DNA of 64,000 bases, from the NCBI GenBank assembly GCA_001513145.1, contig LFSP01000032.1, positions 20,088 to 84,087 on the forward strand, written 5' to 3'. The DNA is from Clostridia bacterium DTU025 (lineage in GTDB: Bacteria > Bacillota > DTU025). The position numbers were made by a program, and so were the translations under genes. Below the pieces are notes generated by a model. The model saw nothing but the letters and a program-made list of their open reading frames with translations. It made no database searches and was not told the DNA's origin. Below, piece by piece: positions 1-64,000 of the stretch (positions within the stretch are counted from its first letter, which is position 1; every line of letters starts with the position of its first letter).

Positions 1-2931
1 GGCCATGGGCCTGCCAGTCCTGGCAGAGATCTGCTTCCTGGATGTCACCACGCCGGCCACGGTCACCACTTCGCCGTCCCTGTGTTGCGCAAGGTCCCTG
101 ATCTGAACGGTGGCCACCCGTCGAAGCACCTGAGCAAGGTTGGCCAGCGGATGGCCGGAGAGGTAAACACCGAGCAGCTCTTTCTCCATCTGCAGCACAT
201 GGTCCTCTCGGAACTCGGGCACGTCAGGCAAGCTGGTGACGGTTCCGCCGAACTCCGAAGGCGAGGAGAACAGGTCGAAGAACGAAGCCTGCCCCGACTG
301 GGCCGTGCGCTGCCGCGCGGCGCTGGCCTCGCACACCTGATCCATGATCGCCATGAGCTGCCGCCGGTTCCCGAAGGCGCTGAAGGCCCCCACCTGGATG
401 AGGCACTCGACGGCCTTGCGGTTCACCGCGTTCATGTCCACCCTGTAGCAGAAGTCGTCGAACGACACGAAGGGACCGCCCTTCTCGCGCTCGGCGATTA
501 TCGCGTCCACGGCGCCCACACCGACGTTCTTCACGCCCAGCAGACCGAAGCGTATTGCGTTGCCCACCACCGTGAACCCTTTCTGGCTCTGGTTGATGTC
601 AGGCGGCAGCACCTTTACGCCGTTTGCCCTACACACGTCTATGTACATCCCGACCCTGTCGGACGACCCCATCCACGACGTCAGTGTGGCGGCCATGAAC
701 TCAGGGAAGAAGTGCCGCCTCAGGTATGCCGTTCTGTATGAGATCAGGCCGTAGGCGGCGCTGTGCGACTTGTTGAACCCGTAACCGGCGAACCTCTCTA
801 TCAGGGCGAACACCTCTTGCGCGACGCGCGGATCCACGCCGCGCGCCCGCGCGCCGGCCATGAACCTGTCCTCCAGGCCCTTGATGACCTCCGGCTTCTT
901 CTTGCCCATGGCCCGCCTGAGCATGTCGGCCTCGCCCAGGCTGAACCCTGCCAGCTCGCTGGCTACCTGCATCACCTGTTCCTGATAGAGCATCACCCCG
1001 TAGGTGGGGCTCAGGATCTTCTCCAGCGCAGGATGAAGGTAGTGCACGGACTCCCTGTTGTTCTTGCCCTTCACGAAATCGCCTGTCATTATCATCGGGC
1101 CGGGACGCCCCAGGGCCACGATGGCTATGATGTCCTCGAACTTGGTGGGCTTCACCTCGCGCAGCATGTTCTGGAAGAGGCTGCTCTCCAGCTGGAACAC
1201 GCCTTCCGACTCGCCGCGGCACAGCATCGCGTATACCTCGGGATCGTCCAGAGGTATCTGGTCCATGTCAAGCTTGATGCCTCGGGTCTTCTCTATCATC
1301 TCCACGCAGTGCCCTATCACTGTGAGGGTCCTGAGCCCCAGAAAGTCCATCTTCAGGATCCCCAGTCGCTCCAGGTCATCCATGGCGTACTGGGTAGTCA
1401 CCACGCCGTCGCTGGACTTGTACAGCGGCACGTAGCTCGTGATGGTGTCCGCCGAGATTACCACGCCCGCGGCGTGCACCGAAGGGTGCCTTGGCATCCC
1501 CTCGATCGCCCTGGCCAGGTTGTAAACCTCCCTCACCTGCGCATCGGCGGCAACCTGCGACGACAGCTCTGGCGACATCTCCAGGGCCCTTTCCAGGGTC
1601 ATGTTGAGCTCGTTAGGCACCAGCTTTGCGACGCGGTCCACCTGGGCGTAGGGCATCTTGAGGACCCTGCCCACGTCCCTGATGGCCGCGCGGGCGCCCA
1701 GGGTGCCGAAGGTGATGATCTGCGCCACGCGGTCGGCCCCGTACTTCGAGGTAACGTAGTCGATGACCTCGCCCCTGCGCTCGTAGCAGAAGTCGATGTC
1801 GATGTCGGGCATGGTCACCCGCTCGGGATTGAGGAACCGCTCGAACAGCAGGCCGTACTTGAGCGGATCGATGTCAGTGATCCCTAGGCAGTACGACACC
1901 AGGCTACCTGGCGCTGATCCCCGTCCCGGGCCCACATGGATTCCGCGCCTCTTTGCGAAACTTACGAAATCCCAGACTATGAGGAAATATCCTGCATATC
2001 CCATGCGGGCAATGACGTCCAGCTCGTATTCGAGCCTCCGCTTGACCTCCTCGGCCAGCTCCGGATGGGCATCCATCTGCGGGTAACGGCGCGCCGCGCC
2101 CTCCCAGCAGAGCCTGGCCAGGTAGGACTCGCACGTCTCCCCAGGGGGAGGATCGTAATCCGGAACGTGCTTCTGGTCGAAGTCAAGCTTCACGTCGCAC
2201 ATCTCGGCGATCCTTACCGTGTTGGCGCAAGCCTCCGGGATCTCGCTGAAGGCAGAGTACATCTCCTCCGCCGACTTGAGGTAGAACTGGTCGGTGGGGA
2301 AACGCATCCTCCCCGGGTCGTCCATGCTGCACCCAGTCTGTATGCAGAGCAGCACATCGTGCGCCCGGGCATCCTCGCGCCTCAGGTAATGAACGTCGTT
2401 GGTGGCCACCAGCGGCACGCCGACGCTGCGAGCGAGATCCACCAGGAGCCGGTTCACCTCGTCCTGCACCCTCATGCCGTTGGACTGAACTTCAAGGTAG
2501 AACCGGTCGCGGCCGAAGATGTCGCGATATGTTCCGGCGGCCTCTCGGGCCCTTGCCACAGCCCTCTCCCGATCGGCCGCGCTCACCCCAAGGCACCTGG
2601 GCACCTCGCCCGAAAGGCAAGCAGACAGCGCTATGAGCCCCTCCGAGTGCTGGGCCAGGAACTCCTTGTCCACCCTGGGCTTGTAGTAGAAGCCCCTGGT
2701 GTACCCGGCGCTGGAGATCTTCATCAGGTTCTCGTAGCCTGTCTGGTCAGCCGCCAGGAGCACAAGGTGGTACGGGTCGTCGTCCAGCTTTCCCTCGCGC
2801 TGGTCCATGCTGCGCTGCGCCACGTAGATCTCGCAGCCGATTATGGGCTTCAGGCCCTCGCAAGCCAGGCTCCGGTAGAACTCCACGGCACCAAACAGGC
2901 AACCGTGGTCGGTGATGGCGCAGCTCGTCAT
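1..2931 (-). CDS. dnaE: DNA polymerase III alpha subunit (replicative DnaE). The C-terminus lies beyond the window edge. The reading frame continues upstream of the ATG at 2931 into an in-frame TAG (see findings).
   Basis: I translated the minus strand myself. From 2931 it reads MTSCAITDHGCLFGAVEFYRSLACEGLKPIIGCEIYVAQ, then the PHP, palm and fingers regions, including ...LGILKMDFLGLRTLT..., ...GYGFNKSHSAAY... and ...FERFLNPERVTMPDIDIDF.... AAGGAG lies 6 nt upstream of ATG 2931. The ORF has no stop inside the window, so the ORF track omits it. Confidence 0.9.
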   Translation of the reverse strand, partial: MTSCAITDHGCLFGAVEFYRSLACEGLKPIIGCEIYVAQRSMDQREGKLDDDPYHLVLLAADQTGYENLMKISSAGYTRGFYYKPRVDKEFLAQHSEGLIALSACLSGEVPRCLGVSAADRERAVARAREAAGTYRDIFGRDRFYLEVQSNGMRVQDEVNRLLVDLARSVGVPLVATNDVHYLRREDARAHDVLLCIQTGCSMDDPGRMRFPTDQFYLKSAEEMYSAFSEIPEACANTVRIAEMCDVKLDFDQKHVPDYDPPPGETCESYLARLCWEGAARRYPQMDAHPELAEEVKRRLEYELDVIARMGYAGYFLIVWDFVSFAKRRGIHVGPGRGSAPGSLVSYCLGITDIDPLKYGLLFERFLNPERVTMPDIDIDFCYERRGEVIDYVTSKYGADRVAQIITFGTLGARAAIRDVGRVLKMPYAQVDRVAKLVPNELNMTLERALEMSPELSSQVAADAQVREVYNLARAIEGMPRHPSVHAAGVVISADTITSYVPLYKSSDGVVTTQYAMDDLERLGILKMDFLGLRTLTVIGHCVEMIEKTRGIKLDMDQIPLDDPEVYAMLCRGESEGVFQLESSLFQNMLREVKPTKFEDIIAIVALGRPGPMIMTGDFVKGKNNRESVHYLHPALEKILSPTYGVMLYQEQVMQVASELAGFSLGEADMLRRAMGKKKPEVIKGLEDRFMAGARARGVDPRVAQEVFALIERFAGYGFNKSHSAAYGLISYRTAYLRRHFFPEFMAATLTSWMGSSDRVGMYIDVCRANGVKVLPPDINQSQKGFTVVGNAIRFGLLGVKNVGVGAVDAIIAEREKGGPFVSFDDFCYRVDMNAVNRKAVECLIQVGAFSAFGNRRQLMAIMDQVCEASAARQRTAQSGQASFFDLFSSPSEFGGTVTSLPDVPEFREDHVLQMEKELLGVYLSGHPLANLAQVLRRVATVQIRDLAQHRDGEVVTVAGVVTSRKQISARTGRPMA

Positions 2932-2985
2932 CGCTAACTCCTTGAGGCGGGAAGGCAACAACTCAGTTCTGCACGCCCCGTCCAC

Positions 2986-3036
2986 CTACAGGAGGGAGTA
3001 CTGCGTATGCAGATGCAGATGAACGAACTCCCTCAC
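2986..3036 (-). pseudogene. dnaE: N-terminal 16 codons of dnaE, (V)REFVHLHLHTQYSLL, ending in an in-frame TAG at 2986-2988. A GTG at 3036 is preceded by GGAGGTG.
   Basis: These codons are in the same frame as the main dnaE ORF, which I checked by codon counting. The FVHLHLHTQYSLL motif matches the conserved PHP motif FVHLHVH(S/T)EYSLLDG. The TAG sits exactly where the conserved Asp codon is expected. ORF track entry 2986..3213(-) ends ...EFVHLHLHTQYSLL. Confidence 0.6.
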
Positions 3037-3073
3037 CAGATCACCTCCCAAACGCGTACGCCGCAACCCGTCA

Positions 3074-3247
3074 TCAAGACTCTTCCTCGCGGCGCTTCGA
3101 AGGAGAATCCAGTTCGGTCGACCACCATCCCGGCAGCTCCAGCTCGGGATCGGGCAACCCTTCCTCTTCCCACTCGATTTCCTGGAGGATAGCGTCCATG
3201 ATGTCCCTGTCACTGTAATCCGAGGGTATCCTGCGGGGTCCGCTCAT
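3074..3247 (-). CDS. Hypothetical small acidic protein of about 57 aa.
   Basis: ORF with an internal ATG that is preceded by GGAGGTG at good spacing. The protein MSGPRRIPSDYSDRDIMDAILQEIEWEEEGLPDPELELPGWW... has no recognisable family. Confidence 0.3.
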   Translation of the reverse strand: MSGPRRIPSDYSDRDIMDAILQEIEWEEEGLPDPELELPGWWSTELDSPSKRREEES

Positions 3248-3305
3248 CGTGAACACCTCCAAGATCGTATGGTCGCACCCCTGAAGAAGCCAAGTCAGGA
3301 GGCTG

Positions 3306-4265
3306 TCACACCTCGTCAGTAAACTGCCCTGATTCCATTATCGTTACACCGTCCACCACTACGGTGGGAGCCAGCACTATGCCATCGAGATGGCTGGGAA
3401 CGCACACCACTCCGCCCATGTGGCTGTTGTCGCCCAACGCTATATGGATCGTGCCCATCACCTTCTCGTCCTCGAGGACGCTTCCGGTGAGCACGGCCTT
3501 GTCGTTGGTGCCTATGCCCAGCTCGGCTACGTTGCGAGCCGGCTTGCCCAGCGGGTCAATGACGGAGCGCAGCGCCTCTGCGGCGTCGCCACCTTCGATC
3601 TCCACGGCGTAACCGTCCTTCACCCGGATGGTTATCTTGCTGCCAACGTACTTGGGCCCAACCATCGATCCATCGCAGACGAACACGCCGTTTGCGGTGC
3701 CCTCCAGCGGAGCTATGTAGGCCTCTCCCGCCGGCAGGTTGCCGAAGTCGCCGTGGTTGTGCAGTATGCCGGTGTCGGCTCCAGCTTCTCGCCCCTGGAG
3801 ATTGAGGGTTATGTCGGTGCCCTCGGCGTTGGTAATGCGGACCGTGCTTGCCCTAGTGAGGATGTCAGCATACTTCTGAGACCGCGCGGCTATCCTCGCG
3901 TAGTCCGCCGCGAGGCAGCGGGCCATGCACTCTTCGGTGATGCCCGGCAGCGTGGCGCAGCGAACGCCCTGCCTGCAGGCTTCCTCCCGGGCCACTGTGT
4001 GGCTCAACGACTTGCTGGTCGGAGCCATCAGTATGTCGACGTGTTTCATGATCTCCGCTATGGCCTTTGGCGGCTCCTCGCCGTTGCGCGTTCTCGGCAG
4101 CATCTCCACTATCATGCTTTCCAGCCCCAGGCTGCGCCCGGCGTCGAAAAGCGCCTCTCCAACGGCGCGAGTTCCCTCGTCCACTATGACCAGGAGCGAC
4201 TCCCCTGGCTTCGCCCCCATGCAGTCTCGCACGGCGATGAGAGCGGCTTCCTGCAGGCTCGACAT
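3306..4265 (-). CDS. Aminopeptidase of the M29 (AmpS/PepS-like) metalloprotease family.
   Basis: Contains ...AELGIGTNDKA... and ...VKDGYAVEIEGG... motifs typical of thermophilic M29 aminopeptidases. I chose the start at the internal Met (MSSLQEAALIAV) because GGGGGA lies 8 nt upstream. The longer 4352 start looks non-native. Confidence 0.6.
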   Translation of the reverse strand: MSSLQEAALIAVRDCMGAKPGESLLVIVDEGTRAVGEALFDAGRSLGLESMIVEMLPRTRNGEEPPKAIAEIMKHVDILMAPTSKSLSHTVAREEACRQGVRCATLPGITEECMARCLAADYARIAARSQKYADILTRASTVRITNAEGTDITLNLQGREAGADTGILHNHGDFGNLPAGEAYIAPLEGTANGVFVCDGSMVGPKYVGSKITIRVKDGYAVEIEGGDAAEALRSVIDPLGKPARNVAELGIGTNDKAVLTGSVLEDEKVMGTIHIALGDNSHMGGVVCVPSHLDGIVLAPTVVVDGVTIMESGQFTDEV

Positions 4266-4491
4266 TGGCACATCCCCCAATCCAGCTGATGCCCGCGATT
4301 GTCTACAATTTAATATTACCACATAAGAGGCAAGCGAGAATTCACAAGCCAACGGTGGCAGACCATGCTCTCAGGTAGTATAATCAGGAGGGTTCCGAAG
4401 TTCCATGCGACGAAGGGGGGAACACTGGTGGACGGTGACCCAGGCAGTAGGCGCGTTGCGCCACTAGCCGCGAACCGCATAACAACTCACT

Positions 4492-5904
4492 ATGGGGCCA
4501 GATCCGCCAGTGGACCCGGCGGGATCTGATGCCCCTGATTGGGGGTGTCGTCAATTGAACGTCAAATTCACAGCCCTAGTAGATAGGATCCGTACCCTCA
4601 TCCTATCCAAGTCCGATCAAGAACTCATCGACGTCATCGATGGACTCCATCCTGCAGACGTCGTTGACGTACTCGAATCCCTCACCGACTCCGAGATCGA
4701 GGCCCTCTTCAGCGTGATACCGGATGACACAGCCGCCGCTATTCTGGGCGAGCTGGATCTCGATGATCAGGCCGATATCGTAGAAGCTCTGGGAGTCCGG
4801 CGGTCGTCCCAGATCCTCAAGGAGATGGACTCCGACGACGCCGCCGACCTCATCGGCGAGCTACCCAAAGAGGACCGCGACGAGCTCCTCAATGCCATGA
4901 ACTCCGAAGGCGAAGACGTCAGGGAGCTCCTCCAGTACGAGGAAGACTCCTCCGGCGGCATCATGACCACGGAGTTCGTGTCCATCAAGTCAGACTGGAC
5001 CGTGGGGCAGACCCTCGCCCACCTTCGGCACGTCGCGCCTGAGGCGGAGACCGTGTACTATCTTTACGTGGTCGACGCCGACGACCGCCTGGTGGGCGTG
5101 GTGAGCTTGAGAGAGCTCGTCGTCGCGGACCTTCACGCCGGGATAGAGCAGATCATGAACCGGAACGTACGTTCCGTGCACGTCGACGCCGACCAGGAAG
5201 AGGTCGTTCAGGTCTTCAAGAAGTATCGATACCTCGCCCTGCCCGTTGTGGACGATGACGGGGTACTCACCGGCTTGATCACCGCCGACGACATTCTGGA
5301 CGTGGCGGAAGAAGAGGCCACAGAGGACATACAGAAGCTGGCAGGTATTGTGCCCGTAGACAAGCCTTATTTCTCCACGCGCCTAAGCGAGCTGTTCAAG
5401 AGCCGTATAGTCTGGCTGATGGTGATGTTTCTTGCACAGTCCGTCACCGGTGCCATCCTGGAGAGGTTCAGCGAGACGATGAGGAGCGTTATCGAGTTGA
5501 CCTTCTTCATCCCCCTGCTGATAGACTCCGGTGGCAACGCCGGTTCCCAGGCTGCCACCACGGTCATCCGAGGGCTCGCCGTGCGCGACATACGCCTGAA
5601 GGACCTGAGCAAGGTTCTCTGGCGCGAGCTGGCATTGGGCCTGGCTCTGGGAGGCGCCATGGCAGGCGTTGCGTTCATCAGGGCGACCTTTGTGGGCGGG
5701 GGGTTCGCGATTCCCATCATCGTGAGCATCTCGGTGCTGGTGATCATCATCATGGCCACCGCAGTGGGGGCGCTACTGCCCGTCTGTGCCACAGTGCTGA
5801 AGATGGACCCGGCTACGATGTCGGCGCCGCTGATTACGACCATCATGGATGCACTGGGCCTGACTATGTACTTCTTCATCGCCAGGGCAGTGCTGCAGGT
5901 CTAG
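4492..5904 (+). CDS. mgtE: Magnesium transporter MgtE, with N-terminal MgtE_N/CBS domains and a C-terminal TM domain.
   Basis: ...ELIDVIDGLHPADVVDVLESL..., ...GIMTTEFVSIKSDWTVGQTLAHLR..., ...FIPLLIDSGGNAGSQAATTVIRGLA.... The real start may be the in-frame TTG at 4555, which would begin the protein at LNVKFTALVDRI.... Confidence 0.85.
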   Translation: MGPDPPVDPAGSDAPDWGCRQLNVKFTALVDRIRTLILSKSDQELIDVIDGLHPADVVDVLESLTDSEIEALFSVIPDDTAAAILGELDLDDQADIVEALGVRRSSQILKEMDSDDAADLIGELPKEDRDELLNAMNSEGEDVRELLQYEEDSSGGIMTTEFVSIKSDWTVGQTLAHLRHVAPEAETVYYLYVVDADDRLVGVVSLRELVVADLHAGIEQIMNRNVRSVHVDADQEEVVQVFKKYRYLALPVVDDDGVLTGLITADDILDVAEEEATEDIQKLAGIVPVDKPYFSTRLSELFKSRIVWLMVMFLAQSVTGAILERFSETMRSVIELTFFIPLLIDSGGNAGSQAATTVIRGLAVRDIRLKDLSKVLWRELALGLALGGAMAGVAFIRATFVGGGFAIPIIVSISVLVIIIMATAVGALLPVCATVLKMDPATMSAPLITTIMDALGLTMYFFIARAVLQV

Positions 5905-5914
5905 GCAAGTTCGG

Positions 5915-5947
5915 GGCCGGTGCCGCGGCCATACCGCGGCACCGGCC
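5915..5947. terminator. Perfect 14-bp GC-rich hairpin, ggccggtgccgcgg-ccata-ccgcggcaccggcc, between convergent mgtE and the lipoprotein gene. Likely a bidirectional terminator with no U-tract.
   Basis: Read directly from the sequence. It lies between the mgtE stop at 5904 and the minus-strand stop at 5986. Confidence 0.5.
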
Positions 5948-5985
5948 GCCCATCGCCTTCGCCCGTCACAGCCCTCTGGCGCCGT

Positions 5986-6972
5986 TTAGTAGGCGCACGC
6001 CACTTCCTCGCTACGGAGGCTCTCCTGCCCTGATGCATCCCTCGCAACAACCACGAACCTCACCGTTGAGCCCTTCTGAGCCGCGGAAAGGCCCACCACA
6101 ACCGAGGTCTCCGGCGCCTCCACGGTGTTGCACCGGCTTGACGAGTAGCGGTCGAACTCGGAGTAGCGCCAGTACACGCGATACGAAGCCACCCACTCCT
6201 CCCCCGGATCCCACGACACCGTGGCCTTGGTGCCCTCAATGGATACCGCGACGTTCTGGGGCGGCAATGGCATCGCCGCTATGTCCAGGTGCACCTCCAG
6301 AGAGCCGAAGGCTGGAGTCCACTCTACGGTGGTGAGTTTCCCGGGCCTTATGCCGAAGGACACGTACTCGCTCTCGTACAGCACTGTGCCGTCGGTGGCC
6401 GTCACAACGACCCTCATGTCGTATGACCGCGGCACGAGCCCGGTGTCGTCCACGGCCACGAAACCTGCCTCCACCGGCAGGTCCCTATACGACCTGTAAG
6501 GGGACGTGCTGCCGGCGTAGTACACCAGCACATCGACAAAGGCGGCGTCCTCCTCGCCCGGCACGCCCAGGATGCTGATCTCCAGCCTTAGGCTACCGTC
6601 GAGGGGCTTCAACGTGAGGGCTACGGGCGTTGAGGCGTCCCTCTTCACGTTGGCCTTGGCAGTGCCGGCATACACGGCATCGCCGGCAATGTCCAATGCC
6701 GTGGCCTCGATCTGCCAGGTTCCCACGGCCAGCCCGCTGAGGGTGGCGGTGGCGGACTTGCCCTCGATGGGCACCTCCTCCACCACAGAGTAACCGCCGT
6801 TGGTGAGCATCAGGAGAACTTTCTCGAGAGGCTCCGACGCAGACGGGACGGTGCGGATGCTCGCCGCCACCACCAGGGAGCCAACACCCTCGGCCGCGCC
6901 GCTTCCCGGTAGGCAACCTGCGACGACGCAGGCCGCGGCGGCTAGAAGCATAACCAGACCTATACGTCTCAT
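5986..6972 (-). CDS. Putative lipoprotein with signal peptide MRRIGLVMLLAAAACVVAGC and an LAGC lipobox.
   Basis: I chose the start at the internal Met just before the signal peptide. The mature part is Thr/Val/Ser-rich with Ig/Fn3-like composition. Confidence 0.55.
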   Translation of the reverse strand: MRRIGLVMLLAAAACVVAGCLPGSGAAEGVGSLVVAASIRTVPSASEPLEKVLLMLTNGGYSVVEEVPIEGKSATATLSGLAVGTWQIEATALDIAGDAVYAGTAKANVKRDASTPVALTLKPLDGSLRLEISILGVPGEEDAAFVDVLVYYAGSTSPYRSYRDLPVEAGFVAVDDTGLVPRSYDMRVVVTATDGTVLYESEYVSFGIRPGKLTTVEWTPAFGSLEVHLDIAAMPLPPQNVAVSIEGTKATVSWDPGEEWVASYRVYWRYSEFDRYSSSRCNTVEAPETSVVVGLSAAQKGSTVRFVVVARDASGQESLRSEEVACAY

Positions 6973-7211
6973 GTCGCATCCTGCTCCTTCCGAATGTGAT
7001 GCCGGTTCTGTCGCCCAATCACTTCCCGCCTGGCATGGCAATTCCTGTCTTAGGTTTCAATATCACCCTGGGTGATTCGGGGGGCTGGCACGGCAGGGAC
7101 TCAAGGCTCGGCGGGCTAGGCCTCCTCGAACGGCCTGATCGCGATGGAGCTACTACTCTCTCCTGAGGCCGCCCGAACCGACGCTCGGGCTCTCCGACCT
7201 TCAACGGGAAC

Positions 7212-7240
7212 GAAAAACGCCCTGCCGATATCGACAGGGC
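7212..7240 (-). terminator. Rho-independent terminator of the tRNA operon. On the minus strand it reads gccctgtcgatatcggcagggc followed by gtttttcg.
   Basis: Hairpin followed by T5 on the transcribed strand, immediately downstream of tRNA-Glu. Confidence 0.5.
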
Positions 7241-7252
7241 GCTAAGCTTCAT

Positions 7253-7328
7253 TGGTAGCCCCGACGGAATTCGAATCCGTGTCTTCGCCTTGAGAGGGCG
7301 ACGTCCTAGGCCACTAGACCACGGGGCC
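7253..7328 (-). tRNA. tRNA-Glu (anticodon CTC), with encoded CCA.
   Basis: Reverse complement is GGCCCCGTGGTCTAGTGGCCTAGGACGTCGCCCTCTCAAGGCGAAGACACGGATTCGAATTCCGTCGGGGCTACCA. Cloverleaf: acceptor GGCCCCG/CGGGGCT, D-arm GTCT..GGAC, anticodon stem TCGCC/GGCGA with loop CTCTCAA, T-arm ACGGA-TTCGAAT-TCCGT. It closely resembles E. coli tRNA-Glu. Confidence 0.8.
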
Positions 7329-7334
7329 ACGTAT

Positions 7335-7408
7335 TGGCTGGGGAGGAAGGATTCGAACCCTCACAATCAGATCCAGAGTCTGACGTCCTACCGTTAGACG
7401 ACTCCCCA
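7335..7408 (-). tRNA. tRNA-Gln (anticodon CTG), with encoded CCA.
   Basis: Reverse complement is TGGGGAGTCGTCTAACGGTAGGACGTCAGACTCTGGATCTGATTGTGAGGGTTCGAATCCTTCCTCCCCAGCCA. Anticodon stem TCAGA/TCTGA with loop CTCTGGA, T-loop TTCGAAT. It resembles E. coli tRNA-Gln. Confidence 0.75.
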
Positions 7409-7426
7409 GCGGGGTTCGCGAAGCCT

Positions 7427-7455
7427 ATTATAGCAGAGGGCAGCCATGTTGTAAA
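7427..7455 (-). promoter_or_regulatory. Sigma-A-type promoter for the tRNA-Gln/tRNA-Glu operon. On the minus strand it reads TTTACA, a 17-nt spacer, then TATAAT.
   Basis: Consensus-like hexamers sit about 16 nt upstream of the tRNA-Gln 5' end. Confidence 0.6.
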
Positions 7456-7565
7456 CACGTTTTCGCAGCCGATTTCGAAGATTCCGCGCTCAGGTTCAGG
7501 GGGCAGGCGCCACCTGTGGCTCTGCCCCCGTCGCGCCTCCCCGGCCCGGTCTCGGCATGAGGCAA

Positions 7566-7973
7566 CTAGAATCGGGGCACGTGACCGTTGTGTATCTCCA
7601 GGCTCCAGTTAAGGCCGTAGTTGTTGTCCCAGTTGCCTGCCCGATCCTTGAAGCAGAAGTTGAGCCTGGAATCCTCGCTGGGGTCGAGTGGAACGACGGC
7701 CTTCCACACTCCGGGCTTGGCGCTCTCCATGGGAATGTCCCGCACATCGCGCCAGTCGCCGTGGCCAAACCCGGCGTGTAGGTACACCTGGTCCGCTCCG
7801 GAGCTGGCCAGTAGCCCGTTGTACTCCACCGTGACCTTCTCGCCGGCCGTGAGGGGCATCGGAGACACCGACACCCCGCCCACCAGCGAGGTTTGTTTCG
7901 CCGTGGCCCTGCTGCTCTTCTTCTTGGCCGTGCCGCCAGCCGGATCAGTGCCCAGCTTCGATGCTATTTCCAT
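7566..7973 (-). CDS. Small protein of about 136 aa with a starch/glycan-binding CBM-like domain (CBM25/26-like).
   Basis: ...VEYNGLLASSGADQVYLHAGFGHGDWRDVRDIPM...GVWKAVVPLDPSEDSRLNFCFKDRAGNWDNNYGLNWS.... I chose the start at internal MEIASK. The upstream extension of the ORF is S/T/W/R-rich and looks non-coding. Confidence 0.45.
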   Translation of the reverse strand: MEIASKLGTDPAGGTAKKKSSRATAKQTSLVGGVSVSPMPLTAGEKVTVEYNGLLASSGADQVYLHAGFGHGDWRDVRDIPMESAKPGVWKAVVPLDPSEDSRLNFCFKDRAGNWDNNYGLNWSLEIHNGHVPRF

Positions 7974-8061
7974 GTCATCCGATCTCTGTCGCCTTTGCCA
8001 TAGCACCAGGCAAGCCCCCCTTTCAGCGATAGTGTAACGCCTGCGGCGAGGGCTTATTCTG

Positions 8062-9390
8062 CTACTGTGCAAGGCTCGCCGCCCGCCGGCGGATCTCGCG
8101 AGCCACCTTTTCCGCGTCGATGGTGACCAAACACCCGTCGTCCAGCAGGATTCGCCCGTCCACCAACACGGTGCTGACGTTGAGGCCGCACGCGGAGTAG
8201 ACCAGGTGCGAGACCAGGCGCTCGGGCAAAGCCGGCTCCATGTTGGGCATGTCGAGGTCGAGAAGCACGATGTCGGCCTTTTTTCCAGGTTCAAGTGAAC
8301 CTATGGCACTTTCCAGGCGCAGGCAGCGAGCGCTTCCCATTGTAGCCATCCTCAGACACTCACCGGCAGGCAGAGCCGTGGGGTCGCCGGCGTGTACTTT
8401 CTGGAGGAGGCCGGCAAAGCGCATCTCCTCGATCATGTCGAGGTTGTTGTTGCTGGCCGCGCCGTCGGTTCCTAGGCCCACCACCACGCCCCTGGACAGC
8501 ATGGTGGGGACAGGCGCGACGCCTGAGGCAAGCTTCATGTTGGACCCTGGGTTGTGCGCCACGCGCACGTCGTGCTTGGCCATGATCTCTATGTCCTGCG
8601 CGTCCACCACGACACAGTGGGCGGCCAGCACCGGCAGCTCGAACACTCCGAGGGACTCGAAGTGCTGGATGGGGCTTTTCCCCCATTCGGCCTGCGCCTG
8701 TTGCACCTCGCGCACGGTCTCGCTGAGGTGGGTGTGCAGACAAAGCTCGGCGCGGCGGGCTTCCGCGATCACGTCTCCAATGAACTCAGGGGAACACGTG
8801 TAAGGTGCGTGCGGCGCAAGCATCGTGGTTATGCGGCCGCCTGCGGCGCCGTTCCACCGCCGGCAGAAGTCCAGAGCATCGGAGAGCTTCTGGGCGGCGT
8901 CGCCGAAAGACGTCATGCCCACCGACAGGCTCGCCCGGATGCCGGATGCGTCGACGGCCTCGGCGGCGGCGTCCATGAAGAAGTACATGTCGGCGAAGCA
9001 CGTGGTGCCGGAGCGTATCATCTCGGCGCACGCAAGCAACGTGCCCCAGTAGACGTCCTCGGCGGTGAGCTTGGCCTCCGCAGGAAAGATCATGGTGGTG
9101 AGCCATTCCTGCAGCGCCAGGTCGTCGGCGTAGCCGCGCAGCAACGTCATGGCGGCGTGGGTGTGCGCGTTCACGAGGCCAGGGATTGCCACGCGGCCCT
9201 TTCCGTGGTAGACGGGCAGGCCGGCCAGGTCGGCTGGAAGCTCGCGCGCCGGGCCTACGTACGCTATCTCGCCGCCTTGCACCGCGATGGCCGCGTCAGG
9301 GCAGACAGACCCGCGGGCGTCCATGGTGATCGCGGTTACGTCGACGATCAGGAGGTCGCCGCCTGCAGTGGTGCCGCTTTCCTTCATCAT
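8062..9390 (-). CDS. mtaD: 5-methylthioadenosine / S-adenosylhomocysteine deaminase, an amidohydrolase of the MtaD type.
   Basis: ...AIPGLVNAHTHAAMTLLRGYADD..., ...HTHLSET..., ...VAHNPGSNMKLASGVAPV..., ...GLGTDGAASNNNLDM.... Confidence 0.8.
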   Translation of the reverse strand: MMKESGTTAGGDLLIVDVTAITMDARGSVCPDAAIAVQGGEIAYVGPARELPADLAGLPVYHGKGRVAIPGLVNAHTHAAMTLLRGYADDLALQEWLTTMIFPAEAKLTAEDVYWGTLLACAEMIRSGTTCFADMYFFMDAAAEAVDASGIRASLSVGMTSFGDAAQKLSDALDFCRRWNGAAGGRITTMLAPHAPYTCSPEFIGDVIAEARRAELCLHTHLSETVREVQQAQAEWGKSPIQHFESLGVFELPVLAAHCVVVDAQDIEIMAKHDVRVAHNPGSNMKLASGVAPVPTMLSRGVVVGLGTDGAASNNNLDMIEEMRFAGLLQKVHAGDPTALPAGECLRMATMGSARCLRLESAIGSLEPGKKADIVLLDLDMPNMEPALPERLVSHLVYSACGLNVSTVLVDGRILLDDGCLVTIDAEKVAREIRRRAASLAQ

Positions 9391-9403
9391 CGTGCGCACT
9401 TCC

Positions 9404-10213
9404 CTACACGTCAACCCGGCCGAGCCACGGCATATCGGGGGCGTTATGTCCGCATGCGCAGTGGCGCTCGTCGGGCAGGGCGTCGATGGTAAGCATCATC
9501 AGCTCACGCAGGCGCTCGCCGTTGGCCTGCATTATCTCCACCACTTCACTGTGCCCCAGAGGCTCCCCTGTGATGCCTGCCGCCCAGTTGGTAACCATAG
9601 CAATGGACGCATAGCACATGCCGGCCTCCCTGGCCAGCACCACCTCGGGCACGCCGGTCATTCCGACGATGTCCCCGCCCAGCATCTGGAACATGCGGAT
9701 CTCCGCCGGGGTCTCGAAACGGGGGCCGTCAGTGCAAACGTAGCAGCCGCCGTCAGAGGCGATGATTCCCATGCGCCTGGCGTTAGACACGAGGGCAGCG
9801 CGGATCTCGGGGCAGTACGGGTTGGTGTAGTCCACGTGAACCACGCCGCGGTCGCCCCCGTCGAAGAAAGTGCGAACCTCCGACTTGGCGAAGTCGATGA
9901 ACTGGTCCATGAAGACGAAGCTTCCTGGCGGCATCGCGGTGTTCATGGAGCCAACCGCGCAGGTGGCCATGACGCGCTTCACGCCCATCATCTTGAGCGC
10001 AGCGATGTTCGCCCTGTGGTTGATCATGTGCGGCGGTACCGTGTGCCTATACCCGTGCCTCGCCATGAAGGCGATCTCCTTGTCGCCGCGCTTTCCCACC
10101 AGGGCGCTGGCAGTGCCGTAGGGCGTGTCCACAGTGACCTGCCGCACATCCGACAGCACGCCAGGGTCGTATACGCCGGTTCCTCCGATGATTGCCAGCT
10201 CCAAAGCTCTCAA
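9404..10213 (-). CDS. mtnP: S-methyl-5'-thioadenosine phosphorylase of the MTAP/PNP family.
   Basis: MRALELAIIGGTGVYD..., ...TPYG..., ...ARHGYRHTVPPHMINHRANIAALK..., ...IVGMTGVPEVVLAREAGMCYASIAMVTNWAAG.... Confidence 0.85.
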   Translation of the reverse strand: MRALELAIIGGTGVYDPGVLSDVRQVTVDTPYGTASALVGKRGDKEIAFMARHGYRHTVPPHMINHRANIAALKMMGVKRVMATCAVGSMNTAMPPGSFVFMDQFIDFAKSEVRTFFDGGDRGVVHVDYTNPYCPEIRAALVSNARRMGIIASDGGCYVCTDGPRFETPAEIRMFQMLGGDIVGMTGVPEVVLAREAGMCYASIAMVTNWAAGITGEPLGHSEVVEIMQANGERLRELMMLTIDALPDERHCACGHNAPDMPWLGRVDV

Positions 10214-10243
10214 TTCCTCCCGTCCTCCGTGGTAACCGCGACA

Positions 10244-11437
10244 TCATTTCAGCATTGTTGCGAACAACCGCTCAATTCTGTCCATCCCATCCTCTATCCG
10301 ATCGATCGAGGTGGCGTACGAAAGCCGGATGAAGCCATCACAGCCGAAGGCGGCGCCGGCCACCACAGCCACGTGGGCGTGCTCCAGGATGACGTCTGCC
10401 AGGTGGTATGAGCTCTCGATGAGCCGTCCCTCGAACTCGATGCCGACGTACCGCCCGACGTTGGGGAAGCAGTAGAAGGCGCCTGTTGGCTTCGGGCAGC
10501 TCACGTAGGGAATGCGGTTCAGCCTCTCCCACATGCGCTCCCCGCGCTCCCTGAAGGCGTCCACCATGGCCTGGACAGGCTCGTCTGGCCCGCGCAGCGC
10601 AGCCAGGGCGGCCCGCTGTGATACCGAGCACGGATTCGACGTGCTGTGGCTCTGGATGCGGTTCATGGCATCCACCAGTTCGGCGTTTCCGGCGGCCCAG
10701 CCGATGCGCCATCCGGTCATGGCGTAGGTCTTCGACACTCCGTTCACGATGAGGGTCCGCTCGCGCACCTCCCCGCCCAGAGCGGCGATGGAGACGTAGT
10801 CTTCACCGGTGTACAGCAGGCGGTCGTAGATCTCGTCGGAGATCACCACGAGGTCGTGCCGGACCACCACATCGGCTATGGCCTCAAGCTCCGCGCGGGT
10901 ATAGGAGGCGCCAGTTGGGTTTGAGGGTGAGTTCAGGATGAGCACCCGGGTGTGCGGCGTGATCGCCGCCTCAAGCACCTCGGCGGTGAGCTTGAACCCT
11001 GTGGAGGACGTGTCGACGATCACCGGGGTGCCCCCTGCGATGCGAACCTGATCCGGGTAGCTCACCCAGTACGGCGCCGGCACGATCACCTCATCGCCTG
11101 GGTCCACCAGGGCCAGGAAAGCGTTGAACAGGCTGTGCTTGGCGCCGCACGACACGATGATGTTCGAGGGCTTGTAGGCCAGCCCGTGCCTGGCCAGGAT
11201 GGAGTCAGCTATGGCCTGGCGCAGCTCAGCCGTGCCCGCGGTGGGGGTGTAGCGGGTGTGCCCAGAATCGATGCTTGCCTTGGCCTCCTCGCGTATGTGC
11301 TCGGGGGTGTCGAAGTCCGGCTCGCCGGCGCCGAAGGGTATCACGTCGATCCCCTGGGCCCTCATGGCCGCGGCCTTGGCTTCCACCGCAAAGGTTGGAG
11401 ACTTGGTTATGCCTGTCGACATTCTTGACAAACGCAT
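10244..11437 (-). CDS. aspB: Aspartate / aromatic aminotransferase, class I PLP-dependent.
   Basis: ...IPFGAGEPDFDTPEHI..., ...LILNSPSNPTGASY..., ...NGVSKTYAMTGWRIGWAAG.... I chose the start at MRLSRMS. Confidence 0.85.
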   Translation of the reverse strand: MRLSRMSTGITKSPTFAVEAKAAAMRAQGIDVIPFGAGEPDFDTPEHIREEAKASIDSGHTRYTPTAGTAELRQAIADSILARHGLAYKPSNIIVSCGAKHSLFNAFLALVDPGDEVIVPAPYWVSYPDQVRIAGGTPVIVDTSSTGFKLTAEVLEAAITPHTRVLILNSPSNPTGASYTRAELEAIADVVVRHDLVVISDEIYDRLLYTGEDYVSIAALGGEVRERTLIVNGVSKTYAMTGWRIGWAAGNAELVDAMNRIQSHSTSNPCSVSQRAALAALRGPDEPVQAMVDAFRERGERMWERLNRIPYVSCPKPTGAFYCFPNVGRYVGIEFEGRLIESSYHLADVILEHAHVAVVAGAAFGCDGFIRLSYATSIDRIEDGMDRIERLFATMLK

Positions 11438-11450
11438 GTGTGTTTCCTCC

Positions 11451-12758
11451 TCATGCCTCAACCCGGCATACGCCGGCCAAAGCAGGCGTTTCGTATGCCG
11501 GATGCACCGCGGCGGCGGTATCGGAATCCCCTAGTATATCGAAGAAGTTGCCTGATATGACCACCTTTGCGGCCCCTACCAGCCTGCCCTCCTTGACCAG
11601 CAGGGCGTCTGAGGCTGCAAGCGAGAAGTTGCCGCTTACGGGGTCCTGGGTGTGCATGCCCAGCACGCCTGTGACCAGGAGCGCCTCGTCCGCCGAGCTG
11701 AGCATGGCACCGTACGCGAGGGGTTCACCCAGTCGCAGCCGGAAGCCTGCGTACCCCGGCGACAGGCCCGCGGCAGGAAGCGCCGTTGGCGCAAGGCCGC
11801 TCTTTCGGGCGTACTTCGTGTTCAGAAGGGGCGTGACCAGCCTCCCCCCGTCAACCAGCACCACCTTTGAGCCGGGGATCCCCTCGTCGGTACAGGGATA
11901 TGACCCGGGCGCCATGGGTATGGTGGTGTCAAGCTCCAAGCTGAAGTCGTTCCTGAAGGCCGCATGTCCCGCGGCGAACTGGTCCAGCGAGAACCTGGAT
12001 CTCTTCTCCACCACCATGTCGCCGCTGAGGTTGTGCACGAGGTAGTGCTGGACCAGCTGGTCCACAACGGCGGGCCAGAAGATGACCCTGACCCTTCCGC
12101 CGGCAAGCTCCACCCTGTTCCTGGAGGCGGCGAGCATCTCCCCGGTGGACGCGACCATCGGCTCCAGTCCCTTCCACGTCTCCAGGGCCCTTCCCAGCCT
12201 CCACATGGCGAAGGACTTGTTCAGCACCCAGCCGCAGCTCAGTGACGTATGGGCGTAGCTGACCCACAGGCCGGTCGACGTGGCGGTCACGGTGTTCCCG
12301 GCGGCACAGGCCACGGATGCGTCGACGTTATCGGCGCCTGCCTTCCTGGCGGTGGATGCGATGGCCGTCAGGGTGTCGAAGGCCAAACGCGGAGACTGTT
12401 GCACCACCTTGGCCACCCTCGGGTCGCTGAGCCCAACCGGCGCCGGCTCGGCCAGGGGCGCTATGTGGGCTGCGTCGTCGTCCCGGTAGGCCGCAGACCG
12501 CCACATGGACATCTTGGTCTTCAGCTGCTCAATGGTGCTGCCGCTCACCAGCCCTTTGCTGACGGTGCCGTCTTCCCATACTATGAAGACTGACCCGCTC
12601 ACCTCCTGCACCTTCCGGGGCGGAGAGTACGCGCCGCCGAGCTCCCCGTCGTCCATGCCCATGCTGAGCCTCGCAGACGAGGTTACGGTGAGCCGCCAGC
12701 CGGCGGCAGTGGCCAACGCCTTGGCCAGGGCTTCAGCTGTGTCGTTGGCAGCGAACAT
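11451..12758 (-). CDS. pmbA: TldE/PmbA-family metallopeptidase subunit (pair 1).
   Basis: TldD/E-family fold signature. It has no HExxxH motif and lies immediately downstream of an HEAFGH-containing TldD gene. Confidence 0.75.
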   Translation of the reverse strand: MFAANDTAEALAKALATAAGWRLTVTSSARLSMGMDDGELGGAYSPPRKVQEVSGSVFIVWEDGTVSKGLVSGSTIEQLKTKMSMWRSAAYRDDDAAHIAPLAEPAPVGLSDPRVAKVVQQSPRLAFDTLTAIASTARKAGADNVDASVACAAGNTVTATSTGLWVSYAHTSLSCGWVLNKSFAMWRLGRALETWKGLEPMVASTGEMLAASRNRVELAGGRVRVIFWPAVVDQLVQHYLVHNLSGDMVVEKRSRFSLDQFAAGHAAFRNDFSLELDTTIPMAPGSYPCTDEGIPGSKVVLVDGGRLVTPLLNTKYARKSGLAPTALPAAGLSPGYAGFRLRLGEPLAYGAMLSSADEALLVTGVLGMHTQDPVSGNFSLAASDALLVKEGRLVGAAKVVISGNFFDILGDSDTAAAVHPAYETPALAGVCRVEA

Positions 12759-12759
12759 G

Positions 12760-14256
12760 CTACACCCCTCCGATCCTTATGTCAGGTGCGGCGTCGATCA
12801 CCAGGAACATGTTGGCGCCGCCGCTGGACGGCACCCCCTGCCCCTTCTTGCCGCAGGTGCCCTGGGCGTCGATGACCGGATCGCCTATGCCGGCCAGGAT
12901 CGCGGCCAAGGCCGACAGCACCTTCCCGCTGAAGATCGCCGGCAGGCGCAGCCGGATGGCGGAGGTGGTCAGCTCGTATATGGCCGAGCAGTTGAATACG
13001 AAGTCGCCCTTTGCCGGGTTCACCTGCCCGCCCTTATAGCCGGAAAGGTACAGCACCACCTGGCCCTCTTGAAGGAGTCCCGCGCCCACCAGCGCGTCCC
13101 TGACGTGCTCCGGCGTAACATCCTCGAAGTCCCGGGGCATCGGTATGGGGTCGGCTACCGTGAGGCGTATGTTGCTCATGCGCGGCAACGGGACGTCCCT
13201 ATAGCTTTCCGCCCGCCCTGCTCCGGTGGGCTCGACGCCGGCCTCAGCCGCGGAGAACGCGTCTGCCAAAGCGGAGGTGAGCACGCCGTCTCGCACGATG
13301 TGCACCGTGCCCCTGAGCACGCCGTTGCTGGACACCGGCTGGTAGGCGTAGTCGCCCTCCACGGGGCCGTCGACGATGCTGACGTTGGGCGGCGCCACCC
13401 TGGTCCCAGCCATGAACTTGCCGTCGCGCCAAAGGATGGAGGTGCGCATCCCGTCGCTTTCGGCGCTGTGACCGAAGGCCTCGTGGGCAAGGCCTTTGGC
13501 CAGTGCATAGTCGATGACCAGCCTGTAGGAACCTGCCTTTACCCCCCTGGCCTCAAGGAGCGCCAGGGCGGTGCGGGCCTGGGTTCTGCTGCGCTTCATG
13601 AACCTCTCCCAGCCCTCGGGTGTGGCGATGATGGAGGCGTCGCGCCCGCTGACGGCGGCGCCGACGCTGGCAGCTCGGCCAGACGAGGCGTCCCGCGCCG
13701 TGATGCTGCTGCGGCACACGGCCCTGGGCATGTTGAACATCACGTCCGTGCCATCGCTCCTGACAACCCTCCATTCCTCATGGACGATGCCGTAGGCGGT
13801 GTGGCACGCCAGCGCCGGGTCGATGGCGGCCGTTTCAGCGCTTGCCTTCGCCACTAGGCGCTGCTCCTCCTCGTGGGAGAAGTTTTCGATACCCATGGGC
13901 GCCTCGCAGTGGACGGACGTGATCAGTCGAGGCATGCGCTGGTGTCCATCGACCTTTCTGGCTCCATATCCCTGGCTCATAGACGCGAGCCTTGCGGCGT
14001 CCTCCACCAGGCGTTCCGCCGCCTCAGGCGTTATTCGATCGGTGCAGGCGTGGCCTGTGGCTCCATCCGGCGTGATCACCTGCACGCCCATGCCTGACCG
14101 TTCGTCACAGTGTGCGCTCTGAATCGCGCCGTTGGCCGCACTGACGGAGCGCTCGGCCCTGTGCTGTATGCGGAGGATGGCGTAAACGCCCAGATCGCGG
14201 CCGCGCTCCATGGCGCGATAGCATGCTTCAGTGTAGTCTGCGACACGACGTTTCAC
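12760..14256 (-). CDS. tldD: TldD-family zinc metallopeptidase (pair 1).
   Basis: ...LAHEAFGHSAESD... HExxxH motif and TldD-like length. I chose a GTG start with GGGGGTGAG upstream, where the protein begins VKRRVADYTEACY.... Confidence 0.8.
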   Translation of the reverse strand: MKRRVADYTEACYRAMERGRDLGVYAILRIQHRAERSVSAANGAIQSAHCDERSGMGVQVITPDGATGHACTDRITPEAAERLVEDAARLASMSQGYGARKVDGHQRMPRLITSVHCEAPMGIENFSHEEEQRLVAKASAETAAIDPALACHTAYGIVHEEWRVVRSDGTDVMFNMPRAVCRSSITARDASSGRAASVGAAVSGRDASIIATPEGWERFMKRSRTQARTALALLEARGVKAGSYRLVIDYALAKGLAHEAFGHSAESDGMRTSILWRDGKFMAGTRVAPPNVSIVDGPVEGDYAYQPVSSNGVLRGTVHIVRDGVLTSALADAFSAAEAGVEPTGAGRAESYRDVPLPRMSNIRLTVADPIPMPRDFEDVTPEHVRDALVGAGLLQEGQVVLYLSGYKGGQVNPAKGDFVFNCSAIYELTTSAIRLRLPAIFSGKVLSALAAILAGIGDPVIDAQGTCGKKGQGVPSSGGANMFLVIDAAPDIRIGGV

Positions 14257-14260
14257 CTTC

Positions 14261-16380
<2,120 letters not shown>

Positions 16381-16393
<13 letters not shown>

Positions 16394-17202
16394 GTGGGCT
16401 CCCCCTTCTTCTTGGTCTCCTTGGCCTTGGTTTCAGTGTGGTTCGCGAAGGCGGAGTGGTTATGTATCGACTCGAAGCTCTCGCACTCCACGCTGAACCA
16501 GCGCACCCGCGGCTCCGCCCTGAGAGCCAGCACCACGTCTCGAAGGATGTCCTCCACGAACTTGGGGTTCTCGTACGCCTTCTCGGTGACGTACTTCTCG
16601 TCTTCACGTTTGAGCAGCGGATATATCTCGCAGCTGCCAGTGGCCTCGAGCAGCTGGATTAGGTCTTCAATCCAAAGGAAGCCGGCGGAGCTGAAGCGGA
16701 CGCGGGCACGAACCATAGTGCGCTGGTTGTGGGCGCCGTAGTCGCTGATCTCCTTGCTGCACGGGCAGCAGGAGGTTACGGGCACCTCCACCCCGAGGGT
16801 GAAGATGTGCTTGCCGCCGTCAAGCTCGCCGATGAACTCGCAGTTGTAATCCAGCACGCTGCGCTTGCGGCTGACGGGGGCCTGCTTGTTCACGAAGTAC
16901 TTGAACCTGATGACTATCTGCGCGCGGGACGCCGCCAACGCGGCGCAGGTGTCCTTCAGCACCTCGGCGATGAGCGTGTTCGAGAGCGGCTCGCCGCTCC
17001 AGCCGTACAGCACCTCTATGAACCGGGACATGTGCGTGCCCTTGAACTGCATGGGGAGGTCCACCGATAGCGACACGTTCCCCAACACCGACTGGTATCC
17101 TCCGCCCTTCTGCGCGATCTTCAGAGGCAGGTGGACGTTCTTCACGCCCACGTGCTGGATGTCGATGCCGCGGCTGTCAGGGCGGCTCTGCACGTCTTGC
17201 AT
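16381..17202 (-). CDS. folE2: GTP cyclohydrolase FolE2/MptA (type 2 GTP cyclohydrolase I).
   Basis: MQDVQSRPDSRGIDIQHVGVKNVHLPL... N-terminus typical of FolE2. ...VTSCCPCSKEISDYGAHNQR.... I chose the start at MQDV, with AGGGGGA upstream. Confidence 0.8.
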
Positions 17203-17334
17203 TGCTATCCCCCTTCGGCGCATTGGCCCATTCATTGAATGTTCTACGGGGCGCCGAAGTATCCCTGCACCCAGCGTCGGAAGGTGTTGGGAACAGGCGA
17301 GGTGTGGGCGAGGCGCTGGCGAGACGAGATCGAG

Positions 17335-17395
17335 GTTAGCGTCAAGAAGCGGCCCCGGCGACCCGCCGGCGTGTCGGTTTTCGGGTAAGCGTCGA
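17335..17395 (+). repeat. Intergenic structured repeat, copy B.
   Basis: gttagcgtcaagaagcggccccggcgacccgccggcgtgtcggttttc.... Confidence 0.7.
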
Positions 17396-17403
17396 GTCAA
17401 CAC

Positions 17404-17439
17404 GAGAGAGCCCCCCGCCAAGCAAAGGGGGGCTCTCTC
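17404..17439 (+). other. Perfect 13-bp hairpin, gagagagcccccc-N10-ggggggctctctc, followed by gcgttggtttgg.
   Basis: Read directly. Lies in the divergent folE2 / manC-pmm intergenic region. Confidence 0.6.
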
Positions 17440-17543
17440 GCGTTGGTTTGGCCCTCACCGGCCTAGAGGAACTGCACGCTGATTGTGGAAATCTCAGAAA
17501 CAGGCACGAGCCTTGCAGGGCCAAGCGAAACAGGGGTGAGAAC

Positions 17544-20048
17544 ATGAGGGCCATGCTGCTGGGAGCGGGTGAGGGCACCCGCCTGAGGCCGATCACTGCC
17601 ACGCGTCCCAAGCCTATGATACCCATAGCGAACCGTCCGATAATGGAGCACATCCTGCTGCTGCTCAAGGAGCACGGAATCACGGAGGTCTATTCCAACC
17701 TCTATTACCTTGCAGACCAGATCGAATCCTACTTCGGAGACGGGTCTGCCTGGGGCATGTCGGTGAAGTTCAAAGTCGAGGAGAAGCTTCCGGGCACCGC
17801 CGGCGGGCTGAAGAACGCGGAGGCATTTTTCCGCGACACCTTCCTCGTGATCTCCGGAGACCTCCTCACCGACTTCAACCTCACGGAAGCCATCGAGTTT
17901 CACAAGCGTCAGGGGTCCATGGCCACGCTTCTCCTCACGAAGGTGGAGAACCCTCTGGAATACGGCGTGGTCATCACGGACCAGGACGGACGGGTGCTCA
18001 GGTTCCTCGAGAAGCCAGGCTGGTCCGAGGCATTCTCCGACACGGTGAACTCGGGCATCTTCATCCTCGAGCCTGACGTGCTGGACTACATCCCCGACGG
18101 CGTGGAGTTCGACTTCTCGAAAGACCTCTTCCCCCTGCTTCTGAGGGATGGGAAGCCGCTGTTCGGCTTCGTGGCCAACGGCTACTGGTGCGACGTGGGC
18201 AACATCGACAGCTACATCAAGGCCCAGGTGGACGCGCTGTCAGGCAAGGTGAAGCTGAACGTGCCCGGAGAGCAGGTGATGCCCGGGGTGTGGGTGGGCC
18301 GGTCCGCCAAGATAAGCAGCAGGGCCGATCTGAAGGGTCCGATGGTTCTGGGCGAGAACTGCGAGATCGCGCCGGGCGCCAGGATACGAGAGTACAGCGT
18401 CATAGGCGACAACGTTATACTCGCCCCCAACTCTTTCGTGGTGCGCTCGACGGTGTTCAGCAACTCCTATATCGGCGAGGGCTCCGTGGTTTCAGGCAGC
18501 ATCATCTGCAAGAACGTGGTGCTGAAGGAGAGCGTTCGCGTGGGCGAAGGCGCGGTGGTGAGCGACGACTCGATCCTGAACTCGTCGGTGGCGGTGAAGC
18601 CCGGCGTCAGGGTGTGGCCCGGCAAGAGCATCGACGAGGGAGTGGTGCTGTCGTCCAGCGTCGTGTGGGAGCAGCGCTTCCGTCGGGAGGTTTTCTCAGA
18701 GGGCACCATATCGGGCCTTGTCAATTTCGAGTTCACCCCCGAGTTCGCGGTGAGGCTGGGCAGCGCCATCGGCGCGACGATGAAGAAGGGCGCCAGCGTG
18801 GTGGTGAGCCGCGATCCAAGCTCCACGGCGCGCATGATGAAACGGGCGCTGGTGGCGGGGCTATCCAGCGCCGGCGTGCACGTGTGCGACCTGCAGGGCC
18901 AGCCCATGCCCATACTCTGGCACATGCTCAAGCGCGACAGCTACATCAGTGGCATCCATACGTCCATGTCGGAGTCCAGCACCGAGCGCATCGACATCCA
19001 GGTGTTGGATGGAAACGGCCTGCCGCTTTCCCGCGACGACGAGCGCAAGGTGGAAACGCTGCTGTCGCGTGAGGACCCCAGGAGGGCCAGCGCCAGCGAG
19101 GTCGGCGGCATCAGCTACTTCCCCAGGGCCGTGGATTACTACGTCGAAGACTGCATGGACCGGATCAACGTTGAGGCCGCCAAGTCCCACAGGGTCAAGG
19201 CCGTCGTAGACTGCGGCTACGGCTTCGTCGGAGGGGTGCTTCCGTCCATTCTGGTGAAGATGGGCGTGGAAGTCACCAGCCTCAACGCCATTGAGCAGCC
19301 TAGCAAGATGCCGAAGAACGATGCGGAGTTGGAGCGAGCCAAGGGCGAGCTGGGCTCCATCGTCAGAACGGTCGGCGCCGACCTGGGGATCCTCATCGAA
19401 CCACAGGGCACCCATATGCACGTGGCGGACGAGACCGGCCGAGTGCTCTCCGACCTGGAGCTGGCGTACCTTTACGCGCTGCTCCTGGTGCGGGCGAAGG
19501 GCAGGGGTTCGCGAGGAGTCACTGTGCCCAGCTTCATGCCTAAGATGCTGATAGCCGCCCTCACGGCCAACGGCGCCACGGTGTACCGAAGCAAGGTGCA
19601 GGCCCGCTCCCTGGTGGACCTGGCCAGGACCAGCAAGTCGTTGGTGTGCTGCGACCTTCACGGCGGGTTCCTCTTCCCCGAACTCCACAACGGCCTTGAT
19701 GCCATGTTCGGCGCGGCGAAGTTCACGGAGCTGGTGGCGGTGGAATCGGCTCCGCTGTCGCAGCTTGCTCAGCTGGTGCCCGAGCACAACCTCGTGGCCG
19801 ACGTGATGCCGTGTCCATGGGAGATGAAGGCCCAGGTCATGCGGGAGCTCCTCGGGAAGCTGGACGACCCCGCGGTGGACACCTTCGACGGCTATCGGCG
19901 CAACATCGACGATAGTCACTGGTACATGGTGCTTCCCGACGCGGCGCGGCCGGTGTTCAGGCTCTACGCTGAGGGCGGCAGCAGGGCACAGGCAGAGGCC
20001 ATGCTGGCGAGGGCCAGAGACGAGGTGGCGGAGGCCATCGAGGGTTAG
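17544..20048 (+). CDS. Bifunctional fusion: mannose-1-phosphate guanylyltransferase (NTP-transferase plus left-handed beta-helix) joined to phosphomannomutase/phosphoglucomutase.
   Basis: MRAMLLGAGEGTRLRPIT...GTAGGL..., hexapeptide repeats, then the PGM/PMM alpha/beta/alpha domains ...VVDCGYGFVGGVLPSIL.... I chose the start at MRAM, with GGGGTGAG upstream. Confidence 0.85.
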   Translation: MRAMLLGAGEGTRLRPITATRPKPMIPIANRPIMEHILLLLKEHGITEVYSNLYYLADQIESYFGDGSAWGMSVKFKVEEKLPGTAGGLKNAEAFFRDTFLVISGDLLTDFNLTEAIEFHKRQGSMATLLLTKVENPLEYGVVITDQDGRVLRFLEKPGWSEAFSDTVNSGIFILEPDVLDYIPDGVEFDFSKDLFPLLLRDGKPLFGFVANGYWCDVGNIDSYIKAQVDALSGKVKLNVPGEQVMPGVWVGRSAKISSRADLKGPMVLGENCEIAPGARIREYSVIGDNVILAPNSFVVRSTVFSNSYIGEGSVVSGSIICKNVVLKESVRVGEGAVVSDDSILNSSVAVKPGVRVWPGKSIDEGVVLSSSVVWEQRFRREVFSEGTISGLVNFEFTPEFAVRLGSAIGATMKKGASVVVSRDPSSTARMMKRALVAGLSSAGVHVCDLQGQPMPILWHMLKRDSYISGIHTSMSESSTERIDIQVLDGNGLPLSRDDERKVETLLSREDPRRASASEVGGISYFPRAVDYYVEDCMDRINVEAAKSHRVKAVVDCGYGFVGGVLPSILVKMGVEVTSLNAIEQPSKMPKNDAELERAKGELGSIVRTVGADLGILIEPQGTHMHVADETGRVLSDLELAYLYALLLVRAKGRGSRGVTVPSFMPKMLIAALTANGATVYRSKVQARSLVDLARTSKSLVCCDLHGGFLFPELHNGLDAMFGAAKFTELVAVESAPLSQLAQLVPEHNLVADVMPCPWEMKAQVMRELLGKLDDPAVDTFDGYRRNIDDSHWYMVLPDAARPVFRLYAEGGSRAQAEAMLARARDEVAEAIEG

Positions 20049-20119
20049 GGGCGACGCCAGCATCTCTCCCCACCACCACCTCCCACCCGCCGGCGGACAG
20101 CCTGCAACGCAACAGGCGT

Positions 20120-20153
20120 CCCCCTCCTTCATACATATGAGTGAAGGAGGGGG
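20120..20153 (+). promoter_or_regulatory. Perfect 12-bp hairpin, ccccctccttca-tacatatgag-tgaaggaggggg. Its 3' arm is the dpaA Shine-Dalgarno sequence.
   Basis: Read directly. GGAGGGGG at 20146-20153 lies 6 nt before ATG 20160. Confidence 0.5.
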
Positions 20154-20159
20154 AGCCAT

Positions 20160-21053
20160 ATGTCACATGTTCCGCGCCTTACAGGGCTCAGCCTGTGTTT
20201 CCTCGGCGGCGACCGCCGCGAGACAAAGGCCATCGAGGCGATGGTGGACCAAGGGGCCAGCGTAAGGTGCTTCGGAGTCCCTTCGGAGGGGCTCAAGTGC
20301 GAGGTCACGCTGGCAGGCTCGGCCGAGGAAGCGCTGCGCGGGGCGCACGGCCTGATCCTGCCGCTTTCGGGCACCGACGACCAAGGGAAGGTCAGGGTGT
20401 CCACGTGTCCGATACTCATCGATCACGACCTGCTGGCGACGATGGCCCGCGGGGGCGCGGTATTCTCCGGCCGGCTGAGCGATGGTGTAAGGCGGTCCTG
20501 CGATGCGCTGGGCTTGCGCGTCGTCAACACTGCCGACGACGACGAGCTGGCCATCCTCAACTCCATACCGTCAGCCGAGGGCGCCGTGCTCATGGCCATG
20601 CAGGCCACGCCCATCACCGTTCACCACAGCAACTGCCTTGTCACAGGCATGGGCAGGACCGGCATGACCCTGGTGCGCCTGCTCCTGGCCATGGGCGCCA
20701 GGGTGTGGGCCGTGGCGCGCAAGGGCCGCGACCGCGCCAGAGCCTTCGAGATGGGCGCCATCCCAGTGGACTACCCCGACCTGCCCGACTGCATCTCCCA
20801 GATGGACATGGTCTTCAACACCGTGCCGGAGCTGGTGATCACCCGCCCACTGATACTCGCGATGAAGCCTGCCGCCATCATCGTGGACCTGGCCAGTGCG
20901 CCAGGGGGCGTGGACTTCGCCGCCGCCGCCGAACGACGCATCTGGGCCCAGCTGGCCCCCGGCCTTCCCGGCAAAGTGGCTCCCGCCACCGCCGGCGCGG
21001 TACTGGCAAAGGTGTTGCCTGAGATCGTGGCGCGAGCCTTCGCCAAGGGGTGA
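20160..21053 (+). CDS. dpaA: Dipicolinate synthase subunit A (SpoVFA/DpaA).
   Basis: Collinear with B. subtilis SpoVFA as I recall it: LTGLSLCFLGGD..., ...AILNSIPSAEGAVLMAMQATPITVHHSNCLVTGMGRTGMTLVR..., ...VDLASAPGGVDF...LAPGLPGKVAPATAGAVLAKVL.... Confidence 0.85.
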   Translation: MSHVPRLTGLSLCFLGGDRRETKAIEAMVDQGASVRCFGVPSEGLKCEVTLAGSAEEALRGAHGLILPLSGTDDQGKVRVSTCPILIDHDLLATMARGGAVFSGRLSDGVRRSCDALGLRVVNTADDDELAILNSIPSAEGAVLMAMQATPITVHHSNCLVTGMGRTGMTLVRLLLAMGARVWAVARKGRDRARAFEMGAIPVDYPDLPDCISQMDMVFNTVPELVITRPLILAMKPAAIIVDLASAPGGVDFAAAAERRIWAQLAPGLPGKVAPATAGAVLAKVLPEIVARAFAKG

Positions 21054-21057
21054 TATC

Positions 21058-22329
21058 GTGATTCCCGTTGTGGCTGTGGTAGGTGGCGGTTGGGCCGGCT
21101 GCGCCGCCGCGGCAGCGGTCCAGCAGGCGGGGGCCCAGGCGGTGCTCATCGAGCGCACCGACCTGCTGCTGGGAACGGGCCTGGCCGGTGGCATCATGTT
21201 CAACAATGGCCGCCTCACCGCCGCCCGGGAGCTGCAGCTCATGGGTGGAGGCGCCCTATTCGACGCCATCGACCGCGTGACGCTTCATCGACGCGTCGAC
21301 TTTCCGGGCCATCGTCACGCCAGCCTCTACGACGTGGACCGCATCGAGCGCGCCGTCAGGTCCGCCCTGGAGTCAATGGGCGTCAGGGTGCTCACGCAGT
21401 CGCGGGCGGTGGACGTGGTGCGTAGCGGCACCCGCCTCGCGGGCGTGGTGCTGTCAGACGGCAGCAGCGTAGCTGCGGACGCCTTCGTAGACGCCACCGG
21501 CACGGCCGGGCCCCAGGCCAACTGCGGAAGGGTGAACGGCTGCTGCGTCATGTGCGTGCTGCGCTGCCCCACCTTCGGTCCGAGAGTGAGCATCTCTGCC
21601 AAGGCAGGCGTGGCGGAGATCACCGGACCGCTCTTTTCGGCGATGAGCGGGTCATGTAAGCTGATGAAGCGCTCCCTCGCCCCCTGGCTCGTGCGCCGCC
21701 TGGAGGAGCAGGCCGCCATGGTGATCCCGGTGCCCAGGTACATGGCGCGCGCCGACCGCGCGGCCCACAAGGCCTGCCAGCAGTACGCGCTGCCGGAGTT
21801 CTACGACAACATCGTGCTCCTCGACACCGGCCAGGCCAAGCTCATGGCCCCCTTCTTCCCCCTGAGCCGACTGCAGGCCATCGCCGGCTTCGAGAGCGCT
21901 GCTTTCGAGGATCCCAGGTCAGGCGGCATAGGCAACTCCATCAGGTATAACCTCATCACGCCGCACGACACCGCCCTCAAGGTGGACGGCGTCGACAACC
22001 TCTTCTGCGCCGGCGAGAAGGCAGGCCTCCTGGTGGGCCACACGGAGGCCATCTGCACTGGCACCCTGGCCGGCCACAACGCGGTGAGACACGCCCTGGG
22101 TCTGCCGCCCTTCAGACCCCCAGTCTCCACAGTGCTTGGGGATCTCCTCCATTACCTCGACGCGACCCTTCGGCCGCCCGTCGGCATGCCGCAGAAGACC
22201 ACCTTCGCCGGCGGCCCCTACTTCAGCCGCATGTACGACACCGGCCTGTATACCACGGACGAGAAGCGCATCGCCGCCCGGGTACAACAGGCCGGTTGTG
22301 AACACGTATTCAGCAGGAGGCTGGCGTAG
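21058..22329 (+). CDS. GidA/MnmG/TrmFO-family FAD-dependent protein of about 424 aa with a Cys-rich insert. It is translationally coupled to dpaA.
   Basis: GTG start 5 nt after the dpaA TGA, with AAGGGGTGA upstream. N-terminal Rossmann VVAVVGGGWAGCAAA. C-terminal ...NLFCAGEKAGLLVGHTEAICTGTLAGHNA... Gid-family FAD motif. Cysteine cluster CGRVNGCCVMCVLRC. Confidence 0.65.
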   Translation: MIPVVAVVGGGWAGCAAAAAVQQAGAQAVLIERTDLLLGTGLAGGIMFNNGRLTAARELQLMGGGALFDAIDRVTLHRRVDFPGHRHASLYDVDRIERAVRSALESMGVRVLTQSRAVDVVRSGTRLAGVVLSDGSSVAADAFVDATGTAGPQANCGRVNGCCVMCVLRCPTFGPRVSISAKAGVAEITGPLFSAMSGSCKLMKRSLAPWLVRRLEEQAAMVIPVPRYMARADRAAHKACQQYALPEFYDNIVLLDTGQAKLMAPFFPLSRLQAIAGFESAAFEDPRSGGIGNSIRYNLITPHDTALKVDGVDNLFCAGEKAGLLVGHTEAICTGTLAGHNAVRHALGLPPFRPPVSTVLGDLLHYLDATLRPPVGMPQKTTFAGGPYFSRMYDTGLYTTDEKRIAARVQQAGCEHVFSRRLA

Positions 22330-22365
22330 CTCGAAGCGGCCTCACCCCATCGCGCGGCAGCCACC

Positions 22366-23223
22366 TTACCACTTTCCGCTGGCGCCTCCGCCGCCCGAGC
22401 GGCCGCCGCCGAAGCCACCGAAGCCTCCGCCCCCGCCGCCACCGGACCATCCGCCTCTGCCCCTGCCTCCCACCCTGATGGTGGGGATGTGCGTCGGGAC
22501 GTACGGCCCGCGGTAGCCTCCGCCTGACTTCGGTCCGGAACCGGGGCCGCGCGGCTTCTTCCTGGACGCGGCTATGATCACCACGGCAATTATCAGGAAG
22601 GCAATGAAGGCCGCAACCTCCGCCACGCGCTCCCTCCACTCCTCATCATCGCCGGGCCCCTGGCCTTCCCATCCCTCGAGACGGGACTGGACCATGCTGA
22701 TGGCCGCGTCTATCGCGCCTGCCACGTCAGACGCCCTCATGGACGGCACTATGGCCTCGTCTATGACGCGGCCCAGGAAGGAATCGGGAAGGTCGCCCTC
22801 GAGGCCGTATCCGGTCTCGAACCGCACCTCGCGCTGCTCCTCGGCGAAGAGAAGGAGTAGCCCGTTGTCCTTGCCGGCCTCTCCGATGCCCCAGAGCTCA
22901 AACAGCTCCACCGCGAACTCCTCGATGGTCCAGCCCTCGATGGTGTCAACCGTCACCACGGCCATCTGGACGCCAGTTCGCTGCCACAGATCCACCAGCT
23001 TGTTCTCGATGCTTTGCGCGCTGGCGCCTGACAGCATCCCTGCAAGGTCGTTCATGAGCTTCGGAGGGGCAGGCCGTGCCGGAAGCTGCACCGTGGCCGC
23101 CAGCGCCTCGGAACCCGGAAGCCAGACCAAGGCCAAGGCCAGGGCTAGAGCTAATGCCACCACCAGCGCAACCGCAGTCAGCCCCGGCCGCGGAGCCCTC
23201 ATCGTGATCAGCTTCATATCCAA
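22366..23223 (-). CDS. TPM-domain (YgcG-like) protein with a signal peptide, a C-terminal TM segment and a Gly-rich tail.
   Basis: Signal peptide, then ...GMLSGASAQSIENKLVDLWQRTGVQMAVVTVDTIEGWTIEEFAVELFELWGIG... (TPM fold), a TM helix, then a GGGGGGFGGFGGG tail. Confidence 0.75.
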   Translation of the reverse strand: MDMKLITMRAPRPGLTAVALVVALALALALALVWLPGSEALAATVQLPARPAPPKLMNDLAGMLSGASAQSIENKLVDLWQRTGVQMAVVTVDTIEGWTIEEFAVELFELWGIGEAGKDNGLLLLFAEEQREVRFETGYGLEGDLPDSFLGRVIDEAIVPSMRASDVAGAIDAAISMVQSRLEGWEGQGPGDDEEWRERVAEVAAFIAFLIIAVVIIAASRKKPRGPGSGPKSGGGYRGPYVPTHIPTIRVGGRGRGGWSGGGGGGGFGGFGGGRSGGGGASGKW

Positions 23224-23230
23224 CGCCTAC

Positions 23231-23797
23231 CTAGAACTGCACTCTGGGGGCCTCGAGGGCCGCCGGGGCAGCTTCGAACATCTGCTTGGGCTGCAGGCCT
23301 CTCATGCTCGCCACGATGGACGCAGGGAACATGCGGATCTTCACGTTGTACGCCTGGACAGCCTCATTGTACCGCCCGCGCGCCACAGCTATGCGGTTCT
23401 CGGTGCCGGAAAGCTCATACATGAGGTCGTTGAAGCTCTTGTCAGCCTTCAGCTGCGGGTAGTTCTCCACCACCACGAGGAGCCTGGAGAGGGCGCTCTC
23501 AAACTGGTTGACCGCTGCCTGGGTCTCCGCAGGGCCCTGCGCCCCTGCCAGACGAGCCCTGGCGTTGGCGATTGCCGTGAACACCTCTTCCTCGTGTGCA
23601 GCGTATCCCTTCACAGTCTCCACAAGATTGGGAACAAGGTCGTACCTGCGCTGCAGCTGGTTCTGGACCTCGGCCCAGTTCCTGTTGACGTTCTCCTCAG
23701 CCGCGATGAAGGAGTTGGACGTCCTGATGAACCAGCCTGCGCCCAGCACAATCAGCGCAAGTATCGCGATCAAGATCACCAAGCCAGTTCTCTTCAT
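23231..23797 (-). CDS. lemA: LemA-family membrane protein.
   Basis: ...NRNWAEVQNQLQRRYDLVPNLVETVKGYAAHEEEVFTAIANARA...VENYPQLKADKSFNDLMYELSGTENRIAVARGRYNEAVQAYN.... Paired with the TPM gene in the usual arrangement. Confidence 0.8.
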   Translation of the reverse strand: MKRTGLVILIAILALIVLGAGWFIRTSNSFIAAEENVNRNWAEVQNQLQRRYDLVPNLVETVKGYAAHEEEVFTAIANARARLAGAQGPAETQAAVNQFESALSRLLVVVENYPQLKADKSFNDLMYELSGTENRIAVARGRYNEAVQAYNVKIRMFPASIVASMRGLQPKQMFEAAPAALEAPRVQF

Positions 23798-24239
23798 TGG
23801 AATGCCTCCCCTCGACACTGAGCTACTATGCTGTTGAAGATTAGCACTTTACAGCCGGAATGTCCACTGATTGCTAACTGGTTTCGCTGCTCCATATGGT
23901 GCCGCGCAGACTGAAGGGTCTTCCGTTGAGGCAACACGCGGTTCGTGGTTTTCGTTACGGTTAGCCGTCTAATCAGTGACGGATTCGCCATGAGGGTGCC
24001 GCCTTTTGTGACGAAATCGATATATTGCCTTTCCACTGGAGACTGGACCTCCCGCAGCTACATTTCCCAGTCAATGGCAGGCGCTCTAGCTGGGCTTCCA
24101 GACAGGCTTCCTGCCCCTCCCCTGACGACGTCGCCGCGCAGCGGCCTTCGGCGGGCCTTTATAACGACTATGCAACATTGTATACCGCTTAGCCCTTGAA
24201 ATCGCTGCGGATGGCCCCCCTTTTAGTAACGGATCTTGA

Positions 24240-25109
24240 TCAATGCTCGTTCCGACTGCGGAGCGAATACACGCGCAGCGCCACCAGGGTGGCGATGTAG
24301 GGCACCATCTGCGTCAGCTGCGCGGGGATGGCAGTGCCCTGCAGGCTCATGCCTATCCCGTCGAAAAGTCCGAACAGAAGCGACATGACAAGGATGCCCA
24401 GCGGGCGCCCGCGCGTGAGGATTATCACCGCCAGGGAGATCCATCCTCTGCCGTTGGACATGTTCTCCGCAAACAGCGTCACATAGCCCAGCGAAAGATA
24501 CGCCCCTGCCAGGCCGCACAGCGCCCCCGATATCATGATCGACCAGGCCCTCACCGCCTGCGAGCTGACGCCGGCTGCGTCCAGCACCCGCGGGTCCTCG
24601 CCGGCGGCCCTGAGACGCAGCCCGAAGCGGGTGCGCCGGATGTGCCAGTCTGCCACCAGAGCAAGGGCCAGGGCCACATACACCACGAAGGGATGCCCGC
24701 CCAACACCGGCCCGAGCGGCAGGTTCCACCGCGGAATGGCCTGTATCTGGCCTGACATGAACGCGCCCCTGACGCCGAACATCTGTCTCAGGGCGTACGT
24801 AGTTCCGCCCAGAGCCAGCATGTTGATGGCGGTGCCGGTCACGAACTCGTCGGTGCGCAGCGCCACCGCGAACAGCGTGAACAGCGCCGCCGCGACGAGG
24901 CCCCCGCCTATCCCCGCGGCCAGACCCACGACCCACGACCGCGCCGCGTAGCTGCCGGCCACGGCGGTGAACGCGCCGATGAGCATCATGCCCTCCATGG
25001 CTATGTTGAAGACGTTGGCGAAATAGGTGTACGCTCCGCCGATGCCCGCAAGCAGCACCGGAGTCGCCGCAAGCAGACTCGACCGCACCAGCTCAAGCGC
25101 GAGGCTCAT
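24240..25109 (-). CDS. ABC transporter permease of a BMP/nucleoside-type importer (YufQ-like).
   Basis: Multi-TM hydrophobic protein in an operon with a BMP-family SBP and a double-NBD ATPase. Confidence 0.75.
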   Translation of the reverse strand: MSLALELVRSSLLAATPVLLAGIGGAYTYFANVFNIAMEGMMLIGAFTAVAGSYAARSWVVGLAAGIGGGLVAAALFTLFAVALRTDEFVTGTAINMLALGGTTYALRQMFGVRGAFMSGQIQAIPRWNLPLGPVLGGHPFVVYVALALALVADWHIRRTRFGLRLRAAGEDPRVLDAAGVSSQAVRAWSIMISGALCGLAGAYLSLGYVTLFAENMSNGRGWISLAVIILTRGRPLGILVMSLLFGLFDGIGMSLQGTAIPAQLTQMVPYIATLVALRVYSLRSRNEH

Positions 25110-26235
25110 CCTGCCCACCTCCTGTCGGGGCGGCATGGTCCGCCTCTGCCCGCTGAGCTAACTGAGCGGCCTGCGCCGCGCGGGCGTCCCCCAACGCGAT
25201 GGCGCGCCGCGCCCGGATGCGGGCCGCAAGGCCCGCCAGGAACAGCCGGGTGCTCTCACGGCTGGCCACCACCGCAAGCACCACGATGGCCTGCAACACC
25301 AGGGCGAACTCGCTGGGCACTGCCGTCTCAAGCTCCATGCCCATGGCGCCTGTCTGCAACACCGCGAAGAAGAGCGCGTAAAGTCCCGTGGCCGCGATGG
25401 AGTTGCCTGCCACGATGGCGATCATCACCCCGTCCCACGCGTAGTTGGCGCCGATACCCTTGACGAACCTGTGCTGCATGCCGCCGATCACCATCAGCCC
25501 CCCTGCCAGGCCCGCCAAGGCGCCGCTGAGCAGCATGGCAAGGACGAAGTTCCGCGGCACGGCACACCCTCCAGCAGCGGCGAAGCTGGGGTTCTGCCCC
25601 ATGACCCTGCACTCGTAGCCGAACTTCGAGCGGTTCCAGACCAGCCACGTCACAGCGAACGAGCAGGCTGCCACCGCCACGGAACCGCTGAGCCCGTTGT
25701 ACATCCCCAGCCACGCCTGGGGGTTCGTCATCCTTGTCATGGGCGAGTAGGCCCGGGGATCCAGCATGGGGCCGGATATGAGCCACTGCGTGAAGTAATC
25801 GGCTACGAAGTTCAGCATCAGCGTGGTGATGAACTCGTTCATCCTCCACTTCAGCTTCATCAGCGCCGCCAGCAGCGACCAGCCCGCTCCCGCCACGATG
25901 CTGGCCAGGATCACAAGGGGCAGCGTGAGCCATTTCGGCAGGCCCACCGCGATGCCAAAGGCGGCAGCCGCCATGGCTCCCATCAGGAACTGCCCCACCT
26001 GCCCCAGGTTGATGCAGTTCGAGCCGAACCCAACCGCCGCGGAGGTGCCGGTGAGCACCAACGTCGATGCCTTGTTCAACGTTGAAAAGAGAGCGAACTG
26101 CGAGAACAGCGAGTATGAGAACAGCGCGGAGTAGCTCTGGGCTGCAGGGTAGCCCTGGAGCCAGAGGATCATCAGACCCGCCAGGAGCGACACCACAACT
26201 CCCACGGCTGCCGCCACTGCCTGTTGTCGCCTCAT
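25093..26235 (-). CDS. ABC transporter permease of a BMP/nucleoside-type importer (YufP-like), with an Ala/Arg-rich C-terminal tail.
   Basis: Multi-TM protein. Its stop overlaps the downstream permease start. Confidence 0.75.
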   Translation of the reverse strand: MRRQQAVAAAVGVVVSLLAGLMILWLQGYPAAQSYSALFSYSLFSQFALFSTLNKASTLVLTGTSAAVGFGSNCINLGQVGQFLMGAMAAAAFGIAVGLPKWLTLPLVILASIVAGAGWSLLAALMKLKWRMNEFITTLMLNFVADYFTQWLISGPMLDPRAYSPMTRMTNPQAWLGMYNGLSGSVAVAACSFAVTWLVWNRSKFGYECRVMGQNPSFAAAGGCAVPRNFVLAMLLSGALAGLAGGLMVIGGMQHRFVKGIGANYAWDGVMIAIVAGNSIAATGLYALFFAVLQTGAMGMELETAVPSEFALVLQAIVVLAVVASRESTRLFLAGLAARIRARRAIALGDARAAQAAQLAQRAEADHAAPTGGGQDEPRA

Positions 26236-27965
26236 TCCGAGCCCACCTCCGTGCGTGGCTCAGCCCCGGCCTCGGGTTCGGGTTCCGATCCCGGCCCCGG
26301 GCCAGGCTCAGGGCTGAGCTCCAGCCCGAGCATGGCGCGGCCAACGGCCTCGCGATCCGCCGTCTCGCCGTCCAGAAGCGCGGCTACCCTGCCCTCGTAC
26401 ATCACCAAGATCCTGTCACACAGCGCCAGCAGCTCGTCCAGGTCGGCGGAGACCAGCAGGCACCCCGCCCCGCCGCTGCGCTTGTTCAGGATCTGCCTGT
26501 GTATGAACTCGATGGAGCCCACATCCAGACCACGGGTGGGATTGTCAAGGAGCACGAACCCGGTATCATGAGAGAACTCCCTGCCCACGATGACCTTCTG
26601 CTGGTTCCCACCTGAAAGCTGCGCCAGCGCCGCATCTGGGCCGGGCGCCACCACAGAGTACCTGCGCATCAGGTCCACGCAGAAACCCCTGCATGCCCTG
26701 GGATCCAGCAGCGCCCTCCAACGCGCCGAAAGGCTCGGCCTGAGTCGGTGGTGGGCCATTATGGCGTTGTCGGTGATGCTCATGGTCTGGGCGCTCCCGG
26801 TGTGCTTGCGGTCCTGCGGCACGCTGCACATGAGCCTGCGGCGCTCCATGACCGACGCGCCGGTGACGTCGCGGCCGTCCATGCGGATGCTGCCGGCGTC
26901 GGGCTTCAGCGCGCCGGTGATGCACTGCACCAGCTCGAACTGGCCGTTGCCCTCAACCCCGGCCACCCCCAGGATCTCTCCCCTCGACACATCGAAGCTG
27001 ACATCCGAGAGCGCAGGTTTGACGGCCCCCGGCCGGGTGAAGGAAAGCCCACGCACCTCCAGAGCCGGCCGGGCAGCATGGGGCCGCTCATCTCCCCGTG
27101 CCGCCGGCGAACCTGCGTCGCGCGGCTTCATCCCAACATCAACAGTGCCGCCCCTGCCGCTGGGTTCACTACGCTGCCTGCCGACGGCGAACACCACGTC
27201 ACGCCCGACCATGGCGCGGGCCAGGTCGGTGCGGCTGAGCCCCTCATTGGCCGCAGTCATCACCCGCTTGCCCTTGCGCATAACGGTGATCTCATCCGAG
27301 ATATCAAGCACCTCCTGGAGCTTGTGGCTGATGAAGATGATGGTGCCGCCCGCTTGGTTCAGTTGCCGTAGCCTAGCGAAGAGCTCCGAGGTCTCCTGCG
27401 GGGTGAGCACTGCGGTGGGCTCGTCCATAATGAGCACGCTGGCGTCGCGGTACAGAAGCTTCAGGATCTCCACCTTCTGCTGCGCGCTGACTGACAGGTC
27501 TCCCACCACGGCATCGGGATCAAGGTTGAGGCCCCATCTCGTCACCAGCTCCTCCACGCGCGCCCGTGCCTCCGCCTGCTTCAGGGTGCCCAGCGGCGCC
27601 GCAGGCTCGGAGCCCACCACCACGTTCTCCCACACCGTGTAGGAGCGAATCAGCATCAGCTCCTGGTGGACCATGCCGATACCCTCCCGCACCGCCTGCC
27701 TGGGGCTTGCGAACCTGACTTGCCTGCCGTCGAGGAAGATCCTCCCGGCGCTGGCGGGCGTGATGCCGTAGAGCACCTTCATCAGGGTGGACTTGCCCGC
27801 GCCGTTCTCGCCTATGATCGAGTGGATGGTTCCCCAGCGTATCATGATGTCCACGTTGTCAAGCGCCAGCACATCAGGGGGATACACCTTGACGATGCCG
27901 GACATCCGTATGCCCTGGATGCCGGGCGCCCCGTTCTCCGAATCCCTGCTCAAACTCGACGTCAC
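26232..27965 (-). CDS. ABC transporter ATP-binding protein with tandem NBDs (sugar/nucleoside importer type) and a Pro/Glu-rich C-terminal tail.
   Basis: GENGAGKST and LSGGNQQKV motifs. The start could be 27965 or the internal MSGIVKVY at 27905. Confidence 0.8.
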   Translation of the reverse strand: MTSSLSRDSENGAPGIQGIRMSGIVKVYPPDVLALDNVDIMIRWGTIHSIIGENGAGKSTLMKVLYGITPASAGRIFLDGRQVRFASPRQAVREGIGMVHQELMLIRSYTVWENVVVGSEPAAPLGTLKQAEARARVEELVTRWGLNLDPDAVVGDLSVSAQQKVEILKLLYRDASVLIMDEPTAVLTPQETSELFARLRQLNQAGGTIIFISHKLQEVLDISDEITVMRKGKRVMTAANEGLSRTDLARAMVGRDVVFAVGRQRSEPSGRGGTVDVGMKPRDAGSPAARGDERPHAARPALEVRGLSFTRPGAVKPALSDVSFDVSRGEILGVAGVEGNGQFELVQCITGALKPDAGSIRMDGRDVTGASVMERRRLMCSVPQDRKHTGSAQTMSITDNAIMAHHRLRPSLSARWRALLDPRACRGFCVDLMRRYSVVAPGPDAALAQLSGGNQQKVIVGREFSHDTGFVLLDNPTRGLDVGSIEFIHRQILNKRSGGAGCLLVSADLDELLALCDRILVMYEGRVAALLDGETADREAVGRAMLGLELSPEPGPGPGSEPEPEAGAEPRTEVGSE

Positions 27966-27975
27966 TCCCTGTCTG

Positions 27976-28015
27976 AATCAAAACGGAGCGGGGCGAGCCC
28001 ACGTGTTCGCCCCGC
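27976..28015 (-). terminator. Intra-operon terminator or attenuator after the SBP gene. Hairpin gcggggcga-N10-tcgccccgc, followed by TTTT on the transcribed strand.
   Basis: Read directly. Partial terminators of this kind are common after SBP genes. Confidence 0.45.
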
Positions 28016-28122
28016 CCGTCTTCAGCCAAACTGGGCTTGGACTGCATCATCTAGACTGCATCTCCGGTTCTGCCTTGCCTGGTTCCCGGCCTGCAGCCTG
28101 GAACCAGGCCCTTACCAGGCCA

Positions 28123-29133
28123 TTACAGGTACCGCTTCACCGTGATCTTGCCCTCAGCCAGTCCATCCTGGATTTCGATTAGCCTCTCCAGAGACCTGGC
28201 CGGAAGGATGTCCCGGGTGTACTCGTCGATGGCCAGGCCCATGCCGCCCTCGGCCACGCCGTACTCCAGCACCACGCCTGGCTCATACGTGTCGTCCGCG
28301 ATGGTGCGATACACAGCGTAAATGGCGTCGCCCACGTTCTTGAGGCACGACGTCACCACGTGGCCGGGCTCGAGCATGTTCTGGTTCGAGTCGACGCCTA
28401 TGGCGTACTTGCCCTCCTCACGAGCCGCCTCCAGCACGCCGGAGCCCGTGAGCGACGCTATCTGGAACACCACGTCAGCCCCCTGCGCGTACAGCTGCTT
28501 TGCGGCTTGCTTGCCGCGCACAGGGTCGTCCCACGTGCCCGCGAACACCGCTTTGACCTCGATCTCGGGATCCACGTGCTTCGCGCCCTGCTCGTATCCG
28601 TACAGGAACGCTCTGATAACAGGGTCGTCATCGCCGCCCACCGCTCCGATGATCTTATCGGGATTGACGCCCTTGAGGCTGGTATCGGTGGTCACCAGTG
28701 CGGCTGCCACCCCTGCCAGGAAGGCGCCCTCTTCCTCGATGAAGTCCACGCTCGTGATGGTGCGGCGGCTGTTCTCCACAACCGTGTCCACGTTGATCCA
28801 GTACTTGTTCGGGTACTGGTCAGCGTACTGCTGCAAGAGATCCTCGAACCCGTATGAGATCACGAACATGACGTCGGCGTTCCACTGGATCGCGGCCTGT
28901 AGAGCCTGGGCGTACCTGGCAGGGTCGAAACCGCATTCGATGGTGCGGGTCTGCACGCCGAACTCATCGCGGATCCGGTCAATCCCGGCCTGCCCCGAAT
29001 CGTAGAACGACAGGTCCCCCAGGCCGCCATTGATGATGTACGCCACCCTCTGGGGCGACGCCGCGGACGCACCGATCGCAACGAACAAGAGCATCCCAAC
29101 TGCAACGAAGGCTACGAATACTCGGCTCCTCAC
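28123..29133 (-). CDS. BMP-family (basic membrane protein) substrate-binding protein of an ABC importer.
   Basis: GTG start with GGAGGGG upstream gives the signal peptide MRSRVFVAFVAVGMLLFVAIGASAAS. No Cys follows the signal, so it is probably not a lipoprotein. The PBP fold is typical of Bmp/Med/PnrA-type nucleoside binders. Confidence 0.7.
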   Translation of the reverse strand: MRSRVFVAFVAVGMLLFVAIGASAASPQRVAYIINGGLGDLSFYDSGQAGIDRIRDEFGVQTRTIECGFDPARYAQALQAAIQWNADVMFVISYGFEDLLQQYADQYPNKYWINVDTVVENSRRTITSVDFIEEEGAFLAGVAAALVTTDTSLKGVNPDKIIGAVGGDDDPVIRAFLYGYEQGAKHVDPEIEVKAVFAGTWDDPVRGKQAAKQLYAQGADVVFQIASLTGSGVLEAAREEGKYAIGVDSNQNMLEPGHVVTSCLKNVGDAIYAVYRTIADDTYEPGVVLEYGVAEGGMGLAIDEYTRDILPARSLERLIEIQDGLAEGKITVKRYL

Positions 29134-29275
29134 AACAACCCCTCCTCGTGTAGATCGCATATTCGACATCGGAGACAAACTTCCTGTCACGCTGGCACTC
29201 TGCTCCGCCTGGCCGCTCCACCTCGCCAGACCGCGCATGCCAGCATCCGCCCCCGTCAGCGCCTGCCCACCGGCT

Positions 29276-30679
29276 TCACTTTCCAGTAATGGAGCATCCG
29301 TCAAGCAGGATATGGGGAAGCCTGTACGCGCCCAGCACCCACAGCTCGTCCGAAAGCCCCACCACCTGCGTGAGAAGCTCGTAGATGTTGCCGGCTATCA
29401 TCATCTCCTTCACCGGGTACGCCACGACGCCTCCCTCAACGTAATGGCCGCCCTTGACCACGCCGGAGAAGTCGCCGCTGGCAGGATCGACGCCGCCTGA
29501 AAACCTGTTGACGATCAGCCCGCGGTCGCACTGGGCGATGAGCTGCTCCAGGCTGTGCTTCCCTGGAGACAGCACCATGTTAGTGGTGGACACCCCCGGC
29601 AGGCCGGCATCATTCCCAGACGCCCTGCCGTTAGACTCCCTCCCGTCGCGCCGAGCCGTGTAGCAGTTGTAGAGGTAGTCCTGGAGCACCCCGCCGGTCA
29701 CCAGCTCCAGCCGCCTTGCCGGCACACCCTCGCGGTCGAACGCCGTCGACCCCGACGCCTGCGGTATGCCCGGATCGTCCACGACGCTGACCATGGGCGA
29801 CGCCACCTGCTTGCCAAGCATCCCCTTCCACTTGGACCGCCCGGTCTGCACGATCTCGGCGTTGCACGAGTAGGCTATGGGCTCCAGCACCAACTCCAGA
29901 GCGGCGTACGGCGTGAGCAGCACCTTGCCGCGGAAGCTCGGAGCGCTGCGGGCGTCCAGAGCAGCCACGACGCGCCGCGCCAGGTCCCGCCCGACTCCGA
30001 ACGCATCCACCTGGCCCAACGCGCACGACTCCGCTACCCCCAGGTCAAACGACGACACCCTGTCGCCGTCCACTGCGAACGCTATGCCCTGCGTCGAGGC
30101 CACCGTCTTGTGCTGGCTCAGCCTCACCCCGTTGGAGTTGGCCACCGTCTTCTCGCTGACCTCCGCCCTGAACATGGCGGAATCCACCGTCACCCGGCCA
30201 TCGTAGCCCAGCGCCCCCTCAAGGAACGCACCGGCCTGCTTCATCGCCCCGGCAAGGTCCATCCCGGCGATGCCCTCGTCGTACAGGCCTTCAACCGGCT
30301 CTACACCCGCCGCGCCCCTATCCGGCTGCGCCAGGCACCGCGCCGGGTCAGCCGGTGACGCCTCCGCGATGGCCATGGCGGCCGCCAGCGCGGAATCTAT
30401 CGACTCGGCCGTCAACAGGTTCGTCGAAGCGAACCCCTGCTTGAACCCGTCGTCCGATGCCATCAGAACCCTCAACCCGATGCCGCTGTACCTGTCGCCC
30501 TTTGGAACGTGGATGTCGTTCTTCTCCACCATCACCTCCACGCTCCGCGACTCCAAGTAGAAAGCTTCTACCGCCGCCGCGCCGCGCGCCAGGCCACGCT
30601 CTATGGCCAGATCGCACCAGTCGAATCCGCGGGTAACGCTCATGCTCCTTCCTCCTCCGACCTCACTGTTCTCGCTCAT
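29276..30679 (-). CDS. TldE/PmbA-family metallopeptidase subunit (pair 2).
   Basis: TldD/E-family signature without HExxxH. It overlaps the stop of the upstream TldD-like gene. Confidence 0.75.
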   Translation of the reverse strand: MSENSEVGGGRSMSVTRGFDWCDLAIERGLARGAAAVEAFYLESRSVEVMVEKNDIHVPKGDRYSGIGLRVLMASDDGFKQGFASTNLLTAESIDSALAAAMAIAEASPADPARCLAQPDRGAAGVEPVEGLYDEGIAGMDLAGAMKQAGAFLEGALGYDGRVTVDSAMFRAEVSEKTVANSNGVRLSQHKTVASTQGIAFAVDGDRVSSFDLGVAESCALGQVDAFGVGRDLARRVVAALDARSAPSFRGKVLLTPYAALELVLEPIAYSCNAEIVQTGRSKWKGMLGKQVASPMVSVVDDPGIPQASGSTAFDREGVPARRLELVTGGVLQDYLYNCYTARRDGRESNGRASGNDAGLPGVSTTNMVLSPGKHSLEQLIAQCDRGLIVNRFSGGVDPASGDFSGVVKGGHYVEGGVVAYPVKEMMIAGNIYELLTQVVGLSDELWVLGAYRLPHILLDGCSITGK

Positions 30680-32078
30680 CCTGGCGTCCTCCGATGGTCA
30701 CGCGGCAGCGCAGGTAAGGCCCGCCGGCGTCCACCTTGGCCGGCTGCCACTTGCCGCAGTGTCCGGCGCCCATGTCCAGCTTAAAGCCGCTCGAGACCGC
30801 GTCAACGCTGCTCAGCACTTCGAACGCCTGACCCGATATGGTCACGCCCTTCACCGGCTCGCACAGACGCCCGTCTCTTATCCGCCAGGCCTGCCCCACG
30901 CTGAACATGAACTCAGCGTCGGAGTCGGCTTGGCCGCCCTGGCCGAGTCCAGAGAGGAAGAAACCGTCCTCAACCTCGGATATCATGGCTTTGAGGTCAT
31001 CCTTTCCCGGGAGGATGAAGGTGTTGGTCATGCGGATCAGGGGCTCGTCCCGATACGTGAACGCCCTGGCGTTGCCCCTCGGCGCCGCGCCAAGCATGGC
31101 CGCGGACTCCCGGTTGTGCAAGTAGGCACGGAGCACGCCGTTCTCTATCAACACGGTGCGCTCGCCCTGCACGCCCTCGTCGTCCACCAGCACCATTCCA
31201 GCCGCGCCCGGCACGTTCCCGTCGTCCACCATCGTCACCAGCTCCGACGCCACGCGCTGACCGATTTTACCCTTGGCTATCGACCCTGCCAGCACGAAAT
31301 CCGCCTCAACCGTGTGCCCGATGGCCTCATGCGATAGCACCCCCACCAGACCGGGATCCAGTATCACCGTGTACTGCCCGCCCGGCGCGTACCCGGCATC
31401 CAGCTTCTCGATGGCGCCCTGGGCCGCCCTGTCCACCATCTGGTCAAGGTCGCCCTTCTCCATCAGCGCCTGCCATGACCCGGTGACTCCCCACGCCTTG
31501 ACATCCGTCTCCAGCTTGCCATCTCGCCCCGCCGTGGCGAACACGTGGATGCTCTGCTTGCTGTCGACGATGTGCGCCGCAGCGCCGTCGGTGTTCACGA
31601 TGTACTTCTCGTCGTCGTAGTGGGTGTACCTCACCACGGAGCCCACGATCAGCTCTGACCGCGACCGCAGCCGCTCTTCCGCCTCCAGCACGCGGGCTAT
31701 CTTCTCAGCGATGGAAGGCTCCGAACCCCGCTCATAGTAGACAAACTCGCCCTCGCCCATTCTGGCAGGGGCAAGCTTAGCGCGCTCCTTCTTTATCCTA
31801 GCCGCAGCAGCCGCACCATCGATGGCGTCCGCCAGCGCACTGCACAGCCCGCTCTCGGTCACATCGCTGGTGGACACGAACCCCCAGCAGCCGTCGATGA
31901 GGCATCTGACCGCGGCTCCCGCCAGAGTCCTCTGCTCGGCCTTGGCCAGGGTCCCGTTCCTCGCCTCGATGATGGTGGTCACCCTCTTGTGATACCTGAT
32001 CTCAGCGTAGCCATCTACGCCACGCAGCACCGACTTGAAGACCTCTATCATCACATCACTCCCTCTGCGCTCATACAA
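30663..32078 (-). CDS. TldD-family zinc metallopeptidase (pair 2).
   Basis: ...LSHEAIGHTVEAD... HExxxH motif and TldD-like length. Confidence 0.8.
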   Translation of the reverse strand: MYERRGSDVMIEVFKSVLRGVDGYAEIRYHKRVTTIIEARNGTLAKAEQRTLAGAAVRCLIDGCWGFVSTSDVTESGLCSALADAIDGAAAAARIKKERAKLAPARMGEGEFVYYERGSEPSIAEKIARVLEAEERLRSRSELIVGSVVRYTHYDDEKYIVNTDGAAAHIVDSKQSIHVFATAGRDGKLETDVKAWGVTGSWQALMEKGDLDQMVDRAAQGAIEKLDAGYAPGGQYTVILDPGLVGVLSHEAIGHTVEADFVLAGSIAKGKIGQRVASELVTMVDDGNVPGAAGMVLVDDEGVQGERTVLIENGVLRAYLHNRESAAMLGAAPRGNARAFTYRDEPLIRMTNTFILPGKDDLKAMISEVEDGFFLSGLGQGGQADSDAEFMFSVGQAWRIRDGRLCEPVKGVTISGQAFEVLSSVDAVSSGFKLDMGAGHCGKWQPAKVDAGGPYLRCRVTIGGRQDEREQ

Positions 32079-32268
32079 TCACTTACACTATACAAGCAAC
32101 TGTTGCGATGTCCTGCCGCTCTCAGGTCTGAGTTTGCCGAAACTTGGAGACTGCCTCCGGCACACTGCCGCGAGCTGGGCATCTTTCCTGTAGATTCCTG
32201 TAGACTTGTTACCACCACCCGCAGACTACCGGCGATCTCCCCGGAAGCCGCGGTTCGCGCGATCAGAC

Positions 32269-32347
32269 GTGAGCGTCAGAAAGCGGTCGCGGCGACCCAC
32301 CGGCGGGTCGAAGCCCTGCGAAAGCGACCCACCCATGGGTCGGCCCC
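32269..32347 (+). repeat. Intergenic structured repeat, copy A.
   Basis: gtgagcgtcagaaagcggtcgcggcgacccaccggcgggtcgaagccc...gcgacccacccatgggtcggcccc. Aligns with copy B and with the reverse complement of copy C. Confidence 0.7.
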
Positions 32348-32477
32348 AGCAGCAGCGGCGGTGGGAGGCGGCTCTTTCGCGCCGGCTTGACGTTCACGAT
32401 CAAACCTGCAAACTGCCAGCTCTTCATCTGCTGATAAGCAGCTGGCTGAACCTTTGCGCTCTCGAAGCCATCGCATC

Positions 32478-32507
32478 TTGACCCAACTGCCGCGGGCGGG
32501 ATATAAT
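32478..32507 (+). promoter_or_regulatory. Promoter of the imuB operon: TTGACC, 18-nt spacer, TATAAT.
   Basis: Consensus hexamers lie immediately upstream of the LexA box. Confidence 0.55.
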
Positions 32508-32510
32508 TCC

Positions 32511-32534
32511 CTTACCGAACATATGTTCGGTAAG
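32511..32534 (+). promoter_or_regulatory. LexA operator (Gram-positive Cheo/SOS box). A perfect 24-bp palindrome, cttaCCGAACATATGTTCGGtaag.
   Basis: Core CGAACATATGTTCG matches the Cheo-box consensus CGAAC-N4-GTTCG exactly. It lies 4 nt after the -10 hexamer and 30 nt before the imuB start. Confidence 0.85.
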
Positions 32535-32563
32535 GCATGGTGGTCTCGGAGGTGAAGACGCCA

Positions 32564-33766
32564 ATGCGGTACATAGCATATCTGAACCTACCCTACCTGC
32601 AATACTGCTCCAGCGTCAAGCCGGAGCAGCGCGGCCTGCCTTTGGCGGTGCTGGAGAACAACACCGTGGTCAGCATGTCGCCGGAGCTCGCGGCTCTGGG
32701 GGTGGCTCTCCGTGCCTCCCGCAGACAGGTGAAGCACGTCTGCCCCGAAGCCATGTTCGTGCAGCACGACAAGGACGCTTCCCTGCACCTGGCCAAAGGG
32801 GCATGGGACATATGCGCCGACTACACTCCCTTAGTGGAGCCCTCCGAGGTGAACTCCGCCTTCCTCGACATCACCGGATGCGGCGACGCCCGGTCCATAG
32901 TGGCGGAGCTATCCCGAAGGTGCGCCGAAACCCTGGGTTTTACGCCACACATCTGCGTCGCCCCCACCAAACTGGTGGCCAAAGCCGGCGTTCCGCCCAT
33001 AAGCTCCGAGGAGCGCGCTGCCTGGATAAGCCCTGACGAAGTCCTCGACTTTCTGGCACCGCTTCCGGTCCAGGCCCTATGGCCGCTGAGCAAGGCAACG
33101 CTGGAACACCTCTGGCGCCTTGGCGTGAACTCCGTGGCCCAGCTCAGGGCGGTGCCAGTGGAGGAGCTCATCGACCAGCTGGGCGAGGAGGGCCTGCTTG
33201 CACATCGGCTGAGCCTTGGGATCGACCACTCTAGGGTGCAGGCGGCATACCCGGAGCCGTCCGTGAGCTGCTCGTTCCGTTTCGACCAGCCGCTGGATTC
33301 CTGGGACGACATGCTCAAATGCCTGAAAATATGCGCCGCCCAGATCAGTTCCGAGCTTGACCAGGCCCAGGCGTCGACTTCCTCCGTGGAGCTGACAGTG
33401 CAGTCCGCCGGCTACGCCGACCTGGTCAAACGCCGCGCGGCCCTGCGCTCGCCCGCCAGCTCGGCCCAGGCGCTGGAAAGCGCCTTAATCAGGGCGGCCC
33501 GAGCGGCAACCCGGGCCAGCGCAAACGCGCCGGTGATCTCGCTGCACGCGCGCGCGACGAACCTGTCTATGCCAGCCGGCCTGCAGCTACGCATGTTTTG
33601 CCCCGAACTTCAGGGGCTGGCCCCGTCCGACGATGCATGCCACGCCGACGAGCTGGCCAGGGCCATCGAAAGCATCCGCCAGCGTTTCGGCGCCAAGAGC
33701 GTGCTCACCGCCGACGCCATCGTCCGCACCAGGCGCGACAGGATGATCGCCGCGTCTCTGCTGTGA
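32564..33766 (+). CDS. imuB: ImuB-like Y-family DNA polymerase paralog (SOS mutasome subunit).
   Basis: MRYIAYLNLPYL... N-terminus of DinB/ImuB type. GGAGGTG lies 9 nt upstream. It sits directly upstream of dnaE2. The ORF-track start at 32537 lacks an RBS. Confidence 0.75.
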   Translation: MRYIAYLNLPYLQYCSSVKPEQRGLPLAVLENNTVVSMSPELAALGVALRASRRQVKHVCPEAMFVQHDKDASLHLAKGAWDICADYTPLVEPSEVNSAFLDITGCGDARSIVAELSRRCAETLGFTPHICVAPTKLVAKAGVPPISSEERAAWISPDEVLDFLAPLPVQALWPLSKATLEHLWRLGVNSVAQLRAVPVEELIDQLGEEGLLAHRLSLGIDHSRVQAAYPEPSVSCSFRFDQPLDSWDDMLKCLKICAAQISSELDQAQASTSSVELTVQSAGYADLVKRRAALRSPASSAQALESALIRAARAATRASANAPVISLHARATNLSMPAGLQLRMFCPELQGLAPSDDACHADELARAIESIRQRFGAKSVLTADAIVRTRRDRMIAASLL

Positions 33767-33841
33767 GCCGCCTAGCCGCCTGGCCACAAGCTCCTTAACC
33801 TGAAGAACCCGCAAGCGCAAGTCGGAGGTCGAAGGTACATC

Positions 33842-34093
33842 GTGAGCCGAAAGGTGGAACGTCCCATAAGGGTGGAAGAGTCCACACAGGGCCCGCAGGG
33901 CCATCCTGTCAGCTTCTACTGGTCGGGGCGCTGGAACCGCGTCGACGCCGTGATCGACTCCTGGCGCGAATGCGGCGAGTGGTGGGACGGCGCGGAGGAA
34001 CACGATTACTTTCTCGTATCGTCCGGCTCCGGATGCTATGAGCTGAGCCGTACCTGCCATGGCCAGTGGGAGCTTTCAAGGATAATCGACTAG
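33842..34093 (+). CDS. Hypothetical 83-aa protein encoded between imuB and dnaE2.
   Basis: GTG start with GGAGGTCGAAGG upstream. Sequence MSRKVERPIRVEESTQGPQGHPVSFYWSGRWNRVDAVIDSWRECGEWWDGAEEHDYFLVSSGSGCYELSRTCHGQWELSRIID. It fits neatly in the gaps, 75 nt after imuB and 18 nt before dnaE2. Confidence 0.5.
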   Translation: MSRKVERPIRVEESTQGPQGHPVSFYWSGRWNRVDAVIDSWRECGEWWDGAEEHDYFLVSSGSGCYELSRTCHGQWELSRIID

Positions 34094-34111
34094 GAGCTAG
34101 GAGCCATCGCA

Positions 34112-37100
34112 ATGAGTCCAATGAGCCTGCCCGACCTTTTCGGCGGCTTCGTGCACCTGCACGTTCATTCCCAGTATTCGTTCCTCGACGGCGCCAGTCG
34201 CTGTTCCGAGCTGGTAGCCAGGTGCGCCGAGCTGGGCATGGGCGCCATGGCCATAACGGACCACGACAACGTCAGCTGCGCCGTGGAGTTCGCGCGCGCC
34301 GCGGCCGAACACGGCATCAAGCCCATCCAAGGCGTGGAGCTCACCATGGAGGGCGGCGCGCATCTCACGCTCCTTGCGGAGAACCCTGAGGGCTACGCCA
34401 ACATCTGCAACATCCTCACCGATGCGTACATGAACTCGTCTGACCGACGTCGCCCCGAAGCCCGTGTTCATACACTTGAGCGCCACAGCAAGGGCCTGAT
34501 AGCCCTGTCAGGATGCCGCCGCGGCGCCATCCCCGCCGCCATCCTTGCCCGCCAGCACGACCGGGCCATGCAGGCAGCCGAGGCGCTGGTGAAGATCTTC
34601 GGGAAGCGCAACTTCTACATAGAGCTGCAGCACCCCATGACCCCGGGAGCCGCAGCTCTCAACTCCGCCTTGATTCACCTGGCCTCCAGCCTGGGAGTGG
34701 GGGTGGTGGCCACCAACAACGTACACTATACGCACAAGTCCGGATTCGAGCTGCACGACGTGCTCACATGCATCAGAACGCTGACGACCCTCGACGACAT
34801 CCATCCCGAACGGCACATAAACGCGGAGAACTATCTGAAATCCGCAGCCCAGATGCGGGAGCTTTTCGCGCTCGTTCCCGAGGCCGTCGTCAACACCCTG
34901 GCCATCGCCGAACGGTGCAGCCCAGGCCTGAACCTCGGCCGCAAGCTGTTCCCCAAGTACGAGCCGCCCGCAGGCGAATCCCCCGCATCGCTCTTGCGCC
35001 GCCTGACCATGCAGGGCGCCGAGGCCAGGTACGGGCGAATCACCCAGGCCGTGCGCGACAGGCTCGAGCACGAGCTCAACGTCATCATCACTCTGGGCTT
35101 TGAAGGCTACTTCCTTGCAGTTCATGACATAGCGGCATGGGCCCGCGGGCGCGGGATACGATGCGCCGGACGGGGCTCCGCAGCCGACTCGGCGGTGGTG
35201 TACTGCCTGGGCCTCACCAACGTTGACCCGATCGCCCGTGGACTGCTGTTCGAGCGATTTCTGAGCCTGGAGAGGGCTCAGAGGCCCGACATCGACATCG
35301 ACTTCCAGTCCGACCGCCGCGACGAAGTGGCCGATTACGTTTACGAGCGCTACGGCCAGGGCCATGTGGCGTCCGTATGCACCTTCAACACCTTCCTCGC
35401 CCGGTCGGCTGTGCGTGACGTGGGAAAGGCCCTGGGCATCCCCGAGCCCGAGATCGACAGGCTCGCCAAGCGTCTGCCGCACATCCCCGCCGACGGCGTG
35501 CGCGCCGCCTTCTCGCGCTATCCGGAGCTCAGGGATTCAGGCATACAGCCCCATCGTTTCGAACTTCTGCTCGACCTGGTGCACCAGATGGCCGGGCTGC
35601 CACGGCACATCGGCACGCACCTGGGAGGCCTCGTGATATCCGGCGAGCCCCTCACGTGCGTCACCCCGCTTCAGATGTCCGCCAAGGGCGTGCCCATCAC
35701 GCAGTTCGACAAGGACTCCATCGAGGAGCTGGGCCTCATCAAGCTCGACCTGCTGTCGTTGCGCACCCTCTGCGCCGTGGAACGCGCCCAGGAGCTCATA
35801 AAGGCCCCGGAGTTCAGCTACGACCGCATCCCCCACGACGACGCCGCCACCTATTCCATGCTGCAGTCCGGCGAGACCATAGGCGTCTTCCAGCTGGAAA
35901 GCCCCGCCCAGCGGGCCCTGCAGCCGCGGCTCAAGGCGGATTCCTTCGAGGACATCGTGGCCAGCGTGGCGCTGATAAGGCCGGGCCCCATCAAAGGCAA
36001 CATGGTGGAGCCCTTCGTGGCCAGGCGTCGCGGCAAGGAGGAGGTCAGCTACGTCGACCCGCGCCTCGAGCCCATCCTCAAGAAGACCTACGGCGTCGTG
36101 TTATACCAGGAGCAGGTGATCCAGATAGCCACCGCTATCGCTGGATTCAGCCCTGGAGAATCCGACAGGCTCCGCAAGGTGATGACCCACTGCCGCTCAA
36201 TGGTGGAAATGGAGGCCATAGGCCGCGACTTCGTGGCCAAGGCCATGGCAAACGGCACCGACAAGGAGACAGCCGAAACCATATTCTCCTACATCGTGGG
36301 CTACGCGGGCTACGGGTTCTGCGAGGCCCACGCGGCCGCCTTCGCCGACACGGCATACCGCACCGCCTACCTGTGCAGGCATTTCCCGGCGGAGTTCTTC
36401 GCGGCCCTCTTAAGCGCCCAGCCCATGGGCTTCTACCCGCCGCGCACCCTGATCGTGGAGGCGCGCCGACGCGGGGTAAGAGTGCTGCCGCTTGACGTCA
36501 ACGCCAGCAAGCACAGGTATACGGTGGAGAACGGGGCCATAAGGGTTGGACTAATGCAGGTGAAAGGGATATCCGCCTCCGACATACAGAGCATAGAGGA
36601 CGCCCAGGCCAGCGGCCCATTCACCTCAGCCGCCGACTTCGCCGCCCGCACCGATGTGCCCGTGGACGTCTTCGAGAACCTGGCGCTGGCAGGGGCCTTC
36701 GATTCCATCGAGCCCAACCGACGAGCCGTGGTGTGGGCTGTAAGGCGCCTTGCCAGCTCCTCCGCCGCAGCCAGGAAGCTCAGCTCAGAGGCGGAGGCCG
36801 CAGGGCAGATGCGCCTTTCCGGCCTTGAAGACGGTGCCTCCCTCAAGGCCCACGTCGCGGAGGCCTCCAGGAGCATCCGAGACTTCACCCCCATCCAGAG
36901 TTTCGCCGCCGAGACGGAGATCCTGGGATTCTGCGTGCATAAGCACGCCATGGAGTTCTACCGCTCCTCCCTGGCCAGATGGGGGGCGCTCACGGCATCG
37001 GAGATCGCCCAGGCCAAGCCGGGGCAACTGGTGAGGGCGGCCGGCCTCGTCGTGCGCCCGCACCGGCCGCCCACCAAGAGCGGCCGCACCGTGGTCTTCC

Positions 37101-37333
37101 TGTCGCTGGAAGACGAGACCGGCCTCACAGACGTGACGGTGTTCGAAAGCGAGTACCAAAAATACGGCGCCGCCATATTCGGCAGCGCGGCCTTGCTGGT
37201 GGAGGGCACGGTATGCGACAGGGGCGGAGCGGTGTCAATCACGGCAAAGAGGATCCGCCCTTTTCGGGGTCGACGAGGGCACGCGTCTCCTCGCCAACCA
37301 TCGGCCAGTACCGACCGAGAAGCATGTCGGTGA
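34112..37333 (+). CDS. dnaE2: Error-prone DNA polymerase DnaE2 (ImuC).
   Basis: Intact PHP start FVHLHVHSQYSFLDGASRCSELVARCAELGMGAMAITDHDN..., ...DIDIDF..., a C-terminal OB fold, and an operon position behind LexA-box/imuB. Confidence 0.85.
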   Translation: MSPMSLPDLFGGFVHLHVHSQYSFLDGASRCSELVARCAELGMGAMAITDHDNVSCAVEFARAAAEHGIKPIQGVELTMEGGAHLTLLAENPEGYANICNILTDAYMNSSDRRRPEARVHTLERHSKGLIALSGCRRGAIPAAILARQHDRAMQAAEALVKIFGKRNFYIELQHPMTPGAAALNSALIHLASSLGVGVVATNNVHYTHKSGFELHDVLTCIRTLTTLDDIHPERHINAENYLKSAAQMRELFALVPEAVVNTLAIAERCSPGLNLGRKLFPKYEPPAGESPASLLRRLTMQGAEARYGRITQAVRDRLEHELNVIITLGFEGYFLAVHDIAAWARGRGIRCAGRGSAADSAVVYCLGLTNVDPIARGLLFERFLSLERAQRPDIDIDFQSDRRDEVADYVYERYGQGHVASVCTFNTFLARSAVRDVGKALGIPEPEIDRLAKRLPHIPADGVRAAFSRYPELRDSGIQPHRFELLLDLVHQMAGLPRHIGTHLGGLVISGEPLTCVTPLQMSAKGVPITQFDKDSIEELGLIKLDLLSLRTLCAVERAQELIKAPEFSYDRIPHDDAATYSMLQSGETIGVFQLESPAQRALQPRLKADSFEDIVASVALIRPGPIKGNMVEPFVARRRGKEEVSYVDPRLEPILKKTYGVVLYQEQVIQIATAIAGFSPGESDRLRKVMTHCRSMVEMEAIGRDFVAKAMANGTDKETAETIFSYIVGYAGYGFCEAHAAAFADTAYRTAYLCRHFPAEFFAALLSAQPMGFYPPRTLIVEARRRGVRVLPLDVNASKHRYTVENGAIRVGLMQVKGISASDIQSIEDAQASGPFTSAADFAARTDVPVDVFENLALAGAFDSIEPNRRAVVWAVRRLASSSAAARKLSSEAEAAGQMRLSGLEDGASLKAHVAEASRSIRDFTPIQSFAAETEILGFCVHKHAMEFYRSSLARWGALTASEIAQAKPGQLVRAAGLVVRPHRPPTKSGRTVVFLSLEDETGLTDVTVFESEYQKYGAAIFGSAALLVEGTVCDRGGAVSITAKRIRPFRGRRGHASPRQPSASTDREACR

Positions 37334-37904
37334 GGTCTGCGTGGAACCGCTCAAGCTCCGGCGCGGGCACCAACACCCGGATGGTCGCAGTCTCCAAGTA
37401 ATCGACGCCCAGAACAGAGTATCCCCTGGAGGCCAGGTAGCTCTGGACCTTGCCCACCGCCGGGTAGTCCACGACGAAGCTGACCTCGTGCGCAGGCACC
37501 ACCCGGGCGATTCCGGCTGCATGTAGCGCCTCCCTGGCGGCGGCGCCATATGCCCTCACCAGCCCGCCGGCGCCCAGAAGCGTTCCGCCGAAATACCTGG
37601 TCACCACCACGGCGCAGTGCTTTATGCCCTCCTTCAAGATCACCTCAAGCACCGGCCGGCCGGCGGTGCCCGAAGGCTCGCCGTCGTCGCTGGAGCGGAC
37701 GATCTCATCGTTGTCTCCCACCGTGAAGGCGTACACGTTGTGCGTGGCGTCCCAGAACTCCCGTCTGATCTCATCGACGAACTGCTGGGCCTCGGCCTCA
37801 TCCTTCACTGGGCTCGCGGTGGCTATGAATCGGCTGCGCTTCACCACCGTTTCCGTTCTGGCTCTCTGCCGGATGACCAGGTAATCCCGCGCCACTTGCA
37901 CCAT
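37239..37904 (-). CDS. yigZ: YigZ/IMPACT-family protein (UPF0029).
   Basis: ...RSRFIATASPV...HNVYAF..., ...DDGEPSGTAGRPVLEVI..., ...AVVVTRYFGGTLLGAGGLVRAY.... Confidence 0.75.
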   Translation of the reverse strand: MVQVARDYLVIRQRARTETVVKRSRFIATASPVKDEAEAQQFVDEIRREFWDATHNVYAFTVGDNDEIVRSSDDGEPSGTAGRPVLEVILKEGIKHCAVVVTRYFGGTLLGAGGLVRAYGAAAREALHAAGIARVVPAHEVSFVVDYPAVGKVQSYLASRGYSVLGVDYLETATIRVLVPAPELERFHADLTDMLLGRYWPMVGEETRALVDPEKGGSSLP

Positions 37905-38006
37905 CCTCTCGAAACTAAAGGGGAATGCCTTTCGTAAATAGAAGTGGTAAAATCAATGGGCCGCAATCGCTGCGCCCCTACGAACATGAGGAGGCGAGTT
38001 AAGCTC

Positions 38007-39248
38007 GTGCCCACAAAGAGGTTGTATCACTCTGACCCTCTCCTGATGGAGTTCACCTGCGAAGTGCTGCAGTGCCAGCCTGCGACCGGCAATTCCTCGC
38101 CAACGCCGCTCTACGAGGTCATCACCGACGTCACCGCTTTCTACCCCAACTCCGGCGGACAGCCGGCCGACAGGGGCACCCTTGATGGCGCCGACGTCGT
38201 TGACGTCATCGAGCGCGGCGACACCATCGTTCACATAACCCCCGCCGAGGTTCCGCTCGGCCCCACCGTCGGCAGGATCGACATCGAGCGCCGTTTCGAC
38301 CACATGCAGCAGCATTCCGGCCAGCACATACTGTCGAGCGCCTTCGAAACCCTATTTGGCCTGGAGACTGTAGGCTTCCACTTGGGCGAGGAGTACGTCA
38401 CCATCGACCTGAACTCACCCGAGGTCAGCCCAGACCAGCTCGCAGCCGCCGAGCGCCTGGCGTGCGAGGTGGTCTTCCAGAACAGGCCGGTGGAGGCGAA
38501 GTTCTGGGACCCGCAGTCCATCGACTGGTCCCGGCTCCGCAAGCCCACCAGCAGGACTGAGAACATCCGCCTGGTGGAGATCGCCGACTTCGATCTAAGC
38601 CCGTGCGGAGGCACCCACGTGAGGGCCACGGGCGAGGTGGGGCTCATAAAGATCACCCGCACCGAGAAGGTGCGCAACGTCACCAGGGTGGAGTTCGTGT
38701 GCGGCAGGCGCGCCCTGTCAGACTATAGGCTCAAGAACTCCGCCGCGTTGTGCGCGGCGGCCGCGCTCTCAGTGGGCGTGAGCGAGCTCCCCGACGCCGT
38801 CCAGAGGCTCCTGGCGCAGGTCCGCGAGGTGCGCCGCGCCCACGAGCACGCCCGCGCCGAGCTGGACCAGTACCGGGCCGAAAGGATGTACAACGAGGCC
38901 CGGGCGATGGGCGAGTCAGGGATCAGGCTGGTCACCCAGGTGTCAGACTCCGCCACCATGGACCAGCTGAAATCGCTGGCGCAGAGAGTATGCCAGATGC
39001 CTTCAGCCGTGGCGCTCATGGCCTCCACGGCCACAGGCAACCCTCAGCTGGTGTTCGCGCGGTCCCAGGACGTGGACCTCGACGTCGCCAGGCTACTTAG
39101 GGACGTGCTTCCCGAGCTCGAGGGAAAGGGCGGTGGCACCCCGTTCCTCGCCCAGGGAGGCGGAAAGCGCCTTGACCGGCTGGGGCACGTCATGAATCTG
39201 GCTTCGGAGCTTGCAGCCGGCCTGGCGCGCCGGCCGGAGTCGGAGTGA
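38007..39248 (+). CDS. alaX: AlaX-L type alanyl-tRNA editing protein (misacylated tRNA-Ala deacylase).
   Basis: ...HSGQHILSSAF..., ...CGGTHV.... I chose a GTG start with GAGGAGG upstream. The alternatives are 37944 and 37986. Confidence 0.7.
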   Translation: MPTKRLYHSDPLLMEFTCEVLQCQPATGNSSPTPLYEVITDVTAFYPNSGGQPADRGTLDGADVVDVIERGDTIVHITPAEVPLGPTVGRIDIERRFDHMQQHSGQHILSSAFETLFGLETVGFHLGEEYVTIDLNSPEVSPDQLAAAERLACEVVFQNRPVEAKFWDPQSIDWSRLRKPTSRTENIRLVEIADFDLSPCGGTHVRATGEVGLIKITRTEKVRNVTRVEFVCGRRALSDYRLKNSAALCAAAALSVGVSELPDAVQRLLAQVREVRRAHEHARAELDQYRAERMYNEARAMGESGIRLVTQVSDSATMDQLKSLAQRVCQMPSAVALMASTATGNPQLVFARSQDVDLDVARLLRDVLPELEGKGGGTPFLAQGGGKRLDRLGHVMNLASELAAGLARRPESE

Positions 39249-39281
39249 TCAAGGCCAGGGACCTTGCTTGCAGCGAGCGGC

Positions 39282-40094
39282 TCACATTCGCACAACCACC
39301 AGGCTACCGGACTCGTATCGCTTGAGGCCGCGTCGGAACGCCCAGCCTGCGGCGGCGATGCTTGCCGCCGCGAAGCTCAGTATCGCCGCCAGCACAAAGG
39401 GGTCGAACGCGCTGACCAGTCTCACCGGCAAGTATACCATGAACCCCGCCGGGAGCAGCGTGTACAGGAGCACCCTCACCGCACCCTTGAACACCGGTTC
39501 CGGATACGTGCTGAAGGTGATAAGAGCGTTGCCCACCTGGTCGCTGATGGTCTGGGCGTGCCCGACGAAGAACGCCAGCGTGCCTGCGATCACGTTGAAG
39601 CTGGTGAAGATCGCAGCGCCCGCCAGCGCGGTGATGCACAGCACCGGCAGCGACGACAGGCGCTCACGTCCCAGAAGAGCCATGGCAACGATCCCGAAGG
39701 CTACATCCCCCAGGCCGGAGATGTCGCTCCTGCTCACCAACACATGCAAGAGCGGGTCTCTGGGCAGAAGCAGGTAGTAGTCCAGCTGTCCCTCTGCGAT
39801 GATCCGCGGCAGGCCTTGCGAGTTCCCGAACACGGCGACGCTGATGCCGAACGACGTGGCCAGCGTGGCATGCATCGCGATGACGTGCTGGAACGTCCAG
39901 CCCCCGATGCTCGACACCCTTCTGAACACTATCCACCAGAAGAACAGAAGGAACATGTCGTTCAGCAGCATGAAGACCACCTGGCTCACGAAGCCCGCCT
40001 TATACTCCATCGCCGCTGCCAGGTTGAACTTGAAGTGCTCCCACACGAACCGGACCTGCGACGTTACAGCCCCCGTCCTACCCGCCGTTGACAT
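39282..40094 (-). CDS. ABC-2 family exporter permease (DUF990-type).
   Basis: Six-TM hydrophobic protein in an operon with a second ABC-2 permease and a COG4586-like ATPase. Resembles the B. subtilis YfiLMN/LnrLMN architecture. Confidence 0.7.
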   Translation of the reverse strand: MSTAGRTGAVTSQVRFVWEHFKFNLAAAMEYKAGFVSQVVFMLLNDMFLLFFWWIVFRRVSSIGGWTFQHVIAMHATLATSFGISVAVFGNSQGLPRIIAEGQLDYYLLLPRDPLLHVLVSRSDISGLGDVAFGIVAMALLGRERLSSLPVLCITALAGAAIFTSFNVIAGTLAFFVGHAQTISDQVGNALITFSTYPEPVFKGAVRVLLYTLLPAGFMVYLPVRLVSAFDPFVLAAILSFAAASIAAAGWAFRRGLKRYESGSLVVVRM

Positions 40095-40878
40095 TCAGCC
40101 GTCTCACCCCCAGCGAGTAGAGCCCCACTGCGAGGGCCCCCAGCACCGCAATCCACCCAAGCTGCGCCGCGATGGTATTGCCCCACGCGGCGGCGTCGAA
40201 ACGCACCAGCATTCTCGCGGGGACGTACAGCACGTAGTTGAAGGGGCTTGCCCGTGCCGCCCGCGCCAGCGCCTCAGGGTACAGCTCCACCGGCGCGAAG
40301 AGGCCACCCAACACGAAAAGGAGCTTGCCGTATATCCAGAAGAACGGCACCGTGTCCTCCACCCAAAAGGCCAGGAGGCTTATGCAGGCCACGATGAGGA
40401 AGTTGAGGATCAGCGCCAGCGTCACACTCACGGCAAGCGCCCCAAGCTGCACCGCGGTGACCTGAATGGGCCCCACGGCCAAGAGGGCGATGGCGATGCC
40501 CACCGCGATGTGCACCAGCATCCTTACGGCGGTCTCTCCCCAGTAGCAGGCGAATTTGAACCCGAGGTAGTGGTACGGCCGGCCGAGGGAGTAGGCGATG
40601 GCCCCTGTCTTCACCTCGTCGCTTATGTCATCCTGAATCCTGGCCCTTCCCAGCATTATAGCCTCGCTGGCAGTGAGGTACCACACCATCTCCCTGTAGC
40701 CGAAACCCTCCACCACCAGCCCTGACGGACCGCCGAGCACCCTCCATAGCTGCACGAAGACGAAGAGTATCAGGGTGTAGAACGTCGTCCCCAGGAGGAG
40801 GTCGCCCATGTAGGCCGTCTTCGCCAGGAAGTTGATACGGCCGATGTGGATGTACTTGCTGGCGCCCATCGGCGTCAC
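40078..40878 (-). CDS. ABC-2 family exporter permease (second subunit).
   Basis: Multi-TM protein that overlaps the flanking genes. Confidence 0.7.
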   Translation of the reverse strand: MTPMGASKYIHIGRINFLAKTAYMGDLLLGTTFYTLILFVFVQLWRVLGGPSGLVVEGFGYREMVWYLTASEAIMLGRARIQDDISDEVKTGAIAYSLGRPYHYLGFKFACYWGETAVRMLVHIAVGIAIALLAVGPIQVTAVQLGALAVSVTLALILNFLIVACISLLAFWVEDTVPFFWIYGKLLFVLGGLFAPVELYPEALARAARASPFNYVLYVPARMLVRFDAAAWGNTIAAQLGWIAVLGALAVGLYSLGVRRLNVNGG

Positions 40879-41867
40879 CTCCCGCTGGCGTAGATCTCAG
40901 CGATGATCTGCTCGGTGGAAGGATCTGCGATGGTGATGTCCTCAATCGTGCCCAGCTGCATCAGGTGTGCCAGCACGTCGTCCATGGACGTCGTCGCGGT
41001 GTTCACCAGGAGCTTCAGGTTGCCGCGCTTCCGCTTGAGCACCTCCACGCCGGGGATATTCAGGATTCCCTCCACCGGCGAATCCAGCCTCACCCGCACC
41101 GTCTTTGACTTCATGAAGTCGCGCCTCAGGGCCGCAACCGTCGTGTCCAGCACCAGATGCCCGTGATTGATCACCATCACCCGACGGCAGACTTGCTCGA
41201 TATCGCCGACGTCGTGGGAGGTGAGAAGCACCGTGACGCCCTCCTCCCTGTTCATCTCCAGGACCAGGTCTCTGATGGCCCTCTTGGCCATCACGTCAAG
41301 GCCCACGGTGGGCTCGTCCAGGAACAGCACCCTCGGCGCGTGAAGCAGGGATGCGGCGATCTCGCATCTCATCCTCTGACCCAGCGACAGCTTGCGCACT
41401 GGCGTGTCCATGAACGCCCGCAGCTCGAACCTGTCGGCAAGCGTCGTCAGCCGGGGCTTCCACTGCGAGACGGGCAGCTCGTACACGTGCGCCAGAAGCT
41501 CGAAGGTGTCGCGAGGAGGAAGGTGGTACCACAGTTGCGACCTCTGGCCGAACACGCATCCTATGCTGCGCGAGAGCCTCTGCCGCTGCTTCCACGGGGT
41601 CATCCCGGTTACCGTCGCCTCTCCGGAAGTGGGGTACAGTATCCCGGTGAGCATCTTGATGGTGGTGGACTTGCCTGCCCCGTTCGGGCCGATGAAGGCC
41701 ACCGTCTCCCCTTCCTCCACACTGAACGTTACCCCGTCAACGGCGCGCACGTCCACATGCTCAGTACGAACGATGGCCCTGAGGCTCCCGGCCAGGCCCG
41801 GCCGTTTGTGTGCCACTTTGAACACCTTCACGAGGTCGCGCACTTTGATGGCTGTCACATCGTCCAC
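40875..41867 (-). CDS. ABC transporter ATP-binding protein (exporter ATPase).
   Basis: GPNGAGKSTT, LSLGQRMRCEIA, FLDEPTVGLD. Confidence 0.85.
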   Translation of the reverse strand: MDDVTAIKVRDLVKVFKVAHKRPGLAGSLRAIVRTEHVDVRAVDGVTFSVEEGETVAFIGPNGAGKSTTIKMLTGILYPTSGEATVTGMTPWKQRQRLSRSIGCVFGQRSQLWYHLPPRDTFELLAHVYELPVSQWKPRLTTLADRFELRAFMDTPVRKLSLGQRMRCEIAASLLHAPRVLFLDEPTVGLDVMAKRAIRDLVLEMNREEGVTVLLTSHDVGDIEQVCRRVMVINHGHLVLDTTVAALRRDFMKSKTVRVRLDSPVEGILNIPGVEVLKRKRGNLKLLVNTATTSMDDVLAHLMQLGTIEDITIADPSTEQIIAEIYASGR

Positions 41868-41914
41868 GCCCCTTGGGACAATACTACGTTAAGACTCTCT
41901 AGGAGGTGCGATGA

Positions 41915-42124
41915 ATGGCCAGACCCAGGAAACAGCCAGGTGAGAAGCTCACCCCGACTGCTTCAGCCACGTCCTCCACGTTGAAGTGCAACAACTGTGG
42001 AATGATGTTCCCGGCCCCTGACGCCTCGGCAGGCGACATGTGCTGCTCCACCTGTCCCAGCTGCGGGCAGTCGAACTGCGTGGACACCACGGACCTGGTG
42101 AACAGCTCCAACGAGGACTACTGA
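41915..42124 (+). CDS. Small Cys-rich zinc-ribbon protein (FmdB-like CxxCG...CPxCG) with a 23-aa N-terminal extension.
   Basis: AGGAGGTG lies 7 nt upstream of the ATG. Contains KCNNCGMMF...CCSTCPSCGQ. Divergent from the ABC exporter operon. Confidence 0.6.
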   Translation: MARPRKQPGEKLTPTASATSSTLKCNNCGMMFPAPDASAGDMCCSTCPSCGQSNCVDTTDLVNSSNEDY

Positions 42125-42267
42125 GGCCCCCGCAGTGGCGGCGGTGAGCGCATCACGTGAGCCCTACAACATAGCGCATGAGCCGGCCGCAGACCAGCGC
42201 CGGCTCTCTCAAGCTGATGACGGAGCAGCTCAGGGCCGCGAAAGGCGCTCGATAGCGCGCCCTGAAG

Positions 42268-42930
42268 CTATAGGGTCCCTCCGGAGACGAAGATCGTTTC
42301 GGCCTTCCACCCTGTAACGTTCGTGAGCAGCGGGACTCCCATGGGCCGGTACTCCAGCACCAGGGGGTTGTTGATGTTGTTCCAGACGGTGAACTGCCCA
42401 CCGCCGCACACGAAGGCAGGCAGGTACATCCTGTTGCCGTTGATCTCCACAGGGTAGAGTATCTCCTCTTCCACCTTAAGGTCGCCTGCGAACAGGCCTG
42501 ACAGGTTCCACCCTCCTGTGCGGAAGTTGTATGCCACCTTGCCTGTGCGCAGTTCCCTGATGACCTCCCGTGACACCCACGGGGCCGTCCAGTCCGTCTC
42601 GTCGGGATCGCCGAGGCCAAACACCGGGCCGAAGGTCCGGCTCTTTTCGAGCCCGGTCAGGAGCCTCACCGTGGAGGCAGGGAGCGACCCGTCTGTGCGC
42701 GGCCGCACCCACGAGATCCTGACCGTTCGCGGGTAATCGGCGCTGAGCACCGTCACCCTCCATTCCAGTTCAGTGACGGTCCTGGCCACGATCCTCTTGA
42801 AGACCACGTGCATGCCGGCGCTTATCGCCGGCTCGGCCCTGAGGATCTCGTATTCAGCCTGGGCTGCAGCGTTGAACGATGGTCCGGTGCCCGCCGCCAC
42901 GGCGATGAGCAGGATCGCCAACAAAGACAT
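42268..42930 (-). CDS. Hypothetical secreted protein with a signal peptide.
   Basis: MSLLAILLIAVAAGTGPSFNAAAQA signal peptide. No recognisable family. Confidence 0.45.
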   Translation of the reverse strand: MSLLAILLIAVAAGTGPSFNAAAQAEYEILRAEPAISAGMHVVFKRIVARTVTELEWRVTVLSADYPRTVRISWVRPRTDGSLPASTVRLLTGLEKSRTFGPVFGLGDPDETDWTAPWVSREVIRELRTGKVAYNFRTGGWNLSGLFAGDLKVEEEILYPVEINGNRMYLPAFVCGGGQFTVWNNINNPLVLEYRPMGVPLLTNVTGWKAETIFVSGGTL

Positions 42931-42974
42931 AACCCTTATTGCCTGAGCAAGAGTAGCTCGCTTCAACTGGAACG

Positions 42975-44597
42975 TCACCTCTCGTATACGAACTCCCCGT
43001 TGACCATGGTAGCGTCGATCTCGGTACTCAGGAGATCGGGCATGGGCAGTGCGAAGATGTCGGTGGACAGTATCGTCAGGTCAGCGAAAGCGCCGGGCAC
43101 CAGCGTGGACCGGCGGGAGCCGGAGGGCAGGCCCGCGGCGGCCACTGCGCCCACGGTGTAGCCGCGCAGGGTCTCCTCCAGGGTGAGGCGCTCCTCCGGA
43201 TACCAAGCTCGCTCCGAGTCGGAGTCTGGTTGCCGGCGCATCACGGCTGCGTACATCCCTCTCAGCGGGTGCGGGGTCTCCACCGGGGCGTCGGAGCCGA
43301 AGGCCAGCACCGTTCCTGATCTCAGCAGGCTCTTGAAGGCATATGCCCACCGGCTACGGCCTCCCCAGTGCTTATCCGCCGCGGGGATATCCCCCAGCAC
43401 GTGCACTGGCTGCATCGATGCCACCACGCCCAGGTCTGCGAACCTGCGGAGGTCGTTGGGGTGCAGCACCTGTGCGTGCTCGATCCGGTGAGTGAGGCCC
43501 CTGGCGATGCTGTCTTCCCTGACAGACTCGAAGATGTCGAGCACATCTCGGTTGGCCCTGTCTCCAATGGCATGGATCGCGCAGGCGATGTTGTTCAGCA
43601 CCGCCCTGCCCACCAGCCTGCCCAGCTCCTCCCTGGGGGTCACCTCGATGCCGGTGTAATCCTCGGTTCCCTCATACGGCTTGAGCATGTGGGCCGTTCG
43701 GGAGCCAAGCGAGCCGTCGGCAAAGGCCTTCATATGGCCTATGACCAGCCATTCGTCGCCGAACCCGCTTGAGAGGCCCAGGTCGATGGCGGCGTCAAGG
43801 TCGGCGGCGGGTATCGCCTGCACCACCCTGAGCCTGAGCTTGCCGTCGCGCCTCATCTGCTGGATCGCGGCGAAGGCTCGGCCGCCGTCCATGTTGTGGA
43901 TGCACCCGATGCCCATGCTGTGCAGCGCCGCCTGGGCTCGCACCAGCGCCTCCACGAGCTGCGCCTGTGTGGGCTCGGGGATCACCTTCATCACCAGCTG
44001 GGCAGCGGTCTCGTTCAGTAGCCCGGTGGCCTGGCGCGTTTCAGGGTCCCTTACGATGCGCCCGCCTTCAGGGTCGGGTGTGTCAATACCTATCCTGGCC
44101 AGGCGCAGCGCCGCCGTGTTCACCCACAGCGCGTGCAGGTCCTTGCACCAGACGGCAACAGGGGTGTGCGGGGCCACGGCGTCCAGGTAAGACCTGTCGG
44201 GCACCTTGCCCTCGGGCCACGCGTGGGCGTTCCATCCCACGCCGGTTATCCAGGCACCGGGAGGCGTGTTGGTGACTGCCTTAGCCACCAGTTCGGCGAC
44301 GTCCTCGGGTCCGGAGGTGCCGGTGAGGTCCAGGCCCATCATGCTCAGCGCGTAGTGCATGAGATGGATGTGAGAATCAGTGAACGCCGGCAGCAGCGTC
44401 CTGCCGGAAATATCAATGCGGACGAAGGTGTCGTCTACGATGGACTCCAGGTCCTCCTCGGTGCCGGCGGCCAGAACGCGCCGGCCGGCCACAGCCAAGG
44501 CGGAGCAGAACGGCCGCGCCGACGAGGCAGTGTACACCCGTCCCCCATGGAAATAGTATTTGGCCAATACAGTCGCCTCCCAGAGCCAAGGCTTCAC
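42975..44597 (-). CDS. Amidohydrolase-family protein (Amidohydro_3/YtcJ-like metal-dependent hydrolase).
   Basis: ...FTDSHIHLMHYA..., about 540 aa, ...GSDAPVE... near the C-terminus. Confidence 0.7.
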   Translation of the reverse strand: MKPWLWEATVLAKYYFHGGRVYTASSARPFCSALAVAGRRVLAAGTEEDLESIVDDTFVRIDISGRTLLPAFTDSHIHLMHYALSMMGLDLTGTSGPEDVAELVAKAVTNTPPGAWITGVGWNAHAWPEGKVPDRSYLDAVAPHTPVAVWCKDLHALWVNTAALRLARIGIDTPDPEGGRIVRDPETRQATGLLNETAAQLVMKVIPEPTQAQLVEALVRAQAALHSMGIGCIHNMDGGRAFAAIQQMRRDGKLRLRVVQAIPAADLDAAIDLGLSSGFGDEWLVIGHMKAFADGSLGSRTAHMLKPYEGTEDYTGIEVTPREELGRLVGRAVLNNIACAIHAIGDRANRDVLDIFESVREDSIARGLTHRIEHAQVLHPNDLRRFADLGVVASMQPVHVLGDIPAADKHWGGRSRWAYAFKSLLRSGTVLAFGSDAPVETPHPLRGMYAAVMRRQPDSDSERAWYPEERLTLEETLRGYTVGAVAAAGLPSGSRRSTLVPGAFADLTILSTDIFALPMPDLLSTEIDATMVNGEFVYER

Positions 44598-44791
44598 GAT
44601 TACTTCATCAAACCCGCATCCATTTCCTGCTTCGTCTGCACAGAAGGAGTCGGTACACTGCTACTAGAAGTACAGGAGGTGATTCGGCATTAACCGGCAT
44701 CTCGGATCGGCGCAAACCGTCGCCCGTGGCTGAAGGAGGGAGCCGCAGTCTGCCTGGAGAGGCGAAAGCCAGTCTTCAAGTGGCATAAGAG

Positions 44792-47779
44792 ATGAACAGG
44801 CATTTCAGAACCGTCGCATTTCTTGCGTTCATACTATGCGTCGTCATGTTGAGGCCTCTCGCGCCGCAAGCGGTGGCGGCCACGGAGCGGGCGCTGCCCG
44901 ATGGAAACGGCGCGGGCGCTGCGGCCTCGGAGGCCTGGCCGCGGGCTAGCATCGTCCTGCCCATCGCCCCCGGGGTCACGGTGGAGCGCCGCAGCTGGCT
45001 GGGGAGCCTCGGCTGGATGCAGCTTACGGTGGTCAGGGTGGACCTTTCGTCATCGGCCGTGGTGACGAGGCCGGTTCTGTCGGAGTCGTCGCTTTCGGTG
45101 CCGGAGAAACCCACAGTCATCGCTGAGAGTAACGGCCTCCTGGCGGCTGTGAACGGCGACTTCTTCGATATGGGCGCTACAGGCGCGCCCCTTTCGATGG
45201 TGGCCGCAGAGGGTAGAGTGATCCGGTCGCCAAGGGTAGATCCGGATTTCGCGTCCATCGCCATAACCCGCGACGGCCAGGCTGTGCTGGGGCACTGGGA
45301 GTGGGTGGGCGAGCTGGCATCGATGGATGGCTCCTTCACGCTGCCGCTGGCGGGGCTGAACGAGGTCTCGGTGCCTCCGGATTCCGCTGTGCTCTACACG
45401 GAGGAATGGACCTGGTCGAAGGTGCCTGACCACGCTGACGCCGGCCACATCGCCATAGGCGACGGCATCGTCATGTGCGTGGTGCCGGGTTACCCCTTCA
45501 CAGCGCCGTCTACGTACGTGGTTGCGCGGGGAGAAGCCTGGCGCCAGCTGCGGCAGATAGAGCCGGGGCAGGAAGTGGTCATACGCTCGGAGCTGAGGCC
45601 GGGGTTCACACGGCTGGAAGCTGCGTTTTCCGGCAAGCCTGTGCTCGTGCTGGATGGCGAGCCTGCGCCCGACCTGGCGAGGCACGCCACCATCGGCGCT
45701 GCGTATCCGGCGCCCAGAAGCGCCGCCGGAATCACTGCCGACGGGCGCACTCTGATCTTGGCCGTGGTGGACGGAAGGGCTCAGGGGGCAAGAGGCGCGA
45801 CCCTCGAGGAGATGGCCCACATCATGATCGAGTTGGGAGCGGTCAGCGCGCTCAATCTGGACGGCGGGGCTTCGTCGGCGGTGGTGGTGAGAGACCCCAT
45901 CTCAGGCGCCCTGCAGCTGGCCAATCGTCCGTCGGCTGGGGCTGAGCGCCCGGTGCCCTATGTAGTCGGCGTGCTACCAGCGATGGCTGAAGATGGGCGG
46001 GCCGGCGGCGGGGAGACCGCTGGTGGCGAAGCCGCCGGCGAGTATGAAGCCGGTGGGCAGGCTGTGCACGGTCAGCCGCCGGGCGAGAGCTCGGCGCTGG
46101 ACATGCACACGGACATGGACTCGGGCTTGGGCTCGGGCTGGAGCTCTGCCCCGAGCTTTATCGCAGTGCAGGTGGACGCAGGCGATTCGGTGCACGTCGT
46201 TCCCTCGCTGGCCAGGGCGGTGGCTGACAGCGTCGATTTCTTCACTGGTGACGAGATCGTGTGTGCATCTGGAATTCCGTTGCAGCTTAAGGTCGTGGCG
46301 TTCGACTCCAGCATGAAGCGCATCCCGCTGCAGCGGGCTGCAAAGACGGTGGACGCTGAATACGTTGAACAGGAAGGTGGCAATAGCGCACAAGGGGAGT
46401 CCGGCGCGAGGGATGTACCCGCGGACCATGATGCAATGGGCTCGGATGTTGCGGCCGCTGCCGAGGCCGCGTTCGAGCACTCGGAAGAGACCCAGCGCAC
46501 CGGAGGAGCCGAATACTTGGGCATCCCTGGTGGCCCCGTGTGGACGGTGCTGCATCCTAAGAACCTCCGGCACGACGGCGCCGCGCACGTGGACGCCGTG
46601 TGGCACCCCTCTGCCGACGGCACAGAGGTCATATTCTCGCCGCTTCCGGGGTCCAGGACTGAGATAACGGTCGTCTGGGAGATGCCTGACGGCACCCGAA
46701 CCAATACAGTCACTTTCGCCGTGCGATGCCTGCCCGGGTCGCCGGCTGCGCCTCTAGGCGTTCTCGGAGAGCCAGCATGGACGATCCTGGACGACTTCGA
46801 ATCAGGCCGGCCGTGGTCGGCCGCGTCGTCCTCGCCTGAGGTGTTGGCAGCAGTGTCCTTCGTGAACGCGGCGCCGCACGCGGCGGCTGCCGACAGGGTT
46901 ATTGAGGCGCTGCCCCAGTACCCGAGCGGAACGGCGCTCTCCCTCAAGTTCGACTTTAGCTCACATGAGGTCACCCGGGCGGCCTACGCCCGCCCGATCC
47001 GCCCCATTCCCTTGCCGCCGGGCACTGAGGCCATCGGACTCTGGGCGTGGTCAGACGGAAACGGGCACTGGCTCCGCGCGACGGTCACCGACTCCGAGGG
47101 CGTGAAGCACCCTCTGGATCTTGCGCGCATGGACTGGCTAGGATGGAAGTTCGTCACGGCCGCGTTGCCCGACTCCTTGCCTGAGAGTTGGCTCATGGGA
47201 GAAGTGTACCTGACGCAGGTGTACCTCGTGGAGTTCAAGCCCGAGCTCTCCTCAGCCGGCGCCATCAGCTTCGACGGCCTGAGCGCCCTCGCACCTGCGG
47301 CGCAGCTGGTGGAGGAGTCCGCGCAGTCGGATGAGGACGGCCTGCTGCTAGGCCTTGCCGACCCGGGAGCCACCGGCACCGTCATAACCCTCGACGCGAG
47401 TGAGCCCATACCCTGGCCCCTCCTCCGGGCTGAGTTGGAATCGTTCAAGCTCAGCGATGAACTGGAGCTTACCGTGGTGCTGAGAGACGGCAGCGCCGTC
47501 GCTCGGCCCGGGCTGCCGGTGCCGGTCGGCCAGCTCAGCCTGGCGATCGGCGGATCCTTTGACGACGCGGTTGCGGCCGAGTTGCTCCTCGAGATGCTGG
47601 CTGACTGCGTCGACGGTTCCACCAGGGTCACCCTGGTTCAGGAGGACGCCGCTTCGTCGAAAGCAGGAGAGGCCAGGGCGTTGTACAAAGGGGTGTTGCT
47701 CATCTGGCGGCCGGGGCCGGAGGCGGTGGAAGAAAGCGCGCGCGGCCACGGCGGTCAATCCGGCCGGTCGGACCAGTAA
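44792..47779 (+). CDS. Large secreted protein with an N-terminal phosphodiester glycosidase domain (DUF2233/NAGPA-like) and about 550 aa of unassigned C-terminal region.
   Basis: Signal peptide MNRHFRTVAFLAFILCVVML.... Contains ...NGDFFDM... and ...ALNLDGGASSAVVV... motifs. Confidence 0.6.
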   Translation: MNRHFRTVAFLAFILCVVMLRPLAPQAVAATERALPDGNGAGAAASEAWPRASIVLPIAPGVTVERRSWLGSLGWMQLTVVRVDLSSSAVVTRPVLSESSLSVPEKPTVIAESNGLLAAVNGDFFDMGATGAPLSMVAAEGRVIRSPRVDPDFASIAITRDGQAVLGHWEWVGELASMDGSFTLPLAGLNEVSVPPDSAVLYTEEWTWSKVPDHADAGHIAIGDGIVMCVVPGYPFTAPSTYVVARGEAWRQLRQIEPGQEVVIRSELRPGFTRLEAAFSGKPVLVLDGEPAPDLARHATIGAAYPAPRSAAGITADGRTLILAVVDGRAQGARGATLEEMAHIMIELGAVSALNLDGGASSAVVVRDPISGALQLANRPSAGAERPVPYVVGVLPAMAEDGRAGGGETAGGEAAGEYEAGGQAVHGQPPGESSALDMHTDMDSGLGSGWSSAPSFIAVQVDAGDSVHVVPSLARAVADSVDFFTGDEIVCASGIPLQLKVVAFDSSMKRIPLQRAAKTVDAEYVEQEGGNSAQGESGARDVPADHDAMGSDVAAAAEAAFEHSEETQRTGGAEYLGIPGGPVWTVLHPKNLRHDGAAHVDAVWHPSADGTEVIFSPLPGSRTEITVVWEMPDGTRTNTVTFAVRCLPGSPAAPLGVLGEPAWTILDDFESGRPWSAASSSPEVLAAVSFVNAAPHAAAADRVIEALPQYPSGTALSLKFDFSSHEVTRAAYARPIRPIPLPPGTEAIGLWAWSDGNGHWLRATVTDSEGVKHPLDLARMDWLGWKFVTAALPDSLPESWLMGEVYLTQVYLVEFKPELSSAGAISFDGLSALAPAAQLVEESAQSDEDGLLLGLADPGATGTVITLDASEPIPWPLLRAELESFKLSDELELTVVLRDGSAVARPGLPVPVGQLSLAIGGSFDDAVAAELLLEMLADCVDGSTRVTLVQEDAASSKAGEARALYKGVLLIWRPGPEAVEESARGHGGQSGRSDQ

Positions 47780-47815
47780 GACCAGTGGGACCGGTAGGAC
47801 CAGTGGGATCAGACA
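47771..47815 (+). repeat. 9-bp tandem repeat GACCAGTRG, about 4.5 copies, spanning the stop codon of the preceding gene.
   Basis: gaccagtaa gaccagtgg gaccggtag gaccagtgg gatcag, read directly. Confidence 0.7.
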
Positions 47816-47878
47816 GGCCGGCAGGGCCAGTCAAGCTGCTGCGGCCCGTCGGGCCAGAGCCTGCCTGCGCCGTGGCTG

Positions 47879-47955
47879 GCGCGGCCGACCCATGGGTAGG
47901 TCGTTCTGGCTGAAAACCGACCAGCCGGTGGGTCGGCGCGACCGCAAAGCCACCC
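47879..47955 (-). repeat. Intergenic structured repeat, copy C, in reverse orientation. Probably the terminator of the rplM-rpsI operon.
   Basis: Its reverse complement, gcggtcgcgccgacccaccggctggtcggttttc...cgacctacccatgggtcggcc, aligns with copies A and B. Confidence 0.7.
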
Positions 47956-48071
47956 GCTCCCCATCCGCGCCCCCCAAACCCCCACCAGTGCAGCCAGCGA
48001 TGGAAAGAGCGAGCCCGATCCGATCCTGCGATCCGCGATCGAAGCTCGCTCCAAACCCTTGAGGCTGTATG

Positions 48072-48464
48072 TTACCTCTTTGAGAACTGAGGTGCCTTGC
48101 GGGCCTTCTTCAGTCCGTACTTCCGGCGCTCCTTCATCCTGGGGTCACGCGTGAGGAAGCCAGCGCGCTTCAGGACCGACCTGAGGTCGGGATCCGCTTC
48201 AGCCAGGGCCCTGGCGATGCCGTGTCTCACCGCTCCTGCCTGGCCTGATACTCCCCCGCCCTGCACGTCGACGTCCACGTCGTACTTGCCGACGGTGTTC
48301 GTGACCGCGAATGGCGCGTTCACCACGAGCTCGAGAGTGCGCCTGCCGAAGTACTCCAGCACGTCCTTGTCGTTGACCTTAATGATTCCGGTGCCCGGGC
48401 TCAACCTAACGCGGGCGACGGAACACTTGCGCCTACCTGTTGCCATGTACTTCAGTTGTGCCAC
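48072..48464 (-). CDS. rpsI: 30S ribosomal protein S9.
   Basis: ...[12 protein letters not shown]..., C-terminal ...[18 protein letters not shown]. Confidence 0.95.
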
Positions 48465-48490
48465 AGAGTTCTCCTCCTTCTCCGCCCGTG

Positions 48491-48928
48491 CTAGCCTTTG
48501 ATCTCGAGCACTTCAGGTTGCTGTGCTGCATGCGGGTGCTCAGGCCCGGCATATACCTTCAGCTTCTTGAACATCTGCCTTCCCAGCCTACCGTGGGGCA
48601 GCATGCCCTTGACGGCCTTTTCGATGACCTTCTCGGGCTTCGTCTCGATGAACCTGCGGTAGGTCATCTGGCGAATGCCGCCTGGATACCCGGTGTGCCA
48701 GTAGTGGATCTTCTTGTCAAGCTTGTTGCCCGTAAGCACCACTTTGGATGCGTTGATCACGATCACGTGATCTCCACAGTCGATGTACGGGGTATAGATG
48801 GGCTTGTGCTTGCCCTTGAGGATCGTAGCCACCTCAGTAGCGAGCCTGCCCAGGGGCTTCCCGGCAGCATCCACAACATACCACTTGCGGGTAATGTCGT
48901 CAGGAGTCGGTGTGAATGTGGCCGACAT
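48491..48928 (-). CDS. rplM: 50S ribosomal protein L13.
   Basis: ...[31 protein letters not shown].... Confidence 0.95.
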
Positions 48929-49079
48929 CGAGTTCCCTCCCAGATTCAACTGCTCTTCTGAGTGTCGTCAGTGGGTCCGGGGCAGGGCGCCACTGGTACA
49001 AAACTCACGGAGCAATTCTAATATAGCGACAATCCAGTGTCAAGGACGCACGAGCCTGAACTGGAAGAATCCCCACAGC

Positions 49080-49946
49080 TCAGGGACGTGCCAAAGCTGT
49101 GTAAGGTTCGGGGTAATCCACCCGCACCAGATACAGACCGTCTGGCGGAGCCGTGGCAGGCCCCTTAGTCCTGTCGCGCCCGACCAAGAGCTCCGCAGGC
49201 CAACTCGCCTCGCGTCTACCGGCGCCCACCTCCAGCAGGGCCGCTACTATTGTGCGCACCATCTTGTACAGGAATCCGTCCGCCTGCACCTCGAAGACCA
49301 TGATCTCCTGCCCCAGTGCGGGCCAGGTTTCCCGTTTGACCTCGAGACGGCTCACCGTGCGCACCGTCGTACGCGCCGACGATCCTGCCGTCGCGAACGC
49401 CGCGAAGTCATGGGTACCTACCAGCGCCGCAGCAGCCGTTCGCATCGCCTCCAACGCCCCATCGGGCAGGGGCTCGTCCAGTACCAGCGCCCTCCCAGCA
49501 AGGATCGCCGCGCCGGGCTTGGCACCGGCAACCCTCGCCACGTCACCACCGCGGCCGCCGCGGCCATCGCGGCCGTCGTCGCCCCCTCCGCACGCCACCA
49601 GGTACCTGTAAACCTTGCTCACCGCGTCGAAGCGGGCATTGAAGCCGCTTCGCACCTCAAACGAGCGGATCGCCCTAATGTCAGGCGGTAGCTTGGTGTT
49701 GAGCGCAGGAGCGAACCTGTCCGGCGGGATCGTCGACGCCGTGGCGAAGCTCACCACCTGCCCCAGAGCGTGCACCCCCGCATCGGTGCGCCCGGCCCCG
49801 ACGATCCTGATCCTCTCGCCCGTCAGGCTGAACAGGGCGCGCTCCACCTCGCCCTGGATGGTGAGGCCGCCTGCCTGCTTCTCCTGAACCTGGTAGCCCC
49901 GGTAGGCGGTGCCGACGTACTCTAGCACCACAGCGACGCTAGGCAT
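49080..49946 (-). CDS. truA: tRNA pseudouridine(38-40) synthase TruA, with a Gly/Arg/Asp-rich insertion.
   Basis: ...GAGRTDAGVHALGQVVSF.... Confidence 0.85.
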   Translation of the reverse strand: MPSVAVVLEYVGTAYRGYQVQEKQAGGLTIQGEVERALFSLTGERIRIVGAGRTDAGVHALGQVVSFATASTIPPDRFAPALNTKLPPDIRAIRSFEVRSGFNARFDAVSKVYRYLVACGGGDDGRDGRGGRGGDVARVAGAKPGAAILAGRALVLDEPLPDGALEAMRTAAAALVGTHDFAAFATAGSSARTTVRTVSRLEVKRETWPALGQEIMVFEVQADGFLYKMVRTIVAALLEVGAGRREASWPAELLVGRDRTKGPATAPPDGLYLVRVDYPEPYTALARP

Positions 49947-50741
49947 TTACCGCACCACCACCGCGGCCGCCAGGTACACGATGGTGGCCGCCGCCACCAC
50001 CGCGTCCGCCGGACCGAACCTCAGCTGGCGCAGCCTGGTCCTTCCCTGTCCACCCCTGTAGCACCTGGCCTCCATGGCCACAGCCAGCTCGTCGGCGCGC
50101 CTGAACGCGCTCACGAACAGCGGCACCAGGATGGGGATCATGCTCTTTGCCCTGTTGACCAGGCCGCCGCTTTCGAAGTCGGCTCCCCTGGCCATCTGGG
50201 CCTTCATGATCTTGTCCGTCTCCTCCAGGAGCGTCGGGATGAACCTCAAGGCGATGGTCATCATCATCGCGAGCTCATGGGCAGGCACGCCCACGATCCT
50301 CAGCGGGTTCAACAGCCTTTCCAGCCCATCGGTGAAGACTATGGGCGACGTGGTCAGCGTCACCAGCGACGTGGCCATGATCAGCAGCGTCAGCCTGACC
50401 ACGGTCAACAGACCGATCCTCAGACCCTCGTGCGTTGCCCTGAGTCTCCAGATGGTGAACAGCTCCTCGCCAGGGTCCATGAAAAGGTGCAGGACGAACG
50501 TGAGGATCAATATGAAAGCTATGGGCCGCAGGCCCCTGAGCACCATCTTCACGGGCACCCGCGATGACAGCACAGCCGCGGCCACCAGCACCGCCAGCAT
50601 CAGGTACGACCACGGGCTCTCCACGGTGAACAGGGCCACCACCATCGCCAGGGCCAGCAGTATCTTGGTGCGCGGATCGAGGCGGTGAAGAAGGCTGTCG
50701 CCGGGTATGTACTGCCCGATCACAACAGAAGGAACCTTCAT
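49947..50741 (-). CDS. ecfT: ECF transporter transmembrane component EcfT.
   Basis: Hydrophobic protein at the position after ecfA1/ecfA2. Confidence 0.85.
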   Translation of the reverse strand: MKVPSVVIGQYIPGDSLLHRLDPRTKILLALAMVVALFTVESPWSYLMLAVLVAAAVLSSRVPVKMVLRGLRPIAFILILTFVLHLFMDPGEELFTIWRLRATHEGLRIGLLTVVRLTLLIMATSLVTLTTSPIVFTDGLERLLNPLRIVGVPAHELAMMMTIALRFIPTLLEETDKIMKAQMARGADFESGGLVNRAKSMIPILVPLFVSAFRRADELAVAMEARCYRGGQGRTRLRQLRFGPADAVVAAATIVYLAAAVVVR

Positions 50742-51724
50742 ACCCTCTCACCGTCCCAGCTGCCCTGAGCCTGCCCCTGCCCCTGCGATTGCCCCTCTCC
50801 ATGCCCACACCCATGCCCATGCCTCTGCCCCTTGCCCTGGCCGTGCCCATTCGGCCAGCCTGCAAGCAGCGGCACCAGCACCTCCATCGCCTGCTCCAGG
50901 GTAACCACGTCTTCCGGCAGGGGGTGACCCATGCCGCGCAGCTCGTGCACGAGGTCGGTGACCTGGGGCACGCCAAGCCCAATGCCGATCAGCGTGTCGC
51001 GATGACGGAACACCTCGTGCGGCGGGCCCTCCATCACCACGGTGCCGCGGTCCATCACGATTAGCCTCTGCGCGTACCTGGCCACGTCCTCCATGCTGTG
51101 CGACACCAGCACCACAGTGTAGCCGTGCTTTTCGTGCAGATCGGCTACCTCCTGGAGCACCTCTTCGCGCCCCCGGGGGTCCATCCCGGCGGTGGGCTCG
51201 TCGAGCACCAGCACCTCCGGCCCCATGGCCAGCACGCCGGCTATGGCCACTCGCCTCTTCTGCCCGCCCGACAGGTCAAACGGCGACCTCGACCTCAGGG
51301 AGTCGTAATCAAGGTTGACGATGCGCATAGCCTCGCGCACCGCCTCCTCCACCTGCACCTGGGTCATCCCCATTGACCTTGGCGCGAACGATATGTCCGC
51401 CTCCACCGTCTCCTCGAACAGCTGATGCTCCGGGTACTGGAACACCAGCCCCACGCGGCGCCTCACGTCCCTGAGCGACACGCCCTTGGACCAGATGTCC
51501 TGGCCCATCACCTTGATCTGACCCTCATCCGGACGGAGTAAGCCGTTGAAGTGCTGGATCAGCGTGGACTTGCCGGACCCGGTGCGGCCAATGATGGCCA
51601 CCAGCTCACCGCGGCGTATGGCCACGTTAACCCCGTGCAGGGCCTGACGGGCCATGGGGGTGCCTTTCATGTAGGTGTAGCCCAGGTCGACCGTCTCTAT
51701 GACTACCTCGCTCAGCCTGCGCAC
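50738..51724 (-). CDS. ecfA2: ECF transporter ATPase EcfA2, with a His/Gly/Gln-rich C-terminal tail.
   Basis: GRTGSGKSTL, LSGGQKRRVAIAG. Confidence 0.9.
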   Translation of the reverse strand: MRRLSEVVIETVDLGYTYMKGTPMARQALHGVNVAIRRGELVAIIGRTGSGKSTLIQHFNGLLRPDEGQIKVMGQDIWSKGVSLRDVRRRVGLVFQYPEHQLFEETVEADISFAPRSMGMTQVQVEEAVREAMRIVNLDYDSLRSRSPFDLSGGQKRRVAIAGVLAMGPEVLVLDEPTAGMDPRGREEVLQEVADLHEKHGYTVVLVSHSMEDVARYAQRLIVMDRGTVVMEGPPHEVFRHRDTLIGIGLGVPQVTDLVHELRGMGHPLPEDVVTLEQAMEVLVPLLAGWPNGHGQGKGQRHGHGCGHGEGQSQGQGQAQGSWDGERV

Positions 51725-52566
51725 CCCCCTAGAAGGGCATGGATATCCGCCGCCAGCTCCTGCACGGTGAGCGGCGTTCGCGGCATCCTCACGCCTTTCC
51801 TGGCAAGCTCCAGCGCCAGCTCTGTGACCTGCGGCACATCCAGCTGCAGCTGCCTCAGCACGTCAGGCTGGCTGAACACCTCGCGGGGCGCACCTTCCAA
51901 GGCTATCCGCCCATCATCCATGACAATGACCCTGTCAGCCAGCACCGCCTCGCTCATGAAGTGGGTGATGTGCACCACGGCTATGCCCTCTTCGCTGGCC
52001 AGCCTTCTCACGGTACGCAGCACTTCCTGCCTGCCCACAGGGTCCAACATGGCAGTGGCCTCGTCGAGGACGATACACCTCGGCCGCATCGCGATGACGC
52101 CGGCTATGGCCACCCGCTGCTTCTGCCCTCCTGAGAGCTGGTGCGGGGCGGCCTGCTCGTAACCGGTCATGTCCACCAGCGCCAGGGCCTCGTCAACCCG
52201 CCGGCGTATCTCGTCCGGCGGCACGCCGAGGTTTTCCGGGCCGAAAGCGACATCTTCCTCGACGGTGGTCGCCACGATCTGATTGTCGGGGTTCTGGAAC
52301 ACCATGCCCACCGCCTGGCGGATGCTCCACAGCTTGGAACGATCCCGAGTGTTCATTCCGAGCACGTAGACATCGCCGCGTGTGGGCAGGAGAATGGCGT
52401 TCATATGTTTGGCCAAAGTGGACTTGCCCGAGCCGTTATGGCCTATTATGGCCACGAACTCCCCGGCGTCCACGCGAACGTTCACATCGAGAAGGGCATC
52501 TACCCTATCCTGCTCGCCGCCTTCATAGGCATAGCTGACGTTCTCGATGCTGATGATCGGCTCCAT
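51712..52566 (-). CDS. ecfA1: ECF transporter ATPase EcfA1.
   Basis: GHNGSGKSTL, LSGGQKQRVAIAG. Confidence 0.9.
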   Translation of the reverse strand: MEPIISIENVSYAYEGGEQDRVDALLDVNVRVDAGEFVAIIGHNGSGKSTLAKHMNAILLPTRGDVYVLGMNTRDRSKLWSIRQAVGMVFQNPDNQIVATTVEEDVAFGPENLGVPPDEIRRRVDEALALVDMTGYEQAAPHQLSGGQKQRVAIAGVIAMRPRCIVLDEATAMLDPVGRQEVLRTVRRLASEEGIAVVHITHFMSEAVLADRVIVMDDGRIALEGAPREVFSQPDVLRQLQLDVPQVTELALELARKGVRMPRTPLTVQELAADIHALLGGCAG

Positions 52567-52577
52567 AGGCCTTCACG

Positions 52578-52973
52578 CTACTTCTTAGCCGGAGCTTTCT
52601 TATCGGCCTTAGACTCAGCCGTCGCCGCAGGCGCGTCAACGAGCTCGATCATGGCCATGGGAGCTGCGTCGCCTCTCCTCTGCCCAAGCTTGATGATGCG
52701 AGTGTATCCCCCCGGCCTGTCGCCGACCATCGGCCCGATCTCATTGAACAGGCGCTTAAGAGCCCTGGGCTCCAGCACGAACTGGGCGGCAAGGCGCCTG
52801 TGATGGAGCTCGCCTTTCCTGGCCCAGGTTATCAAACGCTCGGCTATGGGGCGAATCGCCTTCGCCTTCGCCTCGGTGGTGATTATCCTGTCATGCAGGA
52901 ACAGGCTCGTGACCGAGCTGCGGAAAAGGGCACGCCGGGCCGCCGTCCTGCGACCGAGTTTTCCCTGCCTCAC
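52578..52973 (-). CDS. rplQ: 50S ribosomal protein L17.
   Basis: [19 protein letters not shown].... Confidence 0.95.
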
Positions 52974-53025
52974 TTGGCTCTCCTCCTTAGTGCTACTGCG
53001 TCAAGCCCCACTCTGGGCCTGAAGG

Positions 53026-54009
53026 CTACTCGTCAGGCTGCCTCAGCGACAGGCCCAGCGATGCGAGCTTCTGCTTGACTTCCTCCAGGGACTTGCGTCC
53101 GAGGTTCCTGACTTTCATCATGTCTTCCTCGGTCTTGCGAATCAACTCTTCCACGGTGTTGATGCCCGCCCTCTTCAGGCAGTTGAAGGAACGGACAGAC
53201 AGGTCCAACTCCTCGATGCTCATCTCAAGCACTCTGTCGCGGGCGCTGTCGACTTCCTGTTCCTCCGGGATGTCCTCGCCACCAGCTTCGGTAAGGTTCG
53301 TGAACAGCTCAAGATGCTGCGTTAGCATCTTGGCAGCCGTCGACACCGCTTCCTTGGGGCTCATGGTACCGTAAGTCCAGACCTCGAGGACGAGCCTGTC
53401 ATAGTCGGTGACTCCACCCACGCGAGTGTTCTCCACGGTGTAGTTAACCCGCTCCACCGGGCTGAAATACGCATCCACAGGTATGACTCCGATGGCGTGG
53501 TCGGGCTTCTTGTTGCGCTCCGCAGGCGAGAAGCCCCGTCCTGGCTCCACCACAGCCTCCAGGCTGAGTTCAGCCTCGCGCCCCCTGTCGGGGGAACCGT
53601 CCTCCGCAGCCATTCCCATGAGCCGCGCGATGCGGAGCTCAGGGTTGAGGATCTCGACGTCTGCGTCGGCCTCGAAGTCGGAGGCCAGCACGTCAATGCC
53701 GCCGGCTCCCCGCTTGTGAAGCCTGATCACCCTGGGAGTGTCGCCGTGCAGTCTCACCAGAAGATCCTTGAGGTTGAGAATGATGTCGGTGACATCCTCG
53801 TACACGCCTGGGATCGTCGAGAACTCGTGCAACACGCCCTCGATCTTCACCGACGTCACAGCCGCTCCCGGCAGCGACGACAGGAGAACCCTGCGCAGGG
53901 AGTTGCCCAGAGTAATGCCGTATCCCCTCTCCAACGGCTCCACGACGAACCTCCCGTAGCGCTCGCCGTCCTCTTGACACTCAATTCGCGGCCTCGGAGA
54001 TTCGATCAT
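53026..54009 (-). CDS. rpoA: DNA-directed RNA polymerase alpha subunit.
   Basis: ...[22 protein letters not shown].... Confidence 0.95.
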
Positions 54010-54045
54010 AGCGTGCTCAACACCTTCCTTCCGTTTCGACCGGCG

Positions 54046-54669
54046 TTACTTGGAGTACAGCTCAACAATGAGTTGCTCCTGGATATCGAGGTCGATCTGG
54101 TCCCTGGTTGGCACTGACAGAACCTTGCCGCTCAACCGGTCATCGCCAAGGGACAGCCACGCCGGAACCGTAGGCGGAGCTGATTCCGCGATAGCCTTGA
54201 ACTGCTCCATGCTCCTGGAAGACGGCCTGACGGCTATCTCGTCTCCCGGGCGAACCTGGTAAGAGGGAATGGAAACCTTCTTGCCGTTCACGGTGAAATG
54301 CCCGTGCCGCACCAGCTGCCTGGCCTGCGGCCGTGACTGAGCCAGTCCCAGACGGTAGACCGCGTTGTCAAGCCTGGTCTCCAGCAGCGCCAGAAGGTTC
54401 TCGCCGGTGATGCCGCGCTTCCTCTCGGCGATATGGAAGTACCTGGCGAACTGGGCCTCATGCACGCCGTAAATCCTACGGAGCTTCTGCTTCTCCCTGA
54501 GCTGCGTTCCGTACTCCGACGTCTTCCTGCGTCCCTGGCCGTGCTGCCCCGGGGCGTACGCTCTCCTGGCTACGGCGCACTTGTTCGTATAGCATCTGTC
54601 TCCCTTGAGAAACAGCTTGGTCCCTTCGCGACGGCACAGCCGGCACACTGGACCCGTATATCTCGACAT
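54046..54669 (-). CDS. rpsD: 30S ribosomal protein S4.
   Basis: [16 protein letters not shown].... Confidence 0.95.
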
Positions 54670-54693
54670 TTCGGCACCTCCTGTATGCCCTCG

Positions 54694-55083
54694 CTACACG
54701 CGCCTTCTTTTCGGCGGCCTGCAGCCGTTATGAGGTATAGGCGTGGTATCCTTGATCATGCTGACTTCAAGCCCTGCTGCCTGCAGCGACCTCACCGCTG
54801 CCTCGCGCCCTCCGCCGGGGCCCTTCACCAGGACCTCGATGGTGCGCATTCCGTGCTCCATAGCCGTCCGCGCCGCCGCCTCTGCAGCCTGCTGCGCCGC
54901 GAAGGGAGTGCCCTTGCGTGAGCCCTTGAAACCCTGCGTGCCCGCCGACGCCCACGAGATCACGTTTCCGGCCTGATCGGTAATGGTGATTATCGTATTG
55001 TTGAAGCTGGACTTGATATGCGCCACGCCGGCCTCAACGTTCTTGCGTTCACGCCTCTTGGTCCTAACCTGTCTCTTGCCCAT
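54694..55083 (-). CDS. rpsK: 30S ribosomal protein S11.
   Basis: ...[18 protein letters not shown].... Confidence 0.95.
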
Positions 55084-55094
55084 TTGCCCTCCCC

Positions 55095-55463
55095 CTACTT
55101 CTTCCTGCCGCCCACGGTCCTCTTAGGACCCTTTCTGGTGCGTGCGTTGGTCTTGGTGCGCTGGCCCCTCACGGGAAGGCCACGGCGGTGCCTCAGCCCT
55201 CTGTAGCTGCCGATCTCGATGAGACGCTTGATGTTCTGCGCCTCCTCGCGGTGCCTGTCGCCTTCCACCTTGCAGGTGCGATCGATGGTCTCGCGGAGCT
55301 TCGAGATCTCGTCCTCGGTGAGGTCCCTCACCCGCGTGTCGGGGTCGATTCCGGTTTCCGCCAGGACCCGCTTGGACGTGGTCAGCCCGATCCCATATAT
55401 ATAAGTGAGGGCGATCTCAATGCGCTTATCCCTGGGAAGGTCAATGCCTGCGATTCGCGCCAT
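55095..55463 (-). CDS. rpsM: 30S ribosomal protein S13.
   Basis: [14 protein letters not shown].... Confidence 0.95.
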
Positions 55464-55479
55464 ATGCTACACCTCCTAG

Positions 55480-55593
55480 CTAGCCCTGTCGTTGCTTGTG
55501 CGTAGGGTTCTCGCAGATAACTCTAACGCGGCCTTTCCGCTTCACGATCTTGCACTTATCGCACATCTTCTTGACCGATGGTCGTACCTTCAT
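55480..55593 (-). CDS. rpmJ: 50S ribosomal protein L36. It is 37 aa and is missing from the ORF track.
   Basis: Translated by hand: [37 protein letters not shown], with a TAG stop. Confidence 0.9.
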
Positions 55594-55604
55594 GTCAAGC
55601 CCTC

Positions 55605-55823
55605 CTACTTGTATCTCCACACGATCCTGCCGCGGGTGAGATCGTACGGCGACAGCTGGATGGTGACCTTGTCGCCAGGCAGGATCCTGATGAACTTCAT
55701 CCGCATCTTGCCTGACACGTGCGCCAGAACCTCGTGCCCGTTCTCCAGCTGCACCCTGAACATGGCGTTCGGCAGGGGCTCAGTGACGGTGCCTTCCACT
55801 TCAACACAATCCTCTTTAGCCAT
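55605..55823 (-). CDS. infA: Translation initiation factor IF-1.
   Basis: [41 protein letters not shown].... Confidence 0.95.
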
Positions 55824-56121
55824 CTATGAGCATGCCCTCCTTTCTTCTCTGTGGTCTGTAAACTCTCAGCGCCGTAACAAGCTGCTGATCGGTGACTGCA
55901 AGCCCCTTCGTCAGCCTCGATGCAATGTCCTGGTCTATCTGGTCCAACAAGATCAGGTGTTTCTTGTTCTTAAGCTTGGGGTCTGACATCTTATGGGTGG
56001 AACCGTCTGCAATGTACACGTAATTGCCACCCACGAGGCGCACGACGATGAACAGCTTGCCCTTGTCCCTTCCCATCTTAGACACGACCAACTGACCCAA
56101 GGCTGGACCATCGGAAGACAC
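55816..56121 (-). CDS. KOW-domain protein (ribosomal L14E/L24-like) found between map and infA in Firmicutes.
   Basis: ...[16 protein letters not shown].... The start is uncertain. I chose a GTG with GGAAGGG upstream. Confidence 0.65.
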
Positions 56122-56145
56122 ACTGACGCACCCTTCCTGCACGTG

Positions 56146-56901
56146 TTACGGGAGAGTCAGAACCACGGGGCCATTCTCAGTGATAGCTACGGTGTGTTCG
56201 AAGTGGGCAGACAGCGAGCCGTCCCGCGTCACAGCGGTCCAGTTGTCGCTGAGCACCTCCACCCCGTGACTGCCTGCGTTGACCATAGGTTCGATTGCCA
56301 GCACCATGCCTGGCCGCAGCCTTCTGCCCTGGCCCGGACGGCCGTAGTTGGGAACCGCGGGGTCCTCGTGCATGTGCCTGCCTATGCCGTGGCCCACGAA
56401 GTCCCTCACCACGGAGAAGCCATTCGACTCCGCATGACTCTGCACCGCATAACCGATATCCCCCAGTGTCATCCCTACGCGCGCCACTTCAATGGCGGCC
56501 ATCAGGCACTCCTCGGTGACTCTCATGAGCTTTCTGGCCAGAGAGCTCACCGCCCCTACGGCAAAGGTTCTGGCGGAATCACCGTGGTAGCCATCGAGCA
56601 CCGCCCCTACGTCAACGCTCACGATGTCGCCCTCGGCGAGCTTCCTGTCTCCAGGGATACCGTGGATCACCTGCTCGTTGACGGACACGCAGATGCTGGC
56701 CGGATAGCCATGGTAGCCCTTGAATGAGGGCTCAGCCCCTGCCGCGCGTATGGTCTCCTCCGCTATGGCGTCAAGCTCGAGCGTGGTGATCCCAGGCCTG
56801 ATCGCCTGGCCAACCCTCTCCAGGGCCTGCCACACCACGAAACCTGCGCGCCGCATGAGCTCTATCTCGGCCGGTGACTTGAAAACGATCATTCGCTGCA
56901 C
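56146..56901 (-). CDS. map: Methionine aminopeptidase type I.
   Basis: ...FKGYHGYPASICVSVNEQVIHGIP..., ...VGHGIGR.... Confidence 0.9.
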   Translation of the reverse strand: MQRMIVFKSPAEIELMRRAGFVVWQALERVGQAIRPGITTLELDAIAEETIRAAGAEPSFKGYHGYPASICVSVNEQVIHGIPGDRKLAEGDIVSVDVGAVLDGYHGDSARTFAVGAVSSLARKLMRVTEECLMAAIEVARVGMTLGDIGYAVQSHAESNGFSVVRDFVGHGIGRHMHEDPAVPNYGRPGQGRRLRPGMVLAIEPMVNAGSHGVEVLSDNWTAVTRDGSLSAHFEHTVAITENGPVVLTLP

Positions 56902-57533
56902 CTTTCCAACGCGCCGGCGATGAGCGCCTCCACCTCTTGCGGTGACCCTGAGCCGTCCACCACCCTGAGTATACCAGCTTTAGCATAGTAATCCTTGAGG
57001 GCCTCGGTGCGCTCACGGTACACTGCCAGCCTCGCCCTGACGGTCTCGGCGGTGTCGTCAGGCCTCAACGTCAGCTCTCCCCCGCATGAACACGTGCCAG
57101 GCTCCGGCGGGGGGTTGAACTCCAGGTGCCACACGCGGTTGCATCTCGGGCACACCCTGCGCCCAACGGCCCGCCTCACCAGCTCGGCCTCGGGCACCTC
57201 TATCAGCACCACGGCGTCAAGCTTCAGGCCTGACCCCGCCAGCAGCTCGTCGAGGCCCAGGGCTTGAGGGACGGTCCGGGGGAAGCCGTCCAGCACGAAC
57301 CCGTTCGTGGCATCCGGCTGCGAAAGCCTCTCGCGGACGATCCCGATGGTCACGTCGTCCGGCACCAGCTCGCCGCGGTCCACGTAGGCCTTTGCCTTCG
57401 CTCCCACCTGCGAGCCTGACGCCATGGCGGCCCGAAACATGTCGCCGGTTGATATGTGGGCCACGCCGTAGCGCCGGCATATGGCCGCCGCCTGCGTTCC
57501 CTTGCCGGCTCCCGGCGGGCCCATGAGGACCAT
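56889..57533 (-). CDS. adk: Adenylate kinase with a zinc-binding lid (CPRC...CSCGG).
   Basis: MVLMGPPGAGKGTQA.... Confidence 0.9.
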   Translation of the reverse strand: MVLMGPPGAGKGTQAAAICRRYGVAHISTGDMFRAAMASGSQVGAKAKAYVDRGELVPDDVTIGIVRERLSQPDATNGFVLDGFPRTVPQALGLDELLAGSGLKLDAVVLIEVPEAELVRRAVGRRVCPRCNRVWHLEFNPPPEPGTCSCGGELTLRPDDTAETVRARLAVYRERTEALKDYYAKAGILRVVDGSGSPQEVEALIAGALERCSE

Positions 57534-57611
57534 TCTCAACGCTCGGCACCTCGATTCCAAGGTTCTATGCCACAGTTCTATCTCAGAGGCTGCCTGAAGG
57601 CTACCTGAAAG

Positions 57612-58874
57612 CTACCTGAGGAAGCCCTCGTACTGCCTCATGATAAGCTGCGCCTCGATCTGCTTCAGGGTGTCGATGGCCACGCCCACCACGATGATCA
57701 GGCCGGTTCCGCCGAACGAGACGCCCTGCGCCGTGATGGCTGAAGTTACGTTGGGCAGAAGCGCCACGATGGCAAGGAATATGGCTCCGACGAACGTCAG
57801 GCGCGTGAGCACCCTGTCGAGGTACTCAGCAGTGGGCCTGCCGGGCCTGAACCCTGGTATGAAGCCTCCGTACTTCTTCATATTGTCCGCCACGTCTACG
57901 GGGTTGAAGGTTATGCCCGTGTAGAAATAGGCGAACACTATGATCAGCGCCGTATACAGGATGTTGTACACCCACACGTTGTACATGAACCTGTTCACCG
58001 ATGAAGTGATGGCCGGAATGAACTGCGCCAGCGTGGCCGGGAAGGCCAGCACCGACGAGGCGAAGATCACAGGGATCACGCCGGCCTGGTTCAGCTTCAT
58101 TGGCATGTGGGTGCTCTGCCCGCCGTACACCCTGCGGCCAACCACCCGCTTGGGGTACTGCACCGGCAGTTTGCGCTGGGCCTCGGAGACCGCCACCAGC
58201 GCGGTGATCAGCGCTCCGCCGCCCACTATCCAGAACAGGATGTATAGCCAGTTTATGCCGCCTTGCTTCAGCATCTCGAATCCATGACGGAGCGAGTTGG
58301 GAAAGGCCGACACTATGCCCGTGAAGATCAGCAGGGATATGCCGTTGCCGATGCCCTTCTCCGTGATCTTGTCGCCCAGCCAGATGGCGGCCGAGGCGCC
58401 GGCAGTCAGCGTCAGTATCGTGGTGAGCCTCCAGATGAAGCCTGGCCTGACTGCGCCGATGAGCATCGCCGAGTAGCTCCAGCCCTGAATCAGAGCCAGC
58501 ACCACTGCAGCGTACCTGGTGTACTGGGATATCTTCTTACGCCCCTCGGGCCCCTCTTTCTTGAGCTCCGCGAGGGCCGGTATCACCGCCGTCAGAAGCT
58601 CGAACACGATGGACGCGGTGATGTAAGGGCCGACGTTCAGGCCGAACAGCGTGAACCTCGACAACGCGCCGCCTGAGAACATGTCAAGCAAGCTCAGTAG
58701 GCCCGCTCCGGTCTCCCCTGCGACCCTGCTGAACTCCTCGACAACCTTGACCGTGTCTACGCCTGGTACGGGTATGAAGGAGCCGATCCTGTACACCACC
58801 AGCAGCGCCGCGGTGAACAGGATCTTCTTGCGAAGATCCGGCACCTTCCAAGCATTGACCAGGGCTGCCAGCAC
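57612..58874 (-). CDS. secY: Preprotein translocase subunit SecY.
   Basis: Ten-TM protein at the canonical position after rplO. Confidence 0.95.
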   Translation of the reverse strand: MLAALVNAWKVPDLRKKILFTAALLVVYRIGSFIPVPGVDTVKVVEEFSRVAGETGAGLLSLLDMFSGGALSRFTLFGLNVGPYITASIVFELLTAVIPALAELKKEGPEGRKKISQYTRYAAVVLALIQGWSYSAMLIGAVRPGFIWRLTTILTLTAGASAAIWLGDKITEKGIGNGISLLIFTGIVSAFPNSLRHGFEMLKQGGINWLYILFWIVGGGALITALVAVSEAQRKLPVQYPKRVVGRRVYGGQSTHMPMKLNQAGVIPVIFASSVLAFPATLAQFIPAITSSVNRFMYNVWVYNILYTALIIVFAYFYTGITFNPVDVADNMKKYGGFIPGFRPGRPTAEYLDRVLTRLTFVGAIFLAIVALLPNVTSAITAQGVSFGGTGLIIVVGVAIDTLKQIEAQLIMRQYEGFLR

Positions 58875-59318
58875 CTATACCACCTCCGCGGAGCCTCCAG
58901 CTGCCTTAATCTTCTCCACAGCCGACTCGCTGAACTTGTTGGCCTGCACCGTGAGGGACTTGGTTAGCTCTCCGTCGCCGAGCACCTTCACCTTGACATC
59001 GTAGCCGCGCACCAGGCCGAGCTCCTTCAGGGCCTCCACGGTGACGACGTCGCCGGCGCTAAAGCGCTCTTCCAAGTCTGCGATGTTCACTACTGCGTAC
59101 TCCACCTTGAACTTGTTATTGAAGCCCCGCTTCGGCAGGCGCCTGTAGATAGGAGTCTGGCCGCCCTCAAAGCCAAAGCGCTTGCCTCCTCCTGATCTAG
59201 AAAGCTGACCCTTCTGACCGCGGCCGCTGGTCTTTCCCCAACCTGATCCGTGGCCACGGCCAACCCGTTTCCGCTCGCGTTTGGCGCCGAACGGGGGACG
59301 CAGATCTTCCAGTCTCAT
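58875..59318 (-). CDS. rplO: 50S ribosomal protein L15.
   Basis: [38 protein letters not shown].... Confidence 0.9.
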
Positions 59319-59331
59319 CCCTGCACCCCTC

Positions 59332-59517
59332 TCACTCGTTCTCCACGACTTCAACCAGGTGACGCACTTTGTGCAGCATCCCCCGGATGGTCGGAGTGTC
59401 GTCGTGCTCAACCGTCTGGCCGAGCCTGCGCAGGCCCAATGCGCGCACAGTGGCCCGCTGGTCTTCCGGTGCGCCGATGGCGCTCTTCTTCCAGGTGACC
59501 ACAAGCTTCTTAGCCAT
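59332..59517 (-). CDS. rpmD: 50S ribosomal protein L30.
   Basis: [29 protein letters not shown].... Confidence 0.9.
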
Positions 59518-59528
59518 CAGAACCCCTC

Positions 59529-60029
59529 CTACCTCGCTACTTCCTCGACCGACTTGCCGCGCATCTGGGCGACCTCGGCTGCCGTTCGCATGGACAATAG
59601 CCCCTGAAGGGTGGCGTAGGCCATGTTCAGCGGGTTGTTCGACCCAAGCGACTTGCTGAGGATGTCGCGGTACCCTGCCAGTTCCAGCACTGCCCTGACG
59701 GCCCCGCCGGCGATCAAGCCAGTTCCAGGGCCCGCGGGCTTAAGCATAACACATCCGGCCCCGAATGTCGCGGTCACCTCGTGCGGCACCGTAGTGCCGA
59801 CCATGGGCACTCGCACAAGATTCTTCTTTGCGTCATCGGCACCTTTCCTGATGGCCTCCGAAACCTCGTAGGCCTTGCCGATGCCTATCCCCACGTGGCC
59901 CTGCTCGTCGCCGACGACCACCAGCGCCCTGAAGCTCCGCGTGCGGCCACCCTTGGTCGTCTTCGCCACGGGGTTGATGCTAACTACCTTTTCCTTGAGG
60001 TCCAAACCCTCAGGATTCACTCTTCCCAT
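59529..60029 (-). CDS. rpsE: 30S ribosomal protein S5.
   Basis: [29 protein letters not shown].... Confidence 0.9.
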
Positions 60030-60045
60030 GATCTGCCCTCCCCCG

Positions 60046-60414
60046 TTAGAACTCCAGGCCCGCCTCGCGGGCTCCTTCAGCCAGAGCGGCCACTCTGCCG
60101 TGGAACAGGTTTCCGCCTCGGTCAAACACGACTCTGGTTATCCCCTTGGCCAGCGCCCTCTCTGCTATCACCTGGCCCACGTACTTGGCGGCAGCGATGT
60201 TGCCTCCGTAGCCCACCTTCGCCTTGATCTCAGGCTCTACCGTGGACGCCGCGACCAGAGTGTGGCCCTGCACATCATCGATGATCTGTGCGTAGATGTT
60301 GGCTAGGCTCCTGAACACCGCCAGCCTGGGCCTTTCAGGGGTGCCCTTCACGTGCTTGCGAATGCGCCTGTGGCGGCGGATGCGGGCCTCTTTCCTGTCA
60401 ACTCTGCTGTACAC
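60046..60414 (-). CDS. rplR: 50S ribosomal protein L18.
   Basis: ...[26 protein letters not shown].... Confidence 0.95.
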
Positions 60415-60449
60415 TTCGAGTCGCTCCTTTCACTCTGCCAAAGGCGCGG

Positions 60450-61007
60450 TTACTTGCCGCCGCCCTTACCCATCTTGCCGGCCTTGCCCGCCTTGAGCGC
60501 CACGCGCTCGCCGGTGTACCGGATGCCCTTGCCGTGATAGGGCTCAGGCTTACGCACGGCACGGATGTTGGCGGCTGTCTGGCCCACCAGTTCCTTATCG
60601 AAGCCCTTCACGATGATCTTGTTGGGCGCCGGCACGTCGATGGTTATGCCCTCAGCCGGCACTATCTCCACAGGATGCGAGTATCCCACGTGAAGCACCA
60701 GGTTGGAGCCTTGCTTTATGGCCCTGTAACCAGTGCCCACTATGTCAAGGCTCTTCGAGAACCCCTTCGTCACGCCTTCCACCATGTTGGCGATGAGGGT
60801 CCTGGTGAGCCCATGCATTGCCCTGTGGATCCTGCCGTCCGACGGGCGAGTGACCAGGATCTCCGTGTCGCGGATCTCCACGCCGATGTCCGCTGGGAGT
60901 TCGCGGCTCATCGTTCCCTGTGGGCCCTTCACCGTGATCTGCCTGCCGTCGAGCTTGACGTCAACGCCGGCGGGCACAGCTATTGGCATTCTACCGATTC
61001 TCGACAT
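60450..61007 (-). CDS. rplF: 50S ribosomal protein L6.
   Basis: [31 protein letters not shown].... Confidence 0.9.
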
Positions 61008-61018
61008 GTCTACAACAC

Positions 61019-61417
61019 CTACCACATGTAGCAGATGACCTCGCCGCCGAGGCCGGCTTCCCGTGCCTGACGGTCAGTCATGAGCCCGCGAGACGTTGAG
61101 ATAACGGCCACTCCCAAGCCGTTGAGAACCTTGGGGATCTCATCCTTCTTCACGTACACACGCAGCCCTGGCTTGCTGATGCGCTTCAGGCCACGGATGA
61201 CCCTCTGCTTGTTGGCGCCATACCTCATGGTCACCCTAAGCACGTTTTGCGTCTCGCCAGGCACAACGTCAAAGTCCTTGATGAAGCCCTCCTCTTTCAT
61301 GATTCGGGCTAGCTCCAGCTTTATGTTGGACGCGGGTATCTCGACGACCTCGTGGTACACGGTATTGGCGTTGCGTATCCTGGTAAGCATATCCGCAATC
61401 GGGTCTGTCAACACCAT
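61019..61417 (-). CDS. rpsH: 30S ribosomal protein S8.
   Basis: [18 protein letters not shown].... Confidence 0.95.
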
Positions 61418-61451
61418 CGTCCTTTACCTCCTCTCGTGGCGTGCCCTGCTG

Positions 61452-61637
61452 TTACCAACTCGCCTTGGTCACGCCGGGGATCTCTCCCCTTGAGGCGAGG
61501 GTCCGGAAGCAGATCCTGCACATGTTGAACTTGCGCATATATGCCCGAGGCCTTCCGCAGAGCGGGCAGCGGTTGTATTTCCTCACTGCATACTTGGGCC
61601 CTTTGAGCCACTTCTGAACGAGACCTTTCCGTGCCAA
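61452..61637 (-). CDS. rpsN: 30S ribosomal protein S14 type Z (zinc-binding).
   Basis: ...[22 protein letters not shown].... Confidence 0.95.
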
Positions 61638-61653
61638 GTATCTCCCCCCTCAC

Positions 61654-62202
61654 TTAATGGCTTACAGGGAGACCCATGAGCCGCAGCAGCTCGAGGCCTT
61701 CCTCATCGGTCTTGGCTGATGTGACGATGGTGATGTCCATCCCACGAACCTTGTCTACCTTGTCGTAATCGATCTCCGGGAACACCAGCTGCTCCTTGAG
61801 GCCGAGCGTGTAGTTGCCCCTGCCGTCCAGGGCGTTGGGGGACACGCCCCTGAAGTCTCTGATCCTGGGCAATGCCGCGTTGAACAGCTTATCCAGGAAG
61901 TAATACATCCTCGGGCCACGGAGAGTTACCTTGCAGCCGATGGGCATGCCGGCACGGACCTTGAAGGCCGCAATTGACCTCTTGGCCCTGGTGATCGCGG
62001 GCTTCTGCCCAGTTATCAGCATCATGTCGTTGGCCGCCGCCTCGAGAGCCTTCGGGTCCTGGATGGCATCGGAAACGCCCATGTTCACGTGGACCTTCAC
62101 GATGCGAGGCACCTGCATGACGTTCTTGTAGCCGAACTTCTCCTCGAGGGCGGGAACGACTTCGTTGTAGTACTTCTCCTTAAGCCTCGGAGTCCTGTCC
62201 AT
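61654..62202 (-). CDS. rplE: 50S ribosomal protein L5.
   Basis: [19 protein letters not shown].... Confidence 0.95.
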
Positions 62203-62232
62203 GTAAATGACCTCCTCCCGGCCTTACCTCTT

Positions 62233-62562
62233 CTACTTATCCAGCCCGGCCCCGCACTTCTTGCAGGTCCTCACGAACTTCCCGGGCTCCTTCTCCGCCA
62301 TACCGACCCTAGTGGGCTTGTTGCACTTGGAGCAGACCACCATGACCTTGCCTATCGGCATCGGCGCAGGGCGCTCGATGATGCCCCCCTGCGGGTTCTC
62401 GTTGGTGGGCCTGGTATGGCGCTTCACCAAGTTCAAGTTCTCCACAACTATCTTCTGTTCGCGCGGCAACACTCGAAGGACCTTGCCGCGCCTGCCCTTA
62501 TCCTTACCGGCGAGCACCAACACGGTGTCGCCCTTCTTGAACTTCTTCACTGAAACGGTCAC
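62233..62562 (-). CDS. rplX: 50S ribosomal protein L24.
   Basis: ...VKKFKKGDTVLVLAGKDKGRRGKV.... I chose a GTG start 9 nt after AAGGAGGT. Confidence 0.9.
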   Translation of the reverse strand: MTVSVKKFKKGDTVLVLAGKDKGRRGKVLRVLPREQKIVVENLNLVKRHTRPTNENPQGGIIERPAPMPIGKVMVVCSKCNKPTRVGMAEKEPGKFVRTCKKCGAGLDK

Positions 62563-62605
62563 CCTCGTCACACCTCCTTGCTGGACTGGTGGGCACACCC
62601 GTAAG

Positions 62606-62974
62606 CTATAGGACCTCCGGGGCGAGCGAGACGATCTTCATGTAGTTGCGATCCCTCAGCTCCCTCGCCACCGGCCCGAAGATGCGGGTGCCCCGAGGGT
62701 TGTTGTTGGTGTCGATGATCACTGCAGCGTTCTCGTCGAACCTGATGAAGGACCCGTCAGGCCGCCTGATCTCCTTCTTAGTGCGAACCACCACGGCCTT
62801 AACGACGTCGCCCTTCTTGACAACGCCTCCGGGCGTTGCCTCCTTAACAGTAGCAACGATAACGTCGCCGACGCTAGCGTAGCGCCTCATTCCCCCGCCG
62901 AGCACGCGGAAGCACATGACCTTCTTGGCGCCAGTATTGTCAGCCACGTTCAGCATGGTCTGAGCCTGAATCAC
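62606..62974 (-). CDS. rplN: 50S ribosomal protein L14.
   Basis: [21 protein letters not shown].... Confidence 0.95.
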
Positions 62975-63004
62975 AGCGCGTCACTCCTTTAGACGGGGCC
63001 GTCG

Positions 63005-63265
63005 TTACTTGGCCTTCTCAACTATCTCCACAAGCCGCCAGTGCTTCTCCTTGGAGAGGGGCCTGGTCTCGGCTATGCGGACAACGTCGCCAACCCTGCT
63101 CTCGTTGTGCTCGTCGTGCACCTTCACCCTCTCGGTGCGCCTTACAGTCTTCCCGTAAAGGGGATGCCTGAAGGTGCGCTGAAGGGCTACCACGCGAGTC
63201 TTGTTCATGGCATCGCTAACCACGACGCCCTGCCGTTCCTTGCGTTGGCTTCTTGCATTCTCCAT
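63005..63265 (-). CDS. rpsQ: 30S ribosomal protein S17.
   Basis: ...[18 protein letters not shown].... Confidence 0.95.
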
Positions 63266-63280
63266 CGCCTGGCCTCCTCT

Positions 63281-63484
63281 CTAGCGCCCTGCTATATTGA
63301 GCTCGCGTTCCCGCAGAACTGTCTTCACCACTGCAATGCTGCGCTTGACTTCAGTTATGCGGTGTGGATTCTCCAACTGGTTCGTGGCAAGCTGAAACCG
63401 TAGGTTGAAAAGCTCTTCCTTGAGGCCTGCCAGCTTCTTGTCGAGCTCCTCGTTGGATAGGCTTCTGAGCTCTTTAGCCTTCAT
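63281..63484 (-). CDS. rpmC: 50S ribosomal protein L29.
   Basis: [31 protein letters not shown].... Confidence 0.9.
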
Positions 63485-63902
63485 CGGCGTCACCACCCGC
63501 TTCTTCCTTAGTGACGATCTTGGTCTTCAGCGGGAGCTTGTGCGACGCCAGGCGCAGCGCCTCGCGCGCGACATCCTCCGGAATGCCTCCCACTTCAAAC
63601 ATCACGCGTCCCGGCTTAACCACCGCGACCCAGTACTCCGGCGCGCCCTTGCCCGATCCCATACGGGTCTCCGCAGGCTTCCGGGTCACCGGCTTGTCGG
63701 GGAAGACCTTGATCCACATCTTGCCGCCGCGCCTGGTGTACCTGGTGATGGCGATACGCGCAGCCTCGATCTGGCGGCTGGTGACCCACGCCGGCTCCAG
63801 GGCCTGCAGCCCGAACTCGCCGTCAGTCACGGCGTTGCCCCGCGTGGCCTTGCCTCTCATCGTGCCCCGCTGCTGCTTGCGGAACTTAACCTTCTTCGGC
63901 AT
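63474..63902 (-). CDS. rplP: 50S ribosomal protein L16.
   Basis: [13 protein letters not shown].... Confidence 0.95.
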
Positions 63903-63908
63903 CAACAT

Positions 63909-64000
63909 TTACTGAGCTCCTCCTCCCTGCCGCCTGTCACGGCCCTTCGTAGGGAGAACCTCACCCTTGTACACCCACACTTTGACGCCAATCTTGCCGT
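63909..64000 (-). CDS. rpsC: 30S ribosomal protein S3, C-terminal end only. The gene continues past the window edge.
   Basis: The minus-strand translation ends ...GKIGVKVWVYKGEVLPTKGRDRRQGGGAQ* immediately before the rplP start. Confidence 0.8.
   Translation of the reverse strand, partial: GKIGVKVWVYKGEVLPTKGRDRRQGGGAQ

What the first reader, a model, noticed from the sequence alone, without database searches (positions are those of the whole stretch)
2929..3036. Replicative dnaE carries an in-frame TAG exactly at the conserved PHP-domain Asp codon (YSLL-TAG-G)
Reading the minus strand upstream of the annotated ATG at 2931, the frame stays open and encodes REFVHLHLHTQYSLL. This is the universal DnaE N-terminal PHP motif FVHLHVHxEYSLLDG. 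A TAG at 2988-2986 replaces the Asp, and the frame then continues VDGACRTELLPSRLKELA-MTSCAITDHG..., all in one frame. A GTG with GGAGGTG sits at 3036. An AAGGAG-ATG restart exists at 2931, but those bases are also the Lys-Glu codons of the conserved KEL-x-M segment. TAG is used as a genuine stop elsewhere in the window, for example in rpmJ and the 83-aa ORF, so reassignment of TAG is unlikely. The options are a sequencing or assembly error, an N-terminally truncated DnaE that restarts at Met 2931 and lacks the HxH metal ligands, genuine pseudogenisation, or stop-codon readthrough. An intact dnaE2 is present in the same window.
Basis: seen in the sequence. Interest (0 to 1): 0.65.

Follow-up and report, generated by a model that had tools for sequence, protein, structure and literature searches.

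The report
Conserved programmed stop inside dnaE
The stop codon near the start of this bacterium's replicative DNA polymerase gene is not an error or a dead gene: it is a 6-base insert conserved across many related bacteria, which ribosomes must somehow get past, most likely by hopping over it.

Summary
The TAG at 2986-2988 (minus strand) is real and in frame. It does not replace the PHP-domain Asp. The Asp codon (GAC, 2980-2982) is intact, and TAG-GTG are six extra bases between the LL and DG codons of the universal YSLLDG motif. All 80 intact dnaE controls have no insert there. The same interruption sits at the same site in every relative examined at 57-100% protein identity, and in one remote lineage. 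Eleven junction variants were found. The stop is TGA or TAG. The next codon is GTG, ATG, TTG, CTG, CCG, CTT or CTA. One lineage has a 7-nt insert, seen in two independently assembled strain contigs; a third variant's gene call implies it. The 16-codon leader ORF (MREFVHLHLHTQYSLL) is under strong purifying selection (pN/pS 0.08). It has an unusually strong Shine-Dalgarno sequence, and its last codons are chosen to pair with its own ribosome-binding region. All nine PHP metal ligands are kept. Sequencing error and pseudogene are refuted. Start at Met 2931 is unlikely. Best reading: a programmed +6 (or +7) stop-hop that restores the canonical YSLL-DGA. Rivals are readthrough and a split gene with reinitiation. 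No natural in-frame stop-hop has been described. The mechanism is inferred, not shown.

The parts
3039..3049 (-). Extended Shine-Dalgarno sequence GGGAGGTGATC of the leader ORF
   Evidence: Sequence. The predicted duplex with the 16S 3' tail is -20.5 kcal/mol here. The mean is -19.9 in 11 interrupted lineages against -8.3 in 79 intact dnaE controls (p=7e-7).
2986..3036 (-). Leader micro-ORF: GTG start, 16 sense codons (M-REFVHLHLHTQYSLL, carrying the HxH metal ligands and beta-strand 1 of the PHP domain), then the TAG stop
   Evidence: The amino-acid sequence is conserved with only synonymous change across lineages: pN/pS 0.08, all 14 third positions variable, out-of-frame controls above 1.
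3027..3034 (-). 5' arm GAGGGAGT (last base of the start codon plus codons 2-4) of the leader hairpin. In the single-sequence fold the C-tract can pair with the SD GGGAGG instead.
   Evidence: 96% of cells paired against 55-76% for slid controls, with compensatory GC->AU changes in L087, L113 and L114..
2992..2999 (-). 3' arm ACTCCCTC (within the Tyr-Ser-Leu codons) of the leader hairpin. It ends immediately 5' of the last Leu codon.
   Evidence: The native YSLL codon choice ranks at a median 1.5% of 432 synonymous variants for pairing with the 5' region, against 50% in intact controls. TCC, CTC and CTG are the only invariant four-fold sites in the clade.
2989..2991 (-). Last leader codon CTG (Leu), the proposed take-off codon
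   Evidence: It is always a CTN Leu codon in all 11 junction types.
2986..2988 (-). Conserved in-frame stop. It is TAG here and TGA or TAG in relatives; TAA was never seen.
2983..2985 (-). Junction codon GTG: proposed landing codon, alternatively a reinitiation start. Together with the TAG it forms the 6-nt insert.
   Evidence: In the high-GC clade the third base is G in 13 of 13 sequences, the second is T in 12 of 13, and the first base is free (GTG 6, ATG 4, TTG 1, CTG 1, CCG 1). It is CTN in five other lineages.
1..2982 (-). Main dnaE reading frame. It starts at the intact Asp codon GAC (metal ligand, equivalent to Mtb DnaE1 D23) and runs off the window start.
   Evidence: NCBIfam NF005298 DnaE equivalog, 1446 bits against a cutoff of 1260. 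The alignment to 2HPI and 5LEW shows the remaining seven PHP ligands. P0001 shows that the full body is 1036 aa counted from Met 2931.
2929..2931 (-). Internal ATG with AAGGAG 6 nt upstream. It is the start chosen by gene callers and is probably not the true N-terminus.
   Evidence: AAG-GAG are the Lys-Glu codons of the common KEL.M segment. L099 has no Met at this position.

Best explanation
The dnaE of this uncultured Bacillota bacterium carries an ancient, selectively maintained 6-nt insert (stop codon plus one codon). The insert lies between the Leu-Leu and Asp-Gly codons of the PHP-domain motif YSLLDG.

Translation starts at a very strong ribosome-binding site and reads a 16-codon leader that encodes the HxH metal ligands. 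It then meets TAG. I propose that a fraction of ribosomes do not terminate. The peptidyl-tRNA(Leu) detaches from the CTG codon, the mRNA slips 6 nt, and the tRNA re-pairs with the near-cognate GTG. In other lineages the re-pairing codon is NTG or CTN; in one lineage it is an identical CTT 7 nt away. Decoding then resumes at GAC (Asp). This 'stop-hop' gives a full-length DnaE with the canonical YSLL-DGA sequence and a complete nine-ligand PHP site.

The strong SD compensates for the low efficiency of the hop. A hairpin pairs the last leader codons with the leader's own SD or start region. It probably couples initiation to ribosome occupancy at the stop, or biases the mRNA forward.

Shown: conservation of the interruption, selection on the leader peptide, the co-evolved SD and pairing, and that the stop is an ordinary stop. 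Inferred: that the event is a hop rather than readthrough or reinitiation, and what the hairpin does.
For: - Conservation. A stop lies at exactly this site in every relative examined, across 11 junction types at 57-100% protein identity. A remote lineage, L099, has it too; its nearest intact relatives are Planctomycetota-type DnaEs. None of the 80 controls is interrupted.
- Canonical product. Removing the insert restores a gapless canonical motif, and all nine PHP ligands are present. The Asp after the junction is equivalent to ligand D23 of Mtb DnaE1, whose D23N mutant has lost exonuclease activity (PMC5636811).
- Leader selection. pN/pS is 0.08.
- Codon match. The codon before the Asp matches the last Leu codon at 2 or more of 3 positions in all 11 junction types, and perfectly in two (CTG..CTG, CTT..CTT).
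- The 7-nt junction. CTT TGA G CTT GAT puts the two parts in different frames. Its DNA is identical in two independently assembled strain contigs, and a third variant's gene call starts with the same frameshifted N-terminus. A hop is indifferent to frame.
- No usable start in some lineages. CTA, CTT and CCG are not start codons. L099 has no in-frame ATG, GTG or TTG from the stop to TDHG.
- Junction codon constraint. In the high-GC clade the junction codon is fixed at bases 2-3 and free at base 1, the opposite of an ordinary sense codon.
- Strong SD..
- Pairing. Codon choice favours leader pairing (p=3e-6), with covariation and a 14-bp stem in L099 at z=-6.2.
- Precedent. Leu-stop-Leu with 9 nt encoding one residue is the arrangement of the synthetic E. 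coli stop-hops; pairing of mRNA exiting the ribosome is proposed as a driver of gene 60 bypassing (PMC5009743; bioRxiv 2024.12.09.627546).
Against: - No protein or ribosome data exist; the mechanism is inferred from sequence comparison only.
- Known synthetic stop-hops are inefficient (about 1%, from memory), and no natural case is known.
- The window's landing codon GTG mismatches tRNA-Leu(CAG) at the first position. L117 has CCG, a middle-position mismatch, though this rests on a single contig.
- Ten of 11 junction types are in frame, which is also what readthrough predicts.
- NTG after the stop in the window's clade is also the signature of a start codon.
- The match at 2 or more of 3 positions could partly reflect single-step mutations from an ancestral CTN or CTG.
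- The lineages are not phylogenetically independent, so the p-values are optimistic.
- Single-sequence folding of the window leader is no more stable than shuffles (z about 0).
- With the stop in the A site, the 3' arm of the stem lies inside the ribosome. A 6-nt move would expose it only partly.
Confidence: 0.45

Rival explanations
1. Programmed stop-codon readthrough in the in-frame lineages, and prfB-like +1 frameshifting at CUU UGA in the 7-nt lineage. A near-cognate tRNA decodes TAG or TGA. The product carries two extra residues (X-Val here) between Leu-Leu and the Asp ligand.
For: - Ten of 11 junction types keep the two parts in frame.
- Only TGA (leakiest) and TAG are seen, never TAA. 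The fourth base is often C, a weak termination context by my recollection of Poole et al. 1995.
- The residue after the stop is hydrophobic (V, L or M) in 10 of 11 types.
- L117's CCG is unproblematic under this reading.
- The 7-nt lineage has exactly CUU UGA, the prfB shift site.
Against: - No DnaE among the 80 controls tolerates any insertion between LL and DG. The insert would sit next to a metal ligand.
- If a two-residue insert were tolerated, stop-to-sense mutations should have fixed somewhere in a clade with saturated synonymous sites. None has.
- The junction codon is constrained at bases 2-3 and free at base 1, unlike a translated Val or Leu codon.
- The model needs two different mechanisms plus an abrupt switch to explain the 7-nt lineage.
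- No SD lies 3 nt upstream of CUU in L087.
- No conserved 3' stimulatory structure was found.
- The inserted residue would change between TGA and TAG lineages.
Confidence: 0.2
2. A genuinely split gene. The 16-aa leader peptide is released at TAG. The ribosome reinitiates at the adjacent GTG and makes fMet-DGACR... The peptide, which is beta-strand 1 with the HxH ligands, then docks non-covalently to complete the PHP barrel.
For: - In the window's clade the codon after the stop is ATG, GTG or TTG in 11 of 13 unique sequences. The first base is free and TG is fixed, which is the classic degeneracy of start codons.
- Gene callers start several relatives at this codon (MDGA...).
- Stop-start adjacency resembles translationally coupled cistrons.
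- The leader peptide is under strong selection.
- Peptide-complemented proteins exist in principle (my knowledge: RNase S, split GFP).
Against: - Five lineages have CTA, CTT or CCG after the stop. L099 has no in-frame start codon before TDHG. The 7-nt lineage has CTT in another frame.
- CTG in two lineages is a very poor start codon.
- The sequence upstream of the junction is CCUCC (anti-SD-like), not an SD.
- The stop-start spacing never varies in the way it does between coupled genes.
- A free 16-mer would have to survive and find its partner.
- I know of no precedent for an enzyme active site completed by a separately translated 16-mer.
Confidence: 0.2
3. An N-terminally truncated DnaE made from Met 2931 (AAGGAG-N6-ATG). 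It would lack the HxH and Asp ligands. The leader would be only a regulatory upstream ORF.
For: - A good SD-ATG is present at 2931.
- This is what automatic annotation predicts for most relatives.
- If these Bacillota carry a PolC, as Clostridia do with their DnaE1 (PMC3919608), a PHP-dead DnaE would be conceivable. No polC lies in the window, so this was not checked.
Against: - The leader keeps the exact canonical PHP sequence, with pN/pS 0.08.
- DGA after the junction is kept in all 10 lineages retrieved without a DNA pattern.
- All seven downstream PHP ligands are kept.
- L099 has no Met at that position.
- AAG-GAG are simply the Lys-Glu codons of a common motif, and they are not conserved in L088 or L087.
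Confidence: 0.07
4. Sequencing or assembly error, or a recently inactivated pseudogene.
For: A single in-frame stop in an essential gene of a metagenome-derived sequence is most often one of these.
Against: - The identical junction occurs in an independent assembly.
- A stop at the same site occurs in 18 unique sequences from many samples and assemblers, with TGA and TAG variants and 11 junction types.
- Purifying selection acts on both parts.
- The body scores above the DnaE equivalog cutoff.
- The SD and the RNA pairing have co-evolved with the insert.
Confidence: 0.03

Closest known systems
Synthetic 'stop-hops' in E. coli (Weiss, Dunn, Atkins & Gesteland 1987; reviewed in PMC5009743)
   Same: Matched or near-matched codons flank a stop, the peptidyl-tRNA re-pairs 6 nt downstream, and 9 nt specify one amino acid. 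The example I recall is Leu-stop-Leu (CUU UAG CUA), essentially the arrangement of L114 (CUU UGA CUA) and L099 (CUC UGA CUA).
   Different: Those were engineered reporter constructs with low efficiency. The review states that no natural in-frame stop-hop is known. Here the arrangement is natural, lies in an essential gene, is conserved over deep divergence, and comes with a strong SD and a leader hairpin. The window's own landing codon (GTG) is only near-cognate.
Phage T4 gene 60 translational bypassing (50-nt coding gap)
   Same: A stop codon lies immediately 3' of the take-off codon. The peptidyl-tRNA is retained and re-pairs at a matched landing codon. The mRNA 5' of the take-off site can pair as it leaves the ribosome. 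One polypeptide is made from two ORFs.
   Different: The gap here is 6-7 nt rather than 50. The take-off codon is Leu CTN rather than Gly GGA. The nascent chain is only 16 residues and is the enzyme's own conserved motif, not a dedicated signal. No take-off stem-loop comparable to that of gene 60 was found. The host is cellular rather than a phage or mobile element.
prfB (RF2) programmed +1 frameshift, CUU UGA C
   Same: It is an early in-frame stop in an essential gene after a Leu CUU codon, conserved across bacteria. Slow termination gives the P-site tRNA-Leu time to re-pair. The 7-nt lineage has literally CUU UGA.
   Different: In 10 of 11 junction types the parts are in the same frame, so a +1 shift cannot work. 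No SD lies 3 nt upstream. The stop may be TAG or TGA, so there is no RF2-specific autoregulatory logic.
Programmed stop-codon readthrough (for example phage Qbeta A1 protein; Sec or Pyl insertion)
   Same: A conserved in-frame stop is followed by in-frame coding sequence that must be translated.
   Different: The stop type varies between lineages, which excludes Sec and Pyl. The product would carry an insertion in an otherwise invariant loop. One lineage is out of frame.
Cyanobacterial split dnaE (dnaE-n / dnaE-c with a split intein)
   Same: It is a naturally interrupted dnaE whose two parts must be joined to give a functional polymerase (PMC3919608).
   Different: There the split is, as I recall, near residue 770. 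The halves lie at separate loci and are joined by protein trans-splicing. Here no intein sequence exists, and the two parts are adjacent and 6 nt apart.

Membership tests
DnaE-type DNA polymerase III alpha subunit (C-family replicase) | Full-length match to a curated DnaE equivalog model, and the PHP / pol3-alpha / finger / HhH / OB architecture | tested here: met
   NF005298 scores 1446 bits against a cutoff of 1260 on the window-truncated body. The identical full-length P0001 carries PF02811, PF07733, PF17657, PF14579 and PF01336.
DnaE-type DNA polymerase III alpha subunit (C-family replicase) | Nine PHP metal ligands (H, H, D, H, E, H, C, D, H), as in the exonuclease-active Taq and Mtb enzymes | tested here: met
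   All nine align with 2HPI and 5LEW when the leader is joined to the body without the 6-nt insert. Two of them (HxH) are encoded only in the leader ORF.
Translational bypassing / stop-hop | A stop (slow-to-decode) codon immediately 3' of the take-off codon | tested here: met
   TAG or TGA directly follows the last Leu codon in all 18 unique sequences.
Translational bypassing / stop-hop | The landing codon is cognate or near-cognate to the take-off codon and is followed by the codon that resumes the conserved protein | tested here: met
   All 11 junction types match at 2 or more of 3 positions, perfectly in L101/L118 (CTG..CTG) and L087/L120 (CTT..CTT). The next codon is always the Asp of DGA. 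L117 (CCG) is the weakest case. The match may partly reflect shared ancestry.
Translational bypassing / stop-hop | Indifference to reading frame (the gap length need not be a multiple of 3) | tested here: inconclusive
   One lineage of 11 has a 7-nt gap: its DNA was read in two strain contigs and a third variant's gene call implies it. All the others have 6 nt.
Translational bypassing / stop-hop | The protein product lacks the residues encoded by the gap | not testable with these tools
   This needs mass spectrometry of DnaE or of a reporter.
Translational bypassing / stop-hop | Stimulatory mRNA structure or nascent-peptide signal (gene 60 type) | tested here: inconclusive
   The leader hairpin is supported by codon-choice tests and covariation. 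Its role is unknown, and the single-sequence z-score is about 0 in the window. Nascent-peptide effects were not tested.
Programmed stop-codon readthrough | The in-frame stop and the downstream in-frame coding are conserved in all members | tested here: not met
   This holds in 10 junction types but fails in the L087/L120 lineage (7 nt, other frame).
Selenocysteine / pyrrolysine recoding | A specific stop codon (TGA for Sec, TAG for Pyl) conserved at the site | tested here: not met
   The same site carries TGA in most lineages and TAG in two. TAG is a normal stop elsewhere in the window.
prfB-type +1 programmed frameshift | CUU UGA N with the downstream ORF in the +1 frame, and an SD-like element 3 nt upstream | tested here: not met
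   In the window the downstream ORF is in the 0 frame and the stop is TAG. Only L087/L120 has CUU UGA with a +1 ORF, and it has no upstream SD.
Split gene with termination-reinitiation coupling | A usable start codon (ATG, GTG or TTG) for the downstream cistron at or next to the stop | tested here: inconclusive
   Met in the window (GTG) and in most of its clade. Not met in L099, L113, L114 (CTA or CTT), L117 (CCG) and L087 (CTT, other frame). L099 has no in-frame start before TDHG.
Intein-split DnaE | Intein halves flank the split | tested here: not met
   Only 6 nt separate the parts, and the precomputed Pfam domains of the relatives list no intein family.

The most novel reading that the evidence does not exclude
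This is the first natural, evolutionarily maintained in-frame 'stop-hop': a 6-7-nt translational bypass in a cellular, essential gene, the replicative-type DNA polymerase. It has arisen or been retained in at least two very distant DnaE lineages. It is equipped with a super-strong SD and a leader hairpin that ties polymerase synthesis to what happens at the stop codon.
Probability: 0.4. Interest if true: 0.9.

Novelty: new variant of a known kind. Interest (0 to 1): 0.8.

Why it matters
Programmed bypassing in bacteria rests largely on one phage example, T4 gene 60. The authoritative review says natural in-frame stop-hops are unknown, although they might hide among presumed readthrough cases.

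A conserved Leu-stop-Leu-type insert in dnaE would give the field a cellular model. It comes with 11 natural sequence variants that already act as a mutational series: stop type, landing codon, and a 6-nt versus 7-nt gap.

Whatever the mechanism, the finding means that the amount, and possibly the proofreading competence, of a replication polymerase in these anaerobic-digester Bacillota depends on a non-standard translation event. That is an unexpected layer of control.

There is also a practical consequence. Every gene caller truncates these DnaE proteins at 'MDGA...' or at the internal Met. Databases therefore describe them as lacking the HxH ligands, and pipelines may flag the gene as a pseudogene.

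Tried and rejected
It returned only relatives at 52% identity or less. They were useless as close relatives, but I reused them as 80 intact controls.
- Code reassignment of TAG was rejected. TAG ends 13 of 40 long ORFs, including rpmJ and mgtE. Relatives use TGA at the same site.
- A suppressor tRNA in the window was rejected. Only tRNA-Glu(CTC) and tRNA-Gln(CTG) are present.
- Sec and Pyl were rejected because the stop type varies.
- I first aligned seven loci with wrong offsets. The stem was still visible, and I redid the alignment in register.
- RNAalifold also proposed a long-range helix between the SD tail (GGTGAT/GGTGGT) and the TDH codons about 120 nt downstream. I did not adopt it, because both sides are forced by the SD consensus and by ITDHG codons.
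- A 4-5-bp mini-hairpin enclosing the stop (CUGU...ACGG) is seen only in the high-GC clade. It is made of protein-constrained bases and I left it as a note.
- Literature searches for a described dnaE stop, readthrough or recoding event found nothing relevant. The large survey of PolIII alpha subunits only mentions fragmented sequences that were 'reconstructed'.
- I did not run structure prediction. It could not distinguish the three mechanisms.

Full report
**What is in the sequence**

On the minus strand, an extended Shine-Dalgarno sequence GGGAGGTGATC (3049-3039) is followed after a short spacer by GTG (3036-3034). The reading frame then runs AGG GAG TTC GTT CAT CTG CAT CTG CAT ACG CAG TAC TCC CTC CTG TAG GTG GAC GGG GCG. 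This reads M-REFVHLHLHTQYSLL, stop (2988-2986), V, D, G, A. The frame continues without further stops into a DnaE that leaves the window at position 1.

Its claim that TAG replaces the Asp is not. The Asp codon is the GAC at 2982-2980. The distance from that Asp to ITDHG is exactly canonical.

When TAG-GTG are removed, the N-terminus aligns without a gap to Taq PolIII alpha (2HPI) and M. tuberculosis DnaE1 (5LEW), with all nine PHP metal ligands in place. All 80 dnaE loci from diverse phyla that I had fetched read [YF]S[LM]LD with nothing in between, G following in 78 of 80. The feature is therefore a 6-nt in-frame insertion: a stop plus one codon. It lies between beta-strand 1 with its HxH ligands and the Asp ligand. 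That Asp is equivalent to Mtb D23, whose D23N mutant has lost exonuclease activity and has a lower melting temperature (PMC5636811).

**It is not an error, a reassigned codon or a pseudogene**

An independent assembly carries the identical sequence (L081). TAG terminates 13 of 40 long ORFs in the window, including mgtE and rpmJ. The window holds no suppressor tRNA.

A protein search found a whole clade of relatives, at 61-100% identity to the window's DnaE, whose gene calls all begin either at 'MDGA...' or at the internal Met. More distant intact relatives begin MGEFAHLHLHTQYSLLDGACK.

I fetched the DNA of ten such lineages by exact-protein look-up. A further 19 loci came from one metagenome pattern scan. 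Every one has a stop at the same place:

| Locus (protein, identity to window) | Last Leu | Stop | Junction codon | Asp |
|---|---|---|---|---|
| window | CTG | TAG | GTG | GAC |
| L082 group (P0003, 78%) | CTG | TGA | GTG | GAC |
| L086 group (P0005, 71%) | CTG | TGA | TTG | GAT |
| L088 group (P0049, 70%) | CTG | TGA | ATG | GAC |
| L101/L118 (P0053, 70%) | CTG | TGA | CTG | GAT |
| L117 (P0054, 67%) | CTG | TGA | CCG | GAC |
| L091 (P0055, 61%) | CTT | TAG | CTG | GAC |
| L113 (P0087, 58%, a long 1144-aa DnaE) | CTC | TGA | CTT | GAC |
| L114 (P0090, 59%) | CTT | TGA | CTA | GAC |
| L099 (remote low-GC lineage) | CTC | TGA | CTA | GAT |
| L087/L120 (P0068, 57%), one extra base G after the stop | CTT | TGA | CTT | GAT |

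The last junction has a 7-nt gap, so the leader and the body are in different frames. Its DNA was read in two contigs that differ at nearby bases (L087, L120). A third strain variant (P0121) has a gene call beginning with the same frameshifted N-terminus.

**Both parts are translated and under selection**

Across the 18 unique sequences the leader has pN/pS = 0.08. All 14 third positions vary, against 5 first and 3 second positions. The same bases read out of frame give ratios above 1.

The DGA residues after the junction are kept in all ten lineages that were retrieved without any DNA pattern. The 17 codons between the Asp and the internal Met have pN/pS 0.49, in a helix that I recall as variable in DnaE generally.

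The body passes the curated DnaE equivalog threshold (NF005298, 1446 against 1260). The second polymerase in the window (34112-37333) passes the error-prone DnaE2 model and follows an ImuB-like gene, so it is a mutasome cassette and not a replacement replicase.

A leader that keeps the exact ancestral HxH..YSLL sequence, together with a body that keeps the other seven ligands, implies that the 16 residues are still physically part of the enzyme.

**Features that co-evolved with the insert**

- Strong SD. The leader's SD is exceptionally strong. The predicted duplex with the 16S tail averages -19.9 kcal/mol in 11 interrupted lineages. It averages -8.3 in 79 intact controls (p=7e-7) and -9.5 in GC-matched controls.
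- Codon choice for pairing. The last four leader codons are chosen to base-pair with the leader's own initiation region. Among the 432 synonymous ways of writing YSLL, the native one ranks at a median 1.5% for duplex energy with the SD, start and first codons. In intact controls the median is 50% (Mann-Whitney p=3e-6 on 11 lineages).
- The stem. In the window's clade the stem is GAGGGAGT (3034-3027) with ACTCCCTC (2999-2992). L113 has the compensated GAGGGAAT/ATTCCCTC and L087 has AGAGAGT/ACTCTCT. On a registered alignment 96% of cells pair, against 55-76% for slid controls, with three double-change cells.
- L099. There the same codons plus the take-off codon form a 14-bp stem with the SD (z=-6.2). 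The intact relative L115 has nothing comparable.
- A caveat. The window's own leader is no more stable than its shuffles (z about 0), and its C-tract can pair with the SD instead. What is robust is 'the 3' end of the leader pairs with its RBS region', not one exact helix.
- Invariant sites. Within the high-GC clade the only invariant four-fold sites are TCC, CTC and CTG just 5' of the stop.

**Which mechanism**

Three ways of making a functional enzyme remain.

(A) A stop-hop. With the stop in the A site, peptidyl-tRNA-Leu leaves CTN, the mRNA moves 6 (or 7) nt, and the tRNA re-pairs with the next codon. Asp is then decoded, giving the canonical YSLLDGA.

(B) Readthrough, giving YSLL-X-V-DGA, with a prfB-like +1 shift in the 7-nt lineage.

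(C) Termination and reinitiation at the junction codon, giving a 16-mer plus an fMet-DGA body that assemble non-covalently.

Against C:
- CTA, CTT and CCG are not start codons, and CTG is a very poor one.
- L099 has no in-frame ATG, GTG or TTG from the stop to TDHG. Its relative P0129 is accordingly called only from after that motif.
- The 7-nt lineage has CTT in another frame.

Against B:
- No DnaE in the control set tolerates an insertion here.
- No stop-to-sense variant has ever fixed, despite saturated synonymous sites.
- The junction codon in the window's clade is fixed at bases 2-3 (G at the third base in 13 of 13) and free at base 1. This is the reverse of a translated Val or Leu codon.
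- The 7-nt lineage would need a different mechanism.

For A:
- In all 11 junction types the codon before the Asp matches the last Leu codon at two or more positions. Take-off CTY goes with landing CTN in 5 of 5 lineages. Take-off CTG goes with NTG in four types and CCG in one. The match is perfect in two types, including the 7-nt lineage.
- A 1-nt indel in the gap is neutral for a hop.
- A precise 6-nt deletion would restore exactly the intact sequence seen in the two intact sister groups of the NJ tree (the tree has no support values).

Leu-stop-Leu, with 9 nt for one residue, is the design of the synthetic E. coli stop-hops. The Atkins et al. review states that in-frame stop hopping might underlie some presumed natural readthrough, but that 'no occurrences are known' (PMC5009743). 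Pairing of mRNA emerging 5' of the ribosome has been proposed as the driver of forward movement in gene 60 bypassing (bioRxiv 2024.12.09.627546). That gives a possible role for the leader hairpin. Alternatively, the hairpin masks the RBS until a ribosome occupies the stop.

I therefore rank A first (about 0.45). B and C follow at about 0.2 each. C is most credible specifically for the window's clade, because NTG is also the start-codon signature. Start at Met 2931 gets about 0.07 and error or pseudogene about 0.03.

Weak points of A:
- No product data exist.
- Known hops are inefficient.
- The window's GTG is only near-cognate.
- L117's CCG is an outlier, though it rests on a single contig.
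- Ten of 11 types are in frame.
- The lineages are not independent.

**Distribution**

The interrupted genes come from uncultured Bacillota of anaerobic digesters and fermenters. Source names include 'Firmicutes bacterium ADurb.Bin506', 'Bacillota bacterium' and 'Clostridia bacterium'. They share the synteny mgtE / peptidase M29 / small ORF / dnaE / DUF2007 / pfk / spoVT.

In the NJ tree the main clade plus P0068 is monophyletic. P0087/88 and P0090 are separate, deeper interrupted branches interleaved with intact groups.

L099 is far away. Its best database hit has 55% identity, and its nearest intact relatives are Planctomycetota-type 'DGANR' DnaEs. So the insert has either arisen more than once at the same spot or has moved between lineages.

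**Comparison with what is known, and verdict**

The gene is a bona fide DnaE. The interruption works most like a stop-hop or short bypass. It shares the stop-after-Leu logic of prfB but not its frame. It is not Sec, Pyl or an intein.

I found no description of it in the searchable literature. That search covers open-access papers only.

The ordinary explanations are excluded. What remains is a conserved programmed recoding site, or less likely a micro-split, in a replication polymerase. This is unusual under any of the three mechanisms and is directly testable.

Noticed in passing
window 32537-37333 (+): An ImuB-like Y-family gene (32537-33766) is followed by an intact DnaE2 (34112-37333; NF004225 'error-prone DNA polymerase', 950 bits against a cutoff of 939). 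This looks like an imuB-dnaE2 mutasome cassette. I did not look for an imuA-like gene upstream.
   Followed up: partly
window 3074-3262 (-), and L081 2676-2849, L082 2641-2808, L086 2517-2732, L091 2548-2778: A small ORF (55-76 aa, no Pfam hit) always sits between the peptidase M29 gene and the dnaE leader in the interrupted lineages. In the window it ends about 40 nt before the leader's SD. Its function and any link to dnaE expression are unknown.
   Followed up: no
window 3039-3045 with 2902-2908 (-); alignment A3 columns 23-28 with 163-168: The SD tail GGTGAT/GGTGGT is complementary to the I-T-D-H codons (ATCACC / GACCAC) about 120 nt downstream. Together with the CCUCC tract, the mRNA thus carries both halves of an anti-SD look-alike. 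RNAalifold proposed this helix. It may simply follow from the SD consensus plus ITDHG codon usage.
   Followed up: no
window 2977-2992 (-): A possible 4-5-bp mini-hairpin, CCUGU/ACGGG, has the last two bases of the stop and the GTG in its 6-nt loop. It is present throughout the high-GC clade but not in L099 or L113. It is built from protein-constrained bases.
   Followed up: partly
L115 and L116, about 1400-1500: An intact close relative (P0081/P0067 lineage) reads ...AGGAGAGGGTTAGG ATA GGC GAG TTC GTT CAT... There is no ATG, GTG or TTG at the expected start, so gene callers begin 30 codons downstream. This may be an ATA (or other non-canonical) start for dnaE.
   Followed up: no
L117 1360-1500: This is the only junction with a Pro codon after the stop (CTG TGA CCG GAC). 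It comes from a single 7.5-kb JGI contig, and its protein cluster has one member. It could be a real variant, a decaying copy or an assembly error.
   Followed up: partly
window 14261-16393 (-): A 710-aa ABC-F family protein matches the 'ribosomal protection-like ABC-F' model (NF000355, 462 bits against a cutoff of 380) and EttA/Uup-like models. It is a translation factor family, with no evident link to the dnaE site.
   Followed up: no
window 44792-47779 (+): A 995-aa ORF has no NCBIfam match at E<=1e-10. I did not examine it further. In this GC-rich DNA it may be a spurious long ORF.
   Followed up: no
P0128, P0129 (relatives of L099): The two closest relatives of the remote interrupted lineage are called only from well inside the PHP domain ('MYGALDFY...' just after TDHGN; 'MGYRNLLKL...'). 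That is what an L099-like interruption without a downstream start codon would produce. Their DNA could not be fetched because the look-ups were exhausted.
   Followed up: partly

Follow-up and report, generated by a model that had tools for sequence, protein, structure and literature searches.

In the 64-kb stretch of DNA analysed here, called the window below, an intact dpaA gene was found to be followed not by dpaB but by the gene of an FAD-dependent oxidoreductase from an uncharacterised family of the GidA/MnmG/TrmFO superfamily, here named flav. The two genes most likely form an operon transcribed from a sigmaK-type late mother-cell promoter. As an explanation we propose, still tentatively, that in this late mother-cell operon flav takes over the flavin role of DpaB. 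We observed the gene order, the conservation of the pair, the families to which the two proteins belong, cysteines without variation, motifs that resemble promoters, and a deletion in DpaA, and infer an enzymatic role of DpaA together with flav.

Dipicolinic acid (DPA) accounts for 5-15% of the dry weight of spores and is the basis of their resistance to wet heat (PMC5629000). The enzyme that forms it is established just for organisms with DpaAB and, though somewhat disputed, in Clostridium perfringens as EtfA. According to Galperin and colleagues, "yet another, currently unidentified oxidoreductase" has to be at work in one spore-former or more. Gottschalkia acidurici has neither DpaAB nor EtfAB (10.1101/2022.02.25.481979), and a preprint describes DPA production in cluster I clostridia that have neither dpaAB nor etfA (10.1101/803486). 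For an alternative DPA route flav is a concrete, widely conserved candidate with three independent kinds of genomic evidence, namely the operon which, in two lineages, it forms with a dpaB-less dpaA, the dpaA type of promoter across spore-formers, and a change in DpaA that tracks the loss of dpaB. The family, with more than 7,000 members and strong conservation in C. botulinum and C. sporogenes, probably represents an unrecognised late-sporulation gene.

The dpaA gene and its surroundings

The dpaA gene (20160-21053, plus strand) encodes a spoVFA-type dipicolinate synthase subunit A of 297 aa. The protein scored 306.4 bits over residues 7-293 against the NCBIfam model NF006162 (DpsA), above the equivalog cut-off of 261, and 281.1 against the stricter TIGR02853, under its cut-off of 319.65. 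Pfam detected PF16924 (DpaA_N, 67.7 bits), an NAD(P) Rossmann domain and 2-Hacid_dh_C. An earlier sequence-only reading of this DNA had recognised a full-length DpaA here, and both the NF006162 score and the Pfam domains confirm it. All invariant motifs of canonical DpaA are retained (DE.AI.NSIPSAEGA, GxGRxG and APGLPGKVAP.TAG), and GMGRTG, DELAILNSIPSAEGA and APGLPGKVAPATAG were invariant in an alignment with DpaA from Thermincola, Calderihabitans and Desulforamulus.

Near dpaA we found no dpaB, dapB, asd or dapA, which sets the locus apart from the canonical dpaB cluster and makes the gene one of the dpaB-less type. The gene after flav lies on the opposite strand, as the earlier reading had it: a convergent TPM-domain gene (22366-23223, minus strand; Pfam) closes the operon and is followed by LemA (23231-23818, minus strand). 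Domain scans of the window proteins and the precomputed gene annotations revealed no other sporulation genes in the 64 kb. The host is probably a spore-forming member of an uncultured high-GC lineage of Bacillota. Open reading frames first called at 82-2937 (plus strand) were discarded as antisense artefacts, the true gene being a minus-strand dnaE-type polymerase gene that runs off the window start.

The flavoprotein

The flav gene (21058-22329, plus strand) encodes 423 aa, not the 424 aa counted before. Each motif pointed out in the sequence-only reading was recovered: GGGWAG occupies residues 9-14, NLFCAGE...TLAGHNA is there as well, and the cysteine cluster CGRVNGCCVMCVLRC spans residues 156-170 (nt 21523-21567). 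Membership of the superfamily was evident from Pfam, with 110.6 bits for PF01134 GIDA (threshold 22.1) and 61.5 for PF12831 FAD_oxidored (threshold 27). No match was obtained with PF02441, TIGR02852 or NF006161, and with 423 aa the protein compares with approx. 196-200 aa for DpaB; it is the Cys-rich flavoprotein of the GidA superfamily that had been suggested, and not a DpaB. ETF alpha or beta domains were found neither in flav (Pfam) nor in the other scanned window proteins.

An AF2 model of flav had a pLDDT of 83.7. Its best PDB matches were MnmG structures with a TM of 0.62-0.66 at 18% identity, and Foldseek retrieved the GidA entry 3cp8 with E = 2.6e-17. MnmG and TrmFO were both considered as the identity of flav and rejected on score, length and genomic context. 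Against TIGR00136 (MnmG) the score was 46 bits with a cut-off of 524.85, and flav is approx. 200 aa shorter than MnmG (approx. 620 aa); for TrmFO the scores were 37.6 against 428.65 (TIGR00137) and 39 against 262 (NF003739).

The cysteine cluster has the pattern C156-x6-C163-x2-C166-x3-C170-P171 (21523-21570, plus strand), which by its conservation is a probable [4Fe-4S] site. C156, C163, C166, C170 and C240 were invariant in 89/89 family members from all genomic contexts, while C200 and C317 were kept in 88/89. The loop that carries the cluster had a pLDDT below 50 in the cofactor-free AF2 model. The four-Cys motif, of the Cx2Cx3CP type, would be the one to bind a [4Fe-4S] cluster.

The dpaA/flav junction and the putative promoter

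At the junction (21045-21060, plus strand) the Shine-Dalgarno sequence AAGGGG (21045-21050) lies within the end of dpaA, followed by the stop codon TGA (21051-21053), a gap of 4 nt and the GTG start of flav at 21058. The GTG start had been read correctly before, with a gap of 5 nt that has to be amended to 4 nt. An identical junction was seen in the related locus L001, and the gap is 2 nt in L082 and 26-74 nt in several other members. The proposed translational coupling thus fits the members with tight junctions (2-4 nt) and not those with wide ones. Between dpaA and flav neither a terminator-like site nor a sigma-70-like promoter was found.

Upstream of dpaA we located a putative sigmaK-type (late mother-cell) promoter (20112-20138, plus strand), consisting of a -35 AC (20112-20113), a 16-nt spacer and the -10 sequence CATACATAT (20130-20138). 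It is the sole intergenic, correctly oriented match to AC-N16/17-CATA just 5' of a gene start in the window. A CATAcAnnT box occurs at the equivalent place 5' of dpaA in L001, L002, L082, L086, L088, L094 and L099. On a position weight matrix (PWM) built from 32 canonical dpaA promoters, the window site reached only the 88th percentile; the orthologous sites of L086, L002 and L082 reached the 99th, 97th and 95th, respectively. Judged from these motifs, the promoter of the window dpaA would be sigmaK-dependent.

The same region contains a 14-bp hairpin (20119-20154, plus strand) with the 5' arm UCCCCCUCCUUCAU and the 3' arm GUGAAGGAGGGGGA, the latter being the Shine-Dalgarno sequence of dpaA. 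The folding energy of 20100-20175 was -36.6 kcal/mol (z = -5.7 vs shuffles), and a bulged form of the hairpin occurs in L001. With its 5' arm located before the putative -10 box, the hairpin would form only in read-through transcripts from the upstream gene.

Promoters of dpaA and flav across spore-formers

Among canonical dpaA genes, 53/55 carried AC-N16/17-NATAnnnTN within 130 nt upstream, against a background of 0.066 per 130 nt. Their consensus AGCACCT...TCATATAATG agrees with the sigmaK consensus, and dpaAB has been reported to be sigmaK-dependent (PMC3789822). When the regions 5' of flav, or of a pyrK-like gene followed by flav, were scored on the canonical-dpaA PWM, 12/26 were at or above the 97th percentile; these came from Peptococcaceae, Clostridium and Tissierellia. 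Several of the flav-unit promoters carry a GAATATACTG box identical to that of some dpaA genes. The promoter type common to the flav and pyrK-like-flav units and to canonical dpaA is AC-N16/17-CATATAnTG. As a negative control, a strict sigmaK regular expression applied directly 5' of flav at all 80 genome loci matched 4/80, which equals the background; the signal precedes the first gene of the unit, whether this is dpaA, the pyrK-like gene or a stand-alone flav.

Genes following dpaA in other genomes

Two DpaB probes were used, a validated one from B. subtilis and one from Thermincola. Both detected the Thermincola control, and neither found a dpaB in the 64-kb window or within 6-10 kb of any dpaA-flav locus. 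A PF02441 Flavoprotein or ETF domain was likewise absent from the scanned window proteins and the precomputed gene annotations. At the level of the locus, dpaA is an orphan, as had been claimed, and under the proposed explanation dpaB would be missing from the whole genome as well.

The comparison covered 85 distinct dpaA loci and included a successful metagenome scan with the DpaA alignment A3. The gene 3' of dpaA was dpaB in 61 of them; 14 had flav there and one had apbE, and the remaining nine loci were too short to tell; no other gene was seen in this position. All 61 dpaB-linked loci had the canonical order dapB-dpaA-dpaB-asd(-dapA). The clade of the window has the order NTP-transferase/PGM-dpaA-flav-(apbE)-TPM-LemA, in which the dpaA-flav pair was retained over DpaA identities of 57-100%. 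In a second lineage (L129/L136, 44% DpaA identity) the order is dacB-like-dpaA-flav-yitT. As the pair is present with different flanks in two divergent lineages, it has outlived a complete change of flanks, and with 14 distinct loci the pairing first noticed in the window is not a one-off. Its carriers include the near-complete genomes GCA_028709305.1, GCA_028680845.1, GCA_024655925.1, UBA1393 DBQN01, JBMNJT01 and UOOH01. A sister lineage (L084, 47% DpaA identity) has the same flanks and a dpaA-apbE arrangement with flav absent nearby; the TPM/LemA pair lies downstream there and throughout the window clade.

A 2-residue deletion after GTDxxGxVR was present in 15/15 dpaB-less DpaA sequences, that of the window included, and in 0/61 dpaB-linked ones, and a [ST]GTD signature was distributed in the same way. 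No invariant DpaA motif has been lost from these 15. A single origin of all dpaB-less dpaA genes received a bootstrap of only 78/200. The shared deletion is a better argument than the bootstrap for a possible single origin, with two origins as the alternative.

ApbE was considered as a functional partner from the arrangements dpaA-flav-apbE in L086/L087 and dpaA-apbE in L084, and was rejected. It has an N-terminal signal or lipoprotein sequence, which we counted against a partnership. In L086, apbE has a 162-nt upstream gap with, by eye, a sigma-A-like -10 box of its own, and by inspection an SGAT-type flavinylation motif is absent from both DpaA and flav.

Distribution and genomic contexts of the flav family

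The family extends to Desulfobacterales, Chloroflexi, Ignavibacteriales and archaea. The sequence-only reading had proposed to check its co-occurrence with dpaA, and had named as evidence against a role in DPA synthesis a canonical spoVFB elsewhere in the genome together with a family that is widespread and unlinked to dpaA in non-spore-formers. The half of this that concerns the family applies: dpaA adjoins flav in just 2/80 species-level loci, with no adjacency in the other 78; the family is mostly unlinked to dpaA, and non-spore-formers are among its members. In approx. 20/80 loci the operon that contains flav also encodes a SelA-like protein, a B12-binding protein, DUF6917, RidA and an FCD regulator, and in approx. 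22/80 a 463-aa membrane protein is encoded within a few kb. No papers on DUF6917 were found, nor any on sigK together with an FAD-dependent oxidoreductase in Clostridium.

The window flav belongs to a different sub-branch from the members with metabolic contexts. In this sample, the members of its sub-branch that are not linked to dpaA are situated at the ytfJ/dacB-rluB sporulation neighbourhood of Firmicutes. Peptococcaceae and relatives have a solitary flav at the ytfJ-rluB site, with its own dpaA-like promoter. In many Firmicutes rluB lies directly 3' of flav, simply as the following member of an ancient block of synteny. The gene 5' of flav in Clostridium and Tissierellia encodes a 321-aa protein that has no Pfam match and by sequence inspection resembles a PyrK/FNR-type Fe-S flavoprotein. 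Conservation of the flav family is approx. 80% throughout Clostridium sensu stricto, with C. botulinum and C. sporogenes among its species, and these organisms are reported to be without dpaAB (PMC3533761).

Sporulation-site flav genes are also present in Desulfotomaculia, which according to the literature have dpaAB; flav therefore has a role that is independent of the loss of DpaB. Calderihabitans maritimus has both dpaAB and flav. As the flav found there belongs to the SelA/B12 metabolic type, this case of coexistence is uninformative for the sporulation-type sub-branch. A common MAG for the dpaA of the sister lineage (P0141) and the ytfJ-site flav (P0021/L090), sought through sample accessions, was not found; the two had no sample in common.

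Proposed function and comparison with known systems

According to the proposed explanation, dpaA in an ancestor of the lineage would have parted from dapB, dpaB and asd, its constant neighbours elsewhere, and have become joined to flav. The flav protein would be a dehydrogenase of small molecules that carries FAD and probably a [4Fe-4S] cluster, supplying the flavin redox function elsewhere given by DpaB. Together, DpaA and flav may convert dihydrodipicolinate (or HTPA) to dipicolinate, with the electrons passing over the FAD and then the Fe-S cluster before they reach an acceptor such as ferredoxin. Against such an exchange it can be said that DpaA has no cofactor able to take single electrons from an Fe-S cluster. 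A simple swap is also opposed by the size of the family, with its non-spore-formers and metabolic operons, and by the dpaA-apbE sister lineage without flav. The idea of a third solution for dipicolinate synthesis, as first read from the sequence, is thus favoured by the orphan dpaA, the flavoprotein partner and the recurrence of the pair, and disfavoured by a family that mostly occurs apart from dpaA.

The locus resembles the DpaA-DpaB (SpoVFA-SpoVFB) system of Bacillus subtilis, C. difficile and Thermincola in its full-length DpaA with all conserved motifs, in the flavoprotein gene after dpaA and in the sigmaK-type promoter-like sequence upstream. It differs in that the second gene encodes a 423-aa FAD and probable Fe-S protein of the GidA superfamily instead of an FMN protein with the HFCD/PF02441 fold, in the absence of dapB, asd, dapG and dapA as neighbours, and in the clade-specific deletion in DpaA. 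A precedent for a non-orthologous flavoprotein in place of DpaB-type chemistry in anaerobic spore-formers is the EtfA/EtfAB-dependent DPA formation of Clostridium perfringens (Orsburn et al. 2010, as cited in PMC3533761 and 10.1101/2022.02.25.481979). Those organisms, however, are without both dpaA and dpaB, whereas the window retains dpaA and its flav has no ETF domain.

In Clostridium and Tissierellia, the pyrK-like gene with flav recalls the layout of a small subunit and a large FAD/Fe-S subunit in PyrK-PyrD (class 1B dihydroorotate dehydrogenase) and NfnAB/SudAB, although the large subunit is GidA-like and not PyrD- or GltD-like, and the window flav is preceded by dpaA instead of a pyrK-like gene. 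A broader version of the proposal, which we regard as unlikely, is that flav is the anaerobic dipicolinate-forming oxidoreductase of spore-formers in general, acting with DpaA in dpaB-less lineages and with the PyrK-like NAD(P)H subunit in Clostridium sensu stricto and Tissierellia. If this were true, flav would be a widespread third DPA synthase and could account for DPA in strains without dpaAB and etfA (10.1101/803486) and in Gottschalkia acidurici (10.1101/2022.02.25.481979).

Alternative explanations

The main rival to a replacement of DpaB by flav is co-regulation only. The flav protein would then be a late mother-cell oxidoreductase unrelated to DPA that joined the dpaA unit through common use of sigmaK promoters, while a DpaB or EtfAB encoded elsewhere acts with DpaA. 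We regard this as a serious possibility, if a rather doubtful one. It would explain the stand-alone flav with a dpaA-like promoter in Peptococcaceae and relatives, lineages that are reported to possess dpaAB, as well as the orphan dpaA of the sister lineage, and the wide gaps in several members speak against obligate translational coupling. A split of dpaA from dpaB would, however, be unusual, as the two adjoin in all 61 dpaB-bearing loci, and the dpaA-flav adjacency kept through a full change of flanks and the exact tracking of dpaB loss by the DpaA deletion also speak against this rival. That flav is instead a vegetative catabolic dehydrogenase, which oxidises an imported amine or amino-acid derivative and whose place after dpaA is irrelevant to sporulation, seems improbable. 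About half of the 80 loci do tie flav to the 463-aa membrane protein and/or the PLP-like/B12/RidA/FCD-regulator cluster, and the occurrence in non-spore-formers fits as well; but the window flav falls outside the metabolic sub-branch, none of those partner genes occurs in the window, and between dpaA and flav there is nothing that resembles a promoter or terminator.

The GidA-type FAD Rossmann fold and the GxGxxG and NLFxAGE...G motifs are shared with the FAD-dependent tRNA-modifying enzymes MnmG (GidA) and TrmFO, which are the closest folds, and with rluB immediately 3' in many Firmicutes one could think of a related enzyme that modifies tRNA or rRNA. This we consider highly improbable: both equivalog cut-offs were missed tenfold (46 vs 525 for MnmG, 38 vs 429 for TrmFO), the shorter flav leaves no room for the C-terminal part of MnmG, and operons typical of small-molecule enzymes do not fit RNA modification. 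Moreover, flav has its invariant four-Cys motif, and no Fe-S motif of this kind is known from either MnmG or TrmFO. It is also quite improbable, though less so, that the locus is a relic in a non-sporulating organism, with a leftover dpaA and a chance neighbour. In line with a relic, dpaA and dpaB are known from non-spore-formers and the window is devoid of other sporulation genes. Against it, every invariant DpaA motif is kept in a clade whose members are down to 57% identity, the promoter box 5' of dpaA is conserved, and the pair is maintained in at least 14 distinct loci.

The dpaA-flavoprotein locus

The dpaA gene of the window (G+C 63.7%) is located at 20160-21053 on the forward strand and encodes 297 aa. 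The protein matched NCBIfam NF006162, "dipicolinate synthase subunit DpsA", with 306.4 bits (cut-off 261) over residues 7-293 and comprised the Pfam domain DpaA_N and an NAD(P)-binding Rossmann domain, in agreement with the sequence-only reading that dpaA is full-length; against the stricter TIGR02853 it scored below the cut-off (281 vs 320). The stop codon TGA (21051-21053) is followed after 4 nt by the GTG start of a second gene, here termed flav (21058-22329, forward strand), with its ribosome-binding site AAGGGG at 21045-21050. Alignment with the homologues begins at this GTG. The start codon had been recognised from the sequence alone; the gap and the protein length, given as 5 nt and 424 aa, were corrected to 4 nt and 423 aa. 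The proposed GidA-type FAD protein was verified by a Pfam GIDA match of 110.6 bits, next to a match to FAD_oxidored, and by the expected motifs: GGGWAG at residues 9-14, the Cys cluster CGRVNGCCVMCVLRC at residues 156-170 and NLFCAGE...TLAGHNA close to the C-terminus. Neither a terminator-like nor a sigma-70-like site was found in the dpaA-flav interval of the window. A convergent gene follows flav, as already noted; it encodes a TPM-domain protein (22366-23223).

DpaB was searched for with the Thermincola potens protein and with Bacillus subtilis SpoVFB, whose sequence was taken as a valid probe because it scored 349 bits on TIGR02852. Both probes recovered the Thermincola dpaB as positive control, and neither had a match among the dpaA-flav loci or across the 64 kb of the window, which upholds the earlier observation that no dpaB lies beside dpaA. 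Among the other window proteins scanned, no ETF domain, PF02441 domain or recognisable sporulation gene was found.

Extent and history of the pairing

Among the DpaA homologues one clade was 57-100% identical to the window DpaA (199/200 bootstraps) and all others were at most 48% identical. All clade loci inspected (related loci L082/L083, L088/L089, L086/L087 and L001/L002, and the metagenome loci L092-L096, L099 and L151) showed the same order: a nucleotidyltransferase/phosphomutase gene, dpaA, flav, then TPM and LemA genes on the opposite strand. The distance from dpaA to flav was 2 nt in L082, 4 nt in both the window and L001, and 26-74 nt in other members, so the suggested tight translational coupling holds for some members only.

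A scan of JGI metagenomes with the DpaA alignment yielded 80 further loci, and pooling with the earlier loci and removal of duplicates resulted in 85 dpaA loci. The gene 3' of dpaA was dpaB in 61, flav in 14 and apbE in one, while nine loci ended too early. Every dpaB case was ordered dapB-dpaA-dpaB-asd-(dapG)-dapA, as in Thermincola and Calderihabitans. Two of the 14 flav cases, L129 and L136, encode a DpaA 44% identical to that of the window and have a different neighbourhood, in which a dacB-like Peptidase_S11 gene precedes dpaA and flav and yitT follows.

The dpaB-less dpaA genes all formed one group in a neighbour-joining tree, with weak support (78/200 bootstraps). Better evidence on their origin came from a rare change, a deletion in DpaA: all 15 dpaB-less proteins, including L129/L136 and the sister lineage L084 with its dpaA-apbE pair, read [ST]GTD at the GTDxxGxVR segment and were two residues short behind it, and all 61 dpaB-linked proteins had the longer form. 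In the alignment of 85 DpaA, at residues ~69-84 of the window protein, the dpaB-less proteins read P[LV][ST]GTD..G.V[RK] before the two-residue deletion, and the canonical proteins read P.xG[IV]... with a longer loop. This loop is a candidate for contact with the partner protein. In the simplest history one ancestor would have dropped the adjacency to dpaB and acquired flav; the dpaA-flav pair would have shifted between neighbourhoods, and the L084 lineage would have lost flav at the site, leaving dpaA-apbE. The flanks of dpaA-apbE in L084 (GCHY-1/ABC-F and TPM/LemA) are the same as in the window clade. L086/L087 carry an extra apbE 3' of flav. ApbE was rejected as a partner on account of its signal or lipoprotein N-terminus and its own promoter-like box in L086, where a 162-nt gap with a sigma-A-like -10 box, seen by eye, precedes apbE.

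The flavoprotein family

Among 8,000 candidates examined, 7,079 proteins were homologous to flav at E <= 1e-3, and at least 570 relatives were found among species-representative genomes. They occurred in Desulfotomaculia, Sporomusa, Syntrophomonadaceae, Clostridium, Tissierellia and Lachnospiraceae, and also in Thermodesulfobacteriota, Chloroflexi, Ignavibacteriales and archaea; the C. argentinense protein had ~79-80% identical counterparts in C. botulinum and C. sporogenes. Cys156, 163, 166, 170 and 240 were invariant in 89/89 sequences from all contexts, and Cys200 and Cys317 were conserved in 88/89. The end of the C-x6-C-x2-C-x3-C-P spacing resembles a ferredoxin [4Fe-4S] motif, and the Cys loop was the sole low-confidence stretch of the AlphaFold model, which was good elsewhere (pLDDT 83.7, pTM 0.89). 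The nearest solved folds were MnmG/GidA (TM 0.62-0.66, 18% identity), followed by TrmFO. Membership in DpaB, EtfA, MnmG or TrmFO failed every test applied, and we treat the family as uncharacterised. We found no paper connecting it with sporulation or dipicolinic acid (DPA), and none tying sigK and the mother cell to an FAD-dependent oxidoreductase in Clostridium.

Contexts were surveyed in the best 80 of the at least 570 species-level relatives. The dpaA gene adjoined flav in only two of these 80, L001 (Firmicutes bacterium UBA1393, 80% identity) and L002 (67%); that the family is widespread and unlinked to dpaA in non-spore-formers had been named beforehand as one half of a refuting observation, a canonical spoVFB elsewhere in the genome being the other. 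In 16 of the 80 (Clostridium, Tissierellia) a gene for a 321-aa Cys-rich protein lies directly 5' of flav; the protein had no Pfam match and looks PyrK/FNR-like by its sequence. The resulting two-gene unit sits between dacB and rluB. In Desulfotomaculia and relatives flav is a single gene flanked by ytfJ (or dacB) and rluB, a position that recurs across Firmicutes and looks ancestral. In a neighbour-joining tree the dpaA-linked flav grouped with these stand-alone genes, apart from the PyrK-linked, membrane-protein-linked and SelA/B12-linked groups.

About 20 of the 80 loci had flav together with SelA-like 488-aa, B12-binding-domain 613-aa, DUF6917, RidA, FCD-type regulator and 361-aa proteins, and in about 22 a gene for a 463-aa membrane protein lay at most a few kb away. 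The former cluster (L004, L012, L013, L016, L018, L028, L030, L033, L035-L038, L048, L050, L053, L058, L059 and L182) comprises FCD/GntR regulators, an N-terminal B12-binding domain in the 613-aa protein and a P-loop-like 361-aa protein, and often includes the membrane protein. This conserved cluster resembles a B12-dependent pathway that breaks down some amine or amino acid and is apparently undescribed so far; no paper mentioning DUF6917 was found.

Putative promoters of dpaA and flav

A putative dpaA promoter is located ~22 nt 5' of the ATG on the forward strand, with AC at 20112-20113, a 16-nt spacer and CATACATAT at 20130-20138. On both strands of the window CATACANNT occurred three times and AC-N16/17-CATA ten times; only the dpaA copy of the latter was intergenic, correctly oriented and just 5' of a gene start. 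A CATAcAnnT box was found at the same position 5' of dpaA in L001, L002, L082, L086, L088, L094 and L099, in diverged surrounding sequence.

As positive control we used canonical dpaA upstream regions, for which 55 of the 61 dpaB-linked loci (L091-L171) had enough DNA. AC-N16/17-NATAnnnTN was present within 130 nt upstream in 53 of the 55 (background 0.066 per 130 nt), at 50-120 nt, with the consensus AGCACCT at -35 and TCATATAATG at -10. SigmaK promoters have AC at -35 and the same -10 as sigmaE, and by its sequence this consensus is the sigmaK pattern. In B. subtilis and C. difficile alike, expression of dpaAB requires sigmaK (PMC3789822). Such a uniform promoter across uncultured Firmicutes is usable as a sigmaK-type promoter marker for metagenomic contigs. 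With a matrix from 32 non-redundant canonical dpaA sites the window promoter reached the 88th percentile of background, so its match is modest and is supported mainly by positional conservation; L082, L002 and L086 reached the 95th, 97th and 99th percentile, and L001, L094 and L099 were lower (58th-79th).

A 14-bp hairpin at 20119-20154 has the dpaA Shine-Dalgarno (GAAGGAGGGGG) as its 3' arm, and folding of 20100-20175 gave -36.6 kcal/mol (z = -5.7). Since the putative -10 box comes after the 5' arm, a transcript would have to read through from the nucleotidyltransferase/phosphomutase gene to fold the hairpin and mask the ribosome-binding site. L001 has a bulged version, L002 and L082 none.

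Similar elements preceded flav elsewhere. In the Desulfotomaculia-type loci L054, L055, L062, L063 and L075 a GAATATACTG box lies ~35 nt before the start codon of the stand-alone flav, in three of the five with AC 16-17 nt 5' of it. The same GAATATACTG is the -10 of some canonical dpaA-dpaB operons (L125, L130, L143), which suggests one lineage-specific mother-cell -10 variant common to flav and dpaA. The upstream box is CATATACTA in L005 and CATACAATA in L090. The Clostridium/Tissierellia pyrK-like-flav unit is preceded by a sigmaK-like GTAAC[AC]-N16/17-nATAnnnTA. The strict pattern occurred in 8 of 15 such loci (background 0.033 per 130 nt), and most of the remaining ones had near-matches by eye; sigmaK-like sites ~60-75 nt 5' of the pyrK-like gene were found in L009, L011, L015, L016, L021, L023, L027, L029, L044, L045, L060, L071 and L080. 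The dpaA-trained matrix placed 12 of 26 flav or pyrK-like-flav upstream regions at or above the 97th percentile. As negative control, the strict pattern was sought directly 5' of flav in all 80 genome loci, where flav mostly lies inside an operon or belongs to a non-spore-former, and only four matched. From sequence we infer that flav and dpaA share one late mother-cell promoter class in many spore-formers.

Possible role of the pair

The two genes form a conserved transcription unit that no promoter-like or terminator-like signal interrupts, flav carries an invariant four-Cys motif, and the DpaA signature tracks the loss of dpaB. On these grounds we tentatively propose a late mother-cell operon in which an FAD/Fe-S protein would fill the flavin redox role of DpaB. 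The locus would work like the dpaAB operon but lacks one defining feature of it, the dpaB neighbour. The Clostridium arrangement shows flav to be, as a rule, the catalytic partner of a protein that binds a nucleotide, and it offers a straightforward route for electrons from the NAD(P)H-binding PyrK-like subunit via Fe-S clusters and FAD to the substrate; in L136 dpaA lies between dacB and flav, the position of the pyrK-like gene in Clostridium. A weakness of flav acting for DpaB is that we know of no DpaA cofactor able to accept single electrons from an Fe-S cluster. Against it also stand the breadth of the family, mostly without a link to dpaA and present in non-spore-formers, and the L084 lineage, which retains an orphan dpaA with no flav nearby.

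The main alternative, somewhat doubtful in our view, is that nothing but a common sigmaK promoter joins dpaA and flav, with dpaB encoded elsewhere in the genome. Desulfotomaculia, with flav alone at a sporulation site, are not among the spore-formers that surveys list as being without dpaAB (10.1101/2022.02.25.481979, PMC3533761), and thus flav has a role where DpaB exists. The earlier idea of a different flavoprotein partner for DPA is partly supported: the observation itself was confirmed, and replacement of DpaB was strengthened beyond the window sequence by the either/or gene 3' of dpaA, the second lineage, the deletion in DpaA and the promoter class common to both genes, set against the mostly unlinked family and the L084 dpaA. 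That flav is a vegetative catabolic dehydrogenase, as the SelA/B12-linked loci might suggest, is unlikely given the separate grouping of those proteins in the tree. We consider a relic in a non-sporulating organism, with which the lack of other sporulation genes in the window would agree, quite improbable beside a pair kept in at least 14 distinct loci. Despite its fold, an MnmG/TrmFO-like RNA enzyme is very improbable, as flav scored 46 bits against the MnmG model (cut-off 525) and 38 against TrmFO (cut-off 429).

Two solutions for DPA synthesis are recognised, DpaAB and EtfA(B), and Gottschalkia acidurici is stated to require another oxidoreductase (10.1101/2022.02.25.481979). By literature, Clostridium and Tissierellia are without dpaAB; cluster I Clostridium strains are reported to make DPA without dpaAB or etfA, and Isf has been proposed (preprint 10.1101/803486).

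Other features of the window

The remaining window genes are housekeeping: dnaE (1-2985, reverse strand, extending past the window start), a Peptidase_M29-like gene, mgtE, an amidohydrolase, a PNP_UDP phosphorylase, an aminotransferase, TldD/PmbA pairs, an ABC-F protein, GCHY-1 (type I GTP cyclohydrolase FolE2), the nucleotidyltransferase/phosphomutase fusion, TPM, LemA, a BMP-type ABC transporter, an IMS-family polymerase, DUF6504, a second PolIII-alpha gene, an AlaX-like gene and a ribosomal-protein region. The fusion, an 866-aa ORF at 17448-20048 (forward strand), joins a sugar-1-phosphate nucleotidyltransferase with LbH domain to a phosphogluco/phosphomannomutase; it is 831-889 aa across the window clade and missing from L084.

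An ENA contig with a near-identical flavoprotein (L081) was 99.83% identical to window positions 11058-32329. At ~4x coverage it showed 22 gap openings in 21 kb, by which its dpaA and several other gene calls were fragmented; the window copies are intact, and the indels are probably assembly error and not pseudogenisation.

At 32537-37333 (forward strand) the ImuB-like IMS-family polymerase, DUF6504 and the DnaE2-like second PolIII-alpha gene form a cassette, an order known as the damage-inducible mutasome layout. The loci L082, L086 and L088 have conserved it close to their dpaA.

Follow-up and report, generated by a model that had tools for sequence, protein, structure and literature searches.

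A lineage-specific family of hairpin-bearing intergenic repeats, probably of the MITE/REP kind, in an uncultured anaerobic-digester bacterium

Three short intergenic sequences in the 64-kb stretch of DNA analysed here (the window) are homologous copies, A, B and C, of one hairpin-bearing element, and a fourth copy, D, lies on metagenome contigs. We put at about 0.6 the probability that the copies are a lineage-specific, non-autonomous dispersed repeat of the MITE or REP kind, a reading that follows from their inverted ends, hairpin-rich core, lack of coding capacity and intergenic placement in any orientation, together with the insertions seen relative to related genomes and the direct repeats that flank two of the four copies (B and D). 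The element is an ordinary feature, a new family within a well-known kind of element; this small repeat family was previously undescribed, and its host is an uncultured, globally recurring anaerobic-digester bacterium. Its practical value is modest, with no bearing on any long-standing open question. Such repeats break assemblies (in one public assembly an NN gap falls exactly over copy B), lengthen the spacers between genes and can lead searches for motifs or riboswitches astray.

Homology of the copies

The original prediction had singled out three similar stretches of about 70 nt in the window, while allowing that their likeness might be only that of GC-rich, low-complexity sequence. The three are genuine homologous copies, at the following positions:

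17334..17462, + strand: copy A; 49.5 bits with the covariance model; nhmmer 5' module E=2.9e-12, 3' module E=7.8e-6
32268..32398, + strand: copy B, the best-preserved unit, 131 nt; 81.9 bits with the covariance model; nhmmer matches to the 5' and 3' modules
about 47815..47958, - strand: copy C; core well conserved, 3' module weakly recognisable; 87.6 bits with the covariance model at 47881-47945; nhmmer 5' module E=1.2e-20, 3' module E=1.6

When the window was compared with itself by blastn, B matched C at 77% over 87 nt (E=6e-15), A matched B at 81% over 53 nt (E=2e-8) and A matched C at 82% over 34 nt (E=2e-4); the B-C pair is the longest inverted repeat of the 64-kb window. A 29-nt core pattern had 0 matches in 100 dinucleotide-preserving shuffles. 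The covariance model, built with both hairpins, was scored at every position of the window, and apart from the three copies and the antisense self-matches on B and C (19.8 and 17.9 bits) its top match, within a pmbA-like coding gene, reached 15.5 bits. The window holds exactly three copies, and nhmmer and the covariance model found no more in the adjoining 6.7 kb on the left and 9.9 kb on the right, taken from other assemblies of the same organism. That the similarity is a chance product of composition might be argued from the window's G+C of 64% and from the lone chance matches to the 22-position core pattern that turn up in unrelated GC-rich genomes. Such an origin is vanishingly improbable, however, given E-values down to 6e-15, the empty shuffles, scores of 50-88 bits against 15.5 for the top unrelated match, and homology that spans two or three separate modules. 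The low-complexity alternative is therefore refuted: the copies are real and not an artefact of GC composition.

Anatomy of the element

By multiple alignment and nhmmer the unit consists of a 5' end motif, then two hairpins in tandem, a middle stretch that varies and, last, a 3' module. Its length exceeds the one first proposed because the conserved 3' module comes after the hairpins: B measures about 125-131 nt, A ~129 nt, C ~145 nt and D, as an insert, ~386 nt, sizes that depend on ends judged on four decayed copies, the family being known here from four loci. Copy B illustrates the arrangement best:

32260..32271, + strand: left flanking direct repeat CGATCAGACGTG, a possible target-site duplication; 10/12 identical to 32397-32408, spacing 137
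32268..32278, + strand: left terminal inverted repeat CGTGAGCGTCA, which pairs with 32388-32398 in the minimum-energy and centroid folds
32293..32310, + strand: hairpin 1, CGACCC-ACCGGC-GGGTCG; RNA dG -14.4 kcal/mol
32325..32342, + strand: hairpin 2, CGACCC-ACCCAT-GGGTCG, a direct repeat of hairpin 1 at 32-nt spacing, 84% identical
32364..32398, + strand: 3' module GGCGGCTCTTTCGCGCCGGCTTGACGTTCACG, also in A and D; nhmmer E=1.3e-6
32388..32398, + strand: right terminal inverted repeat TGACGTTCACG, 1 mismatch to the consensus of the terminal inverted repeats
32397..32408, + strand: right flanking direct repeat CGATCAAACCTG, from a repeat search

The end motif of the element is CGTGAGCGTCA(A)G, and the 5' end motif reads CGTGAGCGTCAG in B and GGTTAGCGTCAAG in A. 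The core, GCGGTCGCG(G/C)CGACCCACCGGC(G/T)GGTCG, includes hairpin 1 (CGACCC-N6-GGGTCG), which in A, C and D is followed directly on its 3' side by GTTTTC, a T run that is absent in B. Hairpin 2, CGACCCACCCATGGGTCG, repeats hairpin 1 directly, so that B, C and D each carry two 18-nt palindromic units 32 nt apart; both units have the same CGACCC/GGGTCG stem and loops that start alike (ACC...), and they can pair with each other into a single long hairpin. The bases before the hairpins are GG, GC, AA or AG, followed by CGACCC, and the copies have no GTAG-type 5' tetranucleotide beside the hairpins. All of the inverted repeats named in the original prediction are present, although GGTCGC-G-GCGACC is perfect in B only; CGACCC-N6-GGGTCG occurs twice in B and twice in C, in the latter each time with one mismatch or wobble, and the palindrome ACCCATGGGT is found in both of these copies.

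The 3' module GGCTCTTTCGCGCCGGCTTGACGTTCACG is the reverse complement of the 5' end; it is common to B, D and A (nhmmer E ~1e-6) and faint in C. The short ends of the unit are accordingly mutually inverted (CGTGAGCGTCA(A)G... / ...CTTGACGTTCACG), with a candidate terminal inverted end of the type CGTGAGCGTCAAGCC. How far such ends can be recognised differs among the copies: in B, 11 bp are paired end to end, in D the inverted ends are 23 nt long at 74%, in C none is recognisable, and in A the 33-nt inverted arms are internal to the copy. As single-stranded DNA the 131 nt of copy B fold end to end (z=-3.84), and its right terminal inverted repeat (32388-32398) contains an outward-facing TTGAC hexamer. 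No Pfam domain was found in the ORFs that overlap A, B or C.

Copy A runs from the end motif GGTTAGCGTCAAG through an imperfect hairpin 1 and GTTTTC into a palindrome with 33-nt arms; its 5' end, hairpin 1 and 3' module are present, the last as the right arm of that inverted repeat, and its hairpin 2 is unrecognisable. The inverted repeat holds a perfect 13-bp GC stem (RNA dG -33.8 kcal/mol, z=-5.6). The parts of A and C are placed as follows:

17359..17376, + strand: hairpin 1 of A, CGACCC-GCCGGC-GTGTCG, with one C/T mismatch; GTTTTC at 17377-17382
17384..17459, + strand: inverted repeat of A, arms 17384-17416 and 17427-17459, 79% complementary
47918..47935, - strand: hairpin 1 of C, CGACCC-ACCGGC-TGGTCG; dG -11.5 kcal/mol; GTTTTC at 47912-47917
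47886..47903, - strand: hairpin 2 of C, CGACCT-ACCCAT-GGGTCG

Runs of G3-6, prone to form G-quadruplexes, lie directly 5' of C (47950-47986, - strand) and of D (4895-5000 of contig L024); these tracts are not mutually alignable, and there is none at B and a weak one at A.

Gene contexts in the window

All four copies are intergenic and occur in either orientation relative to the neighbouring genes. Pfam scans and inspection of start codons show that the gene contexts of A and B had been interchanged in the original prediction. Copy A is found in a divergent spacer of 342 nt, flanked by folE2 (16381-17202, - strand) and a nucleotidyl-transferase/phosphomannomutase fusion gene (17545-20048, + strand), and it is in this folE2 spacer that the 13-bp perfect hairpin adjoins A. 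That hairpin (17404-17440) reads GAGAGAGCCCCCC-N10-GGGGGGCTCTCTC, then GCGTTGGTTT, and is situated ~100 nt upstream of the sugar-nucleotidyl-transferase gene; it scanned as terminator-like on the + strand, on which no gene lies upstream of it.

Copy B is in a divergent spacer as well, 458 nt long, with tldD/pmbA (30663-32078, - strand) on one side and imuB (32537-33766, + strand) on the other; the promoter and LexA box of imuB follow ~80 nt downstream of it:

32478-32507, + strand: imuB promoter TTGACC-18-TATAAT, from a consensus scan (context only)
32510-32535, + strand: 26-nt perfect palindrome CCTTACCGAACATATGTTCGGTAAGG with a Cheo/LexA box (context only)

This promoter, which is near-consensus, opens an SOS mutagenesis cassette (32478-37333) of imuB, a DUF6504-like small ORF (33842-34093) and dnaE2 (34112-37333), in which the DUF6504 gene stands between imuB and dnaE2 instead of the classical upstream imuA; promoter and Cheo/LexA box are conserved at four relatives' loci. 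Two of the relatives' contigs (L013, 1-272; L014, 1-266) end ~270 nt upstream of imuB, the former beginning with a 24-nt perfect palindrome, GGATATGCCCCGCGGGGCATATCC, and these species may have repeats or hairpins of their own upstream of imuB. On the other side of the spacer, the TldD/PmbA-family metallopeptidases form two separate adjacent pairs (11451-14295 and 29276-32078), 4 paralogues within 21 kb.

Copy C occupies the 292-nt convergent spacer between rpsI (48072-48464, - strand) and a NAGPA-domain gene (44792-47779, + strand). It is indeed on the strand of the rpsI transcript, as the original prediction had it, but rpsI's own, stronger terminator-like hairpin precedes it:

48006..48052, - strand: terminator-like hairpin of rpsI, GAGCGAGC...GCTCGCTC + TTTCC; fold of 47970-48062, z=-2.1 (context only)

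Around the stop codon of the NAGPA gene there is a 9-nt tandem repeat (GACCAGTGG / GACCGGTAG ...), scanned over 47780-47815, just past the stop, and the product of that gene varies from 977 to 1003 aa across otherwise near-identical strains.

A fourth copy and the source organism

Beyond the window the family has one additional member, copy D, which occupies part of the 535 nt that separate a GNAT gene from mraZ on three independent metagenome contigs (L018, L024 and L028). Over 60 nt it shares 92% identity with C, and the covariance model gives it 91.6 bits; D also has the 3' module, and a second segment of it aligns with B at 78% over 50 nt (E=7e-7). It is antisense to GNAT and mraZ alike and at least 300 nt from the nearest promoter. 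D probably belongs to the species of the window: the tetranucleotide correlation of its locus with the window is 0.88-0.89, as compared with 0.85-0.95 among parts of the window and 0.77-0.86 for relatives, and both loci have similar low coverage in ENA sample ERZ2647986. At the mraZ promoter, three evenly spaced GTGG repeats (AAGTGGAGCGAAGTGGAGCAAAGTGGTGAG; 4713-4800 of L024 and 8800-8878 of L029) are presumably MraZ operator boxes, and the promoter is nearly identical between the organism of D and a relative at 71% RsmH identity.

Exact-protein look-ups place the source organism, which is near-clonal, in >200 biogas or anaerobic-digester assemblies, with MAGs GCA_012521735.1 and GCA_002385365.1 and a 152-kb JGI contig as examples. 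Its dpaA and spoVS genes and the RsmH relatives named Limnochordales (57-59% identity) point to an uncultured, high-GC, Limnochordia-like member of the Bacillota.

The core pattern GCGGNCNCGNCGACCCNCCGGCNNGTCG, for which an exact match was required at 22 positions, was found at 8 loci in metagenome contigs, with true copies in L018 and L024 only (both D); the remaining metagenome matches are likewise isolated ones in unrelated GC-rich taxa. Its 6 matches in GTDB representative genomes were rejected as single chance matches in unrelated GC-rich taxa, and L002, the sole genome-contig match examined in detail, falls within a CDS. Viral contigs gave 0 matches to the core pattern, and three scans of them with other parts of the element (hairpin 1 and its T run; hairpin 2; the 3' module) returned chance matches only. 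Neither nhmmer nor the covariance model found further copies over the D locus and ~75 kb of relatives; a six-frame translation of the four copies, used as a chimeric protein query for spurious ORFs over other copies, had 0 matches, and blastn in distant mode found no counterpart in plasmids and phages.

Empty sites and flanking repeats

Gene order is conserved in the nearest sequenced relatives, which do not have the element. Copy B is absent from the orthologous tldD-imuB spacer of two relatives' contigs (L015 and L016, ImuB 51% identical), where the spacer is 206 nt long vs 458 nt; the imuB promoter and LexA box (32478..32535) are kept in relatives that lack B, and those of L015 and L016 align perfectly with the window. 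Copy D is likewise absent from the orthologous GNAT-mraZ spacer of L029 (RsmH 71% identical), which is 158 nt vs 535 nt. The ~386-nt insert that contains D is bordered by the GNAT terminator on one side and the mraZ promoter with its GTGG boxes on the other, both conserved, and CACAAGAAAAACAG / CAAAAGAAAAAGAG, 12/14 identical, flank it at precisely the borders that the relative's spacer marks. The direct repeats at B and D are 12-14 nt long and imperfect, those of D being T-rich low-complexity sequence; no flanking direct repeats were found at A and C, and no other small repeats at the relatives' loci. The relatives that supply the empty sites are distant ones (ImuB 51-56%, RsmH 71%), and what their lack of the element demonstrates is lineage specificity, not recent movement. 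The proposal of a REP-like family specific to this lineage fits these results: an additional copy, none in ~75 kb of relatives, and empty sites for B and D.

Every strain sampled has A, C and D, in essentially the same sequence, and no insertion polymorphism was seen among those strains. B is covered in one other assembly only, an older public one (L038; JGI AAW_1006162, 1060-1510), where an NN scaffold gap replaces 83 nt, namely the 5' half of B and the hairpins; this apparent 83-nt deletion was rejected as a strain polymorphism on account of the gap.

Origin of the copies and alternative explanations

As a dispersed repeat of the MITE/REP kind, the copies would have arisen by insertion through an enzyme encoded elsewhere in the genome and acting in trans, and would then have decayed, A losing hairpin 2 and D becoming compound. 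One candidate mobiliser is a DDE transposase that would recognise the inverted ends; another is a Y1/RAYT-type enzyme, to which the hairpins would be the signal in single-stranded DNA. Of the two, the DDE transposase is favoured by the inverted ends and the apparent flanking duplications, and the pair of same-strand hairpins is compatible with a route of the Y1/RAYT or IS200-IS605 type. Neither a transposase nor a RAYT or IS200/IS605 gene was found in ~81 kb around the window (by Pfam for the window itself) or in ~20 kb around D. Effects on neighbouring genes, through the extra hairpin and U4 or the outward TTGAC hexamers, are probably incidental.

Such pairs of same-strand hairpins recall the hairpins at the left and right ends of IS200/IS605 elements, or REP units in tandem. 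A mobile repeat driven by its hairpins, whether REP/REPIN or IS200/IS605-derived (PATE-like), with single-stranded DNA handled by a Y1 transposase (RAYT/TnpA), would account for two same-strand units with identical stems and similarly starting loops, and for their capacity to pair into one long hairpin. We nevertheless consider it unlikely: the hairpins lie well inside the element instead of in a subterminal position; direct repeats flank B and D, whereas IS200/IS605 elements make no target duplication; the ~100 kb of the species examined contain no Y1 transposase gene; and the copies lack the GTAG-type 5' tetranucleotide, a mark described for some REP families only (PMC3184786).

The original prediction had also offered terminator-like and small-RNA readings, according to which an RNA module with a function, be it a terminator-like element (hairpin 1 plus GUUUUC), an attenuator or a small RNA, would have been copied around. 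The sequence GTTTTC after hairpin 1 in A, C and D, the position of C on the rpsI transcript strand and hairpin energies of -10 to -15.6 kcal/mol speak for it, but the terminator scan had no match at hairpin 1 of A, B or C (the only terminator-like site in these copies is the 13-bp hairpin specific to A), the T run, which B lacks, measures 4 nt, and the z-scores of hairpin 1, 0.7 to -1.35, are unremarkable. Only C is downstream of a co-oriented gene, and rpsI there has its own stronger hairpin; with A and B in divergent promoter regions and D antisense to both neighbours, the other copies have nothing upstream to terminate. The orientation of the copies relative to genes is also inconsistent: A and B point at the start of a downstream gene, C comes after a gene on its own strand, and D lies antisense to its neighbours. 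As for a small RNA, consensus scans found no promoter-like sites inside A, B and C, and Rfam gave no match on the whole window at the gathering threshold, with noise (mir-341 and similar) on the spacers of B and C at E<=10. Comparison of 12 stem pairs in five sequences, a sample of low power, lends no support to a conserved structure: there are 0 compensatory pairs, and the changes comprise one G-U wobble and three mismatches. In relatives these genes stand without the element, and all told an RNA function is quite unlikely to explain the family.

Sequence alone might also suggest paired protein-binding sites in DNA, two 18-bp CGACCC-N6-GGGTCG palindromes 32 bp (~ three helical turns) apart, to which a dimeric regulator might bind, or else a protein of the nucleoid or of recombination. 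In B, C and D the near-palindromes have the same half-sites and a constant spacing of 32 bp, and A and B are located within divergent promoter regions, all of which agrees with this; however, C lies between convergent gene ends and D at least 300 nt from the nearest promoter, half-site mutations are tolerated, the homology goes well past the palindromes into the end motifs and 3' module, the neighbours have no common theme (SOS polymerase, folate, sugar nucleotide, ribosome, cell division), and the same promoters in relatives lack these sites. We regard such a role as very unlikely. Also considered, and rejected for want of motif or Rfam support and of partner genes, were parS, dif, attC, a group II intron fragment and an omega-RNA. 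A less ordinary and very unlikely reading is that the element is a mobile cassette of two hairpins, recognised by a protein or an RNA and bearing outward TTGAC hexamers, which would rewire the expression of neighbours such as the SOS-controlled imuB-dnaE2 mutagenesis operon or mraZ, or else that it is the trace left in Limnochordia-like Bacillota by an undescribed mobilisation system guided by hairpins (Y1/RAYT-like or other).

Comparison with known systems

With intrinsic terminator or SPRITE-like elements the present family has in common a dispersed repeat in which a short U run comes after a hairpin; it differs in that the U run is only 4 nt, is missing in B, and the orientation is unfit in 3/4 copies. 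PATEs derived from IS200/IS605 share with it two similar same-strand hairpins in a short non-coding element; here, unlike there, the hairpins are internal, direct repeats flank the element, and there is neither tnpA/tnpB nearby nor an Rfam match to omega-RNA/HEARO.

The likeness to REP, BIME and REPIN sequences lies in paired short GC-rich imperfect palindromes in extragenic DNA (B, C and D), in the folding of the pair into a longer hairpin, and in the location of some copies at convergent gene ends (C and D). Against it stand units that are direct, not inverted, the lack of a GTAG-like leader, an apparently low copy number, extra conserved end modules and the absence of a RAYT gene from the sequence examined.

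A MITE is defined as an element of <~200-400 bp with terminal inverted repeats around a core, flanking direct repeats, no transposase and a long stem-loop (PMC3184786), and the present family has the small size, the lack of a transposase ORF, dispersed copies (four loci) and absence at orthologous sites (B and D). From the MITEs Correia/CREE of Neisseria, RUP of S. pneumoniae, ERIC and Bacillus bcr1 it is set apart by the lack of sequence similarity and of a known partner IS, by the 4 copies seen and by its internal tandem hairpins, which are not typical of those families; its apparent duplications, at 12-14 nt, also differ from the TA of Correia. Like all of them, it is an intergenic, dispersed, non-coding element in the range of ~100-400 bp, with putative inverted ends around a core, a long stem-loop fold and imperfect direct repeats at some copies, and, like Correia elements (PMC3184786), it carries outward-facing TTGAC (-35-like) hexamers at its ends.
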